A DNA stretch of 64,000 nt from an uncultured Chitinophaga sp. (GCA_964505065.1 CAZDGF010000005.1:6850-70849), one strand, 5' to 3'. Shown: positions 1 through 64,000, counted from the first letter of the stretch. The notes: generated by a model not told the origin, from the sequence alone. Numbers and translations: made by a program.

Positions 1-1
1 A

Positions 2-2368
2 ATCAGTAGAAAAAATACTGCCATTGCTATACCAGTTAAAAACAGGCGTGCTATTGTAAGTGCCAATTTTAGAGGGTTTTAAAGGCAATATTTGCTGCAT
101 ACATATTGCCGTATCGTTGGCAATTGTAAAAGCAGGATTAACAATGGCTATGTTTGCAGAGTCAATATACAAGCAGCCATATCTATCGCTTATGGTAAGT
201 TTAAGTTTGGTAGGTTTATCGGTTTTTATAGTATAGCTATTGCCATATACACTATAATTATTTAAGCCATTAATTTCCCACAAATAATTTGGATTGCTAA
301 GAATACCACTTCCCGCAACTGAAATATTTGTAAGCGTATCTTTACATACATTTTTGGGCAATAAGTTTGGTTTGTAATTGCTATATGGTTCTATGGTGGT
401 ATTGTCTTCAAAAAGGCAGCCTGTAGCATCGGTTACTTGGGCTGTAATTGCCTTGCTATTGTTTATTTCTATATTCAATATGCTATCGGTTATATTGGTT
501 TTTATGCCATTAATATGCCAAGCGTATTGGTAAGGTTTTGGCAAAGTGCCTTTCAGTATTGGCAAACTATAATTGGTGTTTATACAGGTTCTATAAATGT
601 TATTCAAAAGGTTAAAGGTTTTTATGCCAAAAGTAATTTCTTTATGGGCTATGCAGCCATTGGTAGCAAAAGCCGTTAAGCGAATAGTGGTATTTTGAGC
701 AATACCAATTTTTTGCAAAAATGTATCTGTATTGGGCATCGTATTGCCATTTATATACCATCTAAAATATTGCGCACTTGGCGAAATAGATTCAAGATAA
801 GCAATATTTACACTGTCGTTTTTACACAATAAAGTATCGGCTGTAAGGCTTAAAATTGGGCGATTGTAAGCATTGTTTATGGTTATGGTATCATACAAAG
901 TATAAGCACACGCATTTATTGAATTTGAAGATGTATAACTGATAATATATTCCCCGTTTTCATGCACAGTTAGTGAGTCTTTAAGCCCAGTGCCTATGGC
1001 TTCAATAATGCTATTGTTAAATTTTTTAATAGATGCAGAGTAGCTTGTTTTATTGTCATTTTGAAAAGGCAAAATTTGATACACAATACTACCGCAATTG
1101 CTTAATCTATAAGTTTTACTAAAGCGTTTGGGTTGTTCTTTTTCTATTTCAAAAAGCCGAGATTGTATATTGGCATTACAGCCCCTATCCCATAGGGTAA
1201 TGGCAAAATATTTTTCTTTAAGTGGGGTATTAAAAGTATCGGGTTGCAAGCAAAAGTTTATATTTGGTGTTCGTCTGTATGGCGTATCTAAACTTATGGT
1301 TGAATTTTTAATTAAATTTATCCAACCAATGCGTACAGTATCTGCTTGTTTTTGGCTGGGTATATCTGGATTATCGGCAGTATTAAAAGTTATACATTTA
1401 GTATAGCCACCGCAAAATTTGGGATTATAATTTGTTGTAGTTATTTCTGGGTTGCTATTATTTTCATTGAATACTTTTAAAGAAAAATCTCTTAACACAA
1501 AGCCTAAATACACCATTTTGCCTGTGTTTGGGTTTTTTCTGTATTCATCTATACGCACAACAATTGTTGCCCTTTCGCTACAATTTGTAGGTGTAAAAGC
1601 AATATCGCCATTTTTAGAACTAAAATAAAAACCTCTTGAGGGTTTGGAATTGGGTCGTGGATTACAATTCAATACGCCTGGGTTTGGAGGGCAATAAGGC
1701 GTTACAGGAATAGTTGCACTATAGCTTTTAATGTAGGTTATGGTGGTGGTATAATCGTGTTTAGGTGCTACAAGGCTATAGGCAAGCGAGTCGTAATTGG
1801 CAGTATCCAAGCCTATATTGTTGAAAAAAGTAGGTTGGTTGCATGCAAATTCAAACTTTGGGTGTACTAAAAATTGGGGCGAAGAATTTTGGGTAATAAA
1901 GCTATTGCAAATATTTACGCCTGCCTCTATAAAATTTAAGCCATTGTTATGTGTTATATTATTATTGGGGCGAAACCCTGCCATATAAGTAAATATTACA
2001 TCGCATACATTGTTGTTTACAAATATATTGTAGGGTGTTTTTGTAAAATCTACCTCCGCCTCAAAAGTATGCTGCTCGTAGCCTGCATTGCTATATTGGT
2101 TTTGCTTATTGCAAGGGTTGCCGCAGGTATCGTATAGTTTTATAATACTTGTGCGTGTGTAGTTTACAGCCACAGTATATGCCCCACCAATTACTTCGGT
2201 ATTATACAAAGTATTTAAAACATCTCCACTGCATTGGCGATACACCACAGCCGTAAGTTTATATTTATTTGTACCTATTAGTTTATAATACAGTTCGCCC
2301 CCAGCTATAGTTTGGGCTTGGCAGCATATACAAGCTAAAAATAAGGCAATAAGTATATGTTTTTTCAT
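2..2368 (-). CDS. Large secreted adhesin-like protein, N-terminal ~789 codons (3' end lies beyond the window start); probable T9SS cargo
   Basis: Absent from the ORF track because it runs off the window edge. Manual minus-strand translation from ATG (2366-2368) gives MKKHILIALFLACICCQAQTIAGGELYYKLIGTNKYKLTAVVYRQCSGDV. The frame stays open where sampled (around 1502-1558, and 2-52 giving STPVFNWYSNGSIFSTD). It has a signal peptide and N/G/Y/C-rich composition typical of Bacteroidota surface proteins. Only short plus-strand ORFs are listed across 1-2368. Confidence 0.6.
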   Translation of the reverse strand, partial: MKKHILIALFLACICCQAQTIAGGELYYKLIGTNKYKLTAVVYRQCSGDVLNTLYNTEVIGGAYTVAVNYTRTSIIKLYDTCGNPCNKQNQYSNAGYEQHTFEAEVDFTKTPYNIFVNNNVCDVIFTYMAGFRPNNNITHNNGLNFIEAGVNICNSFITQNSSPQFLVHPKFEFACNQPTFFNNIGLDTANYDSLAYSLVAPKHDYTTTITYIKSYSATIPVTPYCPPNPGVLNCNPRPNSKPSRGFYFSSKNGDIAFTPTNCSERATIVVRIDEYRKNPNTGKMVYLGFVLRDFSLKVFNENNSNPEITTTNYNPKFCGGYTKCITFNTADNPDIPSQKQADTVRIGWINLIKNSTISLDTPYRRTPNINFCLQPDTFNTPLKEKYFAITLWDRGCNANIQSRLFEIEKEQPKRFSKTYRLSNCGSIVYQILPFQNDNKTSYSASIKKFNNSIIEAIGTGLKDSLTVHENGEYIISYTSSNSINACAYTLYDTITINNAYNRPILSLTADTLLCKNDSVNIAYLESISPSAQYFRWYINGNTMPNTDTFLQKIGIAQNTTIRLTAFATNGCIAHKEITFGIKTFNLLNNIYRTCINTNYSLPILKGTLPKPYQYAWHINGIKTNITDSILNIEINNSKAITAQVTDATGCLFEDNTTIEPYSNYKPNLLPKNVCKDTLTNISVAGSGILSNPNYLWEINGLNNYSVYGNSYTIKTDKPTKLKLTISDRYGCLYIDSANIAIVNPAFTIANDTAICMQQILPLKPSKIGTYNSTPVFNWYSNGSIFSTD

Positions 2369-2483
2369 AATATTAAACAAAATTAGGCTATTGAATAAGA
2401 ATAAGATTCTACGAAAGGTAAATTTTACCCAAATATTACAGAAGAAATAAATACAAATCGGATGTAAAAGTCATTCATAATTT

Positions 2484-2519
2484 AAAAAAAAGCCCTTCAA
2501 CATCAATTGAAGGGCTTTT
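2484..2519 (-). terminator. Rho-independent terminator downstream of actF
   Basis: Hairpin agcccttcaa (2491-2500) / ttgaagggct (2507-2516). It is preceded on the plus strand by an A8 run, which is a T-run after the hairpin on the minus strand. It lies ~26 nt after the actF stop. Confidence 0.7.
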
Positions 2520-2542
2520 GTAATATCTTCTAATAAGAAACT

Positions 2543-4039
2543 TTATACACCCACATCGTGGTGTGCGCTTTCTTCTATATACGGATGGTTTATAGCTACT
2601 AATCCTTTTTTGCTTAATGCTGTAAGTACCCAATAAATAAATACACCTGCAAAAAACAAAGTCATACCCACTTCTAAAAAGCCTATTTGCGCTTGTTTAT
2701 CTATTGTGCCAGGCATAAGCATTAGCCATAAATCGTTCCAATGCCCAACCAATATACAAATAGCTACAAAAGTTAATATTTTAGGATTGCGTTTGTTGTT
2801 TCTTGTCATCAATACCAAGAAAGGAATTAAGAAATTTAATACCAAATTGGCAAAAAAGCTAATTTTAAAAGGCATTTCCCAACGTTTGTAAAAATAAACG
2901 CTCTCCTCTGGAATATTGGCATACCATATCAATAAGAATTGAGATAACCATAAGTATGTCCAAAAAATAGAGAAGGCAAACATAAACTTACCTAAATCGT
3001 GAATATGCTCGTCTGTTATCAATTTCAAATAGCCATTTCTTCTTAAATACAATACAAATAAAGCAATAATAGAAATACAACTAACCCATGCAGTAGCAAA
3101 ATTGTATAAACTAAACATGGTGCTATACCAATGCGCATCTACAGCCATAGCCACTATCCAACTTAATATAGAAAGTGTAAAACCGAATATTACGGTAAAA
3201 GCAGCAGAGTATGTAATTCCTTTTTTGAAGAATACCAAGCCACCCTCTTTGTCTTCTGTTTGAGATAAGCCTCTTAATTTTTTCCCAAATAGCCACCATA
3301 CCAATGGAATAGTTACCAAGAAAGAAACCACCATTGTAGTATTCAAAAACCATTTTTTATTGTCTAATACTTTATCAAAGCCTACATCATCTCTGGTTAA
3401 ATGTAAATGCTCGTAATGTACCCAATGGTAAATATTTGCACCATCTAAAAAGAAAACCAATAATAAAATAATTGCACCTACAGGAATAAAAGTACTTATA
3501 GCTTGTGGCACACGGATAAAAGCAATAGCCCAACCAGCATTGGCTATATATTGTAATGCAAAAAAGAATAAACCGCATACAGAAATTAACAATATAAAAT
3601 AACCATTCAATAGCAAGTTTACATATACTCTGGTGTACCAAGGTTTGGCATGTTCTTGTACAATTGGGTGCAATACTTCATTGTTATGTGAAGTATCTAT
3701 ACCTGTAATGCTTACACTACTTGTACTTGCGTGGTCTTTAGGTTTATTATTAATTTGGTTAGCATGCGTTTCAGTAGCAGCCATTGTATGCATAGAATCT
3801 GTATGAGTAGAATCAGTAGAAACAGCCAAAACAGTTTTTTCATGTTCGTGCGTTTCTGCTACGGCAGCTTCTGTATGATGGTTTTTAGCATCAGCATGTG
3901 TATCGTGTTTTGGAATTGTAACTATACCTATAATGGTAAGCACCAAGCCAATAATAATTAATGCCAAACATAAAGTTTTCGTTTTTTTAGGAAACTGAAA
4001 TTGCTCTTGTTCTATATGTATTTTGTGTCCGTGACCCAT
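2543..4039 (-). CDS. actF: Alternative complex III subunit ActF (NrfD-like polytopic membrane subunit)
   Basis: 498 aa polytopic membrane protein and last gene of the colinear actABCDEF cluster. The NrfD/PsrC-like hydrophobic core carries a His/Thr-rich insertion after TM1. Confidence 0.8.
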   Translation of the reverse strand: MGHGHKIHIEQEQFQFPKKTKTLCLALIIIGLVLTIIGIVTIPKHDTHADAKNHHTEAAVAETHEHEKTVLAVSTDSTHTDSMHTMAATETHANQINNKPKDHASTSSVSITGIDTSHNNEVLHPIVQEHAKPWYTRVYVNLLLNGYFILLISVCGLFFFALQYIANAGWAIAFIRVPQAISTFIPVGAIILLLVFFLDGANIYHWVHYEHLHLTRDDVGFDKVLDNKKWFLNTTMVVSFLVTIPLVWWLFGKKLRGLSQTEDKEGGLVFFKKGITYSAAFTVIFGFTLSILSWIVAMAVDAHWYSTMFSLYNFATAWVSCISIIALFVLYLRRNGYLKLITDEHIHDLGKFMFAFSIFWTYLWLSQFLLIWYANIPEESVYFYKRWEMPFKISFFANLVLNFLIPFLVLMTRNNKRNPKILTFVAICILVGHWNDLWLMLMPGTIDKQAQIGFLEVGMTLFFAGVFIYWVLTALSKKGLVAINHPYIEESAHHDVGV

Positions 4040-4058
4040 AATGTGCTTTATACTTTAA

Positions 4059-4856
4059 TTATTTTTTTGAACCTTTACCTTTAATATTTTTCGTTTCTTT
4101 TTTAGGATTAGCCATTAGTTTAGCCAATTCATCTTTATCGTCCTTTAATACCTCTATAGTTTTAATATTACCATTCATAACTTGAGTATTTCCTGTAGGC
4201 AAACCCATACTATTTTCTGCTGCCGATTCATATTTAGCTTCTACCGCTTCTGGAATATTTCCAGTTGTATCTGCCATACTCAAACGTTTTACATACGATA
4301 ATACCATCCATCTTTCTTTAGGATTTAACGCAGATGCATAGCTGCCCATATTGTTTTTTCCATAGGTTATTACATGGTAAGCTTTGCCTATGCTATAATT
4401 AGCCTCTGCAAATTTGGTTTTATAATTTGCCCAACTTGGTTTCAATGTAGCTTGTTTAGAAGATACCGAACCATCATTGCCGCCTTTTTCGCCATGGCAT
4501 ACAGCACAATAAATACCATACAATCTTTCGCCTTCTTTTTGTTCTTTTAAAGTTAAAAATGGCATAGTTAAAGCGTTTGATGCTTCGTAACCTTCGTTTG
4601 TATTGTCAAAATTGTATTTGTAATCCAATTGTCCTTCGGCCACAGTGCCTGCCGCAGGCTCTCTCATGCTCATAAAATATGGATTGTAACGGTATTTGCT
4701 GCTATCTTCAAATTGGCTGTAAGCCTCATAGCCTTTAGAGTAATACATATCTGGGGCATACTCTATACCTGTATTGTTTCCACTTGATTTTAAAAAACAA
4801 GAAGAAAGAGAAACCAAAGCCGTTACGCTAAAAAGTATTAATATATTTTGCTTCAT
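4059..4856 (-). CDS. actE: Alternative complex III subunit ActE (monoheme cytochrome c lipoprotein)
   Basis: Lipobox LSSC, a single CAVCH heme motif, and its position between actD and actF. Confidence 0.8.
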   Translation of the reverse strand: MKQNILILFSVTALVSLSSCFLKSSGNNTGIEYAPDMYYSKGYEAYSQFEDSSKYRYNPYFMSMREPAAGTVAEGQLDYKYNFDNTNEGYEASNALTMPFLTLKEQKEGERLYGIYCAVCHGEKGGNDGSVSSKQATLKPSWANYKTKFAEANYSIGKAYHVITYGKNNMGSYASALNPKERWMVLSYVKRLSMADTTGNIPEAVEAKYESAAENSMGLPTGNTQVMNGNIKTIEVLKDDKDELAKLMANPKKETKNIKGKGSKK

Positions 4857-4880
4857 TTATTCTTTTTCGTTAAAATTTAT

Positions 4881-5471
4881 TTAAGCTGTTTTAGCTATAA
4901 GTTTATCTTCAAAATCATCATATCCAAAATTGGTTCTTTCTTTTACCTCTACAGCACCGCCATTGTACAACCAATTGTTAATTTCTGTTTTGTTGTCATT
5001 TTCGCCATCGGTAGCTATAGCCACAATCATTCTATCGTCTGTTTGGCGCATATCTATTCTTTCTGAAGGCAATTTGCCGTGCAACATTTTATTGCGTATA
5101 AAAAACAATATGGCTATACCATAAGCAGTAAACAATACGCTCATTTCAAACAAAACTGGCATATAACTTACACCTACTGTAGGCTTACCTCCAATTATAA
5201 TTGGCCAATCTACACGCATCATATAATATTGCATTGTAAATGCCAAAGTAAAACCTACGCAGCCACACATAAAAGCACCTAATGGCAACAATGAGCGTTT
5301 CAAACCCATAGCTTTTTCAATACCATGTATAGGAAAAGGTGAGTAGCAATCTATAATTTTTGCACCGCTTGAATGTATTTTTCCAACGGTTTCCAAAAAC
5401 ATATCAGGATTTTCAAATATCCCAAATGTTACGCTTTTATTTCTATCTAAAAATAATTTTTTATCTATCAT
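4881..5471 (-). CDS. actD: Alternative complex III subunit ActD (DUF3341-type membrane protein)
   Basis: 196 aa with two central TM helices. Its operon position between the NrfD-like ActC and ActE matches the known ACIII order. Confidence 0.75.
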   Translation of the reverse strand: MIDKKLFLDRNKSVTFGIFENPDMFLETVGKIHSSGAKIIDCYSPFPIHGIEKAMGLKRSLLPLGAFMCGCVGFTLAFTMQYYMMRVDWPIIIGGKPTVGVSYMPVLFEMSVLFTAYGIAILFFIRNKMLHGKLPSERIDMRQTDDRMIVAIATDGENDNKTEINNWLYNGGAVEVKERTNFGYDDFEDKLIAKTA

Positions 5472-5492
5472 TTATCTGTTGTTTTAAAATGA

Positions 5493-6845
5493 TTATTCTC
5501 TGTTTTTCAAAATACTCTTAACCTCGCTCATATTAATAACTGGTAAAAACTTAGCAAATAAAAAGAAGCAAGTAAAGAACAAGCCAAATGTACCAAGGAA
5601 TAAACCTATTTCTACCCAAGTAGGCGAGTACATTACCCAACCTGATGGTAAATATTCTCTGTGCAGAGAAGTTACAATAATTACAAAACGCTCAAACCAC
5701 ATACCCACGTTTACCACTATAGAAAGCATAAAAATAAACCAAGGCGTTGTACGAGCCCATTTAAACCAAAATACTTGAGGGGCTATTAAGTTACAAGTCA
5801 TCATACTCCAATATGCCCAAGCATAAGGACCAAAGGCTCTATTTGTAAAAGCATATTGCTCATACTCCACACCAGAATAAGCAGCTACAAAAAACTCTGT
5901 AATATAAGCCAAACCAACCATTGTACCAGTTAGCATTACTACCTTACACATAGCTTCTAAATGCCCAATAGTTATGTAATCTTGATAGTTCATTACCTTA
6001 CGGGCAATAACCAAAAGCGTAAGCACCATACCAAAACCAGAGAAAATAGCACCAGCCACAAAATATGGCGGAAATATTGTTGTATGCCAACCTGGTACTA
6101 CCGAGGTTGCAAAGTCCATAGATACAATAGTGTGAACAGAAAGTACAAGTGGTGTTGAAACGCCAGCTAATATCAATGAAACTACTTCATATCTGTTCCA
6201 AGTTCTTACAGAACCTGTCCAGCCCATTGAAAAGAAATTATACCAAAATTTTCTACCTTTGGTTACAGCTCTATCTCTAATTGTTGCTAAATCGGGTATC
6301 ATACCTAAATACCAAAATACCAATGATACAGAGAAATAAGTAGAAATTGCAAACACGTCCCATAACAAAGGCGAGTGGAAATTTACCCATAATGAACCAA
6401 AAGCATTTGGCAATGGAAATACCCAATACATACCTACCCATATTCTACCCATGTGAAACAATGGGAAAATAGCCGCACACATTACCGCAAATATCGTCAT
6501 AGCCTCTGCCGAGCGGTTGATAGACATACGCCATTTTTGACGGAATAATAATAATATTGCCGAAATCAAAGTACCTGCGTGACCAATACCCACCCAAAAT
6601 ACGAAATTGGTAATATCCCAACCCCATTGTACAGATTTATTGATACCCCAAGTACCAATACCCACATACAATGTTACAAATAATGAAAGTCCTAATAGAC
6701 CTAAAAAAACTAATGAAATAAGAAAACCAACTTTCCATGACATAGAAGGTTTATTTTCAATGGGGCGGCATATTTCGGTTGTAACATCGTGTAATGTTTT
6801 ATCGCCTGTTACAAGCTGTGGCCTTATAATTGAATCGTGAATCAT
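5493..6845 (-). CDS. actC: Alternative complex III subunit ActC (NrfD/PsrC-like quinol-interacting membrane subunit)
   Basis: 450 aa polytopic membrane protein immediately downstream of the Mo-pterin/FeS-type ActB. Confidence 0.85.
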
Positions 6846-6874
6846 TGATTGGTTATTTTATTATAAATGAATGT

Positions 6875-9800
6875 TTATGCTTTTACTGAATCTATGTTTC
6901 TTACTTTGGTTAAATATTTAACTGATGATTGTACGTTTAACTCTTCTAAAACTCTGAAAGAGCGTTCGTTTTTAAATAATTTGCGTATTTCGCTATTTTC
7001 ATCGTTTACATCGCCAAATACAATTGCGCCTGAAGGGCAGCTTCTTTGACAAGCTGTTTTAGCATCGCCATCTTTTAGCGTTCTGCGCTCGCGTTTAGCT
7101 TTTACTTTAGCTGCTTGTATGCTTTGAACACACATGCTGCATTTTTCCATAACCCCACGTGTACGCACTGTTACATCTGGATTGATAACCATTTTACCCA
7201 AATCATTGTTGAAATGGAAATCAAAAGCATTGTTATCATTGTATCTAAACCAGTTGAAACGTCTTACTTTGTATGGACAGTTGTTAGCACAATATTTTGT
7301 ACCAATACAACGGTTGTATGTCATTTGGTTTAAGCCTTCTGTGCTATGTGTAGTTGCCAATACTGGGCATACAGTTTCGCAAGGGGCATTACCACAATGT
7401 TGGCACATCATTGGCTGGTGCATTACTTTTACATTTTCCCAATGCTCAAATTGGCTACCTTTTGCTTTTTCATCTGCTTTTTCTAAACCTTTTTCTTTGG
7501 TAATAAATTCGCCTTCGTATTGCGAATCTTCTTTATCTACCAAATGTTTGCTATCTTTAAAAGAGAAATATCTATCTACACGTATCCAGTGCATTTCTCT
7601 GCGTTTTCTTACTTCTGCTCTGCCTACTACAGGTACGTTATTTTCAATACTACAACTAATTAAGCAAGAGCCACAACCAGTACAAGCATTCAAATCTATA
7701 GCCATAGCCCAATGGTGGTTTGGCGCACCATCTTTTTTATAATCTTTGGTTTCCCATAGGGTATATAAATGTGCTTGTGGCTTATCGTTTCCTGCATTTG
7801 GACTCTTTTTATAAGCCTCTAAATTGGTTTCTCTAACTAAGTCTCTACCTTCAATATGATGATGCGTTTGAGTTTGAGCCAATTCATATTTTGCTTCAGC
7901 TTTTTCTAATTTAACACCATTTATTACATAGCTTTGAGTGCCATTTTGCGCACCTATTAAAGGAAAAGCATTTTGACCAATTGATTCAAACTTGCCTTTT
8001 TCGCCCACTTTTCCTGTTCTGCCATAGCCTATAGCTAAACCAATGGTATTATTGGTTTGCCCTGGTTGAATAAATACTGGTAATTCAGTTAATGTTTTGC
8101 CATTTACAGTAATATTTACAGTATCGCCATTTTGTATCTCTTTGCTTTCTGCCAATGCTTTTGGCAATGAAATATAATTATCCCAAGTTACTTTGCTCAT
8201 TGGGTCGGGCATCTCTTGTAGCCAAGGATTATTACTTAATGCACCATCTAATATGGCTATATTTTGATAAAGTACTAAATCTATAGCATCTTTTTTACCA
8301 ATTGTTTTTTCTAAATCGGGTACAAGACTATTCAATGCTACTGCAAAAGAAGGCACAGTTTGTGGTTTTGCAGGTAAAATATATACACCATCATGCAGAG
8401 CTTTGTTGAAAGATGCATCATCTGCCAAGCCCATTGTAGCCCATAAATTGCGCATATACAAATAGAAAGGTGCTGCTTCTTTATTTTGGTTTAAAATAGC
8501 TTTATTTTTTAACGTATCTTTTGTTTTATCAATTACAATACCTGCCCAAGTTAACAAACTCATTTGCGCTTGACGGGTATTAAATACGGGTGTAATTGTT
8601 GGTTGCATAAAATGATATGCACCTGCTTTTGGCTCTGCATCGCCCCAAGATTCTAAATAATGGTTATCTGTGGCAATGTATTGACACAATTCAGAAGTTT
8701 CATCTTTAGTAGTTGTAAATGCAACAGAAAGTTTAGCCTGTTTTAAGCCTTTTACAAAAAGCTCACTTGCTGGATAATTGTAAACAGGATTGGTATTCCA
8801 AAAAATAACACCTGCATAAGCACCTGCGCTAAAATCTTTTGCAAATTGTGCAAATTCAGCATCAATACCTTTCCATTGGTTGCTATAATTGTCTAAATCT
8901 ATGGTAGAACCATAATTGTTTAACAATAAATTGATACCATTTACAACTTTTTGAATATTTACATCATTGCTGCCAGATATAACCAAGCTACTGCCTTTTT
9001 CTTTCCATAAAGCATCGGCTGCTTGCTTAATTGCATTTCCTGCCAATTCGCCCGATTTGGTTATTTGTATTGGCGAGCCACCTGCTAATTTAGCTATTTC
9101 ATTGTATAAAGAGGTAATATAAATAGCCTCTTCCGATTGGCGCATTGGGAATCTATAATCGGCATTGCTACCACTTAATGAAAGATTACTTTCAAACTGA
9201 ATGGTGCGGCTCATTTTGCCGTTTTCTGGTTTTCTATTTTTTGCCCAACCGCTGTTGTATTCGTTGGCAGAAAGCCAAGTGCCTAAATAATCGGCACCAA
9301 AACTAACAATAACCATAGCTTTACCAAAATTATAGCTTGGTATTACTTGTTTGCCAAAAGAATCTTTATTGGCTAATAATATGCCGCTATAACTTACAGA
9401 ATCGTAAGCAAAATGAGTTGTATTGGTGAATTTTAATTTAAAATCGTTGATAACAGCTGTTGAAGACGGGCTATTAATAGTATTGGTAACCAATGCAATT
9501 TTACCACCAGCTGCTTGAATATCGTTTAATTTTTTGGTTATTTCAGCATCTAAAGTACCCCATTCGGTAATAGTTGCCTCTTTTTCAGAAATTTTTGCAG
9601 CACCTGTTAATCTTTCATTATCATATAAACTTAAAACAGAGGCTTGCGCTAAAGCATTAGCAGAACCATTAGAAACAGGCGAGTTAAAATTACCATCTAT
9701 TTTAATTGGTCGTCCTTCGCGTGTTTTAACATTTAAGCCAATTGCAGATGAGCCAATACCCAAAGTAGTATTGTAATAATTGGCTACACCTGGGGTTATT

Positions 9801-10057
9801 TCCTCTGGTTTTACCAAATATGGGACTACATTTCTAACAGGGGTTTTATTACAAGCAGCCAATGTAACTGCGGCAACACTAAAACCAAAAAATTTCAAGA
9901 AATCTCTTCTGTTAGAGTTTAATCCCAACGAACTGTTTTCGCTAAACACTTCATCAAGTGGTAGGGCTTCATTAAATTCATTTTTTTGAGTAGCCAAAAA
10001 TTCTTTGGTTCTCAATAATTCGTCTTCGCCTTTCCAATATAATTGTTTATTCGCCAT
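6875..10057 (-). CDS. actB: Alternative complex III subunit ActB (molybdopterin-oxidoreductase-like domain fused to 4Fe-4S ferredoxin domain)
   Basis: 1060 aa with a Tat-like signal RRDFLKFFGFSVAAVTLAAC. The C-terminal part holds multiple Cys clusters (CTGCGSCLISC, CQHCGNAPC, CIGTKYCANNCP, CSMCVQ). Confidence 0.9.
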   Translation of the reverse strand: MANKQLYWKGEDELLRTKEFLATQKNEFNEALPLDEVFSENSSLGLNSNRRDFLKFFGFSVAAVTLAACNKTPVRNVVPYLVKPEEITPGVANYYNTTLGIGSSAIGLNVKTREGRPIKIDGNFNSPVSNGSANALAQASVLSLYDNERLTGAAKISEKEATITEWGTLDAEITKKLNDIQAAGGKIALVTNTINSPSSTAVINDFKLKFTNTTHFAYDSVSYSGILLANKDSFGKQVIPSYNFGKAMVIVSFGADYLGTWLSANEYNSGWAKNRKPENGKMSRTIQFESNLSLSGSNADYRFPMRQSEEAIYITSLYNEIAKLAGGSPIQITKSGELAGNAIKQAADALWKEKGSSLVISGSNDVNIQKVVNGINLLLNNYGSTIDLDNYSNQWKGIDAEFAQFAKDFSAGAYAGVIFWNTNPVYNYPASELFVKGLKQAKLSVAFTTTKDETSELCQYIATDNHYLESWGDAEPKAGAYHFMQPTITPVFNTRQAQMSLLTWAGIVIDKTKDTLKNKAILNQNKEAAPFYLYMRNLWATMGLADDASFNKALHDGVYILPAKPQTVPSFAVALNSLVPDLEKTIGKKDAIDLVLYQNIAILDGALSNNPWLQEMPDPMSKVTWDNYISLPKALAESKEIQNGDTVNITVNGKTLTELPVFIQPGQTNNTIGLAIGYGRTGKVGEKGKFESIGQNAFPLIGAQNGTQSYVINGVKLEKAEAKYELAQTQTHHHIEGRDLVRETNLEAYKKSPNAGNDKPQAHLYTLWETKDYKKDGAPNHHWAMAIDLNACTGCGSCLISCSIENNVPVVGRAEVRKRREMHWIRVDRYFSFKDSKHLVDKEDSQYEGEFITKEKGLEKADEKAKGSQFEHWENVKVMHQPMMCQHCGNAPCETVCPVLATTHSTEGLNQMTYNRCIGTKYCANNCPYKVRRFNWFRYNDNNAFDFHFNNDLGKMVINPDVTVRTRGVMEKCSMCVQSIQAAKVKAKRERRTLKDGDAKTACQRSCPSGAIVFGDVNDENSEIRKLFKNERSFRVLEELNVQSSVKYLTKVRNIDSVKA

Positions 10058-10105
10058 TTGTAGCCTAATGTTTTTTGTTGTTATTGTTAAATGTTTTTAT
10101 AAAAA

Positions 10106-11446
10106 TTAATAGTGACATTTTGAGCATTCCAAAGCACCATTTTCTGCTGCAGTAATATTAATTTTACCATCTTTGGTATAATATTTACTGTAAGTAGAAT
10201 TTTTATTTCCTTTTTCTGCTTTTATTTTAGCATGTAATTTTTCGTAGTATGGGTTGTTTTCTACATCTATATTGCGTTCTCTGTGGCAATTGATACACCA
10301 GCCCATTTGCAATGTAGCATATTGTTGCACTACTTCCATTTCTTGTATTGGACCGTGGCAGGTTTGGCAAGTAACACCCGCTGTTTTTACGTGGTGGCTA
10401 TGGTTAAATACGGCATGGTCGGGCAAGTTGTGTATTCTTATCCAACGCACAGGTTTAGCATTTGGTCCGTATTGTTGTCCTGCTGGTTTCTCTGGGTCGT
10501 AGTCCATGGCAGTATATATTTTTTTAATTTCTGGCGAAATTTCTCCATCGTATTTATCTCTTGCTTGAACACCTTTGTGGCAATTCATACAAGTATTTAG
10601 CGCAGGAATACTGGCTTGTTTGCTTTTTTCTACTGTGCTATGGCAATATTTACAATCTATATTATACTCGCCCGCATGTATTTTGTGCGAAAATTTAATG
10701 GGTTGCTCTGGCGCATAGCCTTGCTGAACAGCTACTTCGGTAACACCAAAATAAAAACCATAACTTGCTAATGCTAAAAGTACAATAACACCTATTGATA
10801 TTTTAACAATTGTAGGATTACTTTTTTTCTTTAATTCTGCTTTTTTGATTTCCCAAGCACTTGGCGTAGCGTGTGCTTGTTCTTCTTCTCCCTCAATATC
10901 TCTAACAGATGCTTTTAAATTATTTTTAGTTCTTCTTAATATATACAATACAATAGCCAAAGCTATAATTAAGAAAAGTAACATATACAAAGTAGTACTG
11001 CTGTAAAAACCACTACCTCCACCGCCATTTACTTCTTGAGGTGGTTTAGGTGTTGGTGTCCACTCCTTTAAATAAGTAATAATTAATTTTACATTTTCCT
11101 CGCCAAGGCTTTCAAAATTTGTCATAGCAGCACCAGCAAATTCATTATAGATAGCAATTGCATCTTTATCGCCACTGGCTCTTAATTTTTCATTGTTGGT
11201 AATCCATTTTTGTAACCAAGCCTCTGTGCGCTTGCCAACCACGCCTTGCAGTGCAGGACCAGTTTGCTTAACATTCATGGCATGGCACGAGGTGCAATTT
11301 GCTTTAAATAATTCTTCTCCTTTTACACCTTCGGCACTCAAAGGCTTGCCTGCGGGCTGTGCATAGGTTGAAAGTTGAATGAAACAAATGAAAGCAAGCA
11401 GAAAGTATTTGGCTTGCAGTGTTTTATTGAATAGGTTTTTAACCAT
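10106..11446 (-). CDS. actA: Alternative complex III subunit ActA (multiheme cytochrome c with N-terminal extra monoheme domain)
   Basis: Six CxxCH motifs (CTSCH, CKYCH, CMNCH, CQTCH, CINCH, CSKCH) and one TM segment. The ORF track extends to a TTG at 11488. ATG options are 11476 and 11446, and 11446 gives the more typical signal peptide MVKNLFNKTLQAKYFLLAFICFIQLSTYAQ. Confidence 0.8.
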   Translation of the reverse strand: MVKNLFNKTLQAKYFLLAFICFIQLSTYAQPAGKPLSAEGVKGEELFKANCTSCHAMNVKQTGPALQGVVGKRTEAWLQKWITNNEKLRASGDKDAIAIYNEFAGAAMTNFESLGEENVKLIITYLKEWTPTPKPPQEVNGGGGSGFYSSTTLYMLLFLIIALAIVLYILRRTKNNLKASVRDIEGEEEQAHATPSAWEIKKAELKKKSNPTIVKISIGVIVLLALASYGFYFGVTEVAVQQGYAPEQPIKFSHKIHAGEYNIDCKYCHSTVEKSKQASIPALNTCMNCHKGVQARDKYDGEISPEIKKIYTAMDYDPEKPAGQQYGPNAKPVRWIRIHNLPDHAVFNHSHHVKTAGVTCQTCHGPIQEMEVVQQYATLQMGWCINCHRERNIDVENNPYYEKLHAKIKAEKGNKNSTYSKYYTKDGKINITAAENGALECSKCHY

Positions 11447-11713
11447 AAGATTTTTGACTGAAAAATGACAATTCATTACCAGCCGCAAATATATTGAGGA
11501 TTAATTCAATGTTAAAACTATTTATACACAATATTTTTAATTTAGAATAATTCTAATTATATAATTTAAGTATTTGAAAATGAATTATTTAAAACATATT
11601 CATTGTATTACTTAAAAATTGGAATTTAAACATAAATTTAATAAAAACAAATTTAGGTTTAGGAAATTATATATGATATTTACGCAATGATAGTTGAGTT
11701 CAACAAACTTTCG

Positions 11714-11808
11714 GTCATTCTGTAAATTTTGGCTTTGCAAAATTATACAGAATCTTAAATTTGCAGAGATTCTGAATCTTTTTTCAGAGCAAAAAAGTTC
11801 AGAATGAC
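11714..11808. repeat. Nested inverted repeats (REP-like) between the SBBP-repeat gene and actA
   Basis: Four inverted pairs: gtcattctg (11714-11722) / cagaatgac (11800-11808); cagaatct (11748-11755) / agattctg (11767-11774); attctgaa (11769-11776) / ttcagaat (11798-11805); tctgaa / ttcaga (11771-11788). Confidence 0.6.
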
Positions 11809-11846
11809 ACATTGGTTAAAATTATACTTTAACTCAAAATTTTTCA

Positions 11847-14800
11847 CTACTGCATCACGGTAACCGTGCCTTTTTGGGTATAAAATTTATTGTCCCAACC
11901 TCTATAGGTTACAATCCAAATATAGACATCATTACCTGCTATTTTGCCATTGGTTTTGCCGTCCCATTGTGTACCTTTAAAATCGTTTTGCCATACTTTT
12001 TGCCCCCAACGGTTAAATACTTTCATGTCAAATTCTCTTACAAAAGCGTGTGATACACCCCAAACATCGTTCGTAGCATCATCATTAGGGCTAAAGGCAT
12101 TTGGCACATATACTTGGGGCGGTTGTATAAGGCGTATTTCGTTGCTTTGGCTTATGGCATTATAGCCTTCGCCTTTTTCATTCTTGCCTTCATAGGCATT
12201 TACAACATAAAAATAGGCTCCCCACCAAAGGTCTAAAGCCTCATCGTGGTATGTGCGTAATAAATTGGTATTGGTTAAATATCGAAGTGAGCCTGTATCT
12301 ACTCTTCTGGAAAGTTCGTAATTTTTAACGCCACCATGCCAAATACGGTATGGCATCCAATCTAAATCAAAAAACAAAGGACCGGCTTCGCCTTTTAGTA
12401 CAATATTGCACGCCTCATTGCTTGGCTTGCTAATATGTCCACACTTGTCGTTTACACCTATTTTATAACAATAGCTGCGTTCGCCTACTTTTACATTGTT
12501 ATCTTCATAAGTAGTATCGGTTTTTACCTCTATCGTTTTTATTTTTTTATACCCTTTAGAAACGCCATTGATATTATCGGCTTTATAAATATCATAACTG
12601 CCAAAATCGTCTTCTTTGCTGGTAAACCAACTAATTTTTACCTTGCTATTGTCTATAACTGTAGCATAATTCAAATATGTAGAATCTATAGGGGTATTGT
12701 ATTGTGCCAATGTGCTTATACGTATGCCAGCACTATACGCTTGGTTGCATATATTATAGCCTACCATATAGTAAATGTAATTATTGGCTTTGGGGTCTAA
12801 GGTTACTCTATCGGTATATTCGCCCCCTAAATTATTTTTAATGGTATCAAGTGCAATTATTCTTGCATTAGGGTTGATACGATACAACACAATATGCTTA
12901 AAGTATTTGTTTTTCGGAAAAGATTCCCACGAAAGTTTTAAGCTACCATCTTCTTTAAAATTTAAGCAAATGGTTTCGGGGGTAAGCGTTAAAGGTGGGT
13001 CTTTTACTACTATTTTTATAATGGCTTGGTTGCTATCTTGTGTTGGGCAGCCTTTGTCATATACTTTTACTTTCAGTTTTATGGTATCATTAGAAATATG
13101 CTGACAGCCAGACCGCCAGGTTATTTTAGCCGAAATTTTATTTTCTGTATTAGATTTTGTAAAGCTGCTTATTTTGGGCAATGGTTTAGGAAAATTTATA
13201 TTGGTAAACATTTCGCCTTCCAATTTTATAGAGAGCGTATCGTCAAAATCGGGGTCGGAAACTGTAAGGTCGAAATTTAAAGTATCGGTAGCAAAAACGG
13301 TATAAAAAGAATCTTTGGCTTTGGGCTTTCTATTCAAGTTTTCAAAATCTATTTTAAATAAAGCATTGTTGCAATTGCCAGAATTATTGGTTCGGCTATA
13401 AGCACCTATTGTAGTAGGGTAGAGGCTTTGCGCACCACAGCCACCGCATAAAGATTGGTAAATAATTCCTTTTTTATCAAAGCGGCTGGTGCCGCCATCT
13501 ACGTGTTCATGCGCCTCTACCCTGCCCGAACTTCTACCACCAAAATAACTTGAAAACAATAATTCTCGCATATTTTTTGCAAATACTGCAACATAAAAGT
13601 CGTTATTATCTGTAGTGCTTTGTAGTGCATCTTTTGTAAGAGGCATTCCATTGGTTCCGCCACCCAAAAAACCACCTATTTCAGCAGCTCCCCAACCAGA
13701 GATAAAAATACGCTCACATTGGTCTATCAAAAAAGCTGTTGGCGATATATCTGGACGTAATTTATTGGTAGCCCCAAATACAGTTTCCAACTCTATAGCG
13801 GTGCATTCTTTGTTTATTTTTTTTATAAATTGCTTAGCATTTGTATTGCTATACACATTGGCAGAAACACCCATTAAGCCTTTAGTTTGCCCGTATATAA
13901 ATGGTTTGCCATATTTGTCTGTTTTTACAAAATACGATTGGTCGTAATCTGATGTACCAATCATGGTATAAGCCAATATATTGCCTGAGGGCAAATCTAT
14001 TCTTGCTAAAAAGCCATCAGCTTGCCCTCCGTTGTTTGTTTTTTTAAGTCCATTTACAGCGTAATCAAACGAGGAGCTTGTACTACCGCCTGTAATATAA
14101 ATATCATTGTTTAATCCAAAATCCAGTCCATAAGCTGCATCTTCGGCTGTGCCGCCTATATAGGTGCTATAAAGTAGGTTTTGGCAAGCGGCATCTAATA
14201 TAAAAAAGCAGCCTTCTTGTTTGCCATTATAGCTGTTATCAAGCGCATTGGTAGATAGTGGAAAATCAGTTGAATTGGTGCTACTTGCCACATAAATGTT
14301 GTTGTTTTTATCTACTATTACCTCTCCTCTAAAATCATCGGCATAATTATATAAAAGGGGTGTTATTTGCCCTGTTGGTCTATCGCCATTTAGTCCATCA
14401 AAACTATTGCCACCTATGTATGTGCTGCTTTTTAATTGCCTACCATCGGCAGAAAGTATGGCTACAAAAATATCCGATTCTCCATTTTGCGTTATATCAA
14501 AACCATTGTTAGCCATAGGAAAATCTATACTTTTGGTGCTACCCATTATTACCAAATTGCCTTCATGGTTTACCACCATGCTGTGCGGCTGGTCGTTGCT
14601 TGTGCTGCCACCTAAATAAGTGGCATACAATAGTTTTTTGCCATCTTTGCTGTATTTAAGAATACCACAATCTCTTGCAGTGTAGCCTATACCTCGTGGA
14701 AAAGGACCTTCATCTGTTCCTCCTGCAAAAAACCTTTGAAATGCACCAGTAGTAGAGGGGAAGCCGTTGTCAAAGTCATTAAAAACAGTGCCTCCACTAT

Positions 14801-15590
14801 AAGCATTGCCCGAGTCATCGTAGGTAGCTGTATAGCCAAAATTATCTGTATATGAGCCGCTAAAAGTGCTAAACACCAATAGGGGGTCTATTATTAATTT
14901 ATTGCGCTTGTTTCGTTTACTATTTAAACTAAAGCTTACAATATTATCATTAAGTGTGTAAGATGTTGCAATTTCAGTATTTTTTGCTTTGGTTTCTTCA
15001 TATACATAGGGTTTTAGCTCGGTAATAGTGCCTAAACTTGTGGTAAATACCATATTGTCATTTTGTATATAAATGCTATCTGCACCTGTGTATTTTAATT
15101 GAATATCGCTTGGGTTTCCACCTTTGTTTACAATAAAATTGTATTTTAATTGCCCTTGGTATTCCAGCATTTCAAAATCTATATGGTTATAAATATTCTT
15201 AACCATTATTTTTTTATAGCTTGGCACATTGCTTGCCCAATATTGGGACTTATTGCCAATAAAATAATTGCTATAACTCTCATAAGCCTCTATGCCTTGG
15301 TATAGGGCATTGGTATTGGCATTTAAAAATTCTATTTGTACAATATGGGCTTTAAAAGAATCTAATTTTGGATTATTGTGTTGTATTTGGCTTAGTTTGT
15401 CGGCATCGTAAAAATAATACGCCAATTTACCATTGCCTATAAATATTTTAGCACTTTTTAGTTCGGCTTTAAATTGAATATTTGGCTGCCATTGCCCTTT
15501 GTTTTGGGTAAAGCGCACTTGCGCCTTGCTATTATAAATAGCCAAACTAAAAACAACACTACAAGATAAAAATTTAAACCATTTTATCAT
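11847..15590 (-). CDS. SBBP/beta-propeller-repeat surface protein with T9SS type-B (gliding-motility-associated, CHU_C-like) C-terminal sorting domain
   Basis: 1247 aa with signal peptide MIKWFKFLSCSVVFSLAIYNSKAQ. It has repeated STYIGG/SSYFGG beta-propeller-like units. The C-terminus VPNAFSPNDDATNDVWGV...FNRWGQKVWQ...WDGKTNGK...DVYIWIV...KGTVTVMQ matches the type-B sorting domain. Confidence 0.85.
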   Translation of the reverse strand: MIKWFKFLSCSVVFSLAIYNSKAQVRFTQNKGQWQPNIQFKAELKSAKIFIGNGKLAYYFYDADKLSQIQHNNPKLDSFKAHIVQIEFLNANTNALYQGIEAYESYSNYFIGNKSQYWASNVPSYKKIMVKNIYNHIDFEMLEYQGQLKYNFIVNKGGNPSDIQLKYTGADSIYIQNDNMVFTTSLGTITELKPYVYEETKAKNTEIATSYTLNDNIVSFSLNSKRNKRNKLIIDPLLVFSTFSGSYTDNFGYTATYDDSGNAYSGGTVFNDFDNGFPSTTGAFQRFFAGGTDEGPFPRGIGYTARDCGILKYSKDGKKLLYATYLGGSTSNDQPHSMVVNHEGNLVIMGSTKSIDFPMANNGFDITQNGESDIFVAILSADGRQLKSSTYIGGNSFDGLNGDRPTGQITPLLYNYADDFRGEVIVDKNNNIYVASSTNSTDFPLSTNALDNSYNGKQEGCFFILDAACQNLLYSTYIGGTAEDAAYGLDFGLNNDIYITGGSTSSSFDYAVNGLKKTNNGGQADGFLARIDLPSGNILAYTMIGTSDYDQSYFVKTDKYGKPFIYGQTKGLMGVSANVYSNTNAKQFIKKINKECTAIELETVFGATNKLRPDISPTAFLIDQCERIFISGWGAAEIGGFLGGGTNGMPLTKDALQSTTDNNDFYVAVFAKNMRELLFSSYFGGRSSGRVEAHEHVDGGTSRFDKKGIIYQSLCGGCGAQSLYPTTIGAYSRTNNSGNCNNALFKIDFENLNRKPKAKDSFYTVFATDTLNFDLTVSDPDFDDTLSIKLEGEMFTNINFPKPLPKISSFTKSNTENKISAKITWRSGCQHISNDTIKLKVKVYDKGCPTQDSNQAIIKIVVKDPPLTLTPETICLNFKEDGSLKLSWESFPKNKYFKHIVLYRINPNARIIALDTIKNNLGGEYTDRVTLDPKANNYIYYMVGYNICNQAYSAGIRISTLAQYNTPIDSTYLNYATVIDNSKVKISWFTSKEDDFGSYDIYKADNINGVSKGYKKIKTIEVKTDTTYEDNNVKVGERSYCYKIGVNDKCGHISKPSNEACNIVLKGEAGPLFFDLDWMPYRIWHGGVKNYELSRRVDTGSLRYLTNTNLLRTYHDEALDLWWGAYFYVVNAYEGKNEKGEGYNAISQSNEIRLIQPPQVYVPNAFSPNDDATNDVWGVSHAFVREFDMKVFNRWGQKVWQNDFKGTQWDGKTNGKIAGNDVYIWIVTYRGWDNKFYTQKGTVTVMQ

Positions 15591-15709
15591 TCAATTGAAC
15601 CCTTTATACCAACATACGAATATAAGTATTTTTATGGTTAGACGAAAATACAGTGTAAAATGTTGCATGAAGGTTAATAAAAGAGGATTTTAAAAATCTG
15701 GATTTTTTT

Positions 15710-16477
15710 TCAAAATGCAAACCCAATATAAAATTCCCATTGGTTTTTAATATCTATAAAATAGCCTTTATATTGATAAAGCGAAGGAGAAAATGTGCTT
15801 CCAACCCTATAATTAATATTTGTGTTAATATTATTTGCAAATAAAATTCTCGTGCCGTATGTCAAACATTTATTTTTAATTTTGCTTTTAAATTTCAATT
15901 GTAAAAAAGTATTGATGTAATAAAATTTATTTGTTTCATGGTTTATATTTATAGAATCGCTAAAGCCTCCGCTTGAGTAAAGAAATGTAAAGGTTTCAGA
16001 TTGAGCAGTACTTAAAACCATTCCAGTGCCTAATAATCCGATTGATAAAAAACTTTCTGTATTTTTTGTTTTTAATATTTTTCTTTCAATACTTATACCA
16101 GATTGTAAGCCAATATTTATACTTCTACTCCGCATATTTGCTGTTGTAGGTTGCAATAAATTACTGCTTTGTTGGTAGCCCACAGTATATACTCTTGTGT
16201 TAATACCAACAATACCATTTAAATAATATTTTTTTATTTTTTTTAATGGTGCTTCATAATTTATTGTAGCGCTAAAAATATTATTATCTCTAAAAGGGCC
16301 ATCTTTTTGGTAAAAAATATCATAGCTATCAAATGAACGTTGACCAATATTGACAATTAAACAACGATTTAAACTATCTAAAGATTTTGAAAAAGCCAAA
16401 CTAAAGTTTAATAACATAAAGAGCGGTAAAATATTTTTTAATAACATACAAGAAACAAAAATAAAGTATTTTAGCAA
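15710..16477 (-). CDS. Hypothetical outer-membrane beta-barrel-like protein
   Basis: 255 aa with an N-terminal hydrophobic signal, alternating beta-strand-like pattern and a C-terminal aromatic residue (YIGFAF). No family recognised. Confidence 0.45.
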   Translation of the reverse strand: MLKYFIFVSCMLLKNILPLFMLLNFSLAFSKSLDSLNRCLIVNIGQRSFDSYDIFYQKDGPFRDNNIFSATINYEAPLKKIKKYYLNGIVGINTRVYTVGYQQSSNLLQPTTANMRSRSINIGLQSGISIERKILKTKNTESFLSIGLLGTGMVLSTAQSETFTFLYSSGGFSDSININHETNKFYYINTFLQLKFKSKIKNKCLTYGTRILFANNINTNINYRVGSTFSPSLYQYKGYFIDIKNQWEFYIGFAF

Positions 16478-16497
16478 AAGTTTAATGTATTTCTAAT

Positions 16498-16505
16498 TAT
16501 TTTTG
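16498..16505 (+). promoter_or_regulatory. Candidate Bacteroidota -7 promoter box (TAnnTTTG) for fmt
   Basis: tatttttg matches TAnnTTTG. It overlaps the TTG at 16503 used by the ORF track, so the true fmt start may be the in-frame TTG at 16524. Confidence 0.3.
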
Positions 16506-17438
16506 CCCTTCATTTTATTCCTTTTGAACAAACAAGATTTACGCATTATTTTTTTTGGCACACCCCATTTTGCAGTAGCTTCGCTAAAGGCAATGGTAGA
16601 GGCTGGGTATAACATTATAGCAGTGGTTACCGCACCCGATAAACCTGCTGGTAGAGGGTATAATGTGCAACAATCGGCTGTAAAAACGTATGCCAATAGT
16701 GTAAACTTGCCCATATTGCAGCCTATAAATATGAAAGATGAGGCTTTTTTAACCGAACTTAAAAGTTACAATGCCCATATACAAATAGTGATAGCTTTTA
16801 GAATGATGCCTGAAAAAGTATGGAATATGCCGCCAATGGGCACTTTTAATTTGCATGCCAGCTATTTGCCCAATTATAGAGGGGCGGCACCTATTAACTG
16901 GGCAATTATAAATGGCGAAAAAGAAACAGGTGTTACCACTTTTTTTTTAAAACACGAAATAGATACAGGCAGTATTATTTTACAAGAAAAAACAAGCATT
17001 TTACCTACAGATAATGCAGGCACACTGCACAATAAATTAATGGCGCAAGGGGCGGAATTGGTTCTTAAATCGTTGGCATTAATACAAACAGAAAACTACG
17101 AATTACAGCCGCAGCAAGCGGGTAATTTTCCGCATGCCAGCAAACTATTTACCCAGCAGAGTAAAATAGATTTTAACCAAACAGCTGAAATGGTACACAA
17201 TTTAATTAGAGGTTTAAGTCCTTATCCTACTGCATTTACAAGCTATAAAGGCAAATTATTAAAGGTATTTGAAAGCCAACTAACAGAAGAAAAAGCTGAT
17301 GAGATAGGTAAATTTGAAATTATAAACAAAAATGAACTTTGGGTAAGCTGTGCAGATTTTAAACTAAAGCTTATAGAGCTGCAACCAGAGGGCAAAAAAC
17401 GTATGTTGGCAGCCGATTTTACAAATGGTTTGCGTTAG
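16503..17438 (+). CDS. fmt: Methionyl-tRNA formyltransferase
   Basis: LRIIFFGTPHFAVASLKAMVEAGYNIIAVVTAPDKPAGRG, NLHASYLPNYRGAAPINWAIINGEKETGVT. The start is uncertain (16503 TTG or 16524 TTG). Confidence 0.9.
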   Translation: MPFILFLLNKQDLRIIFFGTPHFAVASLKAMVEAGYNIIAVVTAPDKPAGRGYNVQQSAVKTYANSVNLPILQPINMKDEAFLTELKSYNAHIQIVIAFRMMPEKVWNMPPMGTFNLHASYLPNYRGAAPINWAIINGEKETGVTTFFLKHEIDTGSIILQEKTSILPTDNAGTLHNKLMAQGAELVLKSLALIQTENYELQPQQAGNFPHASKLFTQQSKIDFNQTAEMVHNLIRGLSPYPTAFTSYKGKLLKVFESQLTEEKADEIGKFEIINKNELWVSCADFKLKLIELQPEGKKRMLAADFTNGLR

Positions 17439-17440
17439 GT

Positions 17441-17932
17441 TTATTCTTTTACCAATTTGCTAACAGTAGCCACAGTTTCGGCAGAAAACCAATTGATGCC
17501 CTCTACTCTCACATCTATAGTATTACCTTTTTTGTTCATTAAATATGTTGTAGGAAAGCGAGCAATACCTATACTTTTAAGCATTTTAGAAGAATTGTAG
17601 AAATTTAATTGCGAATTAAACTTGGCTTTAAATCCTGCAATTTTTTCAATACCCTCATCGCTTACCATTAGTATTTCTATGCTATCTCCAAACTTTTGTT
17701 TGAGTTTCAAAAGCTCTGGTTGCTCTTTTACACAATCGCTACACCATGTTTGAAAATAACTTACAATAAATACTTTGTTTTTTAAAGTATTGGCATCAAA
17801 CTTTTGATTTTGTAAATCTGTAAGTTCTGTTTTTAATAATGGTGATTTTGGTTTTCTCATTTTTGCAGCAATAAAATAAGTAGCAATAAGAGCTAATAAT
17901 ATTGAAATTGCAATATTTGTTTTAATTTTCAT
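17441..17932 (-). CDS. TlpA/ResA-like thiol:disulfide oxidoreductase (thioredoxin fold, membrane anchored)
   Basis: WCSDC active-site motif in FQTWCSDCVKEQPEL. The likely start is ATG at 17932 (MKIKTNIAISILLALIATYFIAA); the ORF track extends to 18067 and would overlap rpmE. Confidence 0.75.
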   Translation of the reverse strand: MKIKTNIAISILLALIATYFIAAKMRKPKSPLLKTELTDLQNQKFDANTLKNKVFIVSYFQTWCSDCVKEQPELLKLKQKFGDSIEILMVSDEGIEKIAGFKAKFNSQLNFYNSSKMLKSIGIARFPTTYLMNKKGNTIDVRVEGINWFSAETVATVSKLVKE

Positions 17933-18006
17933 TGCACAAAAATAGCCATAGAAATAGAATTTAGAATTAATTTTTAGAAAAATTTGTATAAATAAATTAC
18001 TTAACT

Positions 18007-18014
18007 TACTTTTG
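18007..18014 (+). promoter_or_regulatory. Candidate -7 box (TAnnTTTG) with upstream TTTG for rpmE
   Basis: tacttttg lies 28 nt upstream of the ATG at 18042. A TTTG at 17983-17986 lies ~20 bp upstream. Confidence 0.35.
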
Positions 18015-18041
18015 CACTCCTTAAAAAGAAAAAAAAGTATC

Positions 18042-18290
18042 ATGAAAGAAGGCATACACCCAAGCAATTACCGTTTTGTAGTATTTAAAGATTTAACCAG
18101 CGATTATTCTTTTATTACACGTAGTTGTGTAGAAACCAAAGAAACCGTAAAATGGGAAGACGGCAATGAATATCCTATTTACAAATTAGAGATTTCAGAT
18201 AAAAGCCATCCTTTCTTTACAGGTAAACAAACTCTTGTGGACACCGCAGGTAGAATTGATAAATTCAAAAAACGTTACGATAAAAAGTAA
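18042..18290 (+). CDS. rpmE: 50S ribosomal protein L31, type B (no CxxC zinc motif)
   Basis: [17 protein letters not shown]...[24 protein letters not shown]. The ATG at 18042 is preferred over the TTG at 18012. Confidence 0.9.
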
Positions 18291-18310
18291 TTTTCAAATT
18301 ATATTGACAA

Positions 18311-18346
18311 AAAAAGTCCTAATTTTTTAAGTTAGGACTTTTTTTA
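18311..18346. terminator. Bidirectional rho-independent terminator between rpmE and the iscX-like gene
   Basis: aaaaagtcctaa / ttaggacttttt hairpin flanked by an A-run and a T-run, sitting between convergent genes. Confidence 0.75.
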
Positions 18347-18347
18347 T

Positions 18348-18584
18348 TTACTGATTATCGCGCCATTCATAAACCCATTGGCTTTGTATCATTTCCAAAT
18401 GCCCCTCGTTGCTTTCTTCTTTCAAGCCTTTAAAATTGGGTATTTCTAATACCCATTGTAGCAATTCTGTAAAACGTATGCGGTATATTTTAGATTCGCC
18501 AAATTCGTTGCCAAATCTTTCATACAATGCCATGGCTATATCTTCGTAATCTTTCCAATAAATGGGTAATTCAAAATGACTCAT
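18348..18584 (-). CDS. iscX: IscX (YfhJ)-like Fe-S assembly accessory protein
   Basis: 78 aa. The pattern YWKDYEDIAMALYERF...RIRFTELLQWVLEIPNF...SNEGHLEMIQSQWVYEW parallels E. coli IscX (KWTDSREIGEALYDAY...VRFTDMHQWICDLEDF...SNEKILEAILLVWLDE), recalled from memory. Confidence 0.65.
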   Translation of the reverse strand: MSHFELPIYWKDYEDIAMALYERFGNEFGESKIYRIRFTELLQWVLEIPNFKGLKEESNEGHLEMIQSQWVYEWRDNQ

Positions 18585-18735
18585 AATTTATATTTTTAAA
18601 AGGACAAAGGTATGAAATGAATAATTAATAATGTACAAATAAAAAATGAATAGTTAACAATGAAAAATGAAAATACTTAGCCTATCAAACATTTACAATT
18701 GTATATTTGCATTTTTAAAAAAACAAACTTACAAT

Positions 18736-20421
18736 ATGCGTTCAATATTTGTATTATCAATAGTATTGGTTTTTTCGGGTTCAGCTTTTAGCCAAACAGA
18801 GGCAGAAATTGTTGCCCGTTTTAAACAAGATATTTCTTATTTGGCATCTGATGAATTAGAAGGAAGGCTTACTGGCTCCGATGGCGAGCAAAAATCTTCA
18901 ACCTATATAGCCAATCAATTTTTAGCTAACGGCATTTTACCTTATGGCGATAATGGGCAGTATTTTCAAAATTTTAGTATTATACGTGTACGTATTGCAA
19001 TGAGAAAAGAGTATTTAAAAATAAAAGACAATATTGGAAAATTAGAAGTTATAGGTGCAAGAGAAGGAGAATTTTATCCTATAGCCTATAGCTGCAATAA
19101 AGATAGCATTAATTTGCCTGTGTTTCAAGCTGGCTATGGTATAAATACAAAAGATTATAACGACTATAAAGATACTACAGATATTAGAGGAAAAATATTT
19201 GTAATTAAACTTGGCAGCCCCGAGGTAGGCACTGCACACAACAAATACGAACCTTACGAAAGTATTGGCTATAAGGTAGATGAAGCCATAAAACATGGTG
19301 CAAGAGGCATTGTTTTTGTTAGAAATGATACATTTTCTGAAATACCTAAAAGCTTTTTAGATAGAAGTATTAATCCAAGAAAAATACCAATTATATTTTC
19401 GAAAACAAAAACTGAAAGTATATTAAATGCTTCAATAATAGATATGCAGGTAAATATTGCCCAACTCAATAGCACTGCACACAATGTGGTAGGTTTTATG
19501 AACAATAAAAAGAAAAAAACAATAATAATAGGTGCGCATCAAGACCATTTGGGCTACAATGAATATGGGGGCAGCAGAACAAAAGCCGAAGGTAAAATAC
19601 ACAATGGTGCAGATGATAATGCAAGCGGTATAGCCATGATGTTGGAGCTAATGCGCAAAATAAAAAAGAGTAAAAAATTAAAGAAATGTAATTATGTTTT
19701 TATTGCTTTTAGTGGCGAAGAGCAAGGCTTATTAGGCTCTAATTATTTTGTAAAACATACTTCTTTGAATTTAAAAAAGGTAAAATATATGCTCAATTTT
19801 GATATGGTAGGCAGATTGGATAGCATCAAAAAAGCCTTGATGATATATGGCGTAGGCACTAGCCCCGAATGGAAAACCAGTATAGCCAAACTTGAAACCG
19901 ATAGTACTCAAATAAAAATAAAAACTGCAGAAAGCGGGACTGGTAGTAGCGACCACACCAATTTTTACTATCAAAATATACCAGTATTGCATTATTTTAG
20001 TGGGCAACATAGCGATTACCACATGCCTTCTGATGATGAACATTTAATAAATTACCATGGTATGTATTTAAGTTACGATGTGGTTATTCAAATGTTGAAA
20101 AACACCAGAAAAATAAAAAATTTTACATTTACCCCTACTAAAAGCGAAGAAAGCCAACGCATGAGTTTTAAAGTAACGCTTGGTATAATGCCCGATTATG
20201 CTTTTGATGGCGTGGGCATGCGTGTAGATGGTGTAACACTTGAAAAAGCGGGAGCTAAAGCAGGTTTACTAAAAAATGATATTATAACCAAACTTGGCGA
20301 ATACAGCATAAACAGTGTAGAAACCTATATGAAAGCATTAAGCACTTTTAAAAAAGGCGATACCACTACAATGGTAATAAAACGTGGAGCAGAAGAAAAA
20401 ACATTAACCGTTACATTTTAA
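18736..20421 (+). CDS. M28-family aminopeptidase with PA-like insert and C-terminal PDZ domain
   Basis: HNGADDNASG and FSGEEQGLLGS metal-ligand motifs, with a C-terminal PDZ-like GAKAGLLKNDIITKLGEYSI. The likely start is ATG at 18736 (MRSIFVLSIVLVFSGSAFSQ); the ORF track starts at 18667. Confidence 0.8.
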   Translation: MRSIFVLSIVLVFSGSAFSQTEAEIVARFKQDISYLASDELEGRLTGSDGEQKSSTYIANQFLANGILPYGDNGQYFQNFSIIRVRIAMRKEYLKIKDNIGKLEVIGAREGEFYPIAYSCNKDSINLPVFQAGYGINTKDYNDYKDTTDIRGKIFVIKLGSPEVGTAHNKYEPYESIGYKVDEAIKHGARGIVFVRNDTFSEIPKSFLDRSINPRKIPIIFSKTKTESILNASIIDMQVNIAQLNSTAHNVVGFMNNKKKKTIIIGAHQDHLGYNEYGGSRTKAEGKIHNGADDNASGIAMMLELMRKIKKSKKLKKCNYVFIAFSGEEQGLLGSNYFVKHTSLNLKKVKYMLNFDMVGRLDSIKKALMIYGVGTSPEWKTSIAKLETDSTQIKIKTAESGTGSSDHTNFYYQNIPVLHYFSGQHSDYHMPSDDEHLINYHGMYLSYDVVIQMLKNTRKIKNFTFTPTKSEESQRMSFKVTLGIMPDYAFDGVGMRVDGVTLEKAGAKAGLLKNDIITKLGEYSINSVETYMKALSTFKKGDTTTMVIKRGAEEKTLTVTF

Positions 20422-20435
20422 AATACCACAAAAAA

Positions 20436-21389
20436 TTGAAGATTACAGAACATATTAGCAAAGCCAAAAGCACCCTTTTTTCGTTTGAAATACTGCCACC
20501 ATTAAAAGGCAATAATATTGAAAGTATTTATGCTGGCATTGAGCCATTAATGGAATTTAAGCCATCGTTTATAGATGTTACCTACCATAGAGAAGAGTAT
20601 GTAATGAAAAAACGCAACGATGGCTTATTTGCCAAAGTGGCTACTAAAAAACGCCCTGGCACAGTGGCTATTTGTGCTGCTATAATGCATAAATTTAATG
20701 TAGATGCTGTGCCACATATTATATGTGGAGGTTTTACCAAAGAAGACACAGAAAATGCCTTAATAGATTTGAATTTTTTAGGCATAGATAATATTTTGGC
20801 TTTGAGGGGCGATAACCAAAAAAATGAAACCATTTTTACCCCTGAAAATGGCGGAAATGCGAATGCTTTAGAGCTTATTTATCAAATAAAAAACATGAAC
20901 AGTGGTATTTATTTAGATGAAGAATTGAGCAATGCCAATGTTACCAATTTTTGTATAGGTGGTGCCTGTTATCCCGAAAAACACCACGATGCACCAAACT
21001 TAAACAGCGACCTAAAATTTTTGAAACGCAAGGTAGAAAGCGGTGCCGAGTTTTTAGTAACACAAATGTTTTTTGACAATCAAAAATACTTTGATTTTGT
21101 AGAAAGGTGTAGAGCAGAAGGTATTACTGTACCCATTATTCCAGGAATAAAACCATTGGCTACCAAAGCTCAATTAAGTGTATTGCCAAAATTATTCAAT
21201 ACAGATATTCCTTATGAACTTAGCGATGCAGTAGAAAAATGTAAAACTGCCGATGATGCTAAACAGATAGGTATTGAATGGGCCATTACACAATGTAAAG
21301 AACTTATAAAAGCCAATGTGCCAGTATTACATTTTTATACTATGGGTAAAAGCGAATCGACTAAAAAAATAGGCGAACAAATATTTTAA
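20436..21389 (+). CDS. metF: Methylenetetrahydrofolate reductase
   Basis: FSFEILPPLKG, DVTYH, PHIICGG, LALRGD, FLVTQMFFD. TTG start. Confidence 0.9.
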   Translation: MKITEHISKAKSTLFSFEILPPLKGNNIESIYAGIEPLMEFKPSFIDVTYHREEYVMKKRNDGLFAKVATKKRPGTVAICAAIMHKFNVDAVPHIICGGFTKEDTENALIDLNFLGIDNILALRGDNQKNETIFTPENGGNANALELIYQIKNMNSGIYLDEELSNANVTNFCIGGACYPEKHHDAPNLNSDLKFLKRKVESGAEFLVTQMFFDNQKYFDFVERCRAEGITVPIIPGIKPLATKAQLSVLPKLFNTDIPYELSDAVEKCKTADDAKQIGIEWAITQCKELIKANVPVLHFYTMGKSESTKKIGEQIF

Positions 21390-21395
21390 TTTATT

Positions 21396-22328
21396 TTGAA
21401 AGGCATTATTGTAAAATCTACTGGCAGCTGGTATAAAATAAAGCAAGCAGATGGCAGCACATTAGATGCCCGTGTAAAAGGCAAATTTAGATTAAAAGAT
21501 ATTTCTACTACCAATCCTTTGGCTGTGGGCGATATAGTAGAATACGAAATGGAACCCAGTGGTGATGACATTGTGGGCATAATTCATGGGTTAGAAAAAC
21601 GCAAAAACTATATTATTCGCAAAAGCAATAAGCTTAGCAAACAAGGGCAAATTATAGCCGCCAATATTGATATTGCTTTGCTTATTGTTACCCTTTCATC
21701 GCCTCGAACTTCGCTCGGTTTTATTGATAGATTTTTGGTCATGGCTGGGGCATATCATATACCCGTTACATTGGTATTTAACAAAGTAGATATTTATACA
21801 GCCGAAGAAGAAATACAATACCAAAATTTAAAAAAACTGTACGAAGGTTTGGGTTATCAAACAGCTATTTCTTCTATCATTAAATCTGAATTATTACCAG
21901 AACATTCTATTTTACCTTTAATAAAAAACAAATTAGCCTTGCTTTGCGGACATTCAGGAGTGGGCAAAAGCAGTATATTAAATTCGCTTTTGCCATTGGT
22001 TAAACAAAAGGTAGATAATATTAGTAAAATACATTTAAAAGGCAAACACACTACCACCTTTGCCGAAATATTTTATCTTGAAGATACAACAGCCATTATA
22101 GATACACCAGGTATTAGAGATTTTGGGGTTATAGACATTCCAGAAAATGAAATAGGTCATTATTTTCCTGAAATAAGAGCATTAATGCCATACTGTAAAT
22201 TTAACGATTGCAAACACCTAAACGAGCCTGAGTGTGCTGTTATAGATGCATTTGAAAATGAAGAACTAATGCCAAGCAGATATTTAAGTTATATGAGTAT
22301 TATGGAAAATAGCGATATTTTTGATTGA
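21396..22328 (+). CDS. rsgA: Ribosome small-subunit-dependent GTPase A
   Basis: OB-fold N-terminus, GHSGVGKSSILNSL, DTPGIRDFG and a C-terminal zinc knuckle CKFNDCKHLNEPECAV. TTG start. Confidence 0.9.
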   Translation: MKGIIVKSTGSWYKIKQADGSTLDARVKGKFRLKDISTTNPLAVGDIVEYEMEPSGDDIVGIIHGLEKRKNYIIRKSNKLSKQGQIIAANIDIALLIVTLSSPRTSLGFIDRFLVMAGAYHIPVTLVFNKVDIYTAEEEIQYQNLKKLYEGLGYQTAISSIIKSELLPEHSILPLIKNKLALLCGHSGVGKSSILNSLLPLVKQKVDNISKIHLKGKHTTTFAEIFYLEDTTAIIDTPGIRDFGVIDIPENEIGHYFPEIRALMPYCKFNDCKHLNEPECAVIDAFENEELMPSRYLSYMSIMENSDIFD

Positions 22329-22352
22329 TAATATTTGCAAAAATCTATAATA

Positions 22353-22862
22353 TTAATTTGAATTATATTCAAAATTACCATAACTAATTATATTGTACAC
22401 TGGATTTACTTGATTGATAATTGAAATAAAATCTTGATGGGTTAATCCAAATTGTTTTAAATTATAATTCACACTTTTGCCATTTTTTAACGTAATGCAC
22501 ATTACTGCAATTTTAATGCCTTCTATTTTCTTCATATCAGTGCCAAGATGCTTTATTTCATCGTATTGAATCATTTTAACGTGTTTGAAAAAAAGCCATT
22601 TAAAATCAATAAGTTCAACTTGTAATTTAAAAAAACTTATTGCTGGAAGATGATAATTTATTTTTATAAATATTTGTAAAAAGCTCCATATTAAAACGCC
22701 AAAAATTACAATAAAACCAAACCAAATTCCTTTAGAATCTAATATTTTAAATAAATACAAAATAAAGAAAAGAGCTAAATAAACAAAGATGATTAAAAAA
22801 AAATTTTTCTTTGATTTTAAAATTTCTTTTTTATTGAAAAATACTTCTTTTATTGGTAGCAT
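22353..22862 (-). CDS. Hypothetical membrane protein
   Basis: 169 aa with two or three N-terminal TM helices. No family recognised. Confidence 0.4.
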   Translation of the reverse strand: MLPIKEVFFNKKEILKSKKNFFLIIFVYLALFFILYLFKILDSKGIWFGFIVIFGVLIWSFLQIFIKINYHLPAISFFKLQVELIDFKWLFFKHVKMIQYDEIKHLGTDMKKIEGIKIAVMCITLKNGKSVNYNLKQFGLTHQDFISIINQVNPVYNIISYGNFEYNSN

Positions 22863-22985
22863 AGTTTTTAAATTCTTTTTGCAATAATACTTTTTTTAAA
22901 TTTTAACTGCAAAAAAAATGTTTTTAGATTTGCGAATAATCGAAGGTCTAACCATTAAAAATTTTAGTTTAGTTGATTAAAATAC

Positions 22986-25900
22986 CTACTGAATTGTATA
23001 TCTTAATTTAAACCCAAAGGTGGTAAGGGCAGTAGGAAAGGAGTTGGAAGCAAAAGGTTTACTTGCTCTTCTATCATAAAATATTTGTAAGTTTACATTT
23101 GTATTTATCATATAATTGATATTAGGGCGAACAAGCACCACTCTTTGCCCACCTTGAACTACAGCTGGACCCTTATCTATATTTCTAACTAAATTAACCG
23201 TATTTTGTACACTTACATCTAAATCCATTTGCAAGTCGTTATCAAGCGGCAAGCGTTTACCATTTACCTTTATGGGCAGTTTCATACCATTGGTTCTATA
23301 GCCTAATCTAAAACTTAGCTCGTTTTGACTCATTTCTGTAATATTTGCATTTTGTACAAAAAGCGAAACTTGGCGAGAGCGGTTTACTTTAAAGCCTCCT
23401 GTTAAGCCGCCTTTGGTGGTAAAATCTATTCCAATTAAGGGCGCAAAACTTTCTCGCATACTTACATTGTTTATATTGTATCTGCTTACAAAGTTAGAGC
23501 CTGTATCGGCAGTTGCGCTTTTTGAATTGTATGCCAAATTGCTGGTGTAGCCACCCACTGTGTATAAGCCTGTATAGCGATGTTGAATAGTAATATTGGT
23601 AAATGTTTTAGCTATGCTTTTTATTTTTGTTAAGCCATTGTAATTAATATTCCAATTGGGCAATGGCACTTTAGGGAAAGCGCTAAGCCCTATTTTACCT
23701 TGGTTGCTTCCTGTATAAGCTGCTAAGAACGAGGGTATCATTACATCTTGTGCTGTTTTGCCATAGCCTTTTGGGTAAAATGTTGCTGGGTCAACAGTGC
23801 GGTTGCCTATTCTTACATCTTCTGCCTGCTGGCGTTGGGCTACTACAAATCTATATCCTTCAAAATTATTATATGTTTGGTTATCCCAACCATTGCTTGC
23901 TTTTGATGGGTTAAAAGCTGTGCGAATAAAAATATGCGACATTGTAAAATTACCTGTTTCTGTAATGGCAAAATCTCTCCAGTCTTTAGAAGAGTCGGCA
24001 TCAAATCTAAATTGAGATTGCAGATTATTACTTCTGTTTAAATTGGCATTAAGCTGAATTACAAAACCTTTAAATGGTTCTATTCTTGCAGTTCCTGTTA
24101 TGCTAGTCATTTTATTTTGCATAAAAAAGTTATTCATGCGCGAGTCGTTGGTTAATGCACCTTGTTTAGCTAATTCGTAGCGTGTATTGCTTTTTTGGCT
24201 ACCCAATATAAAAGGCAAACCTGGGGCATCTTGTGCAAAATTTTGTCCAAAATAATCTGGCGAATGTATAAAACCTGGCAATACCGTACCTTCTTTTTGA
24301 TTGTAACTAATAGCTACATTTTTTACCATCATTAAGGCTCTAAAAAAATTAGTGCCTACCATTTGTTTTTCTTTCTTTTTGGCAGGTGGTTTTTCGCTAT
24401 CGTCTTGTTTATCTCCGGGCTTTGGTGTAGCAGGCTTTGTTTTTTCTTTGTTGTTTTTTGCTTTTTTACCTCCTTGTTCTATGCGTTTTAAAAAAGGAAT
24501 TTTATTGTACAAAGTATTCATATTGAAAGTAGAGTTTACTTGAATATCTCTGCTATTTTGTATAGTATTTCCAAGGCTTGCTGCTGCCGGAGGCGCTTGT
24601 GTCCAGCCATAATTGCTGCCATATTTAACAGTGGTATTTATCCAATTTAGCGCACCTACTTTATCAAAAGGCAATTCATAATTAAAATTTGCTGTTTGTG
24701 TAAAATTGGTCATTCTGCCAAGTCTAAAAAAATCATCGCGTACACTGTCTCTTTTTTCTTGAGTGTTCAATTGCCCAAAAGGCTCTTGAACTCGGGCATT
24801 TGCAGAGGCATTATAATCTAATTTTAATCTACCACCCTTAGTTAAAGGAAAATTTACAATATAAACCCTATTAAACGTAAAGTTTTTATCGAACAAGCGT
24901 GGGGTAAATTGTTTAAAGGCATCATTGCTTCTATTTTGGGTTTCGCTATAATATCTATCTGCATCAAAACGAATGGTAATATTTTGAGGCAAGGCGTATA
25001 AATTAAAATCTCTTAGTATAGCCAAGCGTTTACTTTTTATAAATTTAAAGGGCTCCCAAGGTTTTATTTTAGGGCTATAGGTATAGCCTACGCTGCCATG
25101 GTATGTTTTTGAGAAATTTTGTTCAATTTGTATATTTCTTCTTTGTAAATGAATATAAGAATAGGTAAAATTAAAATTGGAAATATTCCAGGGCATGCTT
25201 GGTCCTTTAGATGTTTTTGCTTTCCGCACATTGGTAAAGTTTAAACTATAACGAGAGGTTACATCTTCGGAGGAGCGCAGCTTTGCTTTCTTTTCTGTTG
25301 GCGACATTCTTTCTACAACCCTATCAAGTTCAACATCAGGATTTAGTGGGTCGAATTTAGGGCGCATTATTGTACCGCTGTAGCCTATAAACATTGGAAT
25401 ATTTACACTTGCTTTTTGAGGAAAAAATTTACCTAACTCAAAACTTGAGCTTAAATCGTATTGGTAATTATCGCTAAGGTTTCTTTCGTTCAATCTTTGG
25501 TCGACCCCGCCATAGCCTATGGTAGAAATATTGCCCGATGCAGAAAGTGTTGCAAAATCTGCCATTTGAGCAACAACACGCCCTGTGGTAGCCCAGCCGC
25601 CTTTGTTGGTAATATCTGTTACACGCATTTCATTAAACCATACTTCGCCACATTTAGATACATCAGCATTGTTTCTTATACCCAGCATTACCACCCTTAA
25701 ATTACTTAAATCTGGCAAACCCAATAGCGATATTTTATGCCCTTTGCCATTTACATAAAAGAAAGGGCGTGTTAAAGGATTGCCTGCCTCTGTGCGTTTG
25801 TCTTTTGCACCAAATAAATCGGACAATGGAAAGTCGAATTCATTTTCTGCCATCCAAATTCTATCGGCAGCATAGGCGCCATCGGGGGTAATTTTTAAAG

Positions 25901-28900
25901 GAATTTCGTACTCATAATAATTAGATATTAAATCTGTACCCACTCTTATAAATGCAGAAAGTTCGCCATCTTTTACATCAGTTCCTTCAGCATGTACAAA
26001 CATTTTGAAATTTTTATAATTTCGCACATCAAAGTTTGTGGTTTTATATGCTGCACGGCTATCGCCAGCTTTAAGGTTGCATACTCTTAATGACAAGGAT
26101 TGCTCATTTTGTTGCACCACATTTTGCGAAGTTGGGTCTTGCACCCTATCTATACCGGGAGGCTCTATATAACGTATAGGAGAGCGTTTGCCATTTTCTT
26201 CAATATTTACAGTAGATACCACAAAGGTGGTGGCGTCTGTAGGGTCGAGAGGCACAACTGCACCTGGTGTATTTAACGATTGTAAGTATCTTCGCCAATC
26301 CGCACGAACTAATTGCAATTGCCCAAAACGCAGTATGGTACTATCTGTAAAACCTTTCATAAACATACGCATAAAACGGATAGATTTAAAATCGGATATA
26401 TTGCCAACCGTATTTGTAAATTGTTTTACAGGTATTTTAAGTTGAATCCATTTTATTTTTTCCGTTTTGCCATTTTTAAGTTCTTTGTTTATTTCGTTAA
26501 TATCTGTAACAAAGCCTTTGCCTATTTCCAAATCTTGAGGACTTAAATCTATTTTATACTGAAAATAATCCTCTGTTTGGTTCATGGTAAAATCGTTATT
26601 AATGTCTTCATTGTCTGGCAAGTTGGTTGCTGCTTGTGGTGTGCCATCGCCCAACTTATTTAATGTAGAATTGCCTTGTAATGAATTGAATTTTTTATAA
26701 CGAGAAATAATTGAATTGTCGTTTCCGCCATCGTAAATGCCGTCTCTATTGTGAAAATAATTATCGTTTGAAGGGTCGGCTAAAGCCATTTGGTATATTT
26801 TAGAATTTTCGCCAAATAAGGTTTTTAAACTATCCAAATATTTTACAAAGTATGCCTTTTCATCATCGTCATTTAAACCATCTAAACCTAAATCTTGAAA
26901 TGGACGAGCAGAAGGCTCATTATCAAAAGCATTGTTTATTTGAGGTAATAAAGGTACTCTGCCGAAAATAGAGGTATCTACATCGCGTAAATCGCCTTTA
27001 GCGTTTAAGCCATTTTCAAATACTTTTCTTCTATCGGGCAGTATATCTTCGCTAACGTTTCCAAGGTCTATGTATAATTGTCCTTTATTGCTTCCTGTGG
27101 TGTTATAAGTAAATGGGTCCATCATCCATACTTCTATATAATCTATATTGGCTGCTTCAAAATCGTTGCTTTCTATTCTGCGCATTATGCCGCCCCATGC
27201 TTTGGTAGGTTGTTTAAATGTGCCATCGGCATTAAAATCTACAATATTATTATTGTAGTTATAAATCCCTCTTTCTTTTGGAAAAAATGCCAAATCTAAA
27301 GTTGGTAAAATAGTGGGCGCACCTTGTTGTATTTGTTTGTTGGGAAATACTTCTGTAACCAATACCTCGCGCATATAATGATTGCTTTGCATATCAATAT
27401 TGTTTTGTACATTGGCAGGTGTGAATTTATCAGTTCTATAAAAAGTAGGGTCTATATTATACCAAGCGGTTTTAGCTCGGTAATTTCCCCAATCTTTTTT
27501 ATTTGGGCTATTCCACTCTGGAAAAAGAAGCGGTTGGTATTGCGGTAAGCTGGCAAGTTTCCAACTGGCTACCATGCGCAAATCAAATGTAGTTTCAGCA
27601 CCTTCAAAATCATCAATATAACTTACGCCTCTTGTTTTGTTTTGCCCCCTTGCTTTGCCAGGAAATATGCGTGCATACTCGCCTTGTGCTGTAAGTTTAC
27701 TTTCGGCTTTGGTTTCTATAAATGGCAGTTTATCTACCAATTTGGTTAAAAACCGAGAGCTTGAATTATAACTTGCATCTACTCCTATAACTGTATTAAG
27801 CAAGGGTTCATCGCCAATATTTGTTTTAGGCGTTAGTGGTCTTTCGTACATGTGCATAATTGTGCCGCCTAATAATAATTTTTTATTAGCTATGTAATCA
27901 AATCGTGCGCCAAGCAAGGTGCGTTGTTGGATATTGAAAACGCTATTGCTTTCTGCACTTACCTTTATTGTAGCTCCAGATTGTAAAATACCTTGGTTAA
28001 TAATGGTAACCTTTCCTGCATTATAATCTACAATATAATCTACGTTTTCTGTTAGCTTTGTGCCATTGGCGGTAACAACTACAGAGCCTTGAGGCACGTT
28101 TAAGGCGTTTAATGAAATTTCTGAACTACTTGAACCTTTATAACTTCCTTTAAGAAAGAATTTGTTATGGGCTACATCTTGCTCTGCCAGCCATCGTGTA
28201 CTATCATAAAGCGCATCGTACACATATTTATCTGCTCTTTGGTCGCCATTAAATTTAGCTCTTAAATAATTCCCGAATGGCTCTCTAACAGGAAAAATAA
28301 TACGTCCTTGTTGACTTTGAATTGTAAAGCCTTCTAAAATATCTATCATTCCATCGTGTTTAGCCTCTTGTTGGCGGTTAATTTTATCCAAATTCATTAC
28401 CCTAATTAACGGCACACCATCGCTTAATCCAGGAATATTATTTACAGGTAAATAATTCAAATCTGCACCTGATGGGTCGTCATTGTATATTACATTAAAG
28501 TTTAAATCTGCTGGATTGATATTGAAAGAACCTAAAGAATAAATATTTTTCATCATTAGTTCCCACATGGGTATGCGGGTACGAATAATATTGCCTTTTA
28601 GCATTTTTACCATTAATACTTTACTATCTGTTCTTGAGCTACTTTGTTCCGAGGCAAACTCGCCCACTTTGTAGGTAATGCCATTAAAAGTATACTCAAA
28701 AGCAACGCCTAAAATTTCATCATTATTTAATGCACTATTTAAGGAGATATAACCTAAACGCTCATTTACAGTAAATTCATTTGTATTTAATTGCCTTGCA
28801 TTTGTTAGCAATTCGTAATCTAAACCAATACGCAAATAAGAAGCTACACCATTTATGGCATCTAATGTAGAACTTGAAGAACGCACTTGTGCATTGTTTT

Positions 28901-30251
28901 TTAAAAGTGTGTATAAATTATTTGATGTATTATCTGTGTAAACTCTTGATTCTGGAATTAAATTTACATTATTTGGTTGTTGTTCTCCCAAATCCATCAA
29001 TGCTAAAATATCTCTTGTATTGTCCACACTTCCGCTTCTATTGGTTACCCATACCTCAACCCTGTTAATAAATACTCCAGAATTTATAATTGGCAATTGT
29101 GATAATGCATTATCATATTGGTTTTTCATGGCTTGCCCTAAAAAGAAATGCCTATTTTGGTCGTAGCTGCTGGCTTGAATATTATAGTTGGTAACTTGCG
29201 CTCCACCATTTACGGTGGTTTCCGTACGTTGTCCTTTATTTTGGGTGGCTATAAAAGAGGCTTTTAGTTTCCCAAATTGCCAATCTGTTTTTATACCAAA
29301 TAAAGATTGTCCGCCTTGAATTAAGCTGCCATTTAGCGGTAAACTTACATTGCCAAGCTCTATTTTTTTAAGCATTTGGTCTTCTTTGCCTACCCAGTTT
29401 AGTTTGGTTTGGTTGTCAAAATCAAATGTTGCATCTGTATCGTATTTTATGCCTAAATCAAGGGCGTTGCCTATTTTTCCTGTTACGTTAATTTGTATTT
29501 TTTGGTCGAAATCAAATTGCCCCGTTCTTTGCTGCCGTGCGCTAAATGCAGGGTTTCTAACAGTGTTAAAATTACCGCCAAATGTAAGCTCGGCACTACC
29601 GCTTGGGCGAATATCTATTAAGCCTCCTCTAAATACTTTATCTAAAACTGGTGGTGTTTTAATTAAAGGTGGGCGAGCTTTGTTATTGTTATATCCGCTG
29701 CTGCCTGCATTGCTTTTGGTGCGTTGTTCAAAGTATTTTTTTCTATCCTCTTTTGCGCTTTCTGCCATGTACTCGCTTTTGCTCATGCTGCGTAGCAGGG
29801 TTTTTCTACCAGCTATTTCTTTATATTCCTCATATTCGCCTGTTTTGGTATTGTATTCTATGTATGTTTTTACAGAGGGGTCGTTTAGGTCTATATTGTT
29901 TTGATAATCGCTTTTTTCTCTACCTGTATTTTGTTTTATAGGGTAAGTTAAATCTTTTATAGAAGTATCTTTTCCTGTTTTTTTTGTAGAATCTTGTGGA
30001 ATAGGATTTGAAATTTTAAAATTAAATTTTTTAGATTGAAAAACCTTATTGTTCAATAATTTTTTTATGTCTAAAACATCTTTTTCTGTTTCAGTTGAAA
30101 GGGGTAAATACGAAGTAGAAGTGGAATTTATTTGTGTAGCAATACTTAAAATAGGTAAAAATAATGCAGCCGAAAAAAGCCAAAAAAAGTTCAAAGCCCT
30201 TTTTTTATTAAGGGTTTTAGAAAAAGTAAATGCCATAAATTGTTGTTTCAA
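22986..30251 (-). CDS. sprA: T9SS translocon / gliding motility protein SprA
   Basis: 2421 aa with a signal peptide and giant beta-barrel-type composition. It has the size and lineage context typical of SprA, plus an internal K/P-rich linker (KKAKNNKEKTKPATPKPGDKQDDSEKPPAKKKEK). Confidence 0.85.
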   Translation of the reverse strand: MKQQFMAFTFSKTLNKKRALNFFWLFSAALFLPILSIATQINSTSTSYLPLSTETEKDVLDIKKLLNNKVFQSKKFNFKISNPIPQDSTKKTGKDTSIKDLTYPIKQNTGREKSDYQNNIDLNDPSVKTYIEYNTKTGEYEEYKEIAGRKTLLRSMSKSEYMAESAKEDRKKYFEQRTKSNAGSSGYNNNKARPPLIKTPPVLDKVFRGGLIDIRPSGSAELTFGGNFNTVRNPAFSARQQRTGQFDFDQKIQINVTGKIGNALDLGIKYDTDATFDFDNQTKLNWVGKEDQMLKKIELGNVSLPLNGSLIQGGQSLFGIKTDWQFGKLKASFIATQNKGQRTETTVNGGAQVTNYNIQASSYDQNRHFFLGQAMKNQYDNALSQLPIINSGVFINRVEVWVTNRSGSVDNTRDILALMDLGEQQPNNVNLIPESRVYTDNTSNNLYTLLKNNAQVRSSSSTLDAINGVASYLRIGLDYELLTNARQLNTNEFTVNERLGYISLNSALNNDEILGVAFEYTFNGITYKVGEFASEQSSSRTDSKVLMVKMLKGNIIRTRIPMWELMMKNIYSLGSFNINPADLNFNVIYNDDPSGADLNYLPVNNIPGLSDGVPLIRVMNLDKINRQQEAKHDGMIDILEGFTIQSQQGRIIFPVREPFGNYLRAKFNGDQRADKYVYDALYDSTRWLAEQDVAHNKFFLKGSYKGSSSSEISLNALNVPQGSVVVTANGTKLTENVDYIVDYNAGKVTIINQGILQSGATIKVSAESNSVFNIQQRTLLGARFDYIANKKLLLGGTIMHMYERPLTPKTNIGDEPLLNTVIGVDASYNSSSRFLTKLVDKLPFIETKAESKLTAQGEYARIFPGKARGQNKTRGVSYIDDFEGAETTFDLRMVASWKLASLPQYQPLLFPEWNSPNKKDWGNYRAKTAWYNIDPTFYRTDKFTPANVQNNIDMQSNHYMREVLVTEVFPNKQIQQGAPTILPTLDLAFFPKERGIYNYNNNIVDFNADGTFKQPTKAWGGIMRRIESNDFEAANIDYIEVWMMDPFTYNTTGSNKGQLYIDLGNVSEDILPDRRKVFENGLNAKGDLRDVDTSIFGRVPLLPQINNAFDNEPSARPFQDLGLDGLNDDDEKAYFVKYLDSLKTLFGENSKIYQMALADPSNDNYFHNRDGIYDGGNDNSIISRYKKFNSLQGNSTLNKLGDGTPQAATNLPDNEDINNDFTMNQTEDYFQYKIDLSPQDLEIGKGFVTDINEINKELKNGKTEKIKWIQLKIPVKQFTNTVGNISDFKSIRFMRMFMKGFTDSTILRFGQLQLVRADWRRYLQSLNTPGAVVPLDPTDATTFVVSTVNIEENGKRSPIRYIEPPGIDRVQDPTSQNVVQQNEQSLSLRVCNLKAGDSRAAYKTTNFDVRNYKNFKMFVHAEGTDVKDGELSAFIRVGTDLISNYYEYEIPLKITPDGAYAADRIWMAENEFDFPLSDLFGAKDKRTEAGNPLTRPFFYVNGKGHKISLLGLPDLSNLRVVMLGIRNNADVSKCGEVWFNEMRVTDITNKGGWATTGRVVAQMADFATLSASGNISTIGYGGVDQRLNERNLSDNYQYDLSSSFELGKFFPQKASVNIPMFIGYSGTIMRPKFDPLNPDVELDRVVERMSPTEKKAKLRSSEDVTSRYSLNFTNVRKAKTSKGPSMPWNISNFNFTYSYIHLQRRNIQIEQNFSKTYHGSVGYTYSPKIKPWEPFKFIKSKRLAILRDFNLYALPQNITIRFDADRYYSETQNRSNDAFKQFTPRLFDKNFTFNRVYIVNFPLTKGGRLKLDYNASANARVQEPFGQLNTQEKRDSVRDDFFRLGRMTNFTQTANFNYELPFDKVGALNWINTTVKYGSNYGWTQAPPAAASLGNTIQNSRDIQVNSTFNMNTLYNKIPFLKRIEQGGKKAKNNKEKTKPATPKPGDKQDDSEKPPAKKKEKQMVGTNFFRALMMVKNVAISYNQKEGTVLPGFIHSPDYFGQNFAQDAPGLPFILGSQKSNTRYELAKQGALTNDSRMNNFFMQNKMTSITGTARIEPFKGFVIQLNANLNRSNNLQSQFRFDADSSKDWRDFAITETGNFTMSHIFIRTAFNPSKASNGWDNQTYNNFEGYRFVVAQRQQAEDVRIGNRTVDPATFYPKGYGKTAQDVMIPSFLAAYTGSNQGKIGLSAFPKVPLPNWNINYNGLTKIKSIAKTFTNITIQHRYTGLYTVGGYTSNLAYNSKSATADTGSNFVSRYNINNVSMRESFAPLIGIDFTTKGGLTGGFKVNRSRQVSLFVQNANITEMSQNELSFRLGYRTNGMKLPIKVNGKRLPLDNDLQMDLDVSVQNTVNLVRNIDKGPAVVQGGQRVVLVRPNINYMINTNVNLQIFYDRRASKPFASNSFPTALTTFGFKLRYTIQ

Positions 30252-30428
30252 AGTGGGGTAAAATTGAATTGTCTTAGTAGATTTTTTCTATAGGCTTATG
30301 GTTATTATAATATGCGAATATAACTTAAATTAGAATATTTATATTGTGTTTGTCAAAAAAAAATGACAAATAAACAAGTAAGAAAATTGAATTTTAAAAA
30401 TAAATTTATAAGTTCAATATCATTGGGC

Positions 30429-31484
30429 TTATTTCATAAAAGGATTTGAATACCTAATATCTGTTGTAAATTTAGGGTCTGAAAGGGTTTTTAAGAATGC
30501 AACTAAACCTTTTTTTTCTAATTCTGTAAGGTTTAATTTTAAAGGGATTGTGCCAATAAAGTCGCCTTTAGTGTTAAATTGTTCTTGCCTAAGTCCCAAG
30601 CTTAAAAATGGATGGTTTTTAATGCCAGAATTATAATGTTCAACAACCTCTTCTAAACTATTAAATCTACCATCGTGCATATAAGGTGCTGTAAATTCTA
30701 TGTTGTATAAATTAGGCACTCTAAAAATGCCATTTTGAATACCATTGTCTTTATAATCCATCTCTAAACCAATATTCTCTGTTTGCACCCAACTAAAACT
30801 ATTACTCAAATTATGGCAACTTACACAATTTCCTTTATTTTCATAAATTTCTTTACCAATAAGCTCTAATTGATTAAAGTTAGAGAATTTATTATTATTG
30901 TTGCCCAATTCAAATTTAGATTCATTTGGTCTTTTTAAAGCTTTTAAAAATTCTGCAATACATTCTTCAATTTTTTCAATTGTAATTTCTTCCGACATAT
31001 ATGCATTTTTAAATAATGGCAGATAATAAGGTAATGTTGCTATTTCTGTTGGTAAACTTTTTAAATCTATAACACCCATTTCTTCGTGGTTAACAACTGG
31101 TTTTAAGGCTAAATCTTTAAAATTTTTTGCCCTTGCATCCCAAAATAACCCATTTAATTCACTTTTACTGCTTATGCCTGGTGTGTTTCTATTTGTTAAT
31201 TTTCCAGCCACGCCCGCACTAAATTGTTTGCCATCTGCAAATGCTAAAGACTGTATATGGCAGGTGCCACAAGAAACGGAATTATTGGCGGATAAATGCT
31301 TATCGTAAAACAATACTCTTCCAAGTGTTGCTTTATTATTGTCTAAATTTGAGTATTGGTAAGGTTGGGCAGGTAGGTTAGGTGCAATTATTTCTGCATT
31401 TTTTGGTTCTTTTTTACAAGCAACAAAACAAAATAACAATGTTGAAATAATTGCGATACCAATTTTTTTTATTTTTTGTGTCAT
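30429..31484 (-). CDS. Di-heme cytochrome c peroxidase / MauG-family lipoprotein
   Basis: Lipobox FVAC, two heme motifs CGTCH and CVSCH at CCP-like spacing, and PYMHDGRF. Confidence 0.8.
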   Translation of the reverse strand: MTQKIKKIGIAIISTLLFCFVACKKEPKNAEIIAPNLPAQPYQYSNLDNNKATLGRVLFYDKHLSANNSVSCGTCHIQSLAFADGKQFSAGVAGKLTNRNTPGISSKSELNGLFWDARAKNFKDLALKPVVNHEEMGVIDLKSLPTEIATLPYYLPLFKNAYMSEEITIEKIEECIAEFLKALKRPNESKFELGNNNNKFSNFNQLELIGKEIYENKGNCVSCHNLSNSFSWVQTENIGLEMDYKDNGIQNGIFRVPNLYNIEFTAPYMHDGRFNSLEEVVEHYNSGIKNHPFLSLGLRQEQFNTKGDFIGTIPLKLNLTELEKKGLVAFLKTLSDPKFTTDIRYSNPFMK

Positions 31485-31489
31485 TTTAT

Positions 31490-32134
31490 TTATAATTTTA
31501 TACTTAAAAACAATGTTGAAGGCAAAAATACTGAACCACTTGTTCCACTTCTTGTTTCTGTTTGATTATTGTTAGGATTGCTCGAATTTGTAATCATTGT
31601 TTTAGATTTATATTTCATTACGTTAAAGCCTGTTTCTAAAAATAAACTGATACGTTTATTGAAATAATATTGTAAGCCATATACTAAACCAGCACCATTG
31701 CCATCGTATCTGGAACGTATACTTGACGAACTAAAATTGGAAGTATTATCTACATAATCATACATTAAATCAATGCCATAATAACATTTCCAGTGCTTTG
31801 TAATAATGCTTTGTTTTTCTATTCCAAAACGGTAGTTCATTGCATAGTTTTTAGTTGTTCTGTCGTTTGTGCTATTTTGTATTTTTTCTGTTTCTTTACT
31901 TGTAGTAACCCCAGCACCAAACCTTACATTAAAATTATTGCCCAAATATTTGTATGTTATTGTATAAGGACTGAATGGAATTGTTGTAGAACTAAAATTT
32001 AAAATTTGTTTTACAAAATTGGTGGCATTAAAGCCTAACTCATGTCTTAATATTTTAGAGGTATCTTGTGCATTCAATGTTATATTTTGACAAAATAGAA
32101 AAATGCCAAAAACAAGGATATAATATTTTCTCAT
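31490..32134 (-). CDS. Hypothetical outer-membrane beta-barrel protein
   Basis: 214 aa with a signal peptide and alternating aromatic/hydrophilic strands. It is co-directional with, and 5 nt upstream of, the peroxidase gene. Confidence 0.45.
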   Translation of the reverse strand: MRKYYILVFGIFLFCQNITLNAQDTSKILRHELGFNATNFVKQILNFSSTTIPFSPYTITYKYLGNNFNVRFGAGVTTSKETEKIQNSTNDRTTKNYAMNYRFGIEKQSIITKHWKCYYGIDLMYDYVDNTSNFSSSSIRSRYDGNGAGLVYGLQYYFNKRISLFLETGFNVMKYKSKTMITNSSNPNNNQTETRSGTSGSVFLPSTLFLSIKL

Positions 32135-32213
32135 TATTCAAAAATAATAAACCTTTATGAAACTACCAATTTAATTTTTAATAAACCATTGTTTCTAAAA
32201 AAAATAGTTTTAG

Positions 32214-32361
32214 CCCAAATTCAGCAATAGAATTGCTGAATCGAATAACAAATTGTAAATCATGTTTTTACAAAACATAATTACAATTTTTAAATCGGGG
32301 TTAATCCCAACTAAATCAAATAGTTCAATTTTTCAAATCTCCTATTGATTAATTTGGGTTT
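32214..32361. repeat. 148-bp MITE-like / structured intergenic element, copy 1
   Basis: Near-identical to 44095-44242, with one mismatch seen by eye. It has terminal inverted repeats cccaaatt / aatttggg and internal hairpins ttcagcaat-aga-attgctgaa and atgtttt-t-acaaaacat. Confidence 0.8.
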
Positions 32362-32380
32362 AGTTTGAATTTTTTAGCAT

Positions 32381-32412
32381 AAAAAAAGAACCTTAAAATT
32401 AAGGTTCTTTTT
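32381..32412 (-). terminator. Rho-independent terminator of the HU gene
   Basis: agaacctta / taaggttct hairpin flanked by an A-run (a T-run on the minus strand), ~35 nt after the HU stop. Confidence 0.7.
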
Positions 32413-32444
32413 AAAGAAAAGTTTTTAAAACTTTGTGCTTTCTA

Positions 32445-32720
32445 CTATTTGTTTACAGTAGCAGATAAAGTAGCACCAGCTTTAAATTTAGCAACTTTTT
32501 TAGCAGCAATTTTAATGGCTTTACCTGTTTGTGGGTTTCTGCCTGTTCTTGCAGCACGTTTAGTTACTGAAAAAGTACCAAAACCTACTAAAGTAATTTT
32601 GTCGCCTTTTTTCAAAGATTTAGAGATTGCCTCAACTGTAGCATCTAATGCTGCACCAGCATCTACTTTTGTTAATTTCGCACTTGAAGCGATTGCATCG
32701 ATTAATTCTGATTTGTTCAT
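32445..32720 (-). CDS. hup: HU-family DNA-binding protein
   Basis: [11 protein letters not shown]...[37 protein letters not shown]. Confidence 0.95.
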
Positions 32721-32786
32721 ATTGTTTATATATTGGTTTTAAAGCCACGAATATAAAGGAAAAACTAACTATGCAACATTTTTTTT

Positions 32787-33536
32787 CTATGAGTTTTTAA
32801 CAAGTAATAAACGTCTAACCCATATTTTACAATGATTCCATAGGTTTTGCACCCTGCCATAATGCTTTTGTAATACCTTGAAACGCTCTATATTACTGGC
32901 TTTGCGGTGTTTTGTAGAATGCCCATCGAGGGTAAAGCAAACCATAATGCTTTGTATATTAATTATTGTACGGCATTGCTTTAAACTACCTATAATCCAG
33001 TCAATATCTGCCACATGTTTATAGTTTGTATCGTATTTTTTGGCTAATTCTCGCTTAATAATAAATGCCTGATGCCCTACATTCATTCCCATTTTGAAAG
33101 ATTTCCAGTTTAATTTAGCAGGTAATTGGCGTGTTGTTTGTGCCGAGCGTGTGCCAATTTCTTTACCATTGGTATCTACAAGCATGGTTTCGCCATATAG
33201 GGCATCGCAATTGGTTTGTAGCGTTTGTAGTATTTTTTCTAAACTTTCAGTACTATAAGCATAATCGCCCGAGTTTAAAAACCAAACGTAATTGCCTGTT
33301 GCCATATTAAGCCCTTTGTTCATTGCATCGTAAATGCCCTTGTCAGGTTCAGATACCCAATTGGTGCTTATGGTTTGATGTTTTAAATAGTTAGGTGTTT
33401 CATCTTTCGAGCCACCATCTACTATTACTATTTCTATTGAATCTGAATAATCGGTTTGTTCAAAAATTTCTAATGTTTTACGCAAGCCTGCATAATTATT
33501 GTAAGCAATAGAAATTACTGAAAGCAATTTAGGCAT
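32787..33536 (-). CDS. Family 2 glycosyltransferase
   Basis: LSVISIAYNN...IVDGGSKDET...SEPDKGIYDAMNKG. The likely start is ATG at 33536, overlapping the upstream gene by 8 nt. Confidence 0.8.
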   Translation of the reverse strand: MPKLLSVISIAYNNYAGLRKTLEIFEQTDYSDSIEIVIVDGGSKDETPNYLKHQTISTNWVSEPDKGIYDAMNKGLNMATGNYVWFLNSGDYAYSTESLEKILQTLQTNCDALYGETMLVDTNGKEIGTRSAQTTRQLPAKLNWKSFKMGMNVGHQAFIIKRELAKKYDTNYKHVADIDWIIGSLKQCRTIINIQSIMVCFTLDGHSTKHRKASNIERFKVLQKHYGRVQNLWNHCKIWVRRLLLVKNS

Positions 33537-36120
33537 CGGCTTTTTTTCTGTACGATAATACCCAAAGTACAATATTTATAAGCATAAGCCCAAGTATGGT
33601 TAATGATGTAATTAAATCTACAGTATCGGTATTGCTTTCTATTTTATTATAATACAATACTATTTTATGATTGCCTGCTGGCACTTGCAGTCCTCTTAAA
33701 GTATAATTTACTTTATTCAAATCTGCTGGTTTGCCATCTATAGTGGCTTTCCAATCATCGTAATATATTTCTGAAAACACCAAATAGCCTGCATTTTGAT
33801 TTGATACATTGTACTTTAAAGTATCGGGGTGATAGGCTGTTAAAGTAGCTTTAGTTATAGAATCTACCGTAAATGTTGAGGTTTTTATCTCTTTATTTTT
33901 TTCAAAACTTTGATTGAATACTGCCTCTACTTTATTGTTAATATTTTTTAAATCTTCTATTTCTGTAATAGCATTTTCTTTAGCAGTAAGTTTTTGAATA
34001 TACCAAGCATTGCCATTGGCAGTATTTCTTTCTACAGGCATTCTGTTTTTTCCTTCTCTATCTGCATTTATCAAATATTTGCAATTCAACATATCCAATG
34101 TTGCATTAAAAGTAATTTCTGCTTTTGCTTGCGATATTGAATCTGTACCTCTATTGCCAAACATTTCTGAAATTAAATCTTGATAGCGGCTTAGTTTAGC
34201 TGGGTCGTAGCCACCAATTAGTTTATGGTAAGCTGCTGCCGAGTTATCATTGAAAGGTCCATTTTGTGGTGTTAAATCAAATACACGGTAGTGCAAGGTT
34301 TTATCTGCCAATATCATATTGTCGGCATTGTCCTTTGGTGTTACCAATGCTTCTCCTTTTTCAAAAGTAAATTCTTCGTTGCTCAAATAGCGTAAATCAA
34401 CACCCACCAAATCTATAACAGCCAATACACCTATAATAATAATGGCTATGTTTTTATTCAATTTATTGGTGTACCAAGCCCAAAGCGCACCAAATACCAA
34501 ACCTATGAATATCAAAGAACGTAAAGCATCTGTACGCAACATACTTGCTCTATCCTCTTTCAATGCTGTTATTATTGGCGTATAATCTTGTCCCGCTTGT
34601 TTGCCTTGGTTAAGTAATTGAACATCTGTACTACCGCTCATATCTACTATACTTGGACCAAACAAAGCCATTAACAAACAAAAACCGCCAACGCCATAAA
34701 ATACATAAGTTATTTTTTGCCAAACGGCATTGCTGCTTTCTTTGGGTTCTATTGCATCTATTACAATATCTTTGGTGTTTTTTACACCTTTATTTTGTTT
34801 TGCCATTTGCCAATTGTCGTACAATTGTTTTATACCTAAAAAACCTAACAATGGCATAGTAACTTGCGCTATGCAAAAAGCCATCATGGGTGTTCTAAAT
34901 TTATTGAAATAAGGCAAATGGTCGAATAAAAATTGATTGACAATTAAAAAATATTTACCCCAACCCAATATAAAAGATATAAGCGTAAGCGCAAGCAATG
35001 CCCATTTGATATTGCTTTTTACAACTACTAAACCAATAAAAAATAAAAATACAATAATTGCACCTATATATGTTGTACCCGATTGTATGCTCAAATCGCC
35101 ATGGTAGGTTGGCGCAGTATCTTGTTGTGTAGCTTTGTAAAACTCTGAATCTTCAGATACTTTTTCAGCACCACTTCCGCCATATATTCTTGGTATAAGC
35201 AATGTAAAGGTTTCGCCTATACCATAGCTAAAATCAAAAGCATAATCTATGCTTAATCCTTCTTTGCCTGTTTCGGTTTTATCGCCTTTATCTCCTTTTT
35301 TACCTGCTCTTACCAAATCATTGCCACCACGCATGGTGCTTTCTGCAAATTTTGAGGTGCTTTTTATTTTAGAGGTGCTTGTGGCTACCCCTATACTTGT
35401 AGCCGCTATGGCTATAATGGTAGAAATAATTAAAGGCTTAATATTGTTTTCTTTTACAGCTTCTATAATGTAGTAAATACCCATAACTACCATGGTAATT
35501 AAAGAATAAAAGGTAATTTGATAATGGAAATAATACAATTGTAAGGATAAATTAAAAGCCAACATTACGCCACCTAAAAAATATTTACCTCTAAAAAGCC
35601 AGTGCATACTTGCCAATATTGCAGGCATTAAAGCCATACACAACACTTTTGTATAATGCGCAGCCTCTATACTGGAAATACTATAAGTAGCAAAACCGTA
35701 AGCCAAAGCTGCCAAAGCCCCATATTGCGGCTTGACTTTAAAAGCACACATGAGCAAATAAAAACCAATAAACGATAGGAATAGAATTTTAAACGGATAA
35801 GCAGTGCCATTAAACAATGGGGTTAAATAGCTATAACGCGGCACATAATTGTAATTTTCTTTACCATATATCATGGTGGTAGGCATACCAGAAAAAATAC
35901 TGTTTGTCCAACCTGGGGTTTTGCCTTCAAGTTCTCTGTATTTGGTTATTTCTGTGCTTTTAAGTAAGCCTTGTGTAACGTCTTCTTCTCTATTGGTATA
36001 GCCTTGAAAAGTTTTGAAAAAATACAAATAGCCAACTAAAAAGAAAACCACAATAACTATGGCATGTGGGGCAGCATCGTTTAATAATTTTTTAAAATTT
36101 AACATAAAATAATTGAGCAA
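33529..36120 (-). CDS. YfhO-like large polytopic membrane protein (putative glycosyl carrier/transferase)
   Basis: 863 aa with many TM helices, a large extracytoplasmic C-terminal domain and a final TM. It is translationally overlapped with the GT2 gene. The family call is from architecture only. Confidence 0.5.
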   Translation of the reverse strand: MLNYFMLNFKKLLNDAAPHAIVIVVFFLVGYLYFFKTFQGYTNREEDVTQGLLKSTEITKYRELEGKTPGWTNSIFSGMPTTMIYGKENYNYVPRYSYLTPLFNGTAYPFKILFLSFIGFYLLMCAFKVKPQYGALAALAYGFATYSISSIEAAHYTKVLCMALMPAILASMHWLFRGKYFLGGVMLAFNLSLQLYYFHYQITFYSLITMVVMGIYYIIEAVKENNIKPLIISTIIAIAATSIGVATSTSKIKSTSKFAESTMRGGNDLVRAGKKGDKGDKTETGKEGLSIDYAFDFSYGIGETFTLLIPRIYGGSGAEKVSEDSEFYKATQQDTAPTYHGDLSIQSGTTYIGAIIVFLFFIGLVVVKSNIKWALLALTLISFILGWGKYFLIVNQFLFDHLPYFNKFRTPMMAFCIAQVTMPLLGFLGIKQLYDNWQMAKQNKGVKNTKDIVIDAIEPKESSNAVWQKITYVFYGVGGFCLLMALFGPSIVDMSGSTDVQLLNQGKQAGQDYTPIITALKEDRASMLRTDALRSLIFIGLVFGALWAWYTNKLNKNIAIIIIGVLAVIDLVGVDLRYLSNEEFTFEKGEALVTPKDNADNMILADKTLHYRVFDLTPQNGPFNDNSAAAYHKLIGGYDPAKLSRYQDLISEMFGNRGTDSISQAKAEITFNATLDMLNCKYLINADREGKNRMPVERNTANGNAWYIQKLTAKENAITEIEDLKNINNKVEAVFNQSFEKNKEIKTSTFTVDSITKATLTAYHPDTLKYNVSNQNAGYLVFSEIYYDDWKATIDGKPADLNKVNYTLRGLQVPAGNHKIVLYYNKIESNTDTVDLITSLTILGLMLINIVLWVLSYRKKADA

Positions 36121-36245
36121 ACTTAACAGAAAAAGATATTTTTTACTACTAAAGTTTAAAAAAAGATTGAAATATTGTTGGTTAATACCCGTTCAGCCTA
36201 TGCGCAAAGAACAGCAATGTAAAAAAAGTTACTTTATAGAAGTTC

Positions 36246-36290
36246 ATTTCGACAAGCTCAATGAACAAATTTCGACAAGCTCAATGAACA
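36246..36290. repeat. Tandem direct repeat 2 x 22 nt (atttcgacaagctcaatgaaca), followed by 3 x aacaattc at about 36311-36335
   Basis: Exact copies at 36246-36267 and 36269-36290, in the brx to yfhO-like intergenic region. Confidence 0.75.
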
Positions 36291-36336
36291 ACTTAACAAT
36301 ACAGCAATATAACAATTCAACAATTCAACAATTCTC

Positions 36337-36753
36337 TTAACAATGCGCAGTATATGCAGCTTTCAAGTTTTCAGAAATTTGCTCGGCAGTATGTCCTTCA
36401 ATTTCTAATCGTTGTACAAAATGTACCAATTTGCCGTCTTTAAATAAAGCAATACTTGGCGATGATGGCGGAAAAGGTAGCATTAAGTTTCTTGCTTCGT
36501 TTACAGCATCTATATCTTGACCAGCAAATACGGTAAATAAATTATCGGGTGTTTTTTCGTTGGTTAGCGAGCGGATAATACCAGGACGGGCAGCACCAGC
36601 AGCACATCCGCACACAGAATTTACAACTACTACGCTTGTGCCTTTGGCATTTGGTAGGAGATTAACAACCTCTTCGGCTGTTTTAAGTTCGGTAAAACCT
36701 ACATTGGTAAGTTCTGCACGCATAGGTGCTACAAGCATTTCAGGATATGGCAT
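36337..36753 (-). CDS. Bacilliredoxin (BrxA/BrxB, YphP/YqiW family)
   Basis: MPYPEMLVAPMRAELT...VVVNSVCGCAAGAARPG with a CGC redox motif. Confidence 0.85.
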   Translation of the reverse strand: MPYPEMLVAPMRAELTNVGFTELKTAEEVVNLLPNAKGTSVVVVNSVCGCAAGAARPGIIRSLTNEKTPDNLFTVFAGQDIDAVNEARNLMLPFPPSSPSIALFKDGKLVHFVQRLEIEGHTAEQISENLKAAYTAHC

Positions 36754-36890
36754 AATAAAATTTTGATTTTTGATTTTAGATTTTTTTTGGTACTTGCAAA
36801 TTTAAGTTTGCTTGGCATATTGCCACAACTTTATTTTATCAATATTTTAAATAAGGTTATTTATTATTTTCGTTAGTAATATAAAGAAAA

Positions 36891-37037
36891 TTATCTTGCT
36901 AACTTTAACTTTCTTTGATTTAAGTATGCCTTAAATTCTGTAAAAGACATTCCTTTGGTTTCTTTTGCAATTTTTTCTCTTACCTCTCTAAAAAATTTAA
37001 CAGTATCAAATTCTTTTTCTATATTTTTATTATTCAT
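36891..37037 (-). CDS. Small hypothetical protein (48 aa)
   Basis: Manual translation gives MNNKNIEKEFDTVKFFREVREKIAKETKGMSFTEFKAYLNQRKLKLAR. It is below the ORF-track size cut-off, sits in an otherwise empty 550-bp gap, and has helical, charged composition. Confidence 0.3.
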   Translation of the reverse strand: MNNKNIEKEFDTVKFFREVREKIAKETKGMSFTEFKAYLNQRKLKLAR

Positions 37038-37275
37038 TTGTAATAATTTCTTTAGGTGAACGTATAATTAATTATACGAATTTTATAATCGTGGTTTTAT
37101 CACACAACAAAGGTATAAATAATATTTTTATTTTAGATAAGGTTATTTTGAAGTGGGTTTGAGGCATTAATAATTATTAAAACTTTGCGTCTTTATTCCC
37201 TATCGGTCATGAGAATAGTTGCGTGATGGTTTTTAATTTATAAATTGGTAGATTATTTTGAAGATAAATTTTATG

Positions 37276-37283
37276 TACGTTTG
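37276..37283 (+). promoter_or_regulatory. Candidate -7 box (TAnnTTTG) for hutH
   Basis: tacgtttg lies 27 nt upstream of the hutH ATG. A TTTG sits at 37257-37260. Confidence 0.3.
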
Positions 37284-37309
37284 TAGCTTATTATTTTAAG
37301 ATAAAAACT

Positions 37310-38782
37310 ATGTTTGAAATAGGTCATCATTTGAATTTAGAAGTTATAAGCCAATTTGTAGCCAATAAATTACCTTTAAAATTAAGCGAAACGGCTATTC
37401 AAAATATTGAAAAATCGTACCAATATTTACAACAAAAAATAAATGGAAATGACGCTGTAATTTATGGTATAAATACGGGTTTTGGCTCTTTGTGTAATAC
37501 TGTAATAGCAAAAGAAAATTTGGCAACTTTGCAGTATAATTTATTACGCTCGCATGCTTGCGGCACTGGTGAGTATGTGCCTAAAGAAATTGTAAAACTG
37601 ATGCTTTTGCTTAAAGCGCAATCTTTGGCTTATGGCTACTCTGGGGTGCAATTGGCAACAGTGCAGCGTTTAATAGATTTTTATAATTTGGATATTTTGC
37701 CTGTGGTGTATCAGCAAGGTTCATTGGGTGCCAGTGGCGATTTAGCCCCTTTGGCACATTTAAGTTTGCCGCTAATAGGCGAGGGGCAAGTGTGGAATGG
37801 CAACGAAATTGTAGAAGCAAGCGAGGTGTTGAAAAAGCACAATTTAACACCTATTGTTTTAGGTCCAAAAGAAGGTTTGGCATTAATAAACGGTACACAA
37901 TTTATGAGTGCTTATGGGGTAGATTGTTTGCTGAAAGCCAAAAAAATAATAGCGCAAGGCAATACAATTGCAGCTATTAGCATTGATGCTTTTGATGCTC
38001 GTATAGAGCCATTTTTGCCTTATACCCATACCATAAGAAACCAAAAAGGGCAAATAGAAACAGCCAAAACTATTTTTGATTTATTGCAAGGCAGTAGCAT
38101 TATTACGCAAGCTAAAACACAGGTGCAAGACCCCTATTCGTTTCGTTGTATTCCGCAAGTGCATGGGGCAAGTGCCGATGCTTTGGCATATACAGAAACA
38201 ATTTTTGAAAATGAAATAAATGCAGTTACAGATAATCCGAATATTTTTGCTGATGAAGATTTAATAATTAGCGGAGGCAATTTTCATGGGCAAACTTTGG
38301 CATTGGCTTTAGATTTTGCTGCCATAGCCCTTGCCGAATTGGGCAATATTGCAGAACGCAGAATTTTTCAATTGATAAGTGGCACAAGGGGTTTACCTGC
38401 TTTTTTAACCCAAAATGCAGGACTTGAAAGCGGCTTAATGATAGCCCAATATACAGCGGCAAGCATTGTAAGCCAAAATAAACAGCTATGCACACCTGCA
38501 AGTATAGATAGCATTGTTAGCAGCAATGGGCAAGAAGACCATGTAAGCATGGGCGCAAATGCAGCCACCAAATTGGCAAAAATTATAGATAATGTATTTC
38601 AAATTATTGCCATAGAGCTTGTAACAGCGCATAGAGCTATTGCATACAGAAAGCCATTGGAAACCTCGCCCATATTAGCAAAAGTTTTAACCAACTACGA
38701 GCAGCAAGTAAAACCCAAAAATGAAGATGAGTTTTTATCGCCTATTTTGTTGAGGGCAAAGGGGTTTGTGGAAGGGGAATAA
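37310..38782 (+). CDS. hutH: Histidine ammonia-lyase
   Basis: GSLGASGDLAPLAHL (the ASG triad that forms the MIO cofactor), NGTQFM, QEDHVSMG. Confidence 0.92.
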   Translation: MFEIGHHLNLEVISQFVANKLPLKLSETAIQNIEKSYQYLQQKINGNDAVIYGINTGFGSLCNTVIAKENLATLQYNLLRSHACGTGEYVPKEIVKLMLLLKAQSLAYGYSGVQLATVQRLIDFYNLDILPVVYQQGSLGASGDLAPLAHLSLPLIGEGQVWNGNEIVEASEVLKKHNLTPIVLGPKEGLALINGTQFMSAYGVDCLLKAKKIIAQGNTIAAISIDAFDARIEPFLPYTHTIRNQKGQIETAKTIFDLLQGSSIITQAKTQVQDPYSFRCIPQVHGASADALAYTETIFENEINAVTDNPNIFADEDLIISGGNFHGQTLALALDFAAIALAELGNIAERRIFQLISGTRGLPAFLTQNAGLESGLMIAQYTAASIVSQNKQLCTPASIDSIVSSNGQEDHVSMGANAATKLAKIIDNVFQIIAIELVTAHRAIAYRKPLETSPILAKVLTNYEQQVKPKNEDEFLSPILLRAKGFVEGE

Positions 38783-38790
38783 TACAATAA

Positions 38791-38822
38791 AAAAAGGCTT
38801 TGATAATTCAAAGCCTTTTTTA
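38791..38822. terminator. Bidirectional terminator between hutH and the 196-aa lipoprotein gene
   Basis: ggctttga-taat-tcaaagcc hairpin flanked by an A-run and a T-run. Confidence 0.75.
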
Positions 38823-38842
38823 TGATTAGAATTTTGATAGTT

Positions 38843-39433
38843 TTATTTGACTACTTTAAAAAAGTAAATACCAATACCTCTATCCTCTAATGCTTTAAAT
38901 TCTTCTGCAACTTCTGGATATAGAGCCAACATTTTATCTTTATGGTTATTATAAACATTAAATTTATACAAAATTGAACATGAAAGGTCTCCTTGACTTG
39001 TTTCAGCAACTAATTGACAAATATCAGTTCTTAAATAATAATATCCTGTATCAGTAAAATTGCAATTAGCAGTAAAATCTAAAGATTGCAAATCAGTTAT
39101 TTTATTTACAGAAAATTTATCTACCGATTGACTATTAGTAAAAATTTGTTTGGATTCAAATTTATATCCAGTTCTTGATGGATTAAATCTTAATGATTCT
39201 ATAAACACTTGCAAATCTTTAACCTTATTAACATCAAAATTTTTATTTGATTCAGTATTTAAAGGTCTATTGAATTTAATTTGAATATTCAAATTTTCAC
39301 CAAGTTTTATTATTGGCATACTGCCACTTAAACTCATTAAAATATTTGCTTTTTCAGTTACTTTTGGTATATACCTATCTTTGCAATTACTTAAAGTTAT
39401 AAGTAAAAAAATTAAGAATAAAAAAGATTTCAT
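38843..39433 (-). CDS. Lipoprotein, paralog of the 39762-40370 product (partner of the HExxH lipoprotein module)
   Basis: Lipobox LSNC. Shares KLGE/KLGD, DTGYY/DTGYF and the C-terminal RGIGIYFFKV / RGIGYYAFKV with the 202-aa paralog. Confidence 0.6.
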   Translation of the reverse strand: MKSFLFLIFLLITLSNCKDRYIPKVTEKANILMSLSGSMPIIKLGENLNIQIKFNRPLNTESNKNFDVNKVKDLQVFIESLRFNPSRTGYKFESKQIFTNSQSVDKFSVNKITDLQSLDFTANCNFTDTGYYYLRTDICQLVAETSQGDLSCSILYKFNVYNNHKDKMLALYPEVAEEFKALEDRGIGIYFFKVVK

Positions 39434-39445
39434 TGTAATTTATTT

Positions 39446-39706
39446 TTAAGGAGTAACACCATTACCCACTGCTATATCTTGAAAATCTGTTGCTCCCCCA
39501 TAAGCGTTAACATAAGCTGTTCTATAATCTTGTATATTTATTACAGAAGAAGATAATAAGCCATATAATTGAGCTACCGTTCTTCCATTAATATTATCCC
39601 ATGTTTCTGCGGCATTATAATTATCCATTAAATCATTAAAAACGCCTTTACATATCCAATTATCAGCAAACCAATTTGCTTTATATTTTAAAATTTTAGT
39701 TTTCAT
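39446..39706 (-). pseudogene. Orphan 3' fragment (86 codons) duplicated from the C-terminus of the 598-aa HExxH lipoprotein gene
   Basis: NWICKGVFNDLMDNYNAAETWDNINGRTVAQLYGLLSSSVINIQDYRTAYVNAYG is near-identical to DWICKGVFNDLMDGFNGAETWDNINGRTVAQLYGLLSSSVINIEDYQTAYVNAYG at the end of 40373-42169. DNA similarity is visible over ~235 bp. Confidence 0.6.
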
Positions 39707-39714
39707 TATTTATT

Positions 39715-39752
39715 TAAAAAACACAAAGAGAAATAAATTACTTCTCTTTGTG
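39715..39752 (-). terminator. Rho-independent terminator between the complete module and the orphan module
   Basis: cacaaagagaa (39722-39732) / ttctctttgtg (39742-39752), with an A-run at 39715-39721 that reads as a T-run on the minus strand. Confidence 0.65.
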
Positions 39753-39761
39753 TAGTTGTTT

Positions 39762-40370
39762 TTATGGAATTACTTTGAATGCGTAATAACCAATCCCTCT
39801 TTTTAAACGCAAATCGGCTACAGGTTTATTACAAGAGTATTTAGTGTTTAATTCATTAATTAAGCTATTTGCTTTAAAATAATAATTTAAACTAATATCA
39901 ATTATTTCTTCATCTTTTTTTCTTTTACCTTTTTTTAATAACCTTAACACATCACCTTGTCTATGGTCAAAAGTAAAATATCCCGTATCTTTAGCAATAA
40001 AAATTGAACTAATTTTTCTGTTTTTAAGAATATTCTCGTTATCATCGTTAAAAGCAGAATAAGATATACCTGATTTCTTAGAAATAAAACCTTTATAAAC
40101 ATTGTAACATATTTGGGTATCACCTATAATATTTGCAGAAAAAGTGGGTTGCCAGTTTTTAACCTCATCGTATTTTATTATATTTCCATTTACATCTGTT
40201 ATTTCGCTTGGTAATTCAGTAAATACAAATAAAGTATCACCTAATTTTAATATTCCACTCGTATCTGATAAATAAACTGGTAAAATAGCATTATATTTGG
40301 GAGAAAATCTTTGAGGGTCGCAATTTGATAACAAAAATGTTATTATGCAACACAATAAAAATTTACGCAT
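39762..40370 (-). CDS. Lipoprotein, partner of the HExxH lipoprotein
   Basis: Lipobox LSNC, 202 aa. It begins 2 nt downstream of the 598-aa gene and is a paralog of 38843-39433. Confidence 0.6.
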   Translation of the reverse strand: MRKFLLCCIITFLLSNCDPQRFSPKYNAILPVYLSDTSGILKLGDTLFVFTELPSEITDVNGNIIKYDEVKNWQPTFSANIIGDTQICYNVYKGFISKKSGISYSAFNDDNENILKNRKISSIFIAKDTGYFTFDHRQGDVLRLLKKGKRKKDEEIIDISLNYYFKANSLINELNTKYSCNKPVADLRLKRGIGYYAFKVIP

Positions 40371-40372
40371 AT

Positions 40373-42169
40373 TTAAGGTAGATTATTATTAACTATATTC
40401 TGAAAGTTTGTAGAATTGCCATAAGCATTTACATATGCAGTTTGGTAATCCTCGATATTTATTACAGAAGAAGATAATAAACCATAAAGTTGAGCCACAG
40501 TTCTGCCATTAATATTATCCCATGTTTCTGCTCCATTAAAACCATCCATTAAATCATTAAAAACGCCTTTACATATCCAATCATTAGTAAAAAAATGTTC
40601 ATCATCTCTTAAATCTAATAAACTTTCATGTCCACCAAATTCTGAACTAAAAATTTCACCATTATTACCATAATAAGCGAGTGCAAAACGTTGTCCTAAA
40701 AATTCTGCCCATGCTTCTGTTACTTGCAAATATTTATCTTGCCCATTGCTGCTATTTTGCCAATTGCCACAACCATATCCTCCACATCCTTCGCTGCTTA
40801 ATGATTGATTTATTACATTAATCCAAAAAGCACTTCCCACTTTGTTAAAATGGCTTGCATGGCTAAGTTCATGAAACAAAGTTTGCATAGTTTCGCAAGA
40901 GAATTGATTATAACGACCTGAAATATCTTTTGTAGTTTTTAAAGTAATATCAGGTAATAAGCCAAATAAAGCATTAAATAAACTAGGGTAATTGTTGAGC
41001 ATACCATTAACGCCAAATGCTTTACTTATAAGAGGGTCAGCATAAGCTTTTAATACACTCATGTGTCCTAACATTGGTGCAGAAGCACTACCTGGGTTAT
41101 CTGCCCAATGTGCATATATTACCAATGCAGTTGGCGATTTTGTAATACCTTCATTTTTGCAGTAATTGTCATGGTGGTAAACGGAATTCATGATATGTGC
41201 CCATGTTCTTAATTCTCTATGCGCTCCAATAAATATGTTTTTATTTCTAAGGTCTAAATTATCTACCCACCCTTGATAAAACTTACTACCTACTGCAAAC
41301 TCACCAATTAATTTAGGAATAAAAGTAAGCCAATTTCCAGTTGTATTAAAAGGTTTTACATTTACTCTTGAGTTTTTATAATGTAAACCTATAGTAGTGC
41401 CAACATGAAAATCAGTTAATATTTTATAATGTCCATTATGGTCGGCATTTGCACTTACGGTAAAGCCAAATTTAATAGCCCATACACTTACTCCCATATT
41501 ATTCTGTGTGCCTAATTGTTCATCAGTAAAGGTTATATTTCCCTCTGGTCTTATTGCTTTTCTTACATTAATTTTTGCGGTGGGTAATGCAGAGTCACCA
41601 TTCATTATTAAATAACCTGCGTGCAACATTAATAATATTTCTAAATCAGTTTGGTCTTCTTTAGGTTTGTAAAGGGTATCTAAAATTTCAAATTGAATAT
41701 GTTGCAACATTTCATGGTTAATTGGAACAGTAGTATATAAACTGCCATCTTTTAGATTTTCTAAATCTTCTTCGCTTGCTCCACTTTGATATAATTCTGG
41801 CGCATTTAAAGGTATAGCATGAATAGCAATAGTAGTATCTTCCATGTATTGCATTGTAGTTTCATTTACTTGGTCAGTTTCAAATTTTATCATTAAATGA
41901 AAATGTTCTTGTGTAATTTCTGGAATATCTGTAGAGCCATATACCTCTCTTGCAGAGCGCATATTTTTAATGGAAAATGGATTCACAATTACTCCATTTT
42001 CAATAGGAATACTTTGGTTTGTAACTACGTTTGGTTTCACATCGTTTACATTATTCAAGTCTTGGTTTTTGTCTTTTTTACAAGATTGAATAAAAAAATT
42101 AGAAAGTAGAAGAAGAGTTAAAAGCAGCTTTGTGCTTTGTGCTTTGTGCTTTGTGCTTTGTTGTTCCAT
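40373..42169 (-). CDS. Putative zinc metalloprotease lipoprotein (HExxH, gluzincin-like)
   Basis: Lipobox FFIQSC and LFHELSHASHF (HExxH), with a candidate third ligand in TEAWAEFLG ~55 residues downstream. The N-terminus carries a heptanucleotide repeat. Confidence 0.6.
   Translation of the reverse strand: MEQQSTKHKAQSTKLLLTLLLLSNFFIQSCKKDKNQDLNNVNDVKPNVVTNQSIPIENGVIVNPFSIKNMRSAREVYGSTDIPEITQEHFHLMIKFETDQVNETTMQYMEDTTIAIHAIPLNAPELYQSGASEEDLENLKDGSLYTTVPINHEMLQHIQFEILDTLYKPKEDQTDLEILLMLHAGYLIMNGDSALPTAKINVRKAIRPEGNITFTDEQLGTQNNMGVSVWAIKFGFTVSANADHNGHYKILTDFHVGTTIGLHYKNSRVNVKPFNTTGNWLTFIPKLIGEFAVGSKFYQGWVDNLDLRNKNIFIGAHRELRTWAHIMNSVYHHDNYCKNEGITKSPTALVIYAHWADNPGSASAPMLGHMSVLKAYADPLISKAFGVNGMLNNYPSLFNALFGLLPDITLKTTKDISGRYNQFSCETMQTLFHELSHASHFNKVGSAFWINVINQSLSSEGCGGYGCGNWQNSSNGQDKYLQVTEAWAEFLGQRFALAYYGNNGEIFSSEFGGHESLLDLRDDEHFFTNDWICKGVFNDLMDGFNGAETWDNINGRTVAQLYGLLSSSVINIEDYQTAYVNAYGNSTNFQNIVNNNLP
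42127..42161 (-). repeat. Heptanucleotide tandem repeat (ACAAAGC)x5 on the coding strand, 5 nt after the start codon
   Basis: The plus strand reads gctttgt x5 exactly, located between the ATG (42167-42169) and the signal-peptide coding region. Confidence 0.85.
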
Positions 42170-42261
42170 AATAATATTTATTAAAATTTATACAAACATA
42201 CCAATAGTTTTTAATTAAACAATCTTATTAATGTAAAAATAATATGAAAAATATTGAAAAC

Positions 42262-42362
42262 TTACACCAAATCCACTCTTTCCCCAACAAGGCTATTCGC
42301 TTCTACCTCACTTTCAATATTACCTATTTTTTTGAGAGTGTATAACGTTTTGGAGTATTTTT
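42262..42362 (-). pseudogene. Relic copy of the 3' end of the 43134-44003 gene (frameshifted)
   Basis: cttacaccaaatccac.ctttccccaacaag...tacctcactttcaatattacctatttttttgagag aligns with 43133-43236 at roughly 85% identity by eye. It would encode LQNVIHS.KKIGNIESEV...LVGERVDLV* if one indel is corrected. Confidence 0.55.
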
Positions 42363-42385
42363 AAAATTTTACGCAATTAAATCTT

Positions 42386-42393
42386 TAATTTTG
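42386..42393 (+). promoter_or_regulatory. Candidate -7 box (TAnnTTTG) immediately upstream of the zeta-toxin-like gene
   Basis: taattttg ends 5 nt before the GTG start at 42399, implying a very short or absent leader. Confidence 0.3.
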
Positions 42394-42398
42394 CAATT

Positions 42399-42995
42399 GT
42401 GGAAAATAAAAAACTCTACATAATTGCAGGATGTAATGGCGCAGGCAAAACAACTGCATCTTTCACCATTTTGCCAGAAATTCTTGATTGCAAAGAGTTT
42501 GTAAATGCAGATGAAATTGCAAAAGGATTATCTCCCTTTCAGCCAGAAAAAGTTTCGTTGGAGGCAGGTAGAATAATGTTAAAAAGAATTAATGAATTAC
42601 TTGCCGAAAATCAAAATTTTGCCTTTGAAACCACATTAGCAACTAAAAGTTATAAAAGTAAAATAACAGAAGCGAAAAAAAAAGGATACCGTGTTACATT
42701 ATTATTCTTTTGGCTACAAACTATAGCATTGGCTAAAGAACGTGTAAATACAAGAGTTTTGGAAGGTGGTCATAATATTGCGCCCCAAATTATTGAAAGA
42801 AGGTATAAAAATGGCATCAAAAATTTATTTAATATATACTTACCTTTGGTGGATGGTGTATTAATATTTGATAACTCTGAAGGCAAACATGAATTGATTG
42901 CTGAAAGGCAATTTAATGAAATATTAAATATTACCAATAACGAAAAATTTAACTTATTAAAAAACGAATATGACGATAATAGAAATACAAATTGA
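42399..42995 (+). CDS. Zeta-toxin-like P-loop kinase (COG4185-type)
   Basis: LYIIAGCNGAGKTT (Walker A), FVNADEIAKGL, FAFETTLA, LLFFWL, EGGHNI. GTG start. Confidence 0.7.
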   Translation: MENKKLYIIAGCNGAGKTTASFTILPEILDCKEFVNADEIAKGLSPFQPEKVSLEAGRIMLKRINELLAENQNFAFETTLATKSYKSKITEAKKKGYRVTLLFFWLQTIALAKERVNTRVLEGGHNIAPQIIERRYKNGIKNLFNIYLPLVDGVLIFDNSEGKHELIAERQFNEILNITNNEKFNLLKNEYDDNRNTN

Positions 42996-43122
42996 AGAAA
43001 AAAATAAAATTCTTAAAGGACTTGAAAAAGTATATGAAAAACTTTTAGAATTTAAAAAAATGAAAAACTCTGAATTGGTGATATTAAAAGACAATAAAAT
43101 TGTAAAAATTAAACCTAATTAA
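42970..43122 (+). CDS. Small protein (50 aa) overlapping the 3' end of the zeta-toxin-like gene; possible cognate partner
   Basis: Manual translation gives MTIIEIQIEEKNKILKGLEKVYEKLLEFKKMKNSELVILKDNKIVKIKPN. It overlaps the upstream gene by 26 nt in another frame and is below the ORF-track cut-off. Confidence 0.4.
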   Translation: MTIIEIQIEEKNKILKGLEKVYEKLLEFKKMKNSELVILKDNKIVKIKPN

Positions 43123-43133
43123 TTTTTTTTGTC

Positions 43134-44003
43134 TTACACCAAATCCACCCTTTCCCCAACAAGCAAATTTACATTTACCTCACTTTCAATATTACCTATT
43201 TTTTTGAGAGAGTGCATTACATTTTGGAGCATTTTTTCGCTAATTGTAAAATCCGTATTCCACTCGGTGCTGTAAAACCAAGTGAGTGCATCTTTTGGCT
43301 GCATATCAAAATTTTCGAGTAGCATATCTACGCTATTGTCTGCTGTCATAAATTGTTTGCAGGTAAAGTTTATTACCTTTAGCATTTGGTGTATTGCCTC
43401 GCCTTTTTCGCTCAATGCCTTTTCTGTAGCCACTATTTGAAAACAACTCCATGGCGTAATAAATTCGCCAATTCTATTCAGTTGTCCACTATCAACCAAA
43501 GGCTTGGTGGTATATTTTTCCCAAAAAAATACTTGGCTTTCGTTGTTTTGCAGCGAGGGTAAAGCACCTTGCATATTTTCTACCAATACAAAATCGTTTT
43601 GGCTTATTTTTTTGCCTCTAATTTCGGCATCTATCATACCCATAAGGTGGCTACCACTGCCAAAACGGCTAATAGCATATTTTTTATCCTCGCATTCGCC
43701 AATATTTTGTATGCCAGAGTTTGTACCGCTATGTATGCCCCAAATAAGGGGCGAGCTTATGTATTGTTTTATTATTTTGGCTTTTAGCCCTTTTATAATA
43801 GCAGAAACAGCGCCTTCAGTAAGTAATACAGCCACATCAAGTTCGTTATTCTCTAATGCTTTTACCATTGCGCCTGTTCCTGCGGCATAATATTGCCAAT
43901 TAAAATTGATGTTTTCTTTTTCAAAAAAACCATAGTCTTTAGCAAGTTTCCAAGGTAAATTAAAATGCTCTGGCACACCGCCAATAGCTATACTTGTATT
44001 CAT
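43134..44003 (-). CDS. Periplasmic-binding-fold (NMT1/THI5/SsuA-like) protein without signal peptide
   Basis: 289 aa, MNTSIAIGGVPEHFNLPWKLA...YAISRFGSGSHLMG. The fold-level call is from composition and motifs only. Confidence 0.45.
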   Translation of the reverse strand: MNTSIAIGGVPEHFNLPWKLAKDYGFFEKENINFNWQYYAAGTGAMVKALENNELDVAVLLTEGAVSAIIKGLKAKIIKQYISSPLIWGIHSGTNSGIQNIGECEDKKYAISRFGSGSHLMGMIDAEIRGKKISQNDFVLVENMQGALPSLQNNESQVFFWEKYTTKPLVDSGQLNRIGEFITPWSCFQIVATEKALSEKGEAIHQMLKVINFTCKQFMTADNSVDMLLENFDMQPKDALTWFYSTEWNTDFTISEKMLQNVMHSLKKIGNIESEVNVNLLVGERVDLV

Positions 44004-44040
44004 TTATATAAGGTTAAACAAATATAAAGTATTTTAGTTG

Positions 44041-44079
44041 GTTAAACCCAAAATCAGCATTAGAAATGCTGAAACGATT
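44041..44079. repeat. Degenerate partial copy of the 5' end of the 148-bp element
   Basis: gttaaacccaaaatcagcattagaaatgctgaaacga compared with ttaaacccaaattcagcaatagaattgctgaatcga. Confidence 0.6.
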
Positions 44080-44094
44080 TAGAAATTATTTAAA

Positions 44095-44242
44095 CCCAAA
44101 TTCAGCAATAGAATTGCTGAATCGAATAACAAATTGTAAATCATGTTTTTACAAAACATAATTGCAATTTTTAAATCGGGGTTAATCCCAACTAAATCAA
44201 ATAGTTCAATTTTTCAAATCTCCTATTGATTAATTTGGGTTT
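44095..44242. repeat. 148-bp MITE-like / structured intergenic element, copy 2
   Basis: Near-identical to 32214-32361. With flanks it forms a perfect 13-bp terminal inverted repeat, ttaaacccaaatt / aatttgggtttaa. Confidence 0.8.
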
Positions 44243-44313
44243 AACTTTATTCATACAATTGCGGCAGCAGCAGGTTCTTTATACGCTTACAATAAAAACA
44301 ATTCAAATACAAA

Positions 44314-44416
44314 ATGTTAAAAATCTTGCTGCGGTGCAGAAACCTGCCAAACAGCTTGCACTTGCAGTGACAGTTGTAAAGGCGAAGAATGCACTTGTGG
44401 ATATTGTAAATATTAA
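44314..44416 (+). other. Frame-interrupted Cys-rich mini-ORF (potential 34-aa peptide MLKSCCGAETCQTACTCSDSCKGEECTCGYCKY if one A of an A5 run is removed)
   Basis: ATG at 44314 is followed by tta and an A5 run (44319-44323). The +1 frame from 44321 encodes KSCCGAETCQTACTCSDSCKGEECTCGYCKY*, with 10 Cys in 31 codons. As written that frame has no start codon. Confidence 0.25.
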
Positions 44417-45289
44417 CTACATAACCCCTTCAGGTGCAATCTTTTTAATCAATCCCTGCAATACCTTGCCGGGTCCGAGTTCTGTAAATTGTGTAGCACC
44501 GTCTTTTACCATAGCTTGTACACTTTGTGTCCATTTTACAGGGGCAGTAAGTTGTTTCAGTAAATTGGCTTTTATTTCATTGGCATCGCTTACGGCATAA
44601 GCCGTAACATTTTGGTAAATAGGGCAACTTGGGTTTTGAAATGTTGTTTCTTCTATAGCTTTTGCCAATTGCTCTTCGGCTGGTTTCATTAATGGCGAAT
44701 GGAAAGCACCGCCTACAGGTAATACCAAAGCACGTTTTGCACCTGCTGCTTTAAGCTTTTCGCAAGCCTCGTTTACAGCCTCTACACCGCCCGAAATTAC
44801 CAACTGCCCGGGGCAATTATAATTAGCAGCTACCACTACACCATTGGTAATACTGGCGCATATTTCTTCCACCTTGCTATCTTCCAAACCCAATACCGCA
44901 GCCATTGTACTGGCTTGCATTTCGCAAGCTTGTTGCATAGCCATAGCACGTTGGTAAACCAATTTTAAGCCATCTTCAAAGGTTAAAGCACCAGTGGCTA
45001 CAAGGGCAGAAAATTCGCCCAAACTATGCCCTGCCACCATATCGGGTTTAAATTCATTGCCCAAACATTTTGCAGCTATTACAGAATGTAAAAATATGGC
45101 AGGTTGCGTAATTTTTGTTTGTTTTAAACCTTCATCAGTGCCGTTAAACATTTCATCGGTAATACTAAAGCCTAATATTTCATTTGCTTTTTGAAATAAA
45201 TTTTTGGCTTCATCAAATTGGTCGTATAAATCTTTTCCCATGCCCATAAATTGAGCACCTTGACCAGGAAATACATAAGCGTGTTTCAT
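44417..45289 (-). CDS. fabD: Malonyl-CoA:ACP transacylase
   Basis: FPGQGAQFMGMG, GHSLGEFSALV, GAFHSPLM. Confidence 0.92.
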   Translation of the reverse strand: MKHAYVFPGQGAQFMGMGKDLYDQFDEAKNLFQKANEILGFSITDEMFNGTDEGLKQTKITQPAIFLHSVIAAKCLGNEFKPDMVAGHSLGEFSALVATGALTFEDGLKLVYQRAMAMQQACEMQASTMAAVLGLEDSKVEEICASITNGVVVAANYNCPGQLVISGGVEAVNEACEKLKAAGAKRALVLPVGGAFHSPLMKPAEEQLAKAIEETTFQNPSCPIYQNVTAYAVSDANEIKANLLKQLTAPVKWTQSVQAMVKDGATQFTELGPGKVLQGLIKKIAPEGVM

Positions 45290-45379
45290 TTTATTATTTA
45301 ATTTTCAATGATACGGTAAACTAAAATAATTTGCAAATTAAAATTTATTCCTTATTGTTGAAGTTATAAATATAAAAAT

Positions 45380-46333
45380 ATGAATAGTTATTTTCAACAA
45401 TTTAGAAATTCGCCATTTAGTGGTTCTTTTTCCTTGTATGGCAGAGTATTGGTGCCAAATTTAATTTTAAATATTATTATAGCCATTATTTCTGTGGTTA
45501 TTATTTTACCTATATCCGCTAAGGCTTTAGGCATCAATATGTTTGAAATGGGAAATTTTGGAAAAGATTTTGCAGCACAAATGAAAGAAATTCAAAGTTC
45601 GGGAGGCAATCCTATGGATTATTTAAAAACGTATTTTTCAAATATAAATTTTGGCTTTATTTTTATTGCATTTGTTGTAGGTTTAATTATAACTTCTTGG
45701 CAATATTTTTTGTTTTTTAAATTAAATGACAATGAAGTAAGAAATAATGATAAAGGAGTTTTAAATGCCTTAAAATCATCTTTTTCTCCCCAAATTTTTC
45801 AAATATTATTGTTCATCATTATTTATATCATTTTTATAACATTGTCAATTGTATTGGTTTCTATAATTTCAGGGTTTATCCTTAAAGCACTTGGGGGAAT
45901 AGGAGGTTTAATAGTATTTATTTTATTTGTATTTTTAATTGCATTTTGGTTAAGGTTATTAATTGCCCCTGCTGCAGTTGTGCATGGTAATATGTCGGTT
46001 GGCAATGCGTTAAGTTTTAGTTGGAAAAATATTAATTTAAGAAGGTCTTTTTTATTGTTATTAATAGGTATAGTGTTTTGTATTATAGCTTTTATTGGTT
46101 TTTTAATTATCGGTTCTATAATTGCAATGATAGGGCTAAGTTCTGTTAATGAAAGTTCTGAAATAACTTCAAAATCTATAATTATTTTTATTTTAACTCA
46201 AATAGTATCTGGGTTATTTGGGGCTATAATATCAACTTACTTTTATGCAGCTTTAAGTGCCTTGTATTTCCGTTTTAGCAATGAAAATAATGAAAGCGAA
46301 GAAGCCATTCAAGAACACTTAATTAACGAATAA
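45380..46333 (+). CDS. Hypothetical polytopic membrane protein
   Basis: 317 aa with about six TM helices. No family recognised. Confidence 0.45.
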   Translation: MNSYFQQFRNSPFSGSFSLYGRVLVPNLILNIIIAIISVVIILPISAKALGINMFEMGNFGKDFAAQMKEIQSSGGNPMDYLKTYFSNINFGFIFIAFVVGLIITSWQYFLFFKLNDNEVRNNDKGVLNALKSSFSPQIFQILLFIIIYIIFITLSIVLVSIISGFILKALGGIGGLIVFILFVFLIAFWLRLLIAPAAVVHGNMSVGNALSFSWKNINLRRSFLLLLIGIVFCIIAFIGFLIIGSIIAMIGLSSVNESSEITSKSIIIFILTQIVSGLFGAIISTYFYAALSALYFRFSNENNESEEAIQEHLINE

Positions 46334-46385
46334 TTTTTAGTTTAAAAAAAAATTACTTGTTTTCGATATTATTTTTTACAAAAAT

Positions 46386-46955
46386 CTACTCTAACAGACG
46401 TATATTTTCCACTATTTCCCCATGAATATCCAAAGGCATATTGGCGGATAGTTTAGAGTTTATTTCGCCTTTTATATCGTAGCCTTTTTGTGGCAAATAG
46501 GTAAGATTTATATCGTGGTTATTTAAGGTTTTAATATTTTGCACTATCAATGTTATTTTTTCTATTGAATTTGAGCTATTGTATTGCATTTCCAATACTT
46601 TAAGTTCTTGTTTAATTTGGATTGCTCTATATGTTATAAAATAGTTGCCATTATCCATTTTAAATGTATCTATTTCATAGTTTTTTAATTGCTGGAATTT
46701 AATATCTGCATATTGTTTAAAAATAGCCAATTCCTTTGCCCACTCTGGCTTTATAATTTCAGTAGAAAAAACACTATCGCCTTGTACAATGGTTTTATTA
46801 AGTTTTAAGTTTTTGCTATTTAGTTGCTTTATTTCATTATCAAAATATTGATTTAAACTGAAGCCTGTTTTTTCTTTACTTTTATTGAAATTACAACTAA
46901 AAAGCAGCAAGCATAATCCTAACAATAAAAATCTTTTAAAATAGTTCATTGCCAT
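46386..46955 (-). CDS. Hypothetical lipoprotein
   Basis: Lipobox LLFSC, 189 aa. It overlaps the 3' end of gpmI by 20 nt. Confidence 0.5.
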   Translation of the reverse strand: MAMNYFKRFLLLGLCLLLFSCNFNKSKEKTGFSLNQYFDNEIKQLNSKNLKLNKTIVQGDSVFSTEIIKPEWAKELAIFKQYADIKFQQLKNYEIDTFKMDNGNYFITYRAIQIKQELKVLEMQYNSSNSIEKITLIVQNIKTLNNHDINLTYLPQKGYDIKGEINSKLSANMPLDIHGEIVENIRLLE

Positions 46956-48459
46956 TCATTTCTTGAGGTTTTGGTAGGTTAAGCATTTTTAATATTGTGG
47001 GTGCTACATCGGCAAGTTTGCCAATAGTAGATATGGTTTTGCATTTTTCGCTAATAATAATACAAGGCACAAGATTTACGCTATGTGCTGTATTGGGTGT
47101 GCCATCTTGGTTTTTGGCTTCTTCGGCATTGCCATGGTCGGCAAGTATTATCAGTTGATAGCCCACTTGTTTGGCTAATTCTACAATTTTTTGCAAGCAA
47201 TTATCCACCGTTTCAGCAGCTTTTATAATGGCTTCCCATACGCCTGTATGCCCCACCATATCTGTATTTGCAAAATTTAAACAAATAAAATCTGGCGCAT
47301 TGTTTTTTATGGTTTCCAATATTTTTTCTGTTAATGGTATTGCGCTCATTTCGGGCTGCAAATCGTATGTTGCCACTTTGGGCGAAGCCTCCATTATTCT
47401 GCTTTCTCCCTCAAAAGGCTCTTCTCTTCCTCCAGAAAAAAAGAAAGTAACATGCGGATATTTTTCTGTTTCGGCACTGCGCAATTGGGTAAGCCCCGCT
47501 TTGCTAATTACCTCGCCAAGAGTATTCTGGGTGTGTTGCGTTTCAAATAATACATTTACATTTTTATAAGTTTCGTCATACTCCGTCATAGTTGCATAAT
47601 ACAATGGCAAAGTTTGCATATTGTAATCTGCAAAATCTAGCTGCGTAAGTGCGGTGCTTATTTGCCGCCCTCTATCGGTTCTAAAATTAAAACACAATAC
47701 TGCATCATTGGGCAATATTTTGGCTATTGGCTCATTATTTTCAAATATTACAGCAGGATTTATAAATTCATCTGTTATATTTTCAGCATAATTTTTTTCT
47801 ATTGCAGCTGGCGCATTTGTAAAACTTTCGCCTTGGTTATGCACTAAAAGATTGTATGCCAAAGCTGTTCTTTCCCAGCGTTTGTCTCTATCCATAGCAT
47901 AGTATCTGCCTATAATGGTGGCTATTTTAGCATTTGTGTTTTTTATTCTGTTTTCTAATTCTGCTATAAAATTAATGCCACTTTTTGGGTCGGTATCTCG
48001 CCCATCTGTAAAAGCATGTATAAATATTTTTTGAACCCCTTTTTGTGTAAAAATATCGCACAATGAAATTAAATGCTCCATACTGCTATGTACGCCACCA
48101 TTGCTAACCAAGCCCATTAAATGCAATGGTTTGTTGTTTGAAATACAATAGTTGGCAACATTTAAAATACTTTGTTTTTGGGCAGCTTCGTTGGTGTTAA
48201 ATTGCTTATTAATTAAAGCCAATTGTTGCCATACAACTCTGCCAGCTCCTAAGTTCATGTGTCCAACTTCGCTATTGCCCATTTGCCCCTCTGGTAGCCC
48301 TACTTCGTTGCCATAAGTTACCAATTTAGTAGTTGGATATTGGCTATACAAGCTATCTACAAAAGGAGTTTTAGCATGAAAAATAGCATCTGTAAAATCT
48401 TTTTTACCTATTCCCCAGCCATCTAAAATAATTAAAAATGCTTTTTGTTTTTGCATCAT
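46936..48459 (-). CDS. gpmI: 2,3-bisphosphoglycerate-independent phosphoglycerate mutase
   Basis: LIILDGWG, GNSEVGHMNLGAGR, GGVHS, FTDGRDT, NFANTDMVGHTG, ADHGNAE. Confidence 0.93.
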   Translation of the reverse strand: MMQKQKAFLIILDGWGIGKKDFTDAIFHAKTPFVDSLYSQYPTTKLVTYGNEVGLPEGQMGNSEVGHMNLGAGRVVWQQLALINKQFNTNEAAQKQSILNVANYCISNNKPLHLMGLVSNGGVHSSMEHLISLCDIFTQKGVQKIFIHAFTDGRDTDPKSGINFIAELENRIKNTNAKIATIIGRYYAMDRDKRWERTALAYNLLVHNQGESFTNAPAAIEKNYAENITDEFINPAVIFENNEPIAKILPNDAVLCFNFRTDRGRQISTALTQLDFADYNMQTLPLYYATMTEYDETYKNVNVLFETQHTQNTLGEVISKAGLTQLRSAETEKYPHVTFFFSGGREEPFEGESRIMEASPKVATYDLQPEMSAIPLTEKILETIKNNAPDFICLNFANTDMVGHTGVWEAIIKAAETVDNCLQKIVELAKQVGYQLIILADHGNAEEAKNQDGTPNTAHSVNLVPCIIISEKCKTISTIGKLADVAPTILKMLNLPKPQEMNGNELF

Positions 48460-48509
48460 GGGGCAAAATTACGTTTAATGTTAGCGGTTTGCAATTGGTA
48501 TAATATGTT

Positions 48510-48517
48510 TATTTTTG
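48510..48517 (+). promoter_or_regulatory. Candidate -7 box (TAnnTTTG) for mnmE
   Basis: tatttttg overlaps the TTG at 48515, so the real mnmE start may be the GTG at 48524. Confidence 0.25.
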
Positions 48518-49936
48518 CCCTCAGTGTTTATTCAACAATATAATACAACAGATACAATTGCCGCTATAGCTTCAGCACAAGCGGTTTCGGCTATTGGCGT
48601 AATCCGAATTTCTGGGAATGAAGCTTTTGCTATTTGTAATAAAATTTTTAAAGGTAAAAATTTAACGCTACAGCCTTCGCATACCATTCATTATGGCTAT
48701 ATTGTTGATGAAAACAACAATGTTGTGGACGAGGTAATGGTTTCTATTTTTAAAGCACCTAAAAGTTTTACTACTGAAGATAGCGTAGAAATAAGTTGCC
48801 ATGGCTCGCCTTTTATTTTAAGTAGTGTTTTACAATTATTGGTAAATGCTGGTGCAAGATTGGCTTTAGCGGGCGAATTCTCTATGCGAGCATTTATAAA
48901 TGGAAGAATAGATTTAACCCAAGCAGAAGCCGTAGGCGATACCATTGCAGCGCAAAATGAAGCGCAACTTTCTATTGCCTTACAGCAAATGCGTGGCGGC
49001 TTGTTGAACGAAATTTCAGCATTAAGACAACAATTGTTAGATTTTGTTTCGTTAATTGAGCTTGAATTAGACTTTGGCGAAGAAGATGTAGAATTTGCAG
49101 ATAGAACACAGTTTAATTTATTAATAGAAAAAATAATAGCCCATATTTCGCCAATTATCCAATCGTTTAAATATGGCAATGCCATAAAAAATGGTATTCC
49201 TGTAGCAATAATTGGCAGGCCAAATGCAGGAAAATCATCTTTGCTTAATTTATTGTTGAACGAAGAAAGAGCAATAGTGTCTGAAATAGCAGGAACAACA
49301 AGAGATACCATTGAAGAGGTATTGAATATTAATGGCATTGCCTATCGATTTATAGATACAGCAGGTATAAGAAATACGGAGGATACCATTGAAAAAATAG
49401 GCATTGCAAAAGCATTAAAGAAAGTAGAAGAAGCCCAAATAGTGGTTTATATTTTCGATTGCTCTGCTACAAATTTTATTGAGGTGCAAGCCGATTTGAG
49501 CATGATAAAAGAAAAAAATGAAGAAGCAAAAATTTTAATTTTAGCCAATAAAACAGATTTAATTTCTAATGCAGAATTAATTACCATTATAAACCAATTA
49601 AAAACGCTAAACAATGATGCAATCTTACCTATTCAATTAACAGAAAATACGGTTTTAGAAATTGAAAAAATTAAAGAAACCTTAAACAATTTGTTTTCTA
49701 AAACAGACATTAAAAACAACGATACTGTAATTACCAATTTAAGGCATTATACAGCACTTTCCGATGCAAAAATAGCTTTAGAGAATGTACAGCAACACAT
49801 AGTTAATCAATCTACAAGCGATATTTTGGCTTTAGAAGTTAAAAAAGCATTGCACGCACTTGGCGAAATTTCGGGCGAAATACACAACGATGAGGTGTTG
49901 GGCAATATTTTTGGTAAGTTTTGTATCGGAAAGTAA
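48515..49936 (+). CDS. mnmE: tRNA modification GTPase MnmE
   Basis: DTIAAIAS, GRPNAGKSSLLN, DTAGIR and the C-terminal FCIGK. The start is uncertain (48515 TTG or 48524 GTG). Confidence 0.92.
   Translation: MPSVFIQQYNTTDTIAAIASAQAVSAIGVIRISGNEAFAICNKIFKGKNLTLQPSHTIHYGYIVDENNNVVDEVMVSIFKAPKSFTTEDSVEISCHGSPFILSSVLQLLVNAGARLALAGEFSMRAFINGRIDLTQAEAVGDTIAAQNEAQLSIALQQMRGGLLNEISALRQQLLDFVSLIELELDFGEEDVEFADRTQFNLLIEKIIAHISPIIQSFKYGNAIKNGIPVAIIGRPNAGKSSLLNLLLNEERAIVSEIAGTTRDTIEEVLNINGIAYRFIDTAGIRNTEDTIEKIGIAKALKKVEEAQIVVYIFDCSATNFIEVQADLSMIKEKNEEAKILILANKTDLISNAELITIINQLKTLNNDAILPIQLTENTVLEIEKIKETLNNLFSKTDIKNNDTVITNLRHYTALSDAKIALENVQQHIVNQSTSDILALEVKKALHALGEISGEIHNDEVLGNIFGKFCIGK
49922..49936 (+). 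repeat. attL-like core: last 15 nt of mnmE (tgtatcggaaagtaa)
   Basis: Exact 15-mer repeated at 57136-57150. Extending to 18 nt adds one synonymous mismatch (ttt/ttc), and both copies encode FCIGK-stop. Confidence 0.7.
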
Positions 49937-49980
49937 CCACCACAAAACAACTAAACATCAAACCAATAAGAAACTTATAC

Positions 49981-50006
49981 AAAGCCCTCTAATACAGGGC
50001 TTTTTT
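49981..50006 (+). terminator. Terminator-like hairpin supplied by the element downstream of mnmE
   Basis: aaagccct-ctaatac-agggcttt followed by T6. Confidence 0.5.
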
Positions 50007-50059
50007 AATGCTTACAAATATAGGTTTCTTTTGTGTTAATAGTTGTTTGTTTATGGAAT

Positions 50060-50110
50060 ATTTGTACCTTTGCTGTACCTTACTATGGGTTGAAAGGCAA
50101 ATTTGTACCT
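50060..50110 (+). repeat. Direct copies of ATTTGTACCT (candidate recombinase arm-type sites), left end
   Basis: atttgtacct at 50060-50069 and 50101-50110, and gctgtacct at 50072-80. The same 10-mer occurs twice at 57053-57073. Confidence 0.5.
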
Positions 50111-50173
50111 CAACCCATTTTTTAGGTTTACAAACTTGACACTTTTAAACACTTAAATACAGTATAGTACAAA

Positions 50174-50737
50174 ATGAGTTCAAATATTAAGATACAACGT
50201 ATTTGCCAGCATTGCGGCAATGAGTTCACAGCACGAACCACCACCACGCTTTACTGTTCACACCGTTGCAATAGTGCAGCATACAAAGCCAAACAAAGGG
50301 CTGGTAAGGTTGAGCAAAGCAATAAGGAAACCCAGCGTATAAAAAGCCAGCCTATTGAGGAACTAAAGGCAAAGGAATTTTTAAGCGTTACACAGGTTTC
50401 AAAATTAATCGGCTGTTCCCGACAAAATGTTTACAACCTTATCAATACTGGTAAGCTGAAAGCGACAAACATTTTATTAAAGAAAACTATTGTAAAGCGT
50501 TCAGACCTTGACAAACTATTTAAAGAGCCAACCAACCGAACACCTCAACCCGAAAAGCAACCCGAACAAATGCAGTTTGATATTTCCGACTGTTACAACC
50601 TTACAGAAATACAAAGTAAATACGGTATTTCAGAAACAGCCTTACAAAACCTTATTAAACGAAACAGCATACCCAAAATAAAAAAGGGCTGGTTTGCATA
50701 CGTTCCGAAAACGGTAATTGATAAACTATTGAGTTAA
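50174..50737 (+). CDS. DNA-binding protein with N-terminal zinc-ribbon-like CxxC pairs and two excisionase/MerR-type HTH modules
   Basis: CQHCGNEF...CSHRC, LSVTQVSKLIGCSRQNVYNLINTGKL, NLTEIQSKYGISETALQNLIKRNSI. Confidence 0.6.
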   Translation: MSSNIKIQRICQHCGNEFTARTTTTLYCSHRCNSAAYKAKQRAGKVEQSNKETQRIKSQPIEELKAKEFLSVTQVSKLIGCSRQNVYNLINTGKLKATNILLKKTIVKRSDLDKLFKEPTNRTPQPEKQPEQMQFDISDCYNLTEIQSKYGISETALQNLIKRNSIPKIKKGWFAYVPKTVIDKLLS

Positions 50738-50757
50738 ACACTAAAGCATAAAAGACA

Positions 50758-51900
50758 ATGGCAATAAAAGTAAAATTAAGAGAAAAGAAAATTACAGGGA
50801 ACAGGCAAAGTTTGTATTTAGATTTTTACCCAGCTATACCACACCCCGAAACAGGCGAACCAACCCGAAGGGAATTTTTAGGGCTGTACCTTTTTGATAA
50901 GGCAAAGAACCCTATTGATAAGCAAGGCAACAAAGAAACTTTACAGCTTGCCGAACAGATAAGGCAGAAACGTGAAAACTATTTAAACAAGCCCGAAATT
51001 TACACAGGGTACGAAAAGGAACAACTAAAAATTAAAGAGCAGGGCGAACAGAATTTTGTTACCTACTTTAAAAGCCTTGCTGACAAACGCAAAGCCAGCA
51101 ACCACGATAACTGGGTTTCAGCTTACAATTACCTTGAAACATTTACAAAGGGAAATTTGAAGTTTGCCGACCTCAACGAAAAGTTTTGTAATGAGTTCAA
51201 AGAGCATTTACTCACTACCAAAAGCAATAAGAGCAACAAAGTAACCCTTGCCCAAAATTCAGCCGTTTCCTATTTCAATAAACTGAAAGCAACTTTAAAG
51301 CAAGCCTATAAAGACGGGTATTTACCAAGCGACCTAAACGGCAAAATACAACCAGTTAAACAGGCAGAAACACAAAGAAACTTTTTAACCATTGAGGAAC
51401 TGAATAGCCTTGTAAAAACAGAATGTAATAACCCTTTATTGAAACGTGCAGCCCTATTTTCAGCCCTCACAGGGTTGAGGTTTTCAGATATTAAAAACCT
51501 TGTTTGGGGCGAACTGGAATACATTGAGGGCAACGGTTATTTTATTCAGTTCAAACAACAAAAAACTAAAGGGGTTGAAATGATGCCTATTTCTGAACAG
51601 GCTTACAGCTTGCTGGGTGAATGTAAAGAACCCACCGACAACGTATTTGAGGGGCTTACCTATTCTGCATACGAAAACAAACACCTGTACCAATGGATTG
51701 GAGCAGCAGGAATAACAAAGGATATAACCTTTCATTGTTTCAGGCACACGTTTGCCACCTTGCAACTATCAAAGGGAACAGATATTTACACCGTTTCAAA
51801 AATGCTGGGACACCGTGAACTTAAAACTACACAGATTTACGCAAAGATTATAGACAAAACCAAACGTGATGCAGCCGACAAAATTAAATTAGAAATGTAA
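50758..51900 (+). CDS. int: Tyrosine site-specific recombinase (Bacteroidota phage-integrase family with SAM-like N domain)
   Basis: LTGLRFSDIKNL (Arg), HCFRHTFAT (HxxR), LGHRELKTTQIYAKI (His ... Tyr). Confidence 0.9.
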   Translation: MAIKVKLREKKITGNRQSLYLDFYPAIPHPETGEPTRREFLGLYLFDKAKNPIDKQGNKETLQLAEQIRQKRENYLNKPEIYTGYEKEQLKIKEQGEQNFVTYFKSLADKRKASNHDNWVSAYNYLETFTKGNLKFADLNEKFCNEFKEHLLTTKSNKSNKVTLAQNSAVSYFNKLKATLKQAYKDGYLPSDLNGKIQPVKQAETQRNFLTIEELNSLVKTECNNPLLKRAALFSALTGLRFSDIKNLVWGELEYIEGNGYFIQFKQQKTKGVEMMPISEQAYSLLGECKEPTDNVFEGLTYSAYENKHLYQWIGAAGITKDITFHCFRHTFATLQLSKGTDIYTVSKMLGHRELKTTQIYAKIIDKTKRDAADKIKLEM

Positions 51901-51919
51901 CTAACATAAAAAATTACAA

Positions 51920-52822
51920 ATGAATAATACAAAAGGCTGGTACAATATTGTACAAAAAATAAATACAGAACTTGAAAATCGAACAAAAAGCGACAATCCC
52001 CACCCGATGGACTTGCTTTTAAAAGAGCAGACAAATATAGTTATTCAACTTTTTAATGAATGTGAGTTTGTAGGTTTTTCAAAAACCGACCCCAAAGCTG
52101 AAACCATTGTTGAAAATGTTTTAAAATGCGTTCAAAATTCACTAGCTAATAAAATTAGCGATGTACCCGACAAACCTTTTTTTAATTTGTATTTAGTTTT
52201 ACTTTTTTTGGAAAAGGTTTTGCAGATTATTAAAAATGAATACGAAAGCAACCTAAATATAAGTATAGAATACCTTGAAAATATCATTTATCAAAGTAAT
52301 GACTATGAAAATTTAGTTGAGGCTTCTCGAAGCATAGGTCGAAACATTATAAATAATAAACAACACCCCGATTTTGGAATATTAAAAAAACACATTGCGG
52401 AACAACTTGAATACATTGAACGAAATAACAAAACAGTAAAAGCCTTACCGCCTCAACAAACGAAAACGGACAAACTTAAAGCTGAACTGGGTAAATACGG
52501 TTTCTTTGAATTACTAAAGGTTAAGCAACTTTCAGAGCCAAACAAACAAAGCCTTGTTGAAATGATAAGTACAAACGGGTTGCCTTACAGCATTGCAATG
52601 TTTGAATATTTAGGCTTTTTAAAGCACATAGAAAACGAACACTTTAAAACAAAATACAAGCTGAATAAAGAGGTTGCAAAATGGTTTAATTCAGATAAAG
52701 AAGGAAGGGCAGTTAAGGGCAATATTTCAAGCCTTTCAGAATACAGTAAAGAGGATAAAAGCAAATACACGGCACATACCCATAAAGAAACTGTAAAAAC
52801 CGATTATCAAAAATTGAAATAG
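51920..52822 (+). CDS. Hypothetical protein of the element
   Basis: 300 aa, no recognised motifs. Confidence 0.45.
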   Translation: MNNTKGWYNIVQKINTELENRTKSDNPHPMDLLLKEQTNIVIQLFNECEFVGFSKTDPKAETIVENVLKCVQNSLANKISDVPDKPFFNLYLVLLFLEKVLQIIKNEYESNLNISIEYLENIIYQSNDYENLVEASRSIGRNIINNKQHPDFGILKKHIAEQLEYIERNNKTVKALPPQQTKTDKLKAELGKYGFFELLKVKQLSEPNKQSLVEMISTNGLPYSIAMFEYLGFLKHIENEHFKTKYKLNKEVAKWFNSDKEGRAVKGNISSLSEYSKEDKSKYTAHTHKETVKTDYQKLK

Positions 52823-52894
52823 GGAGTACCCCCCTATTGTTGCCCCCAAAAGCCCCCTATACTATTGCACTATCAAATATAAAAAGATAGTCAA

Positions 52895-53248
52895 ATGGAA
52901 AATTTAACAGAGGGTTTAACCCTTGAAACATTACCGAAAGCCTTTACACAACTTACCAATGAAGTAAGCGAAATAAAAAGGCTGTTACTTGAAAAGAGTA
53001 ACGAACAACCAACCGAAACCGACCGTTGGTTTGACCTCAACGAACTTTGTATTTACCACCCCGACAAACCCAGTAAACCCACAGTTTACGGCTGGGTGAA
53101 TGTTGGTACTATTCCTGTACACAAAGGCGGTAAAAAGTTGAGGTTTCTAAAATCGGAAATTGATAACTGGTTAAGGCAAGGCAGAAAAAAGACGTTGGCA
53201 GAAACAGCCAGCGAAGCCGAACAATACTTAAAAAACAAAAAAGGGTAA
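52895..53248 (+). CDS. Excisionase/AlpA-like helix-turn-helix protein
   Basis: RWFDLNELCIYHPDKPSKPTVYGWVNVGTIPVHKGGKKLRFLKSEIDNWL. Confidence 0.7.
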   Translation: MENLTEGLTLETLPKAFTQLTNEVSEIKRLLLEKSNEQPTETDRWFDLNELCIYHPDKPSKPTVYGWVNVGTIPVHKGGKKLRFLKSEIDNWLRQGRKKTLAETASEAEQYLKNKKG

Positions 53249-53252
53249 AACT

Positions 53253-53456
53253 ATGCAGCAACATAATAAACCCCTTTTTGAAAATCTTAATTCTAACAAT
53301 GGCAAATTTAACGATTTATTTTCATTGTTAAATAACATCAAAACCTTTTCTGTAATATCTAAAAATAACATTTACAGACTTGCAGAAGCGTATCAAATTG
53401 AAGTTGATAGTTTAGCTTTTTTAATATCAATTTATGGAGGGGAGGTAAACTACTAA
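53253..53456 (+). CDS. Small hypothetical protein
   Basis: 67 aa. Its stop overlaps the start of the next gene (TAATG). Confidence 0.35.
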   Translation: MQQHNKPLFENLNSNNGKFNDLFSLLNNIKTFSVISKNNIYRLAEAYQIEVDSLAFLISIYGGEVNY

Positions 53457-54511
53457 TGTATAATTTTGAATTTGACAAATACGGTATAGGGGTTGAGGAT
53501 ATTAAAACCGAAGCTGAACAACTTTTAAAGCAAGGCAATGAAGCCAAAGAAAGCAAAGGACTGTTCACCGTGAAAACAGCCAGCCGTTGGATTGAACAGG
53601 CGAAAACCCGTCCCATTCCGCAAATGCTTTTTGGTGAATTTTGGTTTGAGGGTGAACTATGTATTTTGTTTGCCGACACTAATTTAGGGAAGTCAATTTT
53701 AGCCGTGCAAATAGGTAACAGTATAAGCAAGGGCGAACAAATACGGGGCTTTAAATTGGAAACACCAAAGCAGCCGATTTTGTATTTTGATTTTGAGTTA
53801 AGCGACAAACAATTTGAAAACCGTTATTCAATAAAATTTGAACAGCATTACAACTTTGATAATAACTTTATACGGGTTGAAATAAACCCCGATGCCTTCG
53901 CACCCGATAATATTTCAAATGAGGATTACCTCAACCATTCATTGGAACGAAGTATTATCGAAACAGGGGCAAAGGTTTTAATCATTGATAACCTTACTTA
54001 CCTCAAAAATGAAACTGAAAAGGCTAAAGATGCTTTGCCCTTAATGAAACATTTGAAAGCATTAAAAAACAAATACGGGCTTTCTATTTTAGCACTTGCA
54101 CACACACCAAAAAGGGACTTATCAAAACCAATTACCCGAAATGATTTACAAGGCAGTAAGATGCTAATAAACTTTTGTGATAGTTCCTTTTCAATAGGTG
54201 AAAGCCACAGCGACAAAAATTTACGCTACCTGAAACAGATTAAGCAACGAAACACCGAACAAATTTACGATGCTGAAAATGTTTGTGTTTGTCAAATTGA
54301 TAAGCCCCTCAATTTCCTATTGTTTGAGTTTGTGAATTTCGGTAAGGAATGGGAACACCTGAAACAGCAAACTGAAAAGGACAAAGAAAACCTGAACGAA
54401 AAAGTAAGCGAACTAAAGCAGCAAGGGCGAAGCCTTCGGGAAATAGGGGCTGAACTGGGTATTTCTCACATGAAAGTAAGTAGAATTTTAAAAGACTGTA
54501 ACATACTGTAA
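53456..54511 (+). CDS. RecA-fold (AAA_25/RepA-like) ATPase with C-terminal HTH
   Basis: Walker A ADTNLGKS, Walker B VLIIDNLTYL, and the C-terminal SLREIGAELGISHMKVSRILK. Confidence 0.7.
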   Translation: MYNFEFDKYGIGVEDIKTEAEQLLKQGNEAKESKGLFTVKTASRWIEQAKTRPIPQMLFGEFWFEGELCILFADTNLGKSILAVQIGNSISKGEQIRGFKLETPKQPILYFDFELSDKQFENRYSIKFEQHYNFDNNFIRVEINPDAFAPDNISNEDYLNHSLERSIIETGAKVLIIDNLTYLKNETEKAKDALPLMKHLKALKNKYGLSILALAHTPKRDLSKPITRNDLQGSKMLINFCDSSFSIGESHSDKNLRYLKQIKQRNTEQIYDAENVCVCQIDKPLNFLLFEFVNFGKEWEHLKQQTEKDKENLNEKVSELKQQGRSLREIGAELGISHMKVSRILKDCNIL

Positions 54512-54550
54512 CAACTGTAACACCCTGTTACAAGTGTTACACCTGTTACA
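54496..54550. promoter_or_regulatory. Iteron-like array: 3 x TGTAACA then 3 x TGTTACA at 9-10 bp spacing
   Basis: ctgtaacatactgtaacaactgtaacaccctgttacaagtgttacacctgttaca. It spans the stop of the ATPase gene and the gap before the primase-like gene. Confidence 0.55.
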
Positions 54551-54565
54551 CAAAAGAGGTAAACA

Positions 54566-55846
54566 ATGAGTGAACACAAATACATATTAGAACCATACAA
54601 GGGAATGAATACCCGTTACCATTGCCCCAGTTGCCAACAAAGGGATAAAACCTTTTCACTTTACATTGATACGGAAACAGGCGAACACATACACCCCACA
54701 GTTGGCAGGTGCAACCGTGAGAGTAATTGCGGTTATCATTACACACCTAAACAATTTTTTATTGATAATGGAGTTTTTAAAAGTTTCTGGACAGATACGC
54801 ACGCACGCACGAAAAATTCAGTTTGCATGATGAGTAGTAAGCCTGTTTCCTATATTCCAATTTTAGTATTTAAAGCCAGTCTAAAAGAATATGAAACAAA
54901 CCACTTTGTACAGTTCCTTATTAACCTATTCGGTGTTGATGTTGCCAGCCAACTGGTAAGCCGTTATTTTATTGCCACCTCAAAATATTGGAACGGTTCA
55001 ACTGTATTTTGGCAAATAGATGCAAAGGGCAAAGTAAGAACGGGTAAAATAATTCTTTACAGCCCCACCACAGGCAAAAGAGTAAAGAACCTTGAACTAC
55101 CTGTTTACTGGGTGCACAAAGCCCTTAAACAGCCCGAATTTGAATTAAGGCAATGTTTGTTTGGGGAACACTTACTAATTGATAAAACAAAACCCGTTGC
55201 CATAGTTGAAAGCGAAAAAACGGCTATAATTGCCAGCGTTTATTTGCCCCAGTTTATTTGGGTTGCCGTTGGCAGCCTTACCAACCTGAACGCTGAAAAG
55301 TGCAGTATATTAAAGGGGCGAACTGTTACACTATTTCCCGACCTCAACGGGTTTGATAAATGGAGCAGCAAGGCAAAGGAACTTTCACACCTTGCAATAT
55401 TTACCGTTTCCGATTTATTAGAACGTAAAGCCACCGAAGCAGAAAAGAAACAAGGGTTTGACCTTGCCGACTATTTAATAAAATACGATTACAAAGCCTT
55501 TGCTATACCTGAACCCGAAGCCACCGACCCCCCAGCCGTTCAAACATTGGTTGAGGTGAAACCATTTGAGCAACCCGAACCCGTTTACTATTTTAGCAAG
55601 CCCGAACAACCAAAAACTGAAAGCTGGGAACAGGATATTACTGAACTTGAAAACTACTTTACAAATATTACACTACCAACCCAGCCCATAAAGCTGAACA
55701 AGTGCAGCACAATAATAAACTGTTCCCTATTCATTGAAAGCCACTTTGCAACCGTGAAAGCGAACAACGGCAAACGAATCTTTTTACCATACCTCAACCG
55801 TTTACAAGAATTGAAAGGTATATTTCAAAGTTCCTTAATTATTTAG
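54566..55846 (+). CDS. Primase-like protein (N-terminal zinc-binding motif plus Toprim-like core)
   Basis: YHCPSCQQRDKTFSLYID...GRCNRESNCGYHYTPKQFF and the Toprim-like VAIVESEKTAIIAS ... LFPDLNG. Confidence 0.6.
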   Translation: MSEHKYILEPYKGMNTRYHCPSCQQRDKTFSLYIDTETGEHIHPTVGRCNRESNCGYHYTPKQFFIDNGVFKSFWTDTHARTKNSVCMMSSKPVSYIPILVFKASLKEYETNHFVQFLINLFGVDVASQLVSRYFIATSKYWNGSTVFWQIDAKGKVRTGKIILYSPTTGKRVKNLELPVYWVHKALKQPEFELRQCLFGEHLLIDKTKPVAIVESEKTAIIASVYLPQFIWVAVGSLTNLNAEKCSILKGRTVTLFPDLNGFDKWSSKAKELSHLAIFTVSDLLERKATEAEKKQGFDLADYLIKYDYKAFAIPEPEATDPPAVQTLVEVKPFEQPEPVYYFSKPEQPKTESWEQDITELENYFTNITLPTQPIKLNKCSTIINCSLFIESHFATVKANNGKRIFLPYLNRLQELKGIFQSSLII

Positions 55847-55856
55847 GTTATTCTCT

Positions 55857-56435
55857 ATGGGGCGACATTCAAACATTCCTACTCTATACGATTTCTGTAA
55901 AAAACTATCAATTTCAGACCTTAAACGGCTTAAATATTTAAAACCCAACCAATGCCAAAGTGGTGCTATAACGTGGAAAAACAATGGATTTAAAACAGGG
56001 AGTATCTCAATAAAGGTCAACACCTATTTAGAAAATCCTTATATTGAATTAAGTTATAGTATTAATCTTGTACCCCAAAATTATCGTATTCACTTTAAGT
56101 TATTGCCCTCAAATTTAGGCAAAGGGCTTGTTTGGTTATTTATTTGTCCAATTTCAGGCAGCTATTGCCGAAAGTTGTATTTATTAGATAAGCACTTTTG
56201 TCACCGAACAGCATATAATTTTGGAACATACCAAACCCAAACTTTAGGCACAAAGGATAAGTTTTTGATAAGGCAGTTTGATAAGATGACTAAAGCGAAT
56301 AACGCTAAAAGCAAACTATACAGTAAGAATTTTAAAAAGCATTACAACGGCAAACCCACAAAACAATATTTGAAGCTATTAAGGCAAATTGAAGCTGGGG
56401 GCAGTATTTCTGAAACTGAACTATTAATGAAATAA
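55857..56435 (+). CDS. Hypothetical cargo protein A (192 aa, Cys/His cluster)
   Basis: LFICPISGSYCRKLYLLDKHFCHRTAY. No family recognised. Confidence 0.45.
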   Translation: MGRHSNIPTLYDFCKKLSISDLKRLKYLKPNQCQSGAITWKNNGFKTGSISIKVNTYLENPYIELSYSINLVPQNYRIHFKLLPSNLGKGLVWLFICPISGSYCRKLYLLDKHFCHRTAYNFGTYQTQTLGTKDKFLIRQFDKMTKANNAKSKLYSKNFKKHYNGKPTKQYLKLLRQIEAGGSISETELLMK

Positions 56436-56483
56436 ATCAATTTTTTTTATATTGAGTTTTTGAATACTTTTGAAAAAAAAAAT

Positions 56484-57038
56484 ATGATAGGAATTATCCC
56501 AAATCCAAAAAAAACATTTCAAATTGAAAAAAAATTAGAAGATGTTCAATCGGCAATTGAAGATATTGTCCTTTTCGACACAAAATACACACTTTTAAAA
56601 ACAAATCCAATTCTAAATCTATTAACTTTTGAAGCAACAGAATTTTTAAGTTTAGGAGTTTTTATTGATATTACTTGTTTTACAGTTAATGAGAGCAGAA
56701 CTGAAATTACAATAGAAATTAAAAGAAAAGTTGGAACTTTCAATCAAAGTCATGAAGTAACACAGGCGAACCAACATATTACTAAAATTACTGATTTAAT
56801 ATCTGAAAGCATAAGTACAGATAAGGATATTAGAAAAGAAATGTTTGAAAATATCGAAATCCAAAAACAGAATAAAATTGATGCCGATAAACAAAGAATA
56901 GAAAGTATAAGAGAAAAAGGCAGAATTGAAAAACTTAATAACCCTATTTTATATTACACTAAACAGTCTTTGATTATTTTATTTAGTATTGGATTAATAA
57001 TAGGAGTTGTCTATGTAGTTATTAAAGTGTTAAAATAA
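56484..57038 (+). CDS. Hypothetical cargo protein B, C-terminally membrane-anchored (about 184-192 aa)
   Basis: C-terminal TM helix LIILFSIGLIIGVVYVVIKVL preceded by a charged helical stretch. The gene is very AT-rich. ATG at 56484 is preferred over the TTG at 56460. Confidence 0.45.
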   Translation: MIGIIPNPKKTFQIEKKLEDVQSAIEDIVLFDTKYTLLKTNPILNLLTFEATEFLSLGVFIDITCFTVNESRTEITIEIKRKVGTFNQSHEVTQANQHITKITDLISESISTDKDIRKEMFENIEIQKQNKIDADKQRIESIREKGRIEKLNNPILYYTKQSLIILFSIGLIIGVVYVVIKVLK

Positions 57039-57052
57039 TAATTTATTGTATT

Positions 57053-57073
57053 ATTTGTACCTTATTTGTACCT
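57053..57073 (+). repeat. Two tandem copies of ATTTGTACCT (candidate arm-type sites), right end
   Basis: 57053-57062 and 57064-57073, in the same orientation as the left-end copies. Confidence 0.5.
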
Positions 57074-57135
57074 TGTGTTTTTCAATTTTTCATAAAACGC
57101 TATTTATTAAACACTTAACAAAGTAAATTACTTTC

Positions 57136-57150
57136 TGTATCGGAAAGTAA
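57136..57150 (+). repeat. attR-like core (tgtatcggaaagtaa)
   Basis: Exact repeat of the mnmE 3' end. It is embedded in an inverted repeat gtaaattactttc (57123-57135) / gaaagtaatttac (57142-57154). Confidence 0.7.
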
Positions 57151-57347
57151 TTTACCTTCTTTTGTTAATTTGTTGTTTTTGTTAGGGTTTTAGTGTGTTT
57201 TTCTTGCACTTTGTCTTTGCCTCTATATACTTTTTTACTTATCATTGCAAACACTTTGGCCTACCCACTATATAAAATAGTTCAAGGCGAACCAATGGCA
57301 GATGAAGCAATAAAATCAGTATCTAAAAAAATAAAGAAAGCAAAGTA

Positions 57348-60300
57348 ATGGCATCAAACTTTTTTACAAATCAAGGCGAAAATACTCTCTATAAAAAATT
57401 TGTAGGTGTGTTTGAGCATATGCAAAACATTGAGTACTTCAAATCGGTAATAGGTTATTTTAGAGCATCTGGGTACTTCGCTGTTCGCAAACATTTTCCT
57501 GCTGATTTAAAAGTAAAAATTATTGCAGGTATCAATGTTGACCCATTTATTGCTTTAGCACAAAAGCAAGGTTTGTTATTCAACTCCAACGCTAAAGACA
57601 CCAAACAAAGTTTTATTGAAAGCATACAAGATGATATTATAAATGCCAAGTATAGTAAGAACATAGAAGAAGGCATATTGCAATTAATACAGGATATTGG
57701 CGATGGTAGAATAGAAATAAGAGCCCATAATTCTAAAAAATTACATTCTAAATTTTATATTTTCCTTTCTCCAAATTTTAATGAGCATAACCCAAATGGT
57801 ATGGTAATTATGGGTTCATCTAATCTTTCTGCACAGGGCTTAGGATTGGAAGATGTAGAACATAATTACGAAATGAATATTGAATTAAGAGATTATGACA
57901 ATGTTAAATTTGCCGATACAGAGTTTAATAAACTTTGGGAACAAAGCACACCTATATTGCCATTAGATGCACCAGCTTTAATTAAGAAAACCTATTTAGA
58001 TGCTACGCCTACACCGTTTGAATTGTATGTAAAATTCTTAATAGAATTTTTTGGTAAAAATATAGAGTATGACCCCGATAGCATTAGTGATATTCCACTA
58101 AAAAAGTTCAAAAAACTAAGCTATCAAATAGATGCAGTAAATCAAGGTTATGAATTATTATTAAAACACAATGGATTTTTTTTGGCAGATGTTGTGGGTA
58201 CAGGTAAAACAGTAATGGCAGCATTATTGGCTAAAAAGTTTATTATAACCAATGGTCCTAAAACAAGAATATTAGTAGTATATCCACCAGCATTAGAGAA
58301 GAATTGGACGAGTACTTTTAAAGATTTTGAAATACAAAATTATTGCGATTTTATTACCAATGGCAGTTTGGATAAAATTATTGATGGTAAGTTTAAGAAT
58401 GATAAAGAAAGCTACGATTTAATATTGGTAGATGAAGCCCATAAATTCAGAAACCACAAAAGCCAACAGTTTCAAAACTTACAAATAATATGTAAGTCAG
58501 GTAGAGAATTTATTGGAGGTGTAGAGGGTTTTGAAAAGAAAGTAGTTTTAATTTCTGCAACACCACTAAACAATAAGCCCGATGATATTTACAGATTATT
58601 GACATTATTTCAAGATGAAAGAAACTGTACGTTACCTTCTGTGCCCGAAAATAATTTGCAAAAATATTTCTACCCACTTACTCAAAAATATAAAGAAGAA
58701 ATAAGCCAAAATCCTATTAACCTTACTACCATACAAGAAATATTTAACGATATACGAGATAAGGTAATTAAAGACATTACTATTCGTAGAACAAGAACCG
58801 ATTTACAAAAGAATGATAGATACAGCAAGGATTTAATAGAACAAAAAATTTACTTCCCTAAAGTTGTAGAACCATTTACCAATGAGTACTTATTACCTAC
58901 AGATTTTGCAGAACTTTTTTTAGAAACCTTTAATACCATTATTGATAAAAATAAAATAGATTTTTATAGATACCAGGCAATTGCATATTTAACAGACGAA
59001 GCCAATAATGGAACATACCAAAATGCTGAAACAATTTCAAAGTCGTTGGCAAGCATAATGCACAATCAACTCATTAAGCGATTAGAAAGTAGTTTTTATG
59101 CGTTTAAAAAATCATTGCAAAAGATAACCACTTCCACAGGTTATATGATAGAAATGTATGAAAACAACAAAGTATATATAGCACCTGATACCTCTATTTC
59201 TGTAACCGATATGATGGATAAAGGATATACAGATGAAGAAATTGAATTTGAAATGCAGAAGAAAAATGATGAATTTAATCCACGAAATAGAACATTTGAA
59301 CAAAAGGATTTCAGCAAAGAATTAAAAGATAAAGATGGCAAAGTACGACCTAAATTTATTGATGGTCTTAAAAAAGACTTTGAATACTTAACAGCATTAA
59401 ACACAAGATGGCAAGCCATAGAAGAAAACAACGACCCTAAATGGGATGTATTTGTAGCGCTTCTAAAATCAGAATATTTTAATGCCGATAAAAACGAATT
59501 AGGCAAGTTAGTAATATTTACAGAAAGTGTAGATACTTTAAAGTATCTAACTGAAAGAATGAAAAATGAAACCACTTACAAAGTACTAAGTATCACTGCC
59601 GAAAATCGTAACCGAGATTTTGAAACGATTAGAGAAAATTTTGATGCTAACTATGAAAAAGCATTTAAAAATGATTTTGACATTATTCTCACTACCGATG
59701 TATTGGCAGAAGGTATCAACTTACATAGAGCCAATGTAATTGTAAATTACGATACACCGTGGAACCCTACAAAACTCATTCAGCGTTTAGGGCGTATCAA
59801 TCGTATTGGTAGCAAAGCCAATTTTATTTACAACTACAATTTTTATCCTTCGGAGCAAGGCGATGATAGAATAAACCTAAAAAATAGATCATTGGGTAAA
59901 TTACAAAGCAGCCACAGTGCTTATGGCGAAGACAATAGAATATATTCATTGCAAGAAATAATTGAGCAATGGGGAATGTTTGACCCTGATAAAAAAGACG
60001 ATGATGTAGATATAAGGAGCATTTATTTAGAGTTTCTGCGAAAGTTTAAAGAACAAAATCCAGAGCATTTTAATGCTATACAAAAAATGCCTTTAAAAAT
60101 TCGTTGCATAAGAGAATTAAAAATTAAAAATGAAGAATTAAAAATGAAGGAAAAAGATATATCATTTTTCACTTTTCATTCTTCATTATCCATTGCATTT
60201 GTAAAAAATGGAGATTCCAAAAATATTTATGTACATAGTAAAGGCAAATCCTATACAATACCATTTGAAAAAGCAGTAAAAATATTTGAAGCTCAAAAAT

Positions 60301-60731
60301 CAGAAGAAGGCATTTCCCCGAAAGAATCGGGACAGGTGCCAATACCAGAAATTCATTACAAACATATCAATCATATTATTGACCAGTTTGAAAGAGATAT
60401 TACCAAACCCGAAATGGTAGGTGGCAAAGACGATACAGATGACATTAGAGCTAATTCTGCTATCAAACATTTAAACAATTGGTTGGCTGATACGCTCATT
60501 ACAGAAGATGGCAAAGAGAGTGCAGTAAACCTATTGCCTTTGCTTAAAAATGGTACTTATGCCAACCTTACAAACGAAGTATTTAAAATGCGAAACGAAC
60601 CAGATGCTGATAAAATAGAAAGAGAACTCATAAAATTAGCACAGAAATACACAACCAAAATTAAGCGTCAGTTAAGAAAGGATATAACACCAGTAGAACC
60701 AAAAATAATCATTTCAGAAACTTTTATATAA
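57348..60731 (+). CDS. PLD (HKD)-family nuclease domain fused to SNF2-family helicase
   Basis: N-terminal KLHSKFYIF...VIMGSSNLSAQG (HxK ... GSxN). SNF2 motifs are ADVVGTGKT, LILVDEAHKFRN, ISATPLNN, TTDVLAEGINLHRANVIVNYDTPWNP and QRLGRINRIG. Confidence 0.85.
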   Translation: MASNFFTNQGENTLYKKFVGVFEHMQNIEYFKSVIGYFRASGYFAVRKHFPADLKVKIIAGINVDPFIALAQKQGLLFNSNAKDTKQSFIESIQDDIINAKYSKNIEEGILQLIQDIGDGRIEIRAHNSKKLHSKFYIFLSPNFNEHNPNGMVIMGSSNLSAQGLGLEDVEHNYEMNIELRDYDNVKFADTEFNKLWEQSTPILPLDAPALIKKTYLDATPTPFELYVKFLIEFFGKNIEYDPDSISDIPLKKFKKLSYQIDAVNQGYELLLKHNGFFLADVVGTGKTVMAALLAKKFIITNGPKTRILVVYPPALEKNWTSTFKDFEIQNYCDFITNGSLDKIIDGKFKNDKESYDLILVDEAHKFRNHKSQQFQNLQIICKSGREFIGGVEGFEKKVVLISATPLNNKPDDIYRLLTLFQDERNCTLPSVPENNLQKYFYPLTQKYKEEISQNPINLTTIQEIFNDIRDKVIKDITIRRTRTDLQKNDRYSKDLIEQKIYFPKVVEPFTNEYLLPTDFAELFLETFNTIIDKNKIDFYRYQAIAYLTDEANNGTYQNAETISKSLASIMHNQLIKRLESSFYAFKKSLQKITTSTGYMIEMYENNKVYIAPDTSISVTDMMDKGYTDEEIEFEMQKKNDEFNPRNRTFEQKDFSKELKDKDGKVRPKFIDGLKKDFEYLTALNTRWQAIEENNDPKWDVFVALLKSEYFNADKNELGKLVIFTESVDTLKYLTERMKNETTYKVLSITAENRNRDFETIRENFDANYEKAFKNDFDIILTTDVLAEGINLHRANVIVNYDTPWNPTKLIQRLGRINRIGSKANFIYNYNFYPSEQGDDRINLKNRSLGKLQSSHSAYGEDNRIYSLQEIIEQWGMFDPDKKDDDVDIRSIYLEFLRKFKEQNPEHFNAIQKMPLKIRCIRELKIKNEELKMKEKDISFFTFHSSLSIAFVKNGDSKNIYVHSKGKSYTIPFEKAVKIFEAQKSEEGISPKESGQVPIPEIHYKHINHIIDQFERDITKPEMVGGKDDTDDIRANSAIKHLNNWLADTLITEDGKESAVNLLPLLKNGTYANLTNEVFKMRNEPDADKIERELIKLAQKYTTKIKRQLRKDITPVEPKIIISETFI

Positions 60732-61724
60732 ATGGAAATAAGTAAAAACATATTAAACCAAATACAAAGCATAATAGCCAATGCTCAAGCAAGGGCTATT
60801 CGTAGTGTAGATACCGAAAGAGTGGCTATGTATTGGCAAATAGGCAAAGTAATATTTGAGGAAGAACAGCAAGGGAAAGACCGAGCCGAATATGGTACAT
60901 TTTTAATAAAATCTTTATCCGAACAGCTTGAACCTCAATTTGGCACAGGATTTTCATATCGACAATTAAATAGGTATAGGCAGTTTTTTAGACAATTTCC
61001 AATTGTGTCCGCACTGCGGACGCAATTCAGTTGGACACACTACAAAACACTTTTAAGTATTGATAATCAAGACAAAAAAGACTTTTACATTGCCGAAACA
61101 GAAAAAAATAATTGGACAGCAAGGCAGTTAGAACGCCAAGTAAATAGCCAGTTATTTGAACGCCTTTTATTGAGCAACGATGTACAATCGGTTTTAGCTG
61201 TAGCCAGAGAAGAAAAACTACCTACCGATGCCAAAGAAATTATAAAAGACCCAATGGTATTAGAGTTTTTGGGTTTACGAAGAGAAACTGCCTATTACGA
61301 AAAAGATTTAGAAACAGCCATTATTACACACCTACAAGATTTTATATTAGAGCTTGGCAATGGCTTTAGTTTTGTAGCAAGGCAAAAAAGAATACATATT
61401 GATGGCGATGAGTTTTTTATAGACCTTGTTTTCTTCAATCGTTTGTTGCAATGTTTTGTAATAATAGAAATAAAAACCACCAAACTTACCCACCAAGATA
61501 TTGGGCAATTGCAGATGTATGTAAATTATTATGATAGATTTGAAAAACAAGAATTTGAAAACCCAACCATTGGCATTCTATTATGTACCGATAAAAACGA
61601 TGCAGTAGTAAAAATAACCTTGCCCGAAAATAGTAGTAACATAATTGCCAGTAAATACCAACTGTATTTACCTACCGAAAAACAATTAATAGAAGAAATG
61701 AAAGTAGTAATTAATAGTAAATAA
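60732..61724 (+). CDS. DUF1016 / YhcG-like PD-(D/E)xK nuclease-fold protein
   Basis: RAIRSVDTERVAMYWQIGKVI, FSYRQLNRYRQFF, WTHYKTLL, and the C-terminal FIDLVFFNRLLQCFVIIEIKTTKLTHQDIGQLQMYVNYY (D...E.K). The ATG directly follows the helicase stop. Confidence 0.75.
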   Translation: MEISKNILNQIQSIIANAQARAIRSVDTERVAMYWQIGKVIFEEEQQGKDRAEYGTFLIKSLSEQLEPQFGTGFSYRQLNRYRQFFRQFPIVSALRTQFSWTHYKTLLSIDNQDKKDFYIAETEKNNWTARQLERQVNSQLFERLLLSNDVQSVLAVAREEKLPTDAKEIIKDPMVLEFLGLRRETAYYEKDLETAIITHLQDFILELGNGFSFVARQKRIHIDGDEFFIDLVFFNRLLQCFVIIEIKTTKLTHQDIGQLQMYVNYYDRFEKQEFENPTIGILLCTDKNDAVVKITLPENSSNIIASKYQLYLPTEKQLIEEMKVVINSK

Positions 61725-61747
61725 TTTTTTAAACCTACAATGTAACT

Positions 61748-62218
61748 ATGCCATTTATTAAAGTTTATATTCATTTTGTTTGGAGTACAAAAAACAGAGT
61801 GCCTTATTTGAATACAAAAGATATCAGGCAAAAAGTATGGAACCACATAAGAGAAAATGCAAAAGAAAAAGGAATATTTATTGATTTTATTAATGGGTAT
61901 AATGACCATTGCCATTGTCTGATATCATTAGGAGTTGACCAAACCATACAAAAAACAATGCAACTTATAAAAGGTGAATCTTCATTTTGGATAAATAAAA
62001 ATAACATTTTAAATCAATTACCTACAGATAAATCTGTAGGGACAACAAAATTTGAATGGCAAGATGAATATTTTGCAGTTTCAGTTTCGGAGTCAGCAAT
62101 AGATAAAGTTAGAGATTATATTAAAAATCAAGAACAACACCATAGCAAAAAAACATTTGAGCAAGAATATGATGAATTTATTGACAAATTTGGATTTCAA
62201 AAATATGATGATGAATAA
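61748..62218 (+). CDS. IS200-like Y1 (HUH) transposase, RAYT-like
   Basis: IHFVWSTKNRVPYL, the HUH-like DHCHCLISL, IKGESSFWINK, WQDEYFAVSVSE (catalytic Tyr region). Confidence 0.75.
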   Translation: MPFIKVYIHFVWSTKNRVPYLNTKDIRQKVWNHIRENAKEKGIFIDFINGYNDHCHCLISLGVDQTIQKTMQLIKGESSFWINKNNILNQLPTDKSVGTTKFEWQDEYFAVSVSESAIDKVRDYIKNQEQHHSKKTFEQEYDEFIDKFGFQKYDDE

Positions 62219-62225
62219 TATCATT

Positions 62226-62405
62226 TTGGCTAAAGCCAATGGAAATTTTATTTATTATCCTCCTGCTAAAGCAGGAGGCAATTCAGGAGGCAATTCAGGA
62301 GGCAATTCAGGAGGCAATTCACAATGAAATTCAGGGGGCAATTTGAATTGGAATGGGATTTATCCCATTCTAAAAAATAAAATTACAATTTTTGGCTTTA
62401 GCCAA
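62226..62405. repeat. REP-like hairpins and a 12-bp tandem repeat downstream of the RAYT-like gene
   Basis: ttggctaaagccaa (62226-62239), cctcctgc-taaa-gcaggagg (62259-62278), and caggaggcaatt x4 plus 2 degenerate units (62272-62343). Also gaatggga-ttta-tcccattc (~62350-62369) and ttggctttagccaa (62392-62405). Confidence 0.75.
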
Positions 62406-62421
62406 ACAAATAAAATAAACA

Positions 62422-64000
62422 ATGGACATTAAACAAATAAGAACAATCCTCGAAAGCCCTTATGATAGAAAGATTTGGAAATCCTTCATTCAAACACAGT
62501 TTACCAATAATAAACTCACCAAAGACGATGCCCCTTTAAATATTGGCAAAACCGATATTCACAAAGAATGTGTATCGCTTGGTTATTACGAAGTAAACGA
62601 ATATACCAAAATAGGCATTTTTGAAATACAATTAGCCGATAAAGTAAACCTTACGCGAAACCGTGTGGCATTGCGTAATCTTATTAAAAGCATTACACAA
62701 CAGGTAGCAGGCGCAATGGTAGTATTTGTACAAGGCGATAAATGGCGATTTAGTTATATTAGCAAACGCAAAGTTAGAAACAATGAAACCAATACAGTAG
62801 AAGATAAAGAAACAGCACCTAAGCGTTATACTTATCTTTTTGGCAATGGCGAAAAAGCCTTAACGGCTGCTATTCGTTTTGATAGGCTTATACAAAAACA
62901 AAAAGGCAATATATACCAGTACTTAACTCTTAACGATTTTGAAGAAGCATTTAGTGTAGAAAAATTAAGTAAAGAGTTTTTTGCGCAGTACAAAGAAATT
63001 TATGATGATTTTGTAGAGTTTATAACAGGTAAGCGATACATTAAAAAAGGGAGCAAATGGGTAGAAACACCAACCCACGAAGCACATTTTCAGTTACGCA
63101 ATTATTTTAACAACGATGAAAAACAAGCCCGTGATTTTTTTAAACGAATGATGGGGCGTATTGTGTTTTTATACTTTATACAAAAGAAAGGATGGTTGGC
63201 TTGTTCAATGAAAAATGAAGAATTAAAAATGAAAAATGCTGAAGTGGATTGGGGAAATGGCGACCAAGATTATTTATTCAACCTGTATGCAAATGCTAAA
63301 TATAAAGAAAGTTTTTACAGCGATTATTTAGTTCCTCTTTTTTTCAGCACCCTTAATAGTAGAGATGGCACTTTTGATGCCGACCCAAAATTATTCATTA
63401 ATCATTCTTCATTTTTCATTGATGGAAAATTCCCTTACCTCAATGGCGGTTTATTTGATAAAGCACAAGATTATAGATACGATAAAATTGCATTGCCTGC
63501 CCAAATATTTGATAAGCTATTTACTACCTTCAATAATTACAACTTTACTATTTACGAAGATGCACCCGATGAACACACCGTAGCTGTTGACCCTGAAATG
63601 TTGGGACATATTTTTGAAAACCTATTAGAAGATAACAAAGATAAAGGCGCATTTTACACCCCAAAAGATATTGTGCATTATATGTGCAGGGAGAGTTTGC
63701 ACAATTACATTTATACTTATACTGGCAATGAAGAAAACGAAGCGTTTAAAGCAAAACTAAAACTATACAACGACAATTTTGATATAAGCATTTTTGAAAA
63801 AAATGAAATTAAACTAATAGATAGAGCCTTAGAAGATGTAAAAATTTGCGACCCAGCCATAGGCAGTGGTGCTTTCCCTATGGGTTTGCTACACGAAATA
63901 TACCACTTAAAAATACCAATAGAAGACCAAAAAGGGCTGAAAGCCAAAAGCCCTGCCGACCTTAAAAAACACATTATAGAAGAAAGCATTTATGGTGTGG
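62422..64000 (+). CDS. Eco57I-like (type IIG / PglX / DrmMI-like) N6-adenine DNA methyltransferase, N-terminal 526 codons (continues past the window end)
   Basis: Absent from the ORF track because it runs off the window end. Manual translation gives MDIKQIRTILESPYDRKIWKSFIQTQF...GRIVFLYFIQKKGWL...FPYLNGGLFD...DPEMLGHIFENLLED...GAFYTPKDIVHYM...ICDPAIGSGAFPMGLL (SAM motif I). The frame is open to position 63999. Confidence 0.8.
   Translation, partial: MDIKQIRTILESPYDRKIWKSFIQTQFTNNKLTKDDAPLNIGKTDIHKECVSLGYYEVNEYTKIGIFEIQLADKVNLTRNRVALRNLIKSITQQVAGAMVVFVQGDKWRFSYISKRKVRNNETNTVEDKETAPKRYTYLFGNGEKALTAAIRFDRLIQKQKGNIYQYLTLNDFEEAFSVEKLSKEFFAQYKEIYDDFVEFITGKRYIKKGSKWVETPTHEAHFQLRNYFNNDEKQARDFFKRMMGRIVFLYFIQKKGWLACSMKNEELKMKNAEVDWGNGDQDYLFNLYANAKYKESFYSDYLVPLFFSTLNSRDGTFDADPKLFINHSSFFIDGKFPYLNGGLFDKAQDYRYDKIALPAQIFDKLFTTFNNYNFTIYEDAPDEHTVAVDPEMLGHIFENLLEDNKDKGAFYTPKDIVHYMCRESLHNYIYTYTGNEENEAFKAKLKLYNDNFDISIFEKNEIKLIDRALEDVKICDPAIGSGAFPMGLLHEIYHLKIPIEDQKGLKAKSPADLKKHIIEESIYGV

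What the first reader, a model, noticed from the sequence alone, without database searches (positions are those of the whole stretch)
57348..64000. PLD-nuclease/SNF2-helicase fusion + DUF1016 nuclease + Eco57I-like methyltransferase: candidate uncharacterised ATP-dependent restriction-like defence system beside an integration hotspot
Seen:
- A 1127-aa protein has an N-terminal HKD-type motif (LHSKFYIF ... GSSNLS) followed by a full SNF2 helicase core (GTGKT, DEAH, SATPLNN, QRLGRINRIG).
- A PD-(D/E)xK DUF1016-like gene starts at the nucleotide after the helicase stop.
- After an inserted RAYT-like gene comes a co-oriented large gamma-class adenine methyltransferase (PYLNGGLF, FYTPKDIV, DPAIGSGAFP) that runs out of the window.
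- The locus begins ~200 bp after attR of the mnmE-integrated element and is AT-rich.

Knowledge:
- Class 1 DISARM combines an SNF2 helicase (DrmD), an adenine methylase (DrmMI), DrmA, DrmB (DUF1998) and a separate PLD protein (DrmC).
- HKD nuclease domains fused N-terminally to Snf2-like helicases are a catalogued but experimentally uncharacterised architecture.

Inference:
- The methylase may mark self while the translocating PLD-SNF2 protein acts as the restriction component.
- This would be either a compact two or three-gene system distinct from types I-III and IIG, or a DISARM variant in which DrmC is fused to DrmD.
Basis: partly seen in the sequence, partly recalled or inferred. Interest (0 to 1): 0.8.

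Follow-up and report, generated by a model that had tools for sequence, protein, structure and literature searches.

The report
PLD-SNF2 nuclease-helicase paired with big methyltransferase
The window carries a widespread but experimentally untested two-gene restriction-modification-like defence module, a PLD-nuclease/SNF2-motor protein strictly paired with a large adenine methyltransferase, which databases currently label as a "Type IIG enzyme plus helicase-related protein"; it is a variant of a known kind, not a DISARM or BREX system.

Summary
In detail: all four genes and every quoted motif are present at the stated coordinates.

The core is two genes, not three.
- Every one of 20 loci found through the PLD-SNF2 protein has the large Eco57I/MmeI-type methyltransferase directly downstream.
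- Every one of 46 loci found through the methyltransferase has the PLD-SNF2 gene directly upstream, with a typical gap of about 8 nt.

DUF1016 is a facultative passenger. It sits between the two genes in 7 of 78 other pairs, from several lineages, and elsewhere in the locus in others. The Y1 transposase is an insertion.

Other optional parts are an upstream HTH regulator (20/74, reduced here to a 3' stub) and a downstream ABC-type ATPase (15/46).

No DrmA, DrmB, PglZ, BrxC, DUF499 or DUF3780 accompanies the pair, so it is not DISARM, BREX or Hma/Type-2 BR.

The HKD and helicase motifs are invariant across 79 homologs (31-94% identity). The methyltransferase N-terminal domain has no conserved nuclease triad and no fold match.

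Most likely mechanism (inferred): an ATP-dependent, Type ISP/III-like restriction system with the PLD-SNF2 protein as the cutting motor.

Two papers noted the pairing in passing. I found no paper that tests or names it.

The parts
57256..57348 (+). 3' stub (about 30 codons) of the small XRE-type HTH regulator gene that precedes PLD-SNF2 in relatives. The 5' two-thirds are missing here.
   Evidence: The translation ...IVQGEPMADEAIKSVSKKIKKAK* matches the C-termini of the HTH proteins of L004, L009 and L020. DNA homology with these relatives starts near 57250. The HTH gene is present in 20/74 loci. Its Pfam matches are HTH_3 and HTH_31; its PADLOC matches are capH and Control_protein.
57348..60731 (+). 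PLD(HKD)-SNF2 fusion protein, 1127 aa: the predicted restriction subunit (nuclease plus dsDNA translocase).
57666..57938 (+). Single HKD (PLDc_2) nuclease domain, aa 107-197, with H133, K135 and G156-S-S-N159.
   Evidence: Pfam PLDc_2 match above its gathering score. The residues are invariant in 79 homologs of 31-94% identity. A profile gives a weak match to the single-HKD nuclease Zucchini/PLD6 (E 0.027).
58113..59837 (+). SNF2-type SF2 ATPase core, aa about 256-830: GTGKT, DEAH, SAT and QRLGRINRIG.
   Evidence: Pfam SNF2-rel_dom, ResIII and Helicase_C. PDB matches to Snf2/Rad54, Chd1, ISWI and RapA. The motifs are invariant.
60114..60195 (+). In-frame 18-codon insertion built from an imperfect heptamer-repeat palindrome. 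It is specific to this copy.
   Evidence: Gap relative to the 92%-identical P0001. Inverted repeat 60122-60148 / 60168-60194. Tandem Repeats Finder rows.
60732..61724 (+). DUF1016/YhcG PD-(D/E)xK protein, 330 aa, with the D...EIK motif intact: a facultative passenger or accessory gene in the R-M slot.
   Evidence: Pfam and PADLOC PDC-S02 matches. The motif is visible. It lies between R and M in only 7/78 other pairs, from several lineages (26-87% identity to this one) and at variable positions.
61748..62218 (+). IS200-like Y1 transposase (RAYT-like), an insertion between the DUF1016 gene and the methyltransferase gene.
   Evidence: The same slot is occupied by a homolog in L010. Contigs of the same sequence from other samples break here.
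62272..62343 (.). 12-nt tandem repeat (CAGGAGGCAATT, 6 copies) in the spacer between the transposase and methyltransferase genes.
62422..64000 (+). N-terminal 526 aa of a roughly 1100-aa Eco57I/MmeI-type gamma-class N6-adenine methyltransferase: the predicted modification and specificity subunit. It runs off the window.
   Evidence: Full-length homologs of 984-1423 aa carry Eco57I, N6_Mtase, MmeI_Mtase, MmeI_hel and TaqI_C, and have NPPY or NPPF in 74/78.
62422..63111 (+). Family-specific N-terminal domain of the methyltransferase (aa 1-230), proposed as the docking or coupling domain for PLD-SNF2.
   Evidence: AlphaFold2 model with pLDDT 87. No PDB fold match, TM 0.25 or lower. No PDB or Pfam sequence match. 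No conserved D...(D/E)xK; the invariant residues are R109, T131, K134, R135, T137 and T148. The domain is always N-terminal in about 2200 clusters at 50% identity. Its second half is also present in the Thermus oshimai methyltransferase, which is paired with a distant PLD-SNF2.
57133..57150 (.). attR-like copy of the mnmE 3' end, inside a terminator-like hairpin. It is the right border of the integrative element 49937-57150 and is context, not part of the system.

Best explanation
The locus is a two-component, ATP-dependent restriction-modification-like defence module.

The large Eco57I/MmeI-type protein is the modification and specificity subunit. It reads a short target through its C-terminal TaqI_C-like recognition domain and methylates adenine (N6) to mark host DNA.

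The PLD-SNF2 protein is the restriction subunit. Its SNF2 motor translocates on double-stranded DNA using ATP, and its single N-terminal HKD domain cuts. One HKD motif is half an active site, so two copies must come together. This could be a constitutive dimer, as in SauUSI, or a collision of translocating complexes, as in Type I and Type ISP enzymes.

The family-specific N-terminal domain of the methyltransferase is proposed to recruit or license the PLD-SNF2 subunit at unmethylated sites.

In effect this is a Type ISP enzyme split into two polypeptides, with a PLD nuclease in place of the Mrr nuclease.

The HTH gene, the downstream ABC-type ATPase and the DUF1016 gene are optional add-ons: a regulator, and back-up or hitchhiker functions.

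What is shown: the gene pairing, the domain content and the conservation of active-site residues. What is inferred: methylation as the self mark, translocation-coupled cleavage, dimerisation of the HKD domain and the docking role of the N-terminal domain.
For: 1. Strict reciprocal linkage. 20/20 loci found with PLD-SNF2 have the methyltransferase next downstream. 46/46 loci found with the methyltransferase have PLD-SNF2 next upstream. In 70/78 pairs nothing lies between, with gaps mostly -1 to 30 nt.
2. The pairing persists from 92% down to about 31-35% identity and across phyla. Most loci are Bacteroidota, one is a Limnohabitans MAG, and cyanobacterial methyltransferase relatives exist. The Prevotella nigrescens record shows HTH, helicase-related protein and N-6 methylase in order. 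A 28%-identical PLD-SNF2 on a Thermus plasmid is again linked to an Eco57I-type methylase, in a different gene order.
3. Catalytic residues are invariant in 79 sequences: H133, K135, GSSN, GxGKT, DEAH, SAT and QRxGRxxR. NPPY or NPPF is present in 74/78 methyltransferases.
4. The methyltransferase N-terminal domain lacks a conserved PD-(D/E)xK triad and has no nuclease fold match. The only recognisable nuclease of the conserved pair is therefore the HKD domain.
5. Precedents exist. SauUSI is an ATP-dependent PLD-helicase enzyme dimerised through its nuclease domains (PMC7913695). HKD-SF2 fusions are interpreted as the restriction component of Type I/III-like systems (PMC10853773, PMC12839542). 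A Type IIG-annotated methyltransferase (Pin17FIII) in a P. intermedia locus with an upstream SNF2 gene gave m6A at GGYGAB when cloned (PMC5608340); I did not check that this protein belongs to the family.
6. Inverted methyltransferase or recognition-domain fragments downstream in 4/46 loci and in P. nigrescens fit specificity switching, as reported for such genes in PMC9881135.
Against: - No experiment exists on any member. Methylation-dependent protection and cleavage are both inferred.
- PADLOC and REBASE-derived models class the methyltransferase as a bifunctional Type IIG enzyme.
- Its N-terminal domain has an alpha-beta-beta-beta-alpha-beta order of elements and two mostly acidic positions: 60 (95% acidic) and 68 (77% acidic). 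A divergent intrinsic nuclease is therefore not excluded.
- The C-terminal 280 residues of PLD-SNF2 have no assigned function.
- In this window the HTH regulator is truncated, a transposase separates the genes, and the 3' half of the methyltransferase is unseen. Activity of this particular copy is unproven.
- An ABC ATPase in a third of loci hints that the mechanism may be more elaborate in some members.
Confidence: 0.6

Rival explanations
1. The methyltransferase is a self-sufficient Type IIG restriction-modification enzyme with its own N-terminal nuclease. The PLD-SNF2 gene is a separate, merely co-located defence or repair gene.
For: PADLOC REase_MTase_IIG is the best match, and it extends over the N-terminal domain (profile positions 10-397). 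The order of secondary-structure elements in the N-terminal domain is compatible with a restriction-endonuclease fold, and positions 60 and 68 are mostly acidic. The related Cj0031 restricts phage as a single gene (PMC4889913).
Against: Co-occurrence is 66/66 at operon spacing over deep divergence. No invariant acidic residue or lysine occurs in the N-terminal domain; position 70 is E, T, N or Q. No fold or sequence match to MmeI, BpuSI or any other nuclease was found. The first 75 residues, which hold the acidic positions, are dispensable in the Thermus relative.
Confidence: 0.1
2. It is a BREX-related or Hma-like system. Methylation marks self, but the PLD-SNF2 protein interferes without classical site-directed double-strand cleavage, for example by nicking or by blocking replication, possibly together with the ATPase.
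For: The best PADLOC match of the helicase is HmaA (8.8e-42, partial). Type-2 BR systems combine HKD-SNF2, an N6-methyltransferase and an ATPase (PMC12839542). HmaA acts through nickase activity (PMC11232893). An ATPase gene follows the methyltransferase in 15/46 loci. Weak PglX similarity exists.
Against: The ATPase is an ABC/SMC-like protein of about 650 aa, not DUF499, and it is absent from two thirds of loci. No DUF3780, PglZ or BrxC was found. The methyltransferase matches Type IIG models far better than PglX models.
Confidence: 0.17
3. It is a class 1 DISARM variant in which DrmC (PLD) is fused to DrmD (SNF2).
For: Partial similarity to DrmD (NCBIfam 155 bits; PADLOC 1.8e-36) and weak similarity to DrmMI.
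Against: The DrmD score is far below the 610-bit cut-off and covers only the helicase C-terminal half. No DrmA or DrmB/DUF1998 gene lies within 10 kb in any of about 100 loci.
Confidence: 0.03
4. It is primarily an epigenetic, phase-variable methyltransferase (a phasevarion). The helicase-nuclease acts in DNA repair or recombination rather than defence.
For: Inverted recognition-domain cassettes occur in some loci (PMC9881135). Cj0031-type enzymes affect gene expression (PMC4889913).
Against: The context is typical of defence islands: an integrative element, DUF1016 genes, short pAgo systems and transposases. The distribution is patchy and points to horizontal transfer. A conserved nuclease is strictly coupled to the methyltransferase.
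Confidence: 0.05

Closest known systems
Type ISP restriction-modification enzymes (LlaGI, LlaBIII), from my own knowledge of the family
   Same: The set of activities is the same: nuclease, SF2 dsDNA translocase, gamma-class N6-adenine methyltransferase and a target-recognition domain. Both have asymmetric single-strand methylation logic, and cleavage is expected after translocation or collision.
   Different: Here the activities are split over two polypeptides. The nuclease is a PLD/HKD domain rather than an Mrr-type PD-(D/E)xK domain. The motor is SNF2-like. The methyltransferase carries an extra family-specific N-terminal domain.
SauUSI (Type IV, PLD-helicase; PMC7913695)
   Same: It has an N-terminal single-HKD PLD nuclease followed by an SF2 ATPase. 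It is an ATP-dependent translocating nuclease that dimerises through the PLD domains.
   Different: SauUSI recognises modified cytosine through its own C-terminal domain and has no partner methyltransferase. No significant sequence match was found outside the helicase core.
Type-2 BREX-related (BR) systems / Hma (PMC12839542, PMC8565338, PMC11232893)
   Same: An HKD-SNF2 fusion effector is paired with an N6-methyltransferase, sometimes with an ATPase. These are also read as RM-like.
   Different: The defining DUF499 ATPase and DUF3780 are absent. The ATPase here is optional and ABC/SMC-like. The methyltransferase is of the Eco57I/MmeI ('Type IIG') lineage with a distinct N-terminal domain. The HmaA match is partial.
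Type IIG enzymes of the Eco57I/MmeI/Cj0031 lineage (PMC4889913)
   Same: The methyltransferase core, the helical spacer and the TaqI_C-like recognition domain are shared. Databases annotate this family as Type IIG.
   Different: No recognisable or conserved N-terminal PD-(D/E)xK nuclease is present. The gene is obligately paired with a separate nuclease-helicase gene.
CglI/NgoAVII ATP-dependent Type II systems (PMC4267653, PMC5737866)
   Same: A PLD-family nuclease works with an SF2 helicase-like ATPase and a methyltransferase. NTP hydrolysis is needed for cleavage.
Class 1 DISARM
   Same: It contains PLD, SNF2 and adenine-methylase domains.
   Different: No DrmA or DrmB is present. Similarity to DrmD and DrmMI is only at superfamily level.

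Membership tests
Class 1 DISARM | DrmA (large helicase) and DrmB (DUF1998) genes in the operon | tested here: not met
   No such conserved neighbour lies within 10 kb in 30 genome loci and 80 metagenome loci. The only recurrent neighbours are the HTH gene, DUF1016, an ABC-like ATPase, a 229-aa ORF and short pAgo genes. Downstream of base 64000 in the window itself cannot be seen.
Class 1 DISARM | DrmD-type SNF2 helicase and DrmMI methylase (equivalog-level match) | tested here: not met
   NCBIfam DISARM_DrmD scores 154.9 bits against a cut-off of 610 and covers aa 471-845 only. PADLOC DrmMI reaches E 6e-21 at best, far weaker than the Type IIG models at 1e-77 to 1e-153.
Hma / Type-2 BREX-related system | DUF499 AAA+ ATPase (HmaC) | tested here: not met
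   The ATPase downstream of the methyltransferase (15/46 loci) matches AAA_23 and SMC_N only. It does not match DUF499 or HmaC in Pfam or PADLOC.
Hma / Type-2 BREX-related system | Stand-alone DUF3780 gene (98% of Type-2 BR loci according to PMC12839542) | tested here: not met
   No conserved neighbour has such a match. The 229-aa ORF after the ATPase has no Pfam match.
Hma / Type-2 BREX-related system | HKD-endoDNase fused N-terminally to a Swi2/Snf2 helicase, plus an N6-methyltransferase | tested here: met
BREX | PglZ phosphatase and BrxC ATPase | tested here: not met
   Both are absent from all loci. The PglX match is 25 bits against a cut-off of 500.
Type IIG restriction-modification enzyme | Nuclease and methyltransferase in one polypeptide: an N-terminal PD-(D/E)xK domain with a conserved D...(D/E)xK | tested here: inconclusive
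   The N-terminal domain is modelled with confidence (pLDDT 87). It has no PDB fold match (TM 0.25 or lower) and no sequence match. No lysine occurs at the ExK position, and the acidic positions are not invariant. Biochemical nuclease activity was not testable.
Type IIG restriction-modification enzyme | Gamma-class N6A methyltransferase with helical spacer and C-terminal recognition domain | tested here: met
   Eco57I, N6_Mtase, MmeI_Mtase, MmeI_hel and TaqI_C in full-length homologs. DPAIGSGAF is present in the window. NPPY is present in the homologs.
Type III restriction-modification | Res subunit with an SF2 motor followed by a C-terminal PD-(D/E)xK nuclease, and a beta-class Mod subunit | tested here: not met
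   The nuclease is N-terminal and of the PLD type. The methyltransferase is gamma-class, of the Eco57I type.
Type ISP restriction-modification | All activities in a single polypeptide with an Mrr-type nuclease | tested here: not met
   There are two genes in all 78 pairs, and the nuclease is of the PLD type.
PLD-superfamily nuclease (Nuc/BfiI/Zucchini type) | HxK...GSxN motif, one copy per chain | tested here: met
   H133, K135 and G156-S-S-N159 are invariant. Pfam PLDc_2 matches once. Dimerisation was not testable.

The most novel reading that the evidence does not exclude
The pair is a distinct, so far unnamed class of ATP-dependent restriction-modification system, in effect a split Type ISP enzyme with an HKD nuclease. 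A previously undescribed N-terminal domain of an MmeI/Eco57I-lineage methyltransferase recruits a single-HKD SNF2 translocase, which can cut only after two motors meet. The short R-M intergenic slot acts as a recurrent landing pad for stand-alone PD-(D/E)xK genes (DUF1016, PDDEXK_3) that serve as back-up effectors.
Probability: 0.4. Interest if true: 0.55.

Novelty: new variant of a known kind. Interest (0 to 1): 0.45.

Why it matters
The N-terminal domain that marks this methyltransferase family forms about 2200 protein clusters at 50% identity. Members occur in environmental and human-associated Bacteroidota, including gut metagenome contigs and oral Prevotella.

These loci are presently annotated as 'Type IIG enzyme' next to an unexplained 'helicase-related protein'.

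If the PLD-SNF2 protein is the real restriction subunit:
- REBASE, PADLOC and DefenseFinder-style annotation of these loci would need correcting.
- A new ATP-dependent restriction architecture with a PLD nuclease would join Types I, III and ISP.
- The barrier these systems pose to genetic manipulation of Bacteroidota, already suspected for Prevotella in PMC5608340, could be addressed rationally.

It would not overturn any concept. Comparative-genomics groups already expect HKD-SF2 plus methylase modules to act as restriction systems.

Tried and rejected
1. Extending the window. The exact-protein look-up found only 6.6-10.5 kb contigs that end at the Y1 transposase. The genome-contig scan did not return the source genome; the best full-length relative is 92% identical (L013) and a partial one is 95% (L020). 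What lies beyond 64000 in this genome therefore remains unknown.

2. P0122 was listed without sources and looked like it might be the window's own full methyltransferase. It is a 78%-identical relative. Its locus has a truncated DUF1016 plus a PDDEXK_3 gene in the R-M slot.

3. A Foldseek search with the 526-aa truncated model gave only noise. A separate model of aa 1-232 also gave no match with TM above 0.25.

4. DUF4391 lead. A single weak Pfam match (E 0.009) to the N-terminal domain appeared in 1 of 20 members only. The intervening 412-aa ORF of the Thermus locus has no Pfam match. The lead was dropped.

5. Profile search of the PLD domain against PDB sequences gave only marginal Zucchini matches (E 0.027). 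SauUSI and NgoAVII were not retrieved.

6. The sigma-70 promoter scan is uninformative: 28 sites found against 28.9 expected, and Bacteroidota use other promoters.

7. No structure prediction of PLD-SNF2 itself was made. Both prediction jobs went to the methyltransferase N-terminus, so the C-terminal 280 residues remain unassigned.

Full report
**What is in the window**

Four co-oriented ORFs occupy 57348-64000.
- A 1127-aa protein at 57348-60731.
- A 330-aa protein at 60732-61724, which starts at the base after the preceding stop.
- A 156-aa protein at 61748-62218.
- After a 203-nt spacer that holds a 12-nt tandem repeat, an ORF from 62422 that runs off the window with 526 residues visible.

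Their domains are as follows.
- The first protein matches Pfam PLDc_2 (aa 107-197), SNF2-rel_dom, ResIII and Helicase_C.
- The second matches DUF1016_N plus YhcG_C.
- The third matches Y1_Tnp. NCBIfam places it above the IS200 cut-off but below the cut-off for REP-associated tyrosine transposases.
- The fourth matches PADLOC Type IIG models (3.8e-48). Its full-length relatives carry Eco57I, N6_Mtase, MmeI_Mtase, MmeI_hel and TaqI_C.

The att claim is also right. An 18-nt direct repeat at 49919-49936 (the 3' end of mnmE) and at 57133-57150 brackets an element with a tyrosine integrase. 'AT-rich' is marginal: GC is 0.317 for the locus against 0.333 for the window.

**The core is two genes**

I could not extend the contig. 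The exact-sequence look-up found only short contigs that break at the transposase. The species-representative genome collection holds only relatives, up to 92% identical over the full length. I therefore used relatives in both directions.

- Searching with PLD-SNF2 gave 30 genome loci. All 20 with at least 3 kb of downstream DNA have the large methyltransferase as the next gene on the same strand.
- Searching with an alignment of the methyltransferase N-terminal part gave 80 metagenome loci at 38-65% identity. All 46 with at least 4.7 kb of upstream DNA have PLD-SNF2 directly upstream.
- Of the 78 complete pairs, 70 have nothing between the genes, with gaps mostly -1 to 30 nt. Seven have a DUF1016 gene between them and one has a Y1 transposase.

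Annotated records show the same arrangement. In Prevotella nigrescens FDAARGOS_1486 the order is HTH regulator, 'helicase-related protein', 'N-6 DNA methylase'. On a Thermus oshimai plasmid a 28%-identical PLD-SNF2 is again linked to an Eco57I-type methylase, in the order methylase, hypothetical protein, helicase.

**Optional parts**

- HTH regulator. A small XRE-type HTH gene ends at the PLD-SNF2 start codon in 20/74 loci. In the window only its last 30 codons or so survive (57256-57348). This copy has therefore lost its presumed controller.
- ATPase. An ABC/SMC-like ATPase of about 650 aa (AAA_23, SMC_N) follows the methyltransferase in 15/46 loci.
- DUF1016. It is not a subunit. Where PLD-SNF2 is 72-76% identical to the window's, the DUF1016 in the slot is 26-87% identical to the window's. 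The window's own DUF1016 lineage sits downstream of the methyltransferase in L005 and L006, and upstream of PLD-SNF2 in L013. L005 has four DUF1016 paralogs. In L113 the slot holds a truncated DUF1016 plus a PDDEXK_3 gene. These look like hitchhiking or back-up nuclease genes of the kind PADLOC lists as candidate PDC-S02.

**What it is not**

No DrmA, DrmB/DUF1998, PglZ, BrxC, DUF499 or DUF3780 gene recurs next to the pair.

The DrmD match scores 155 bits against a cut-off of 610 and covers only the C-terminal helicase half. The PglX match scores 25 bits against a cut-off of 500.

The DISARM-fusion idea is therefore not supported. The locus also fails the defining features of BREX and of Hma/Type-2 BR systems, which need DUF499 and, for Type-2 BR, DUF3780 (PMC12839542).

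**Who is the nuclease**

In 79 PLD-SNF2 sequences spanning 31-94% identity, several motifs are invariant: H133, K135, G156-S-S-N159, GxGKT, DEAH, SAT and QRxGRxxR. The methyltransferases keep NPPY or NPPF in 74/78.

The methyltransferase N-terminal domain (aa 1-230) is the place where a Type IIG enzyme would carry its nuclease.
- It is modelled with confidence (pLDDT 87).
- It has no PDB fold match; the best TM-score is 0.25.
- It has no PDB or Pfam sequence match.
- Position 60 is acidic in 95% of sequences and position 68 in 77%. The position where the ExK lysine would sit is E, T, N or Q. The invariant residues are R109, T131, K134, R135, T137 and T148.
- The Thermus methylase shares only the second half of the domain (hhalign probability 92%) and lacks the part with the acidic positions.
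- The domain defines about 2200 clusters at 50% identity and is always at the N-terminus of proteins of about 1000-1300 aa.

An intrinsic nuclease is thus unsupported, although not excluded. The HKD domain is the only clear nuclease of the conserved pair.

**Mechanism (inferred)**

The simplest reading is an ATP-dependent restriction-modification system built like a Type ISP enzyme cut in two.
- The methyltransferase recognises a short site and methylates adenine.
- At unmethylated sites it engages PLD-SNF2, plausibly through its N-terminal domain.
- The SNF2 motor translocates.
- Cleavage needs two single-HKD domains to pair. They could form a standing dimer, as in SauUSI (PMC7913695), or pair on collision.

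HKD-SF2 fusions are already read this way in PbeA-type and Type-2 BR systems (PMC10853773, PMC12839542).

Inverted methyltransferase fragments downstream in four metagenome loci and in P. nigrescens fit the specificity-switching inversions reported for such genes in PMC9881135.

**Prior knowledge**

The pairing has been seen in passing.
- PMC9881135 lists Cj0031-like 'Type II RM' genes with an adjacent gene that has phospholipase D (cd09178) and SNF domains, or with an upstream DUF1016 gene.
- PMC5608340 notes an SNF2/RAD54 helicase upstream of a Type IIG locus in Prevotella intermedia 17F. It showed m6A at GGYGAB for one gene of that locus when cloned.

I found no paper that names, surveys or tests the pair. 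It is therefore a new variant of a known kind. It is widespread, mis-annotated and untested, but it is conceptually expected.

**State of this copy**

Both visible core ORFs are intact and all motifs are present. Several features raise doubts about activity.
- The HTH regulator gene is truncated.
- A Y1 transposase and a tandem repeat separate the DUF1016 and methyltransferase genes.
- Both core genes carry short in-frame insertions made of the same heptamer-repeat palindrome.
- The 3' half of the methyltransferase is outside the window.

Whether this copy is active cannot be decided from the sequence.

Noticed in passing
window 60114-60195, 60315-60335 (approx.), 63205-63237, 63390-63422: Both core genes carry short in-frame insertions absent from their closest homologs: +18 and +7 aa in PLD-SNF2, and +10 and +12 aa in the methyltransferase. 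Three of the four are built from one motif (AAAAATGAAGAATTAAAAATGAA, an imperfect 7-nt repeat) in direct or inverted orientation. The motif has 4 hits in the window against 0.01 expected. The origin is unexplained; a mini-palindromic element, a REP-like sequence tied to the neighbouring Y1 transposase, or slippage are possibilities.
   Followed up: partly
window 57256-57348: Only the last 30 codons or so of the HTH regulator gene that precedes PLD-SNF2 in relatives remain. The breakpoint (about 57250) lies about 100 nt to the right of attR (57133-57150). The truncation is therefore not simply the integration event.
   Followed up: partly
window 49937-57150: An integrative element lies at the 3' end of mnmE. 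It has HTH_17 proteins, a tyrosine integrase (50758-51900), an AAA_25 protein (53456-54511), a zinc-ribbon/DUF6371/DUF6965 protein (54566-55846) and two unannotated 192-aa ORFs. It is flanked by the 18-nt repeat TT(T/C)TGTATCGGAAAGTAA.
   Followed up: partly
window 62272-62343; L010 4187-4624: A 12-nt tandem repeat (CAGGAGGCAATT, 6 copies) follows the Y1 transposase. A homologous Y1 transposase occupies the same R-M slot in an unrelated locus (L010). Assemblies of the window sequence from other samples break exactly here.
   Followed up: no
L015 19709-22194, L019 18455-21267, L022 18948-21760: A short pAgo system (DUF4062/APAZ-type partner plus PIWI protein; PADLOC pAgo_I at 5e-178) directly follows the ABC-type ATPase in three loci. 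These regions are defence islands.
   Followed up: partly
L050, L053, L068, L082 (reverse-strand methyltransferase fragments just downstream of the methyltransferase); L115 14287-16913: Inverted partial copies of the methyltransferase 3' region lie downstream of the full gene. In P. nigrescens they flank an 'ATP-binding protein'. This looks like an invertible specificity-domain cassette (shufflon-type phase variation).
   Followed up: no
L005 13254-20989: One locus carries four DUF1016 paralogs (30-84% identical to the window's): one between R and M and three downstream of the methyltransferase.
   Followed up: partly
L113 3263-4140: The R-M slot holds a truncated DUF1016_N ORF followed by a PDDEXK_3 gene. 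This suggests turnover of small nuclease genes at this position.
   Followed up: no
L116 (Thermus oshimai plasmid pTHEOS02, 50428-57213): A distant PLD-SNF2 (28% identity) is linked to a 744-aa Eco57I-type methylase and a 412-aa ORF without Pfam match, in the order methylase, ORF, helicase. It may be a three-subunit version of the same system.
   Followed up: partly
L009 18681-19370, L011 18666-19346: A conserved ORF of about 229 aa without any Pfam or PADLOC match follows the ABC-type ATPase in four loci.
   Followed up: no
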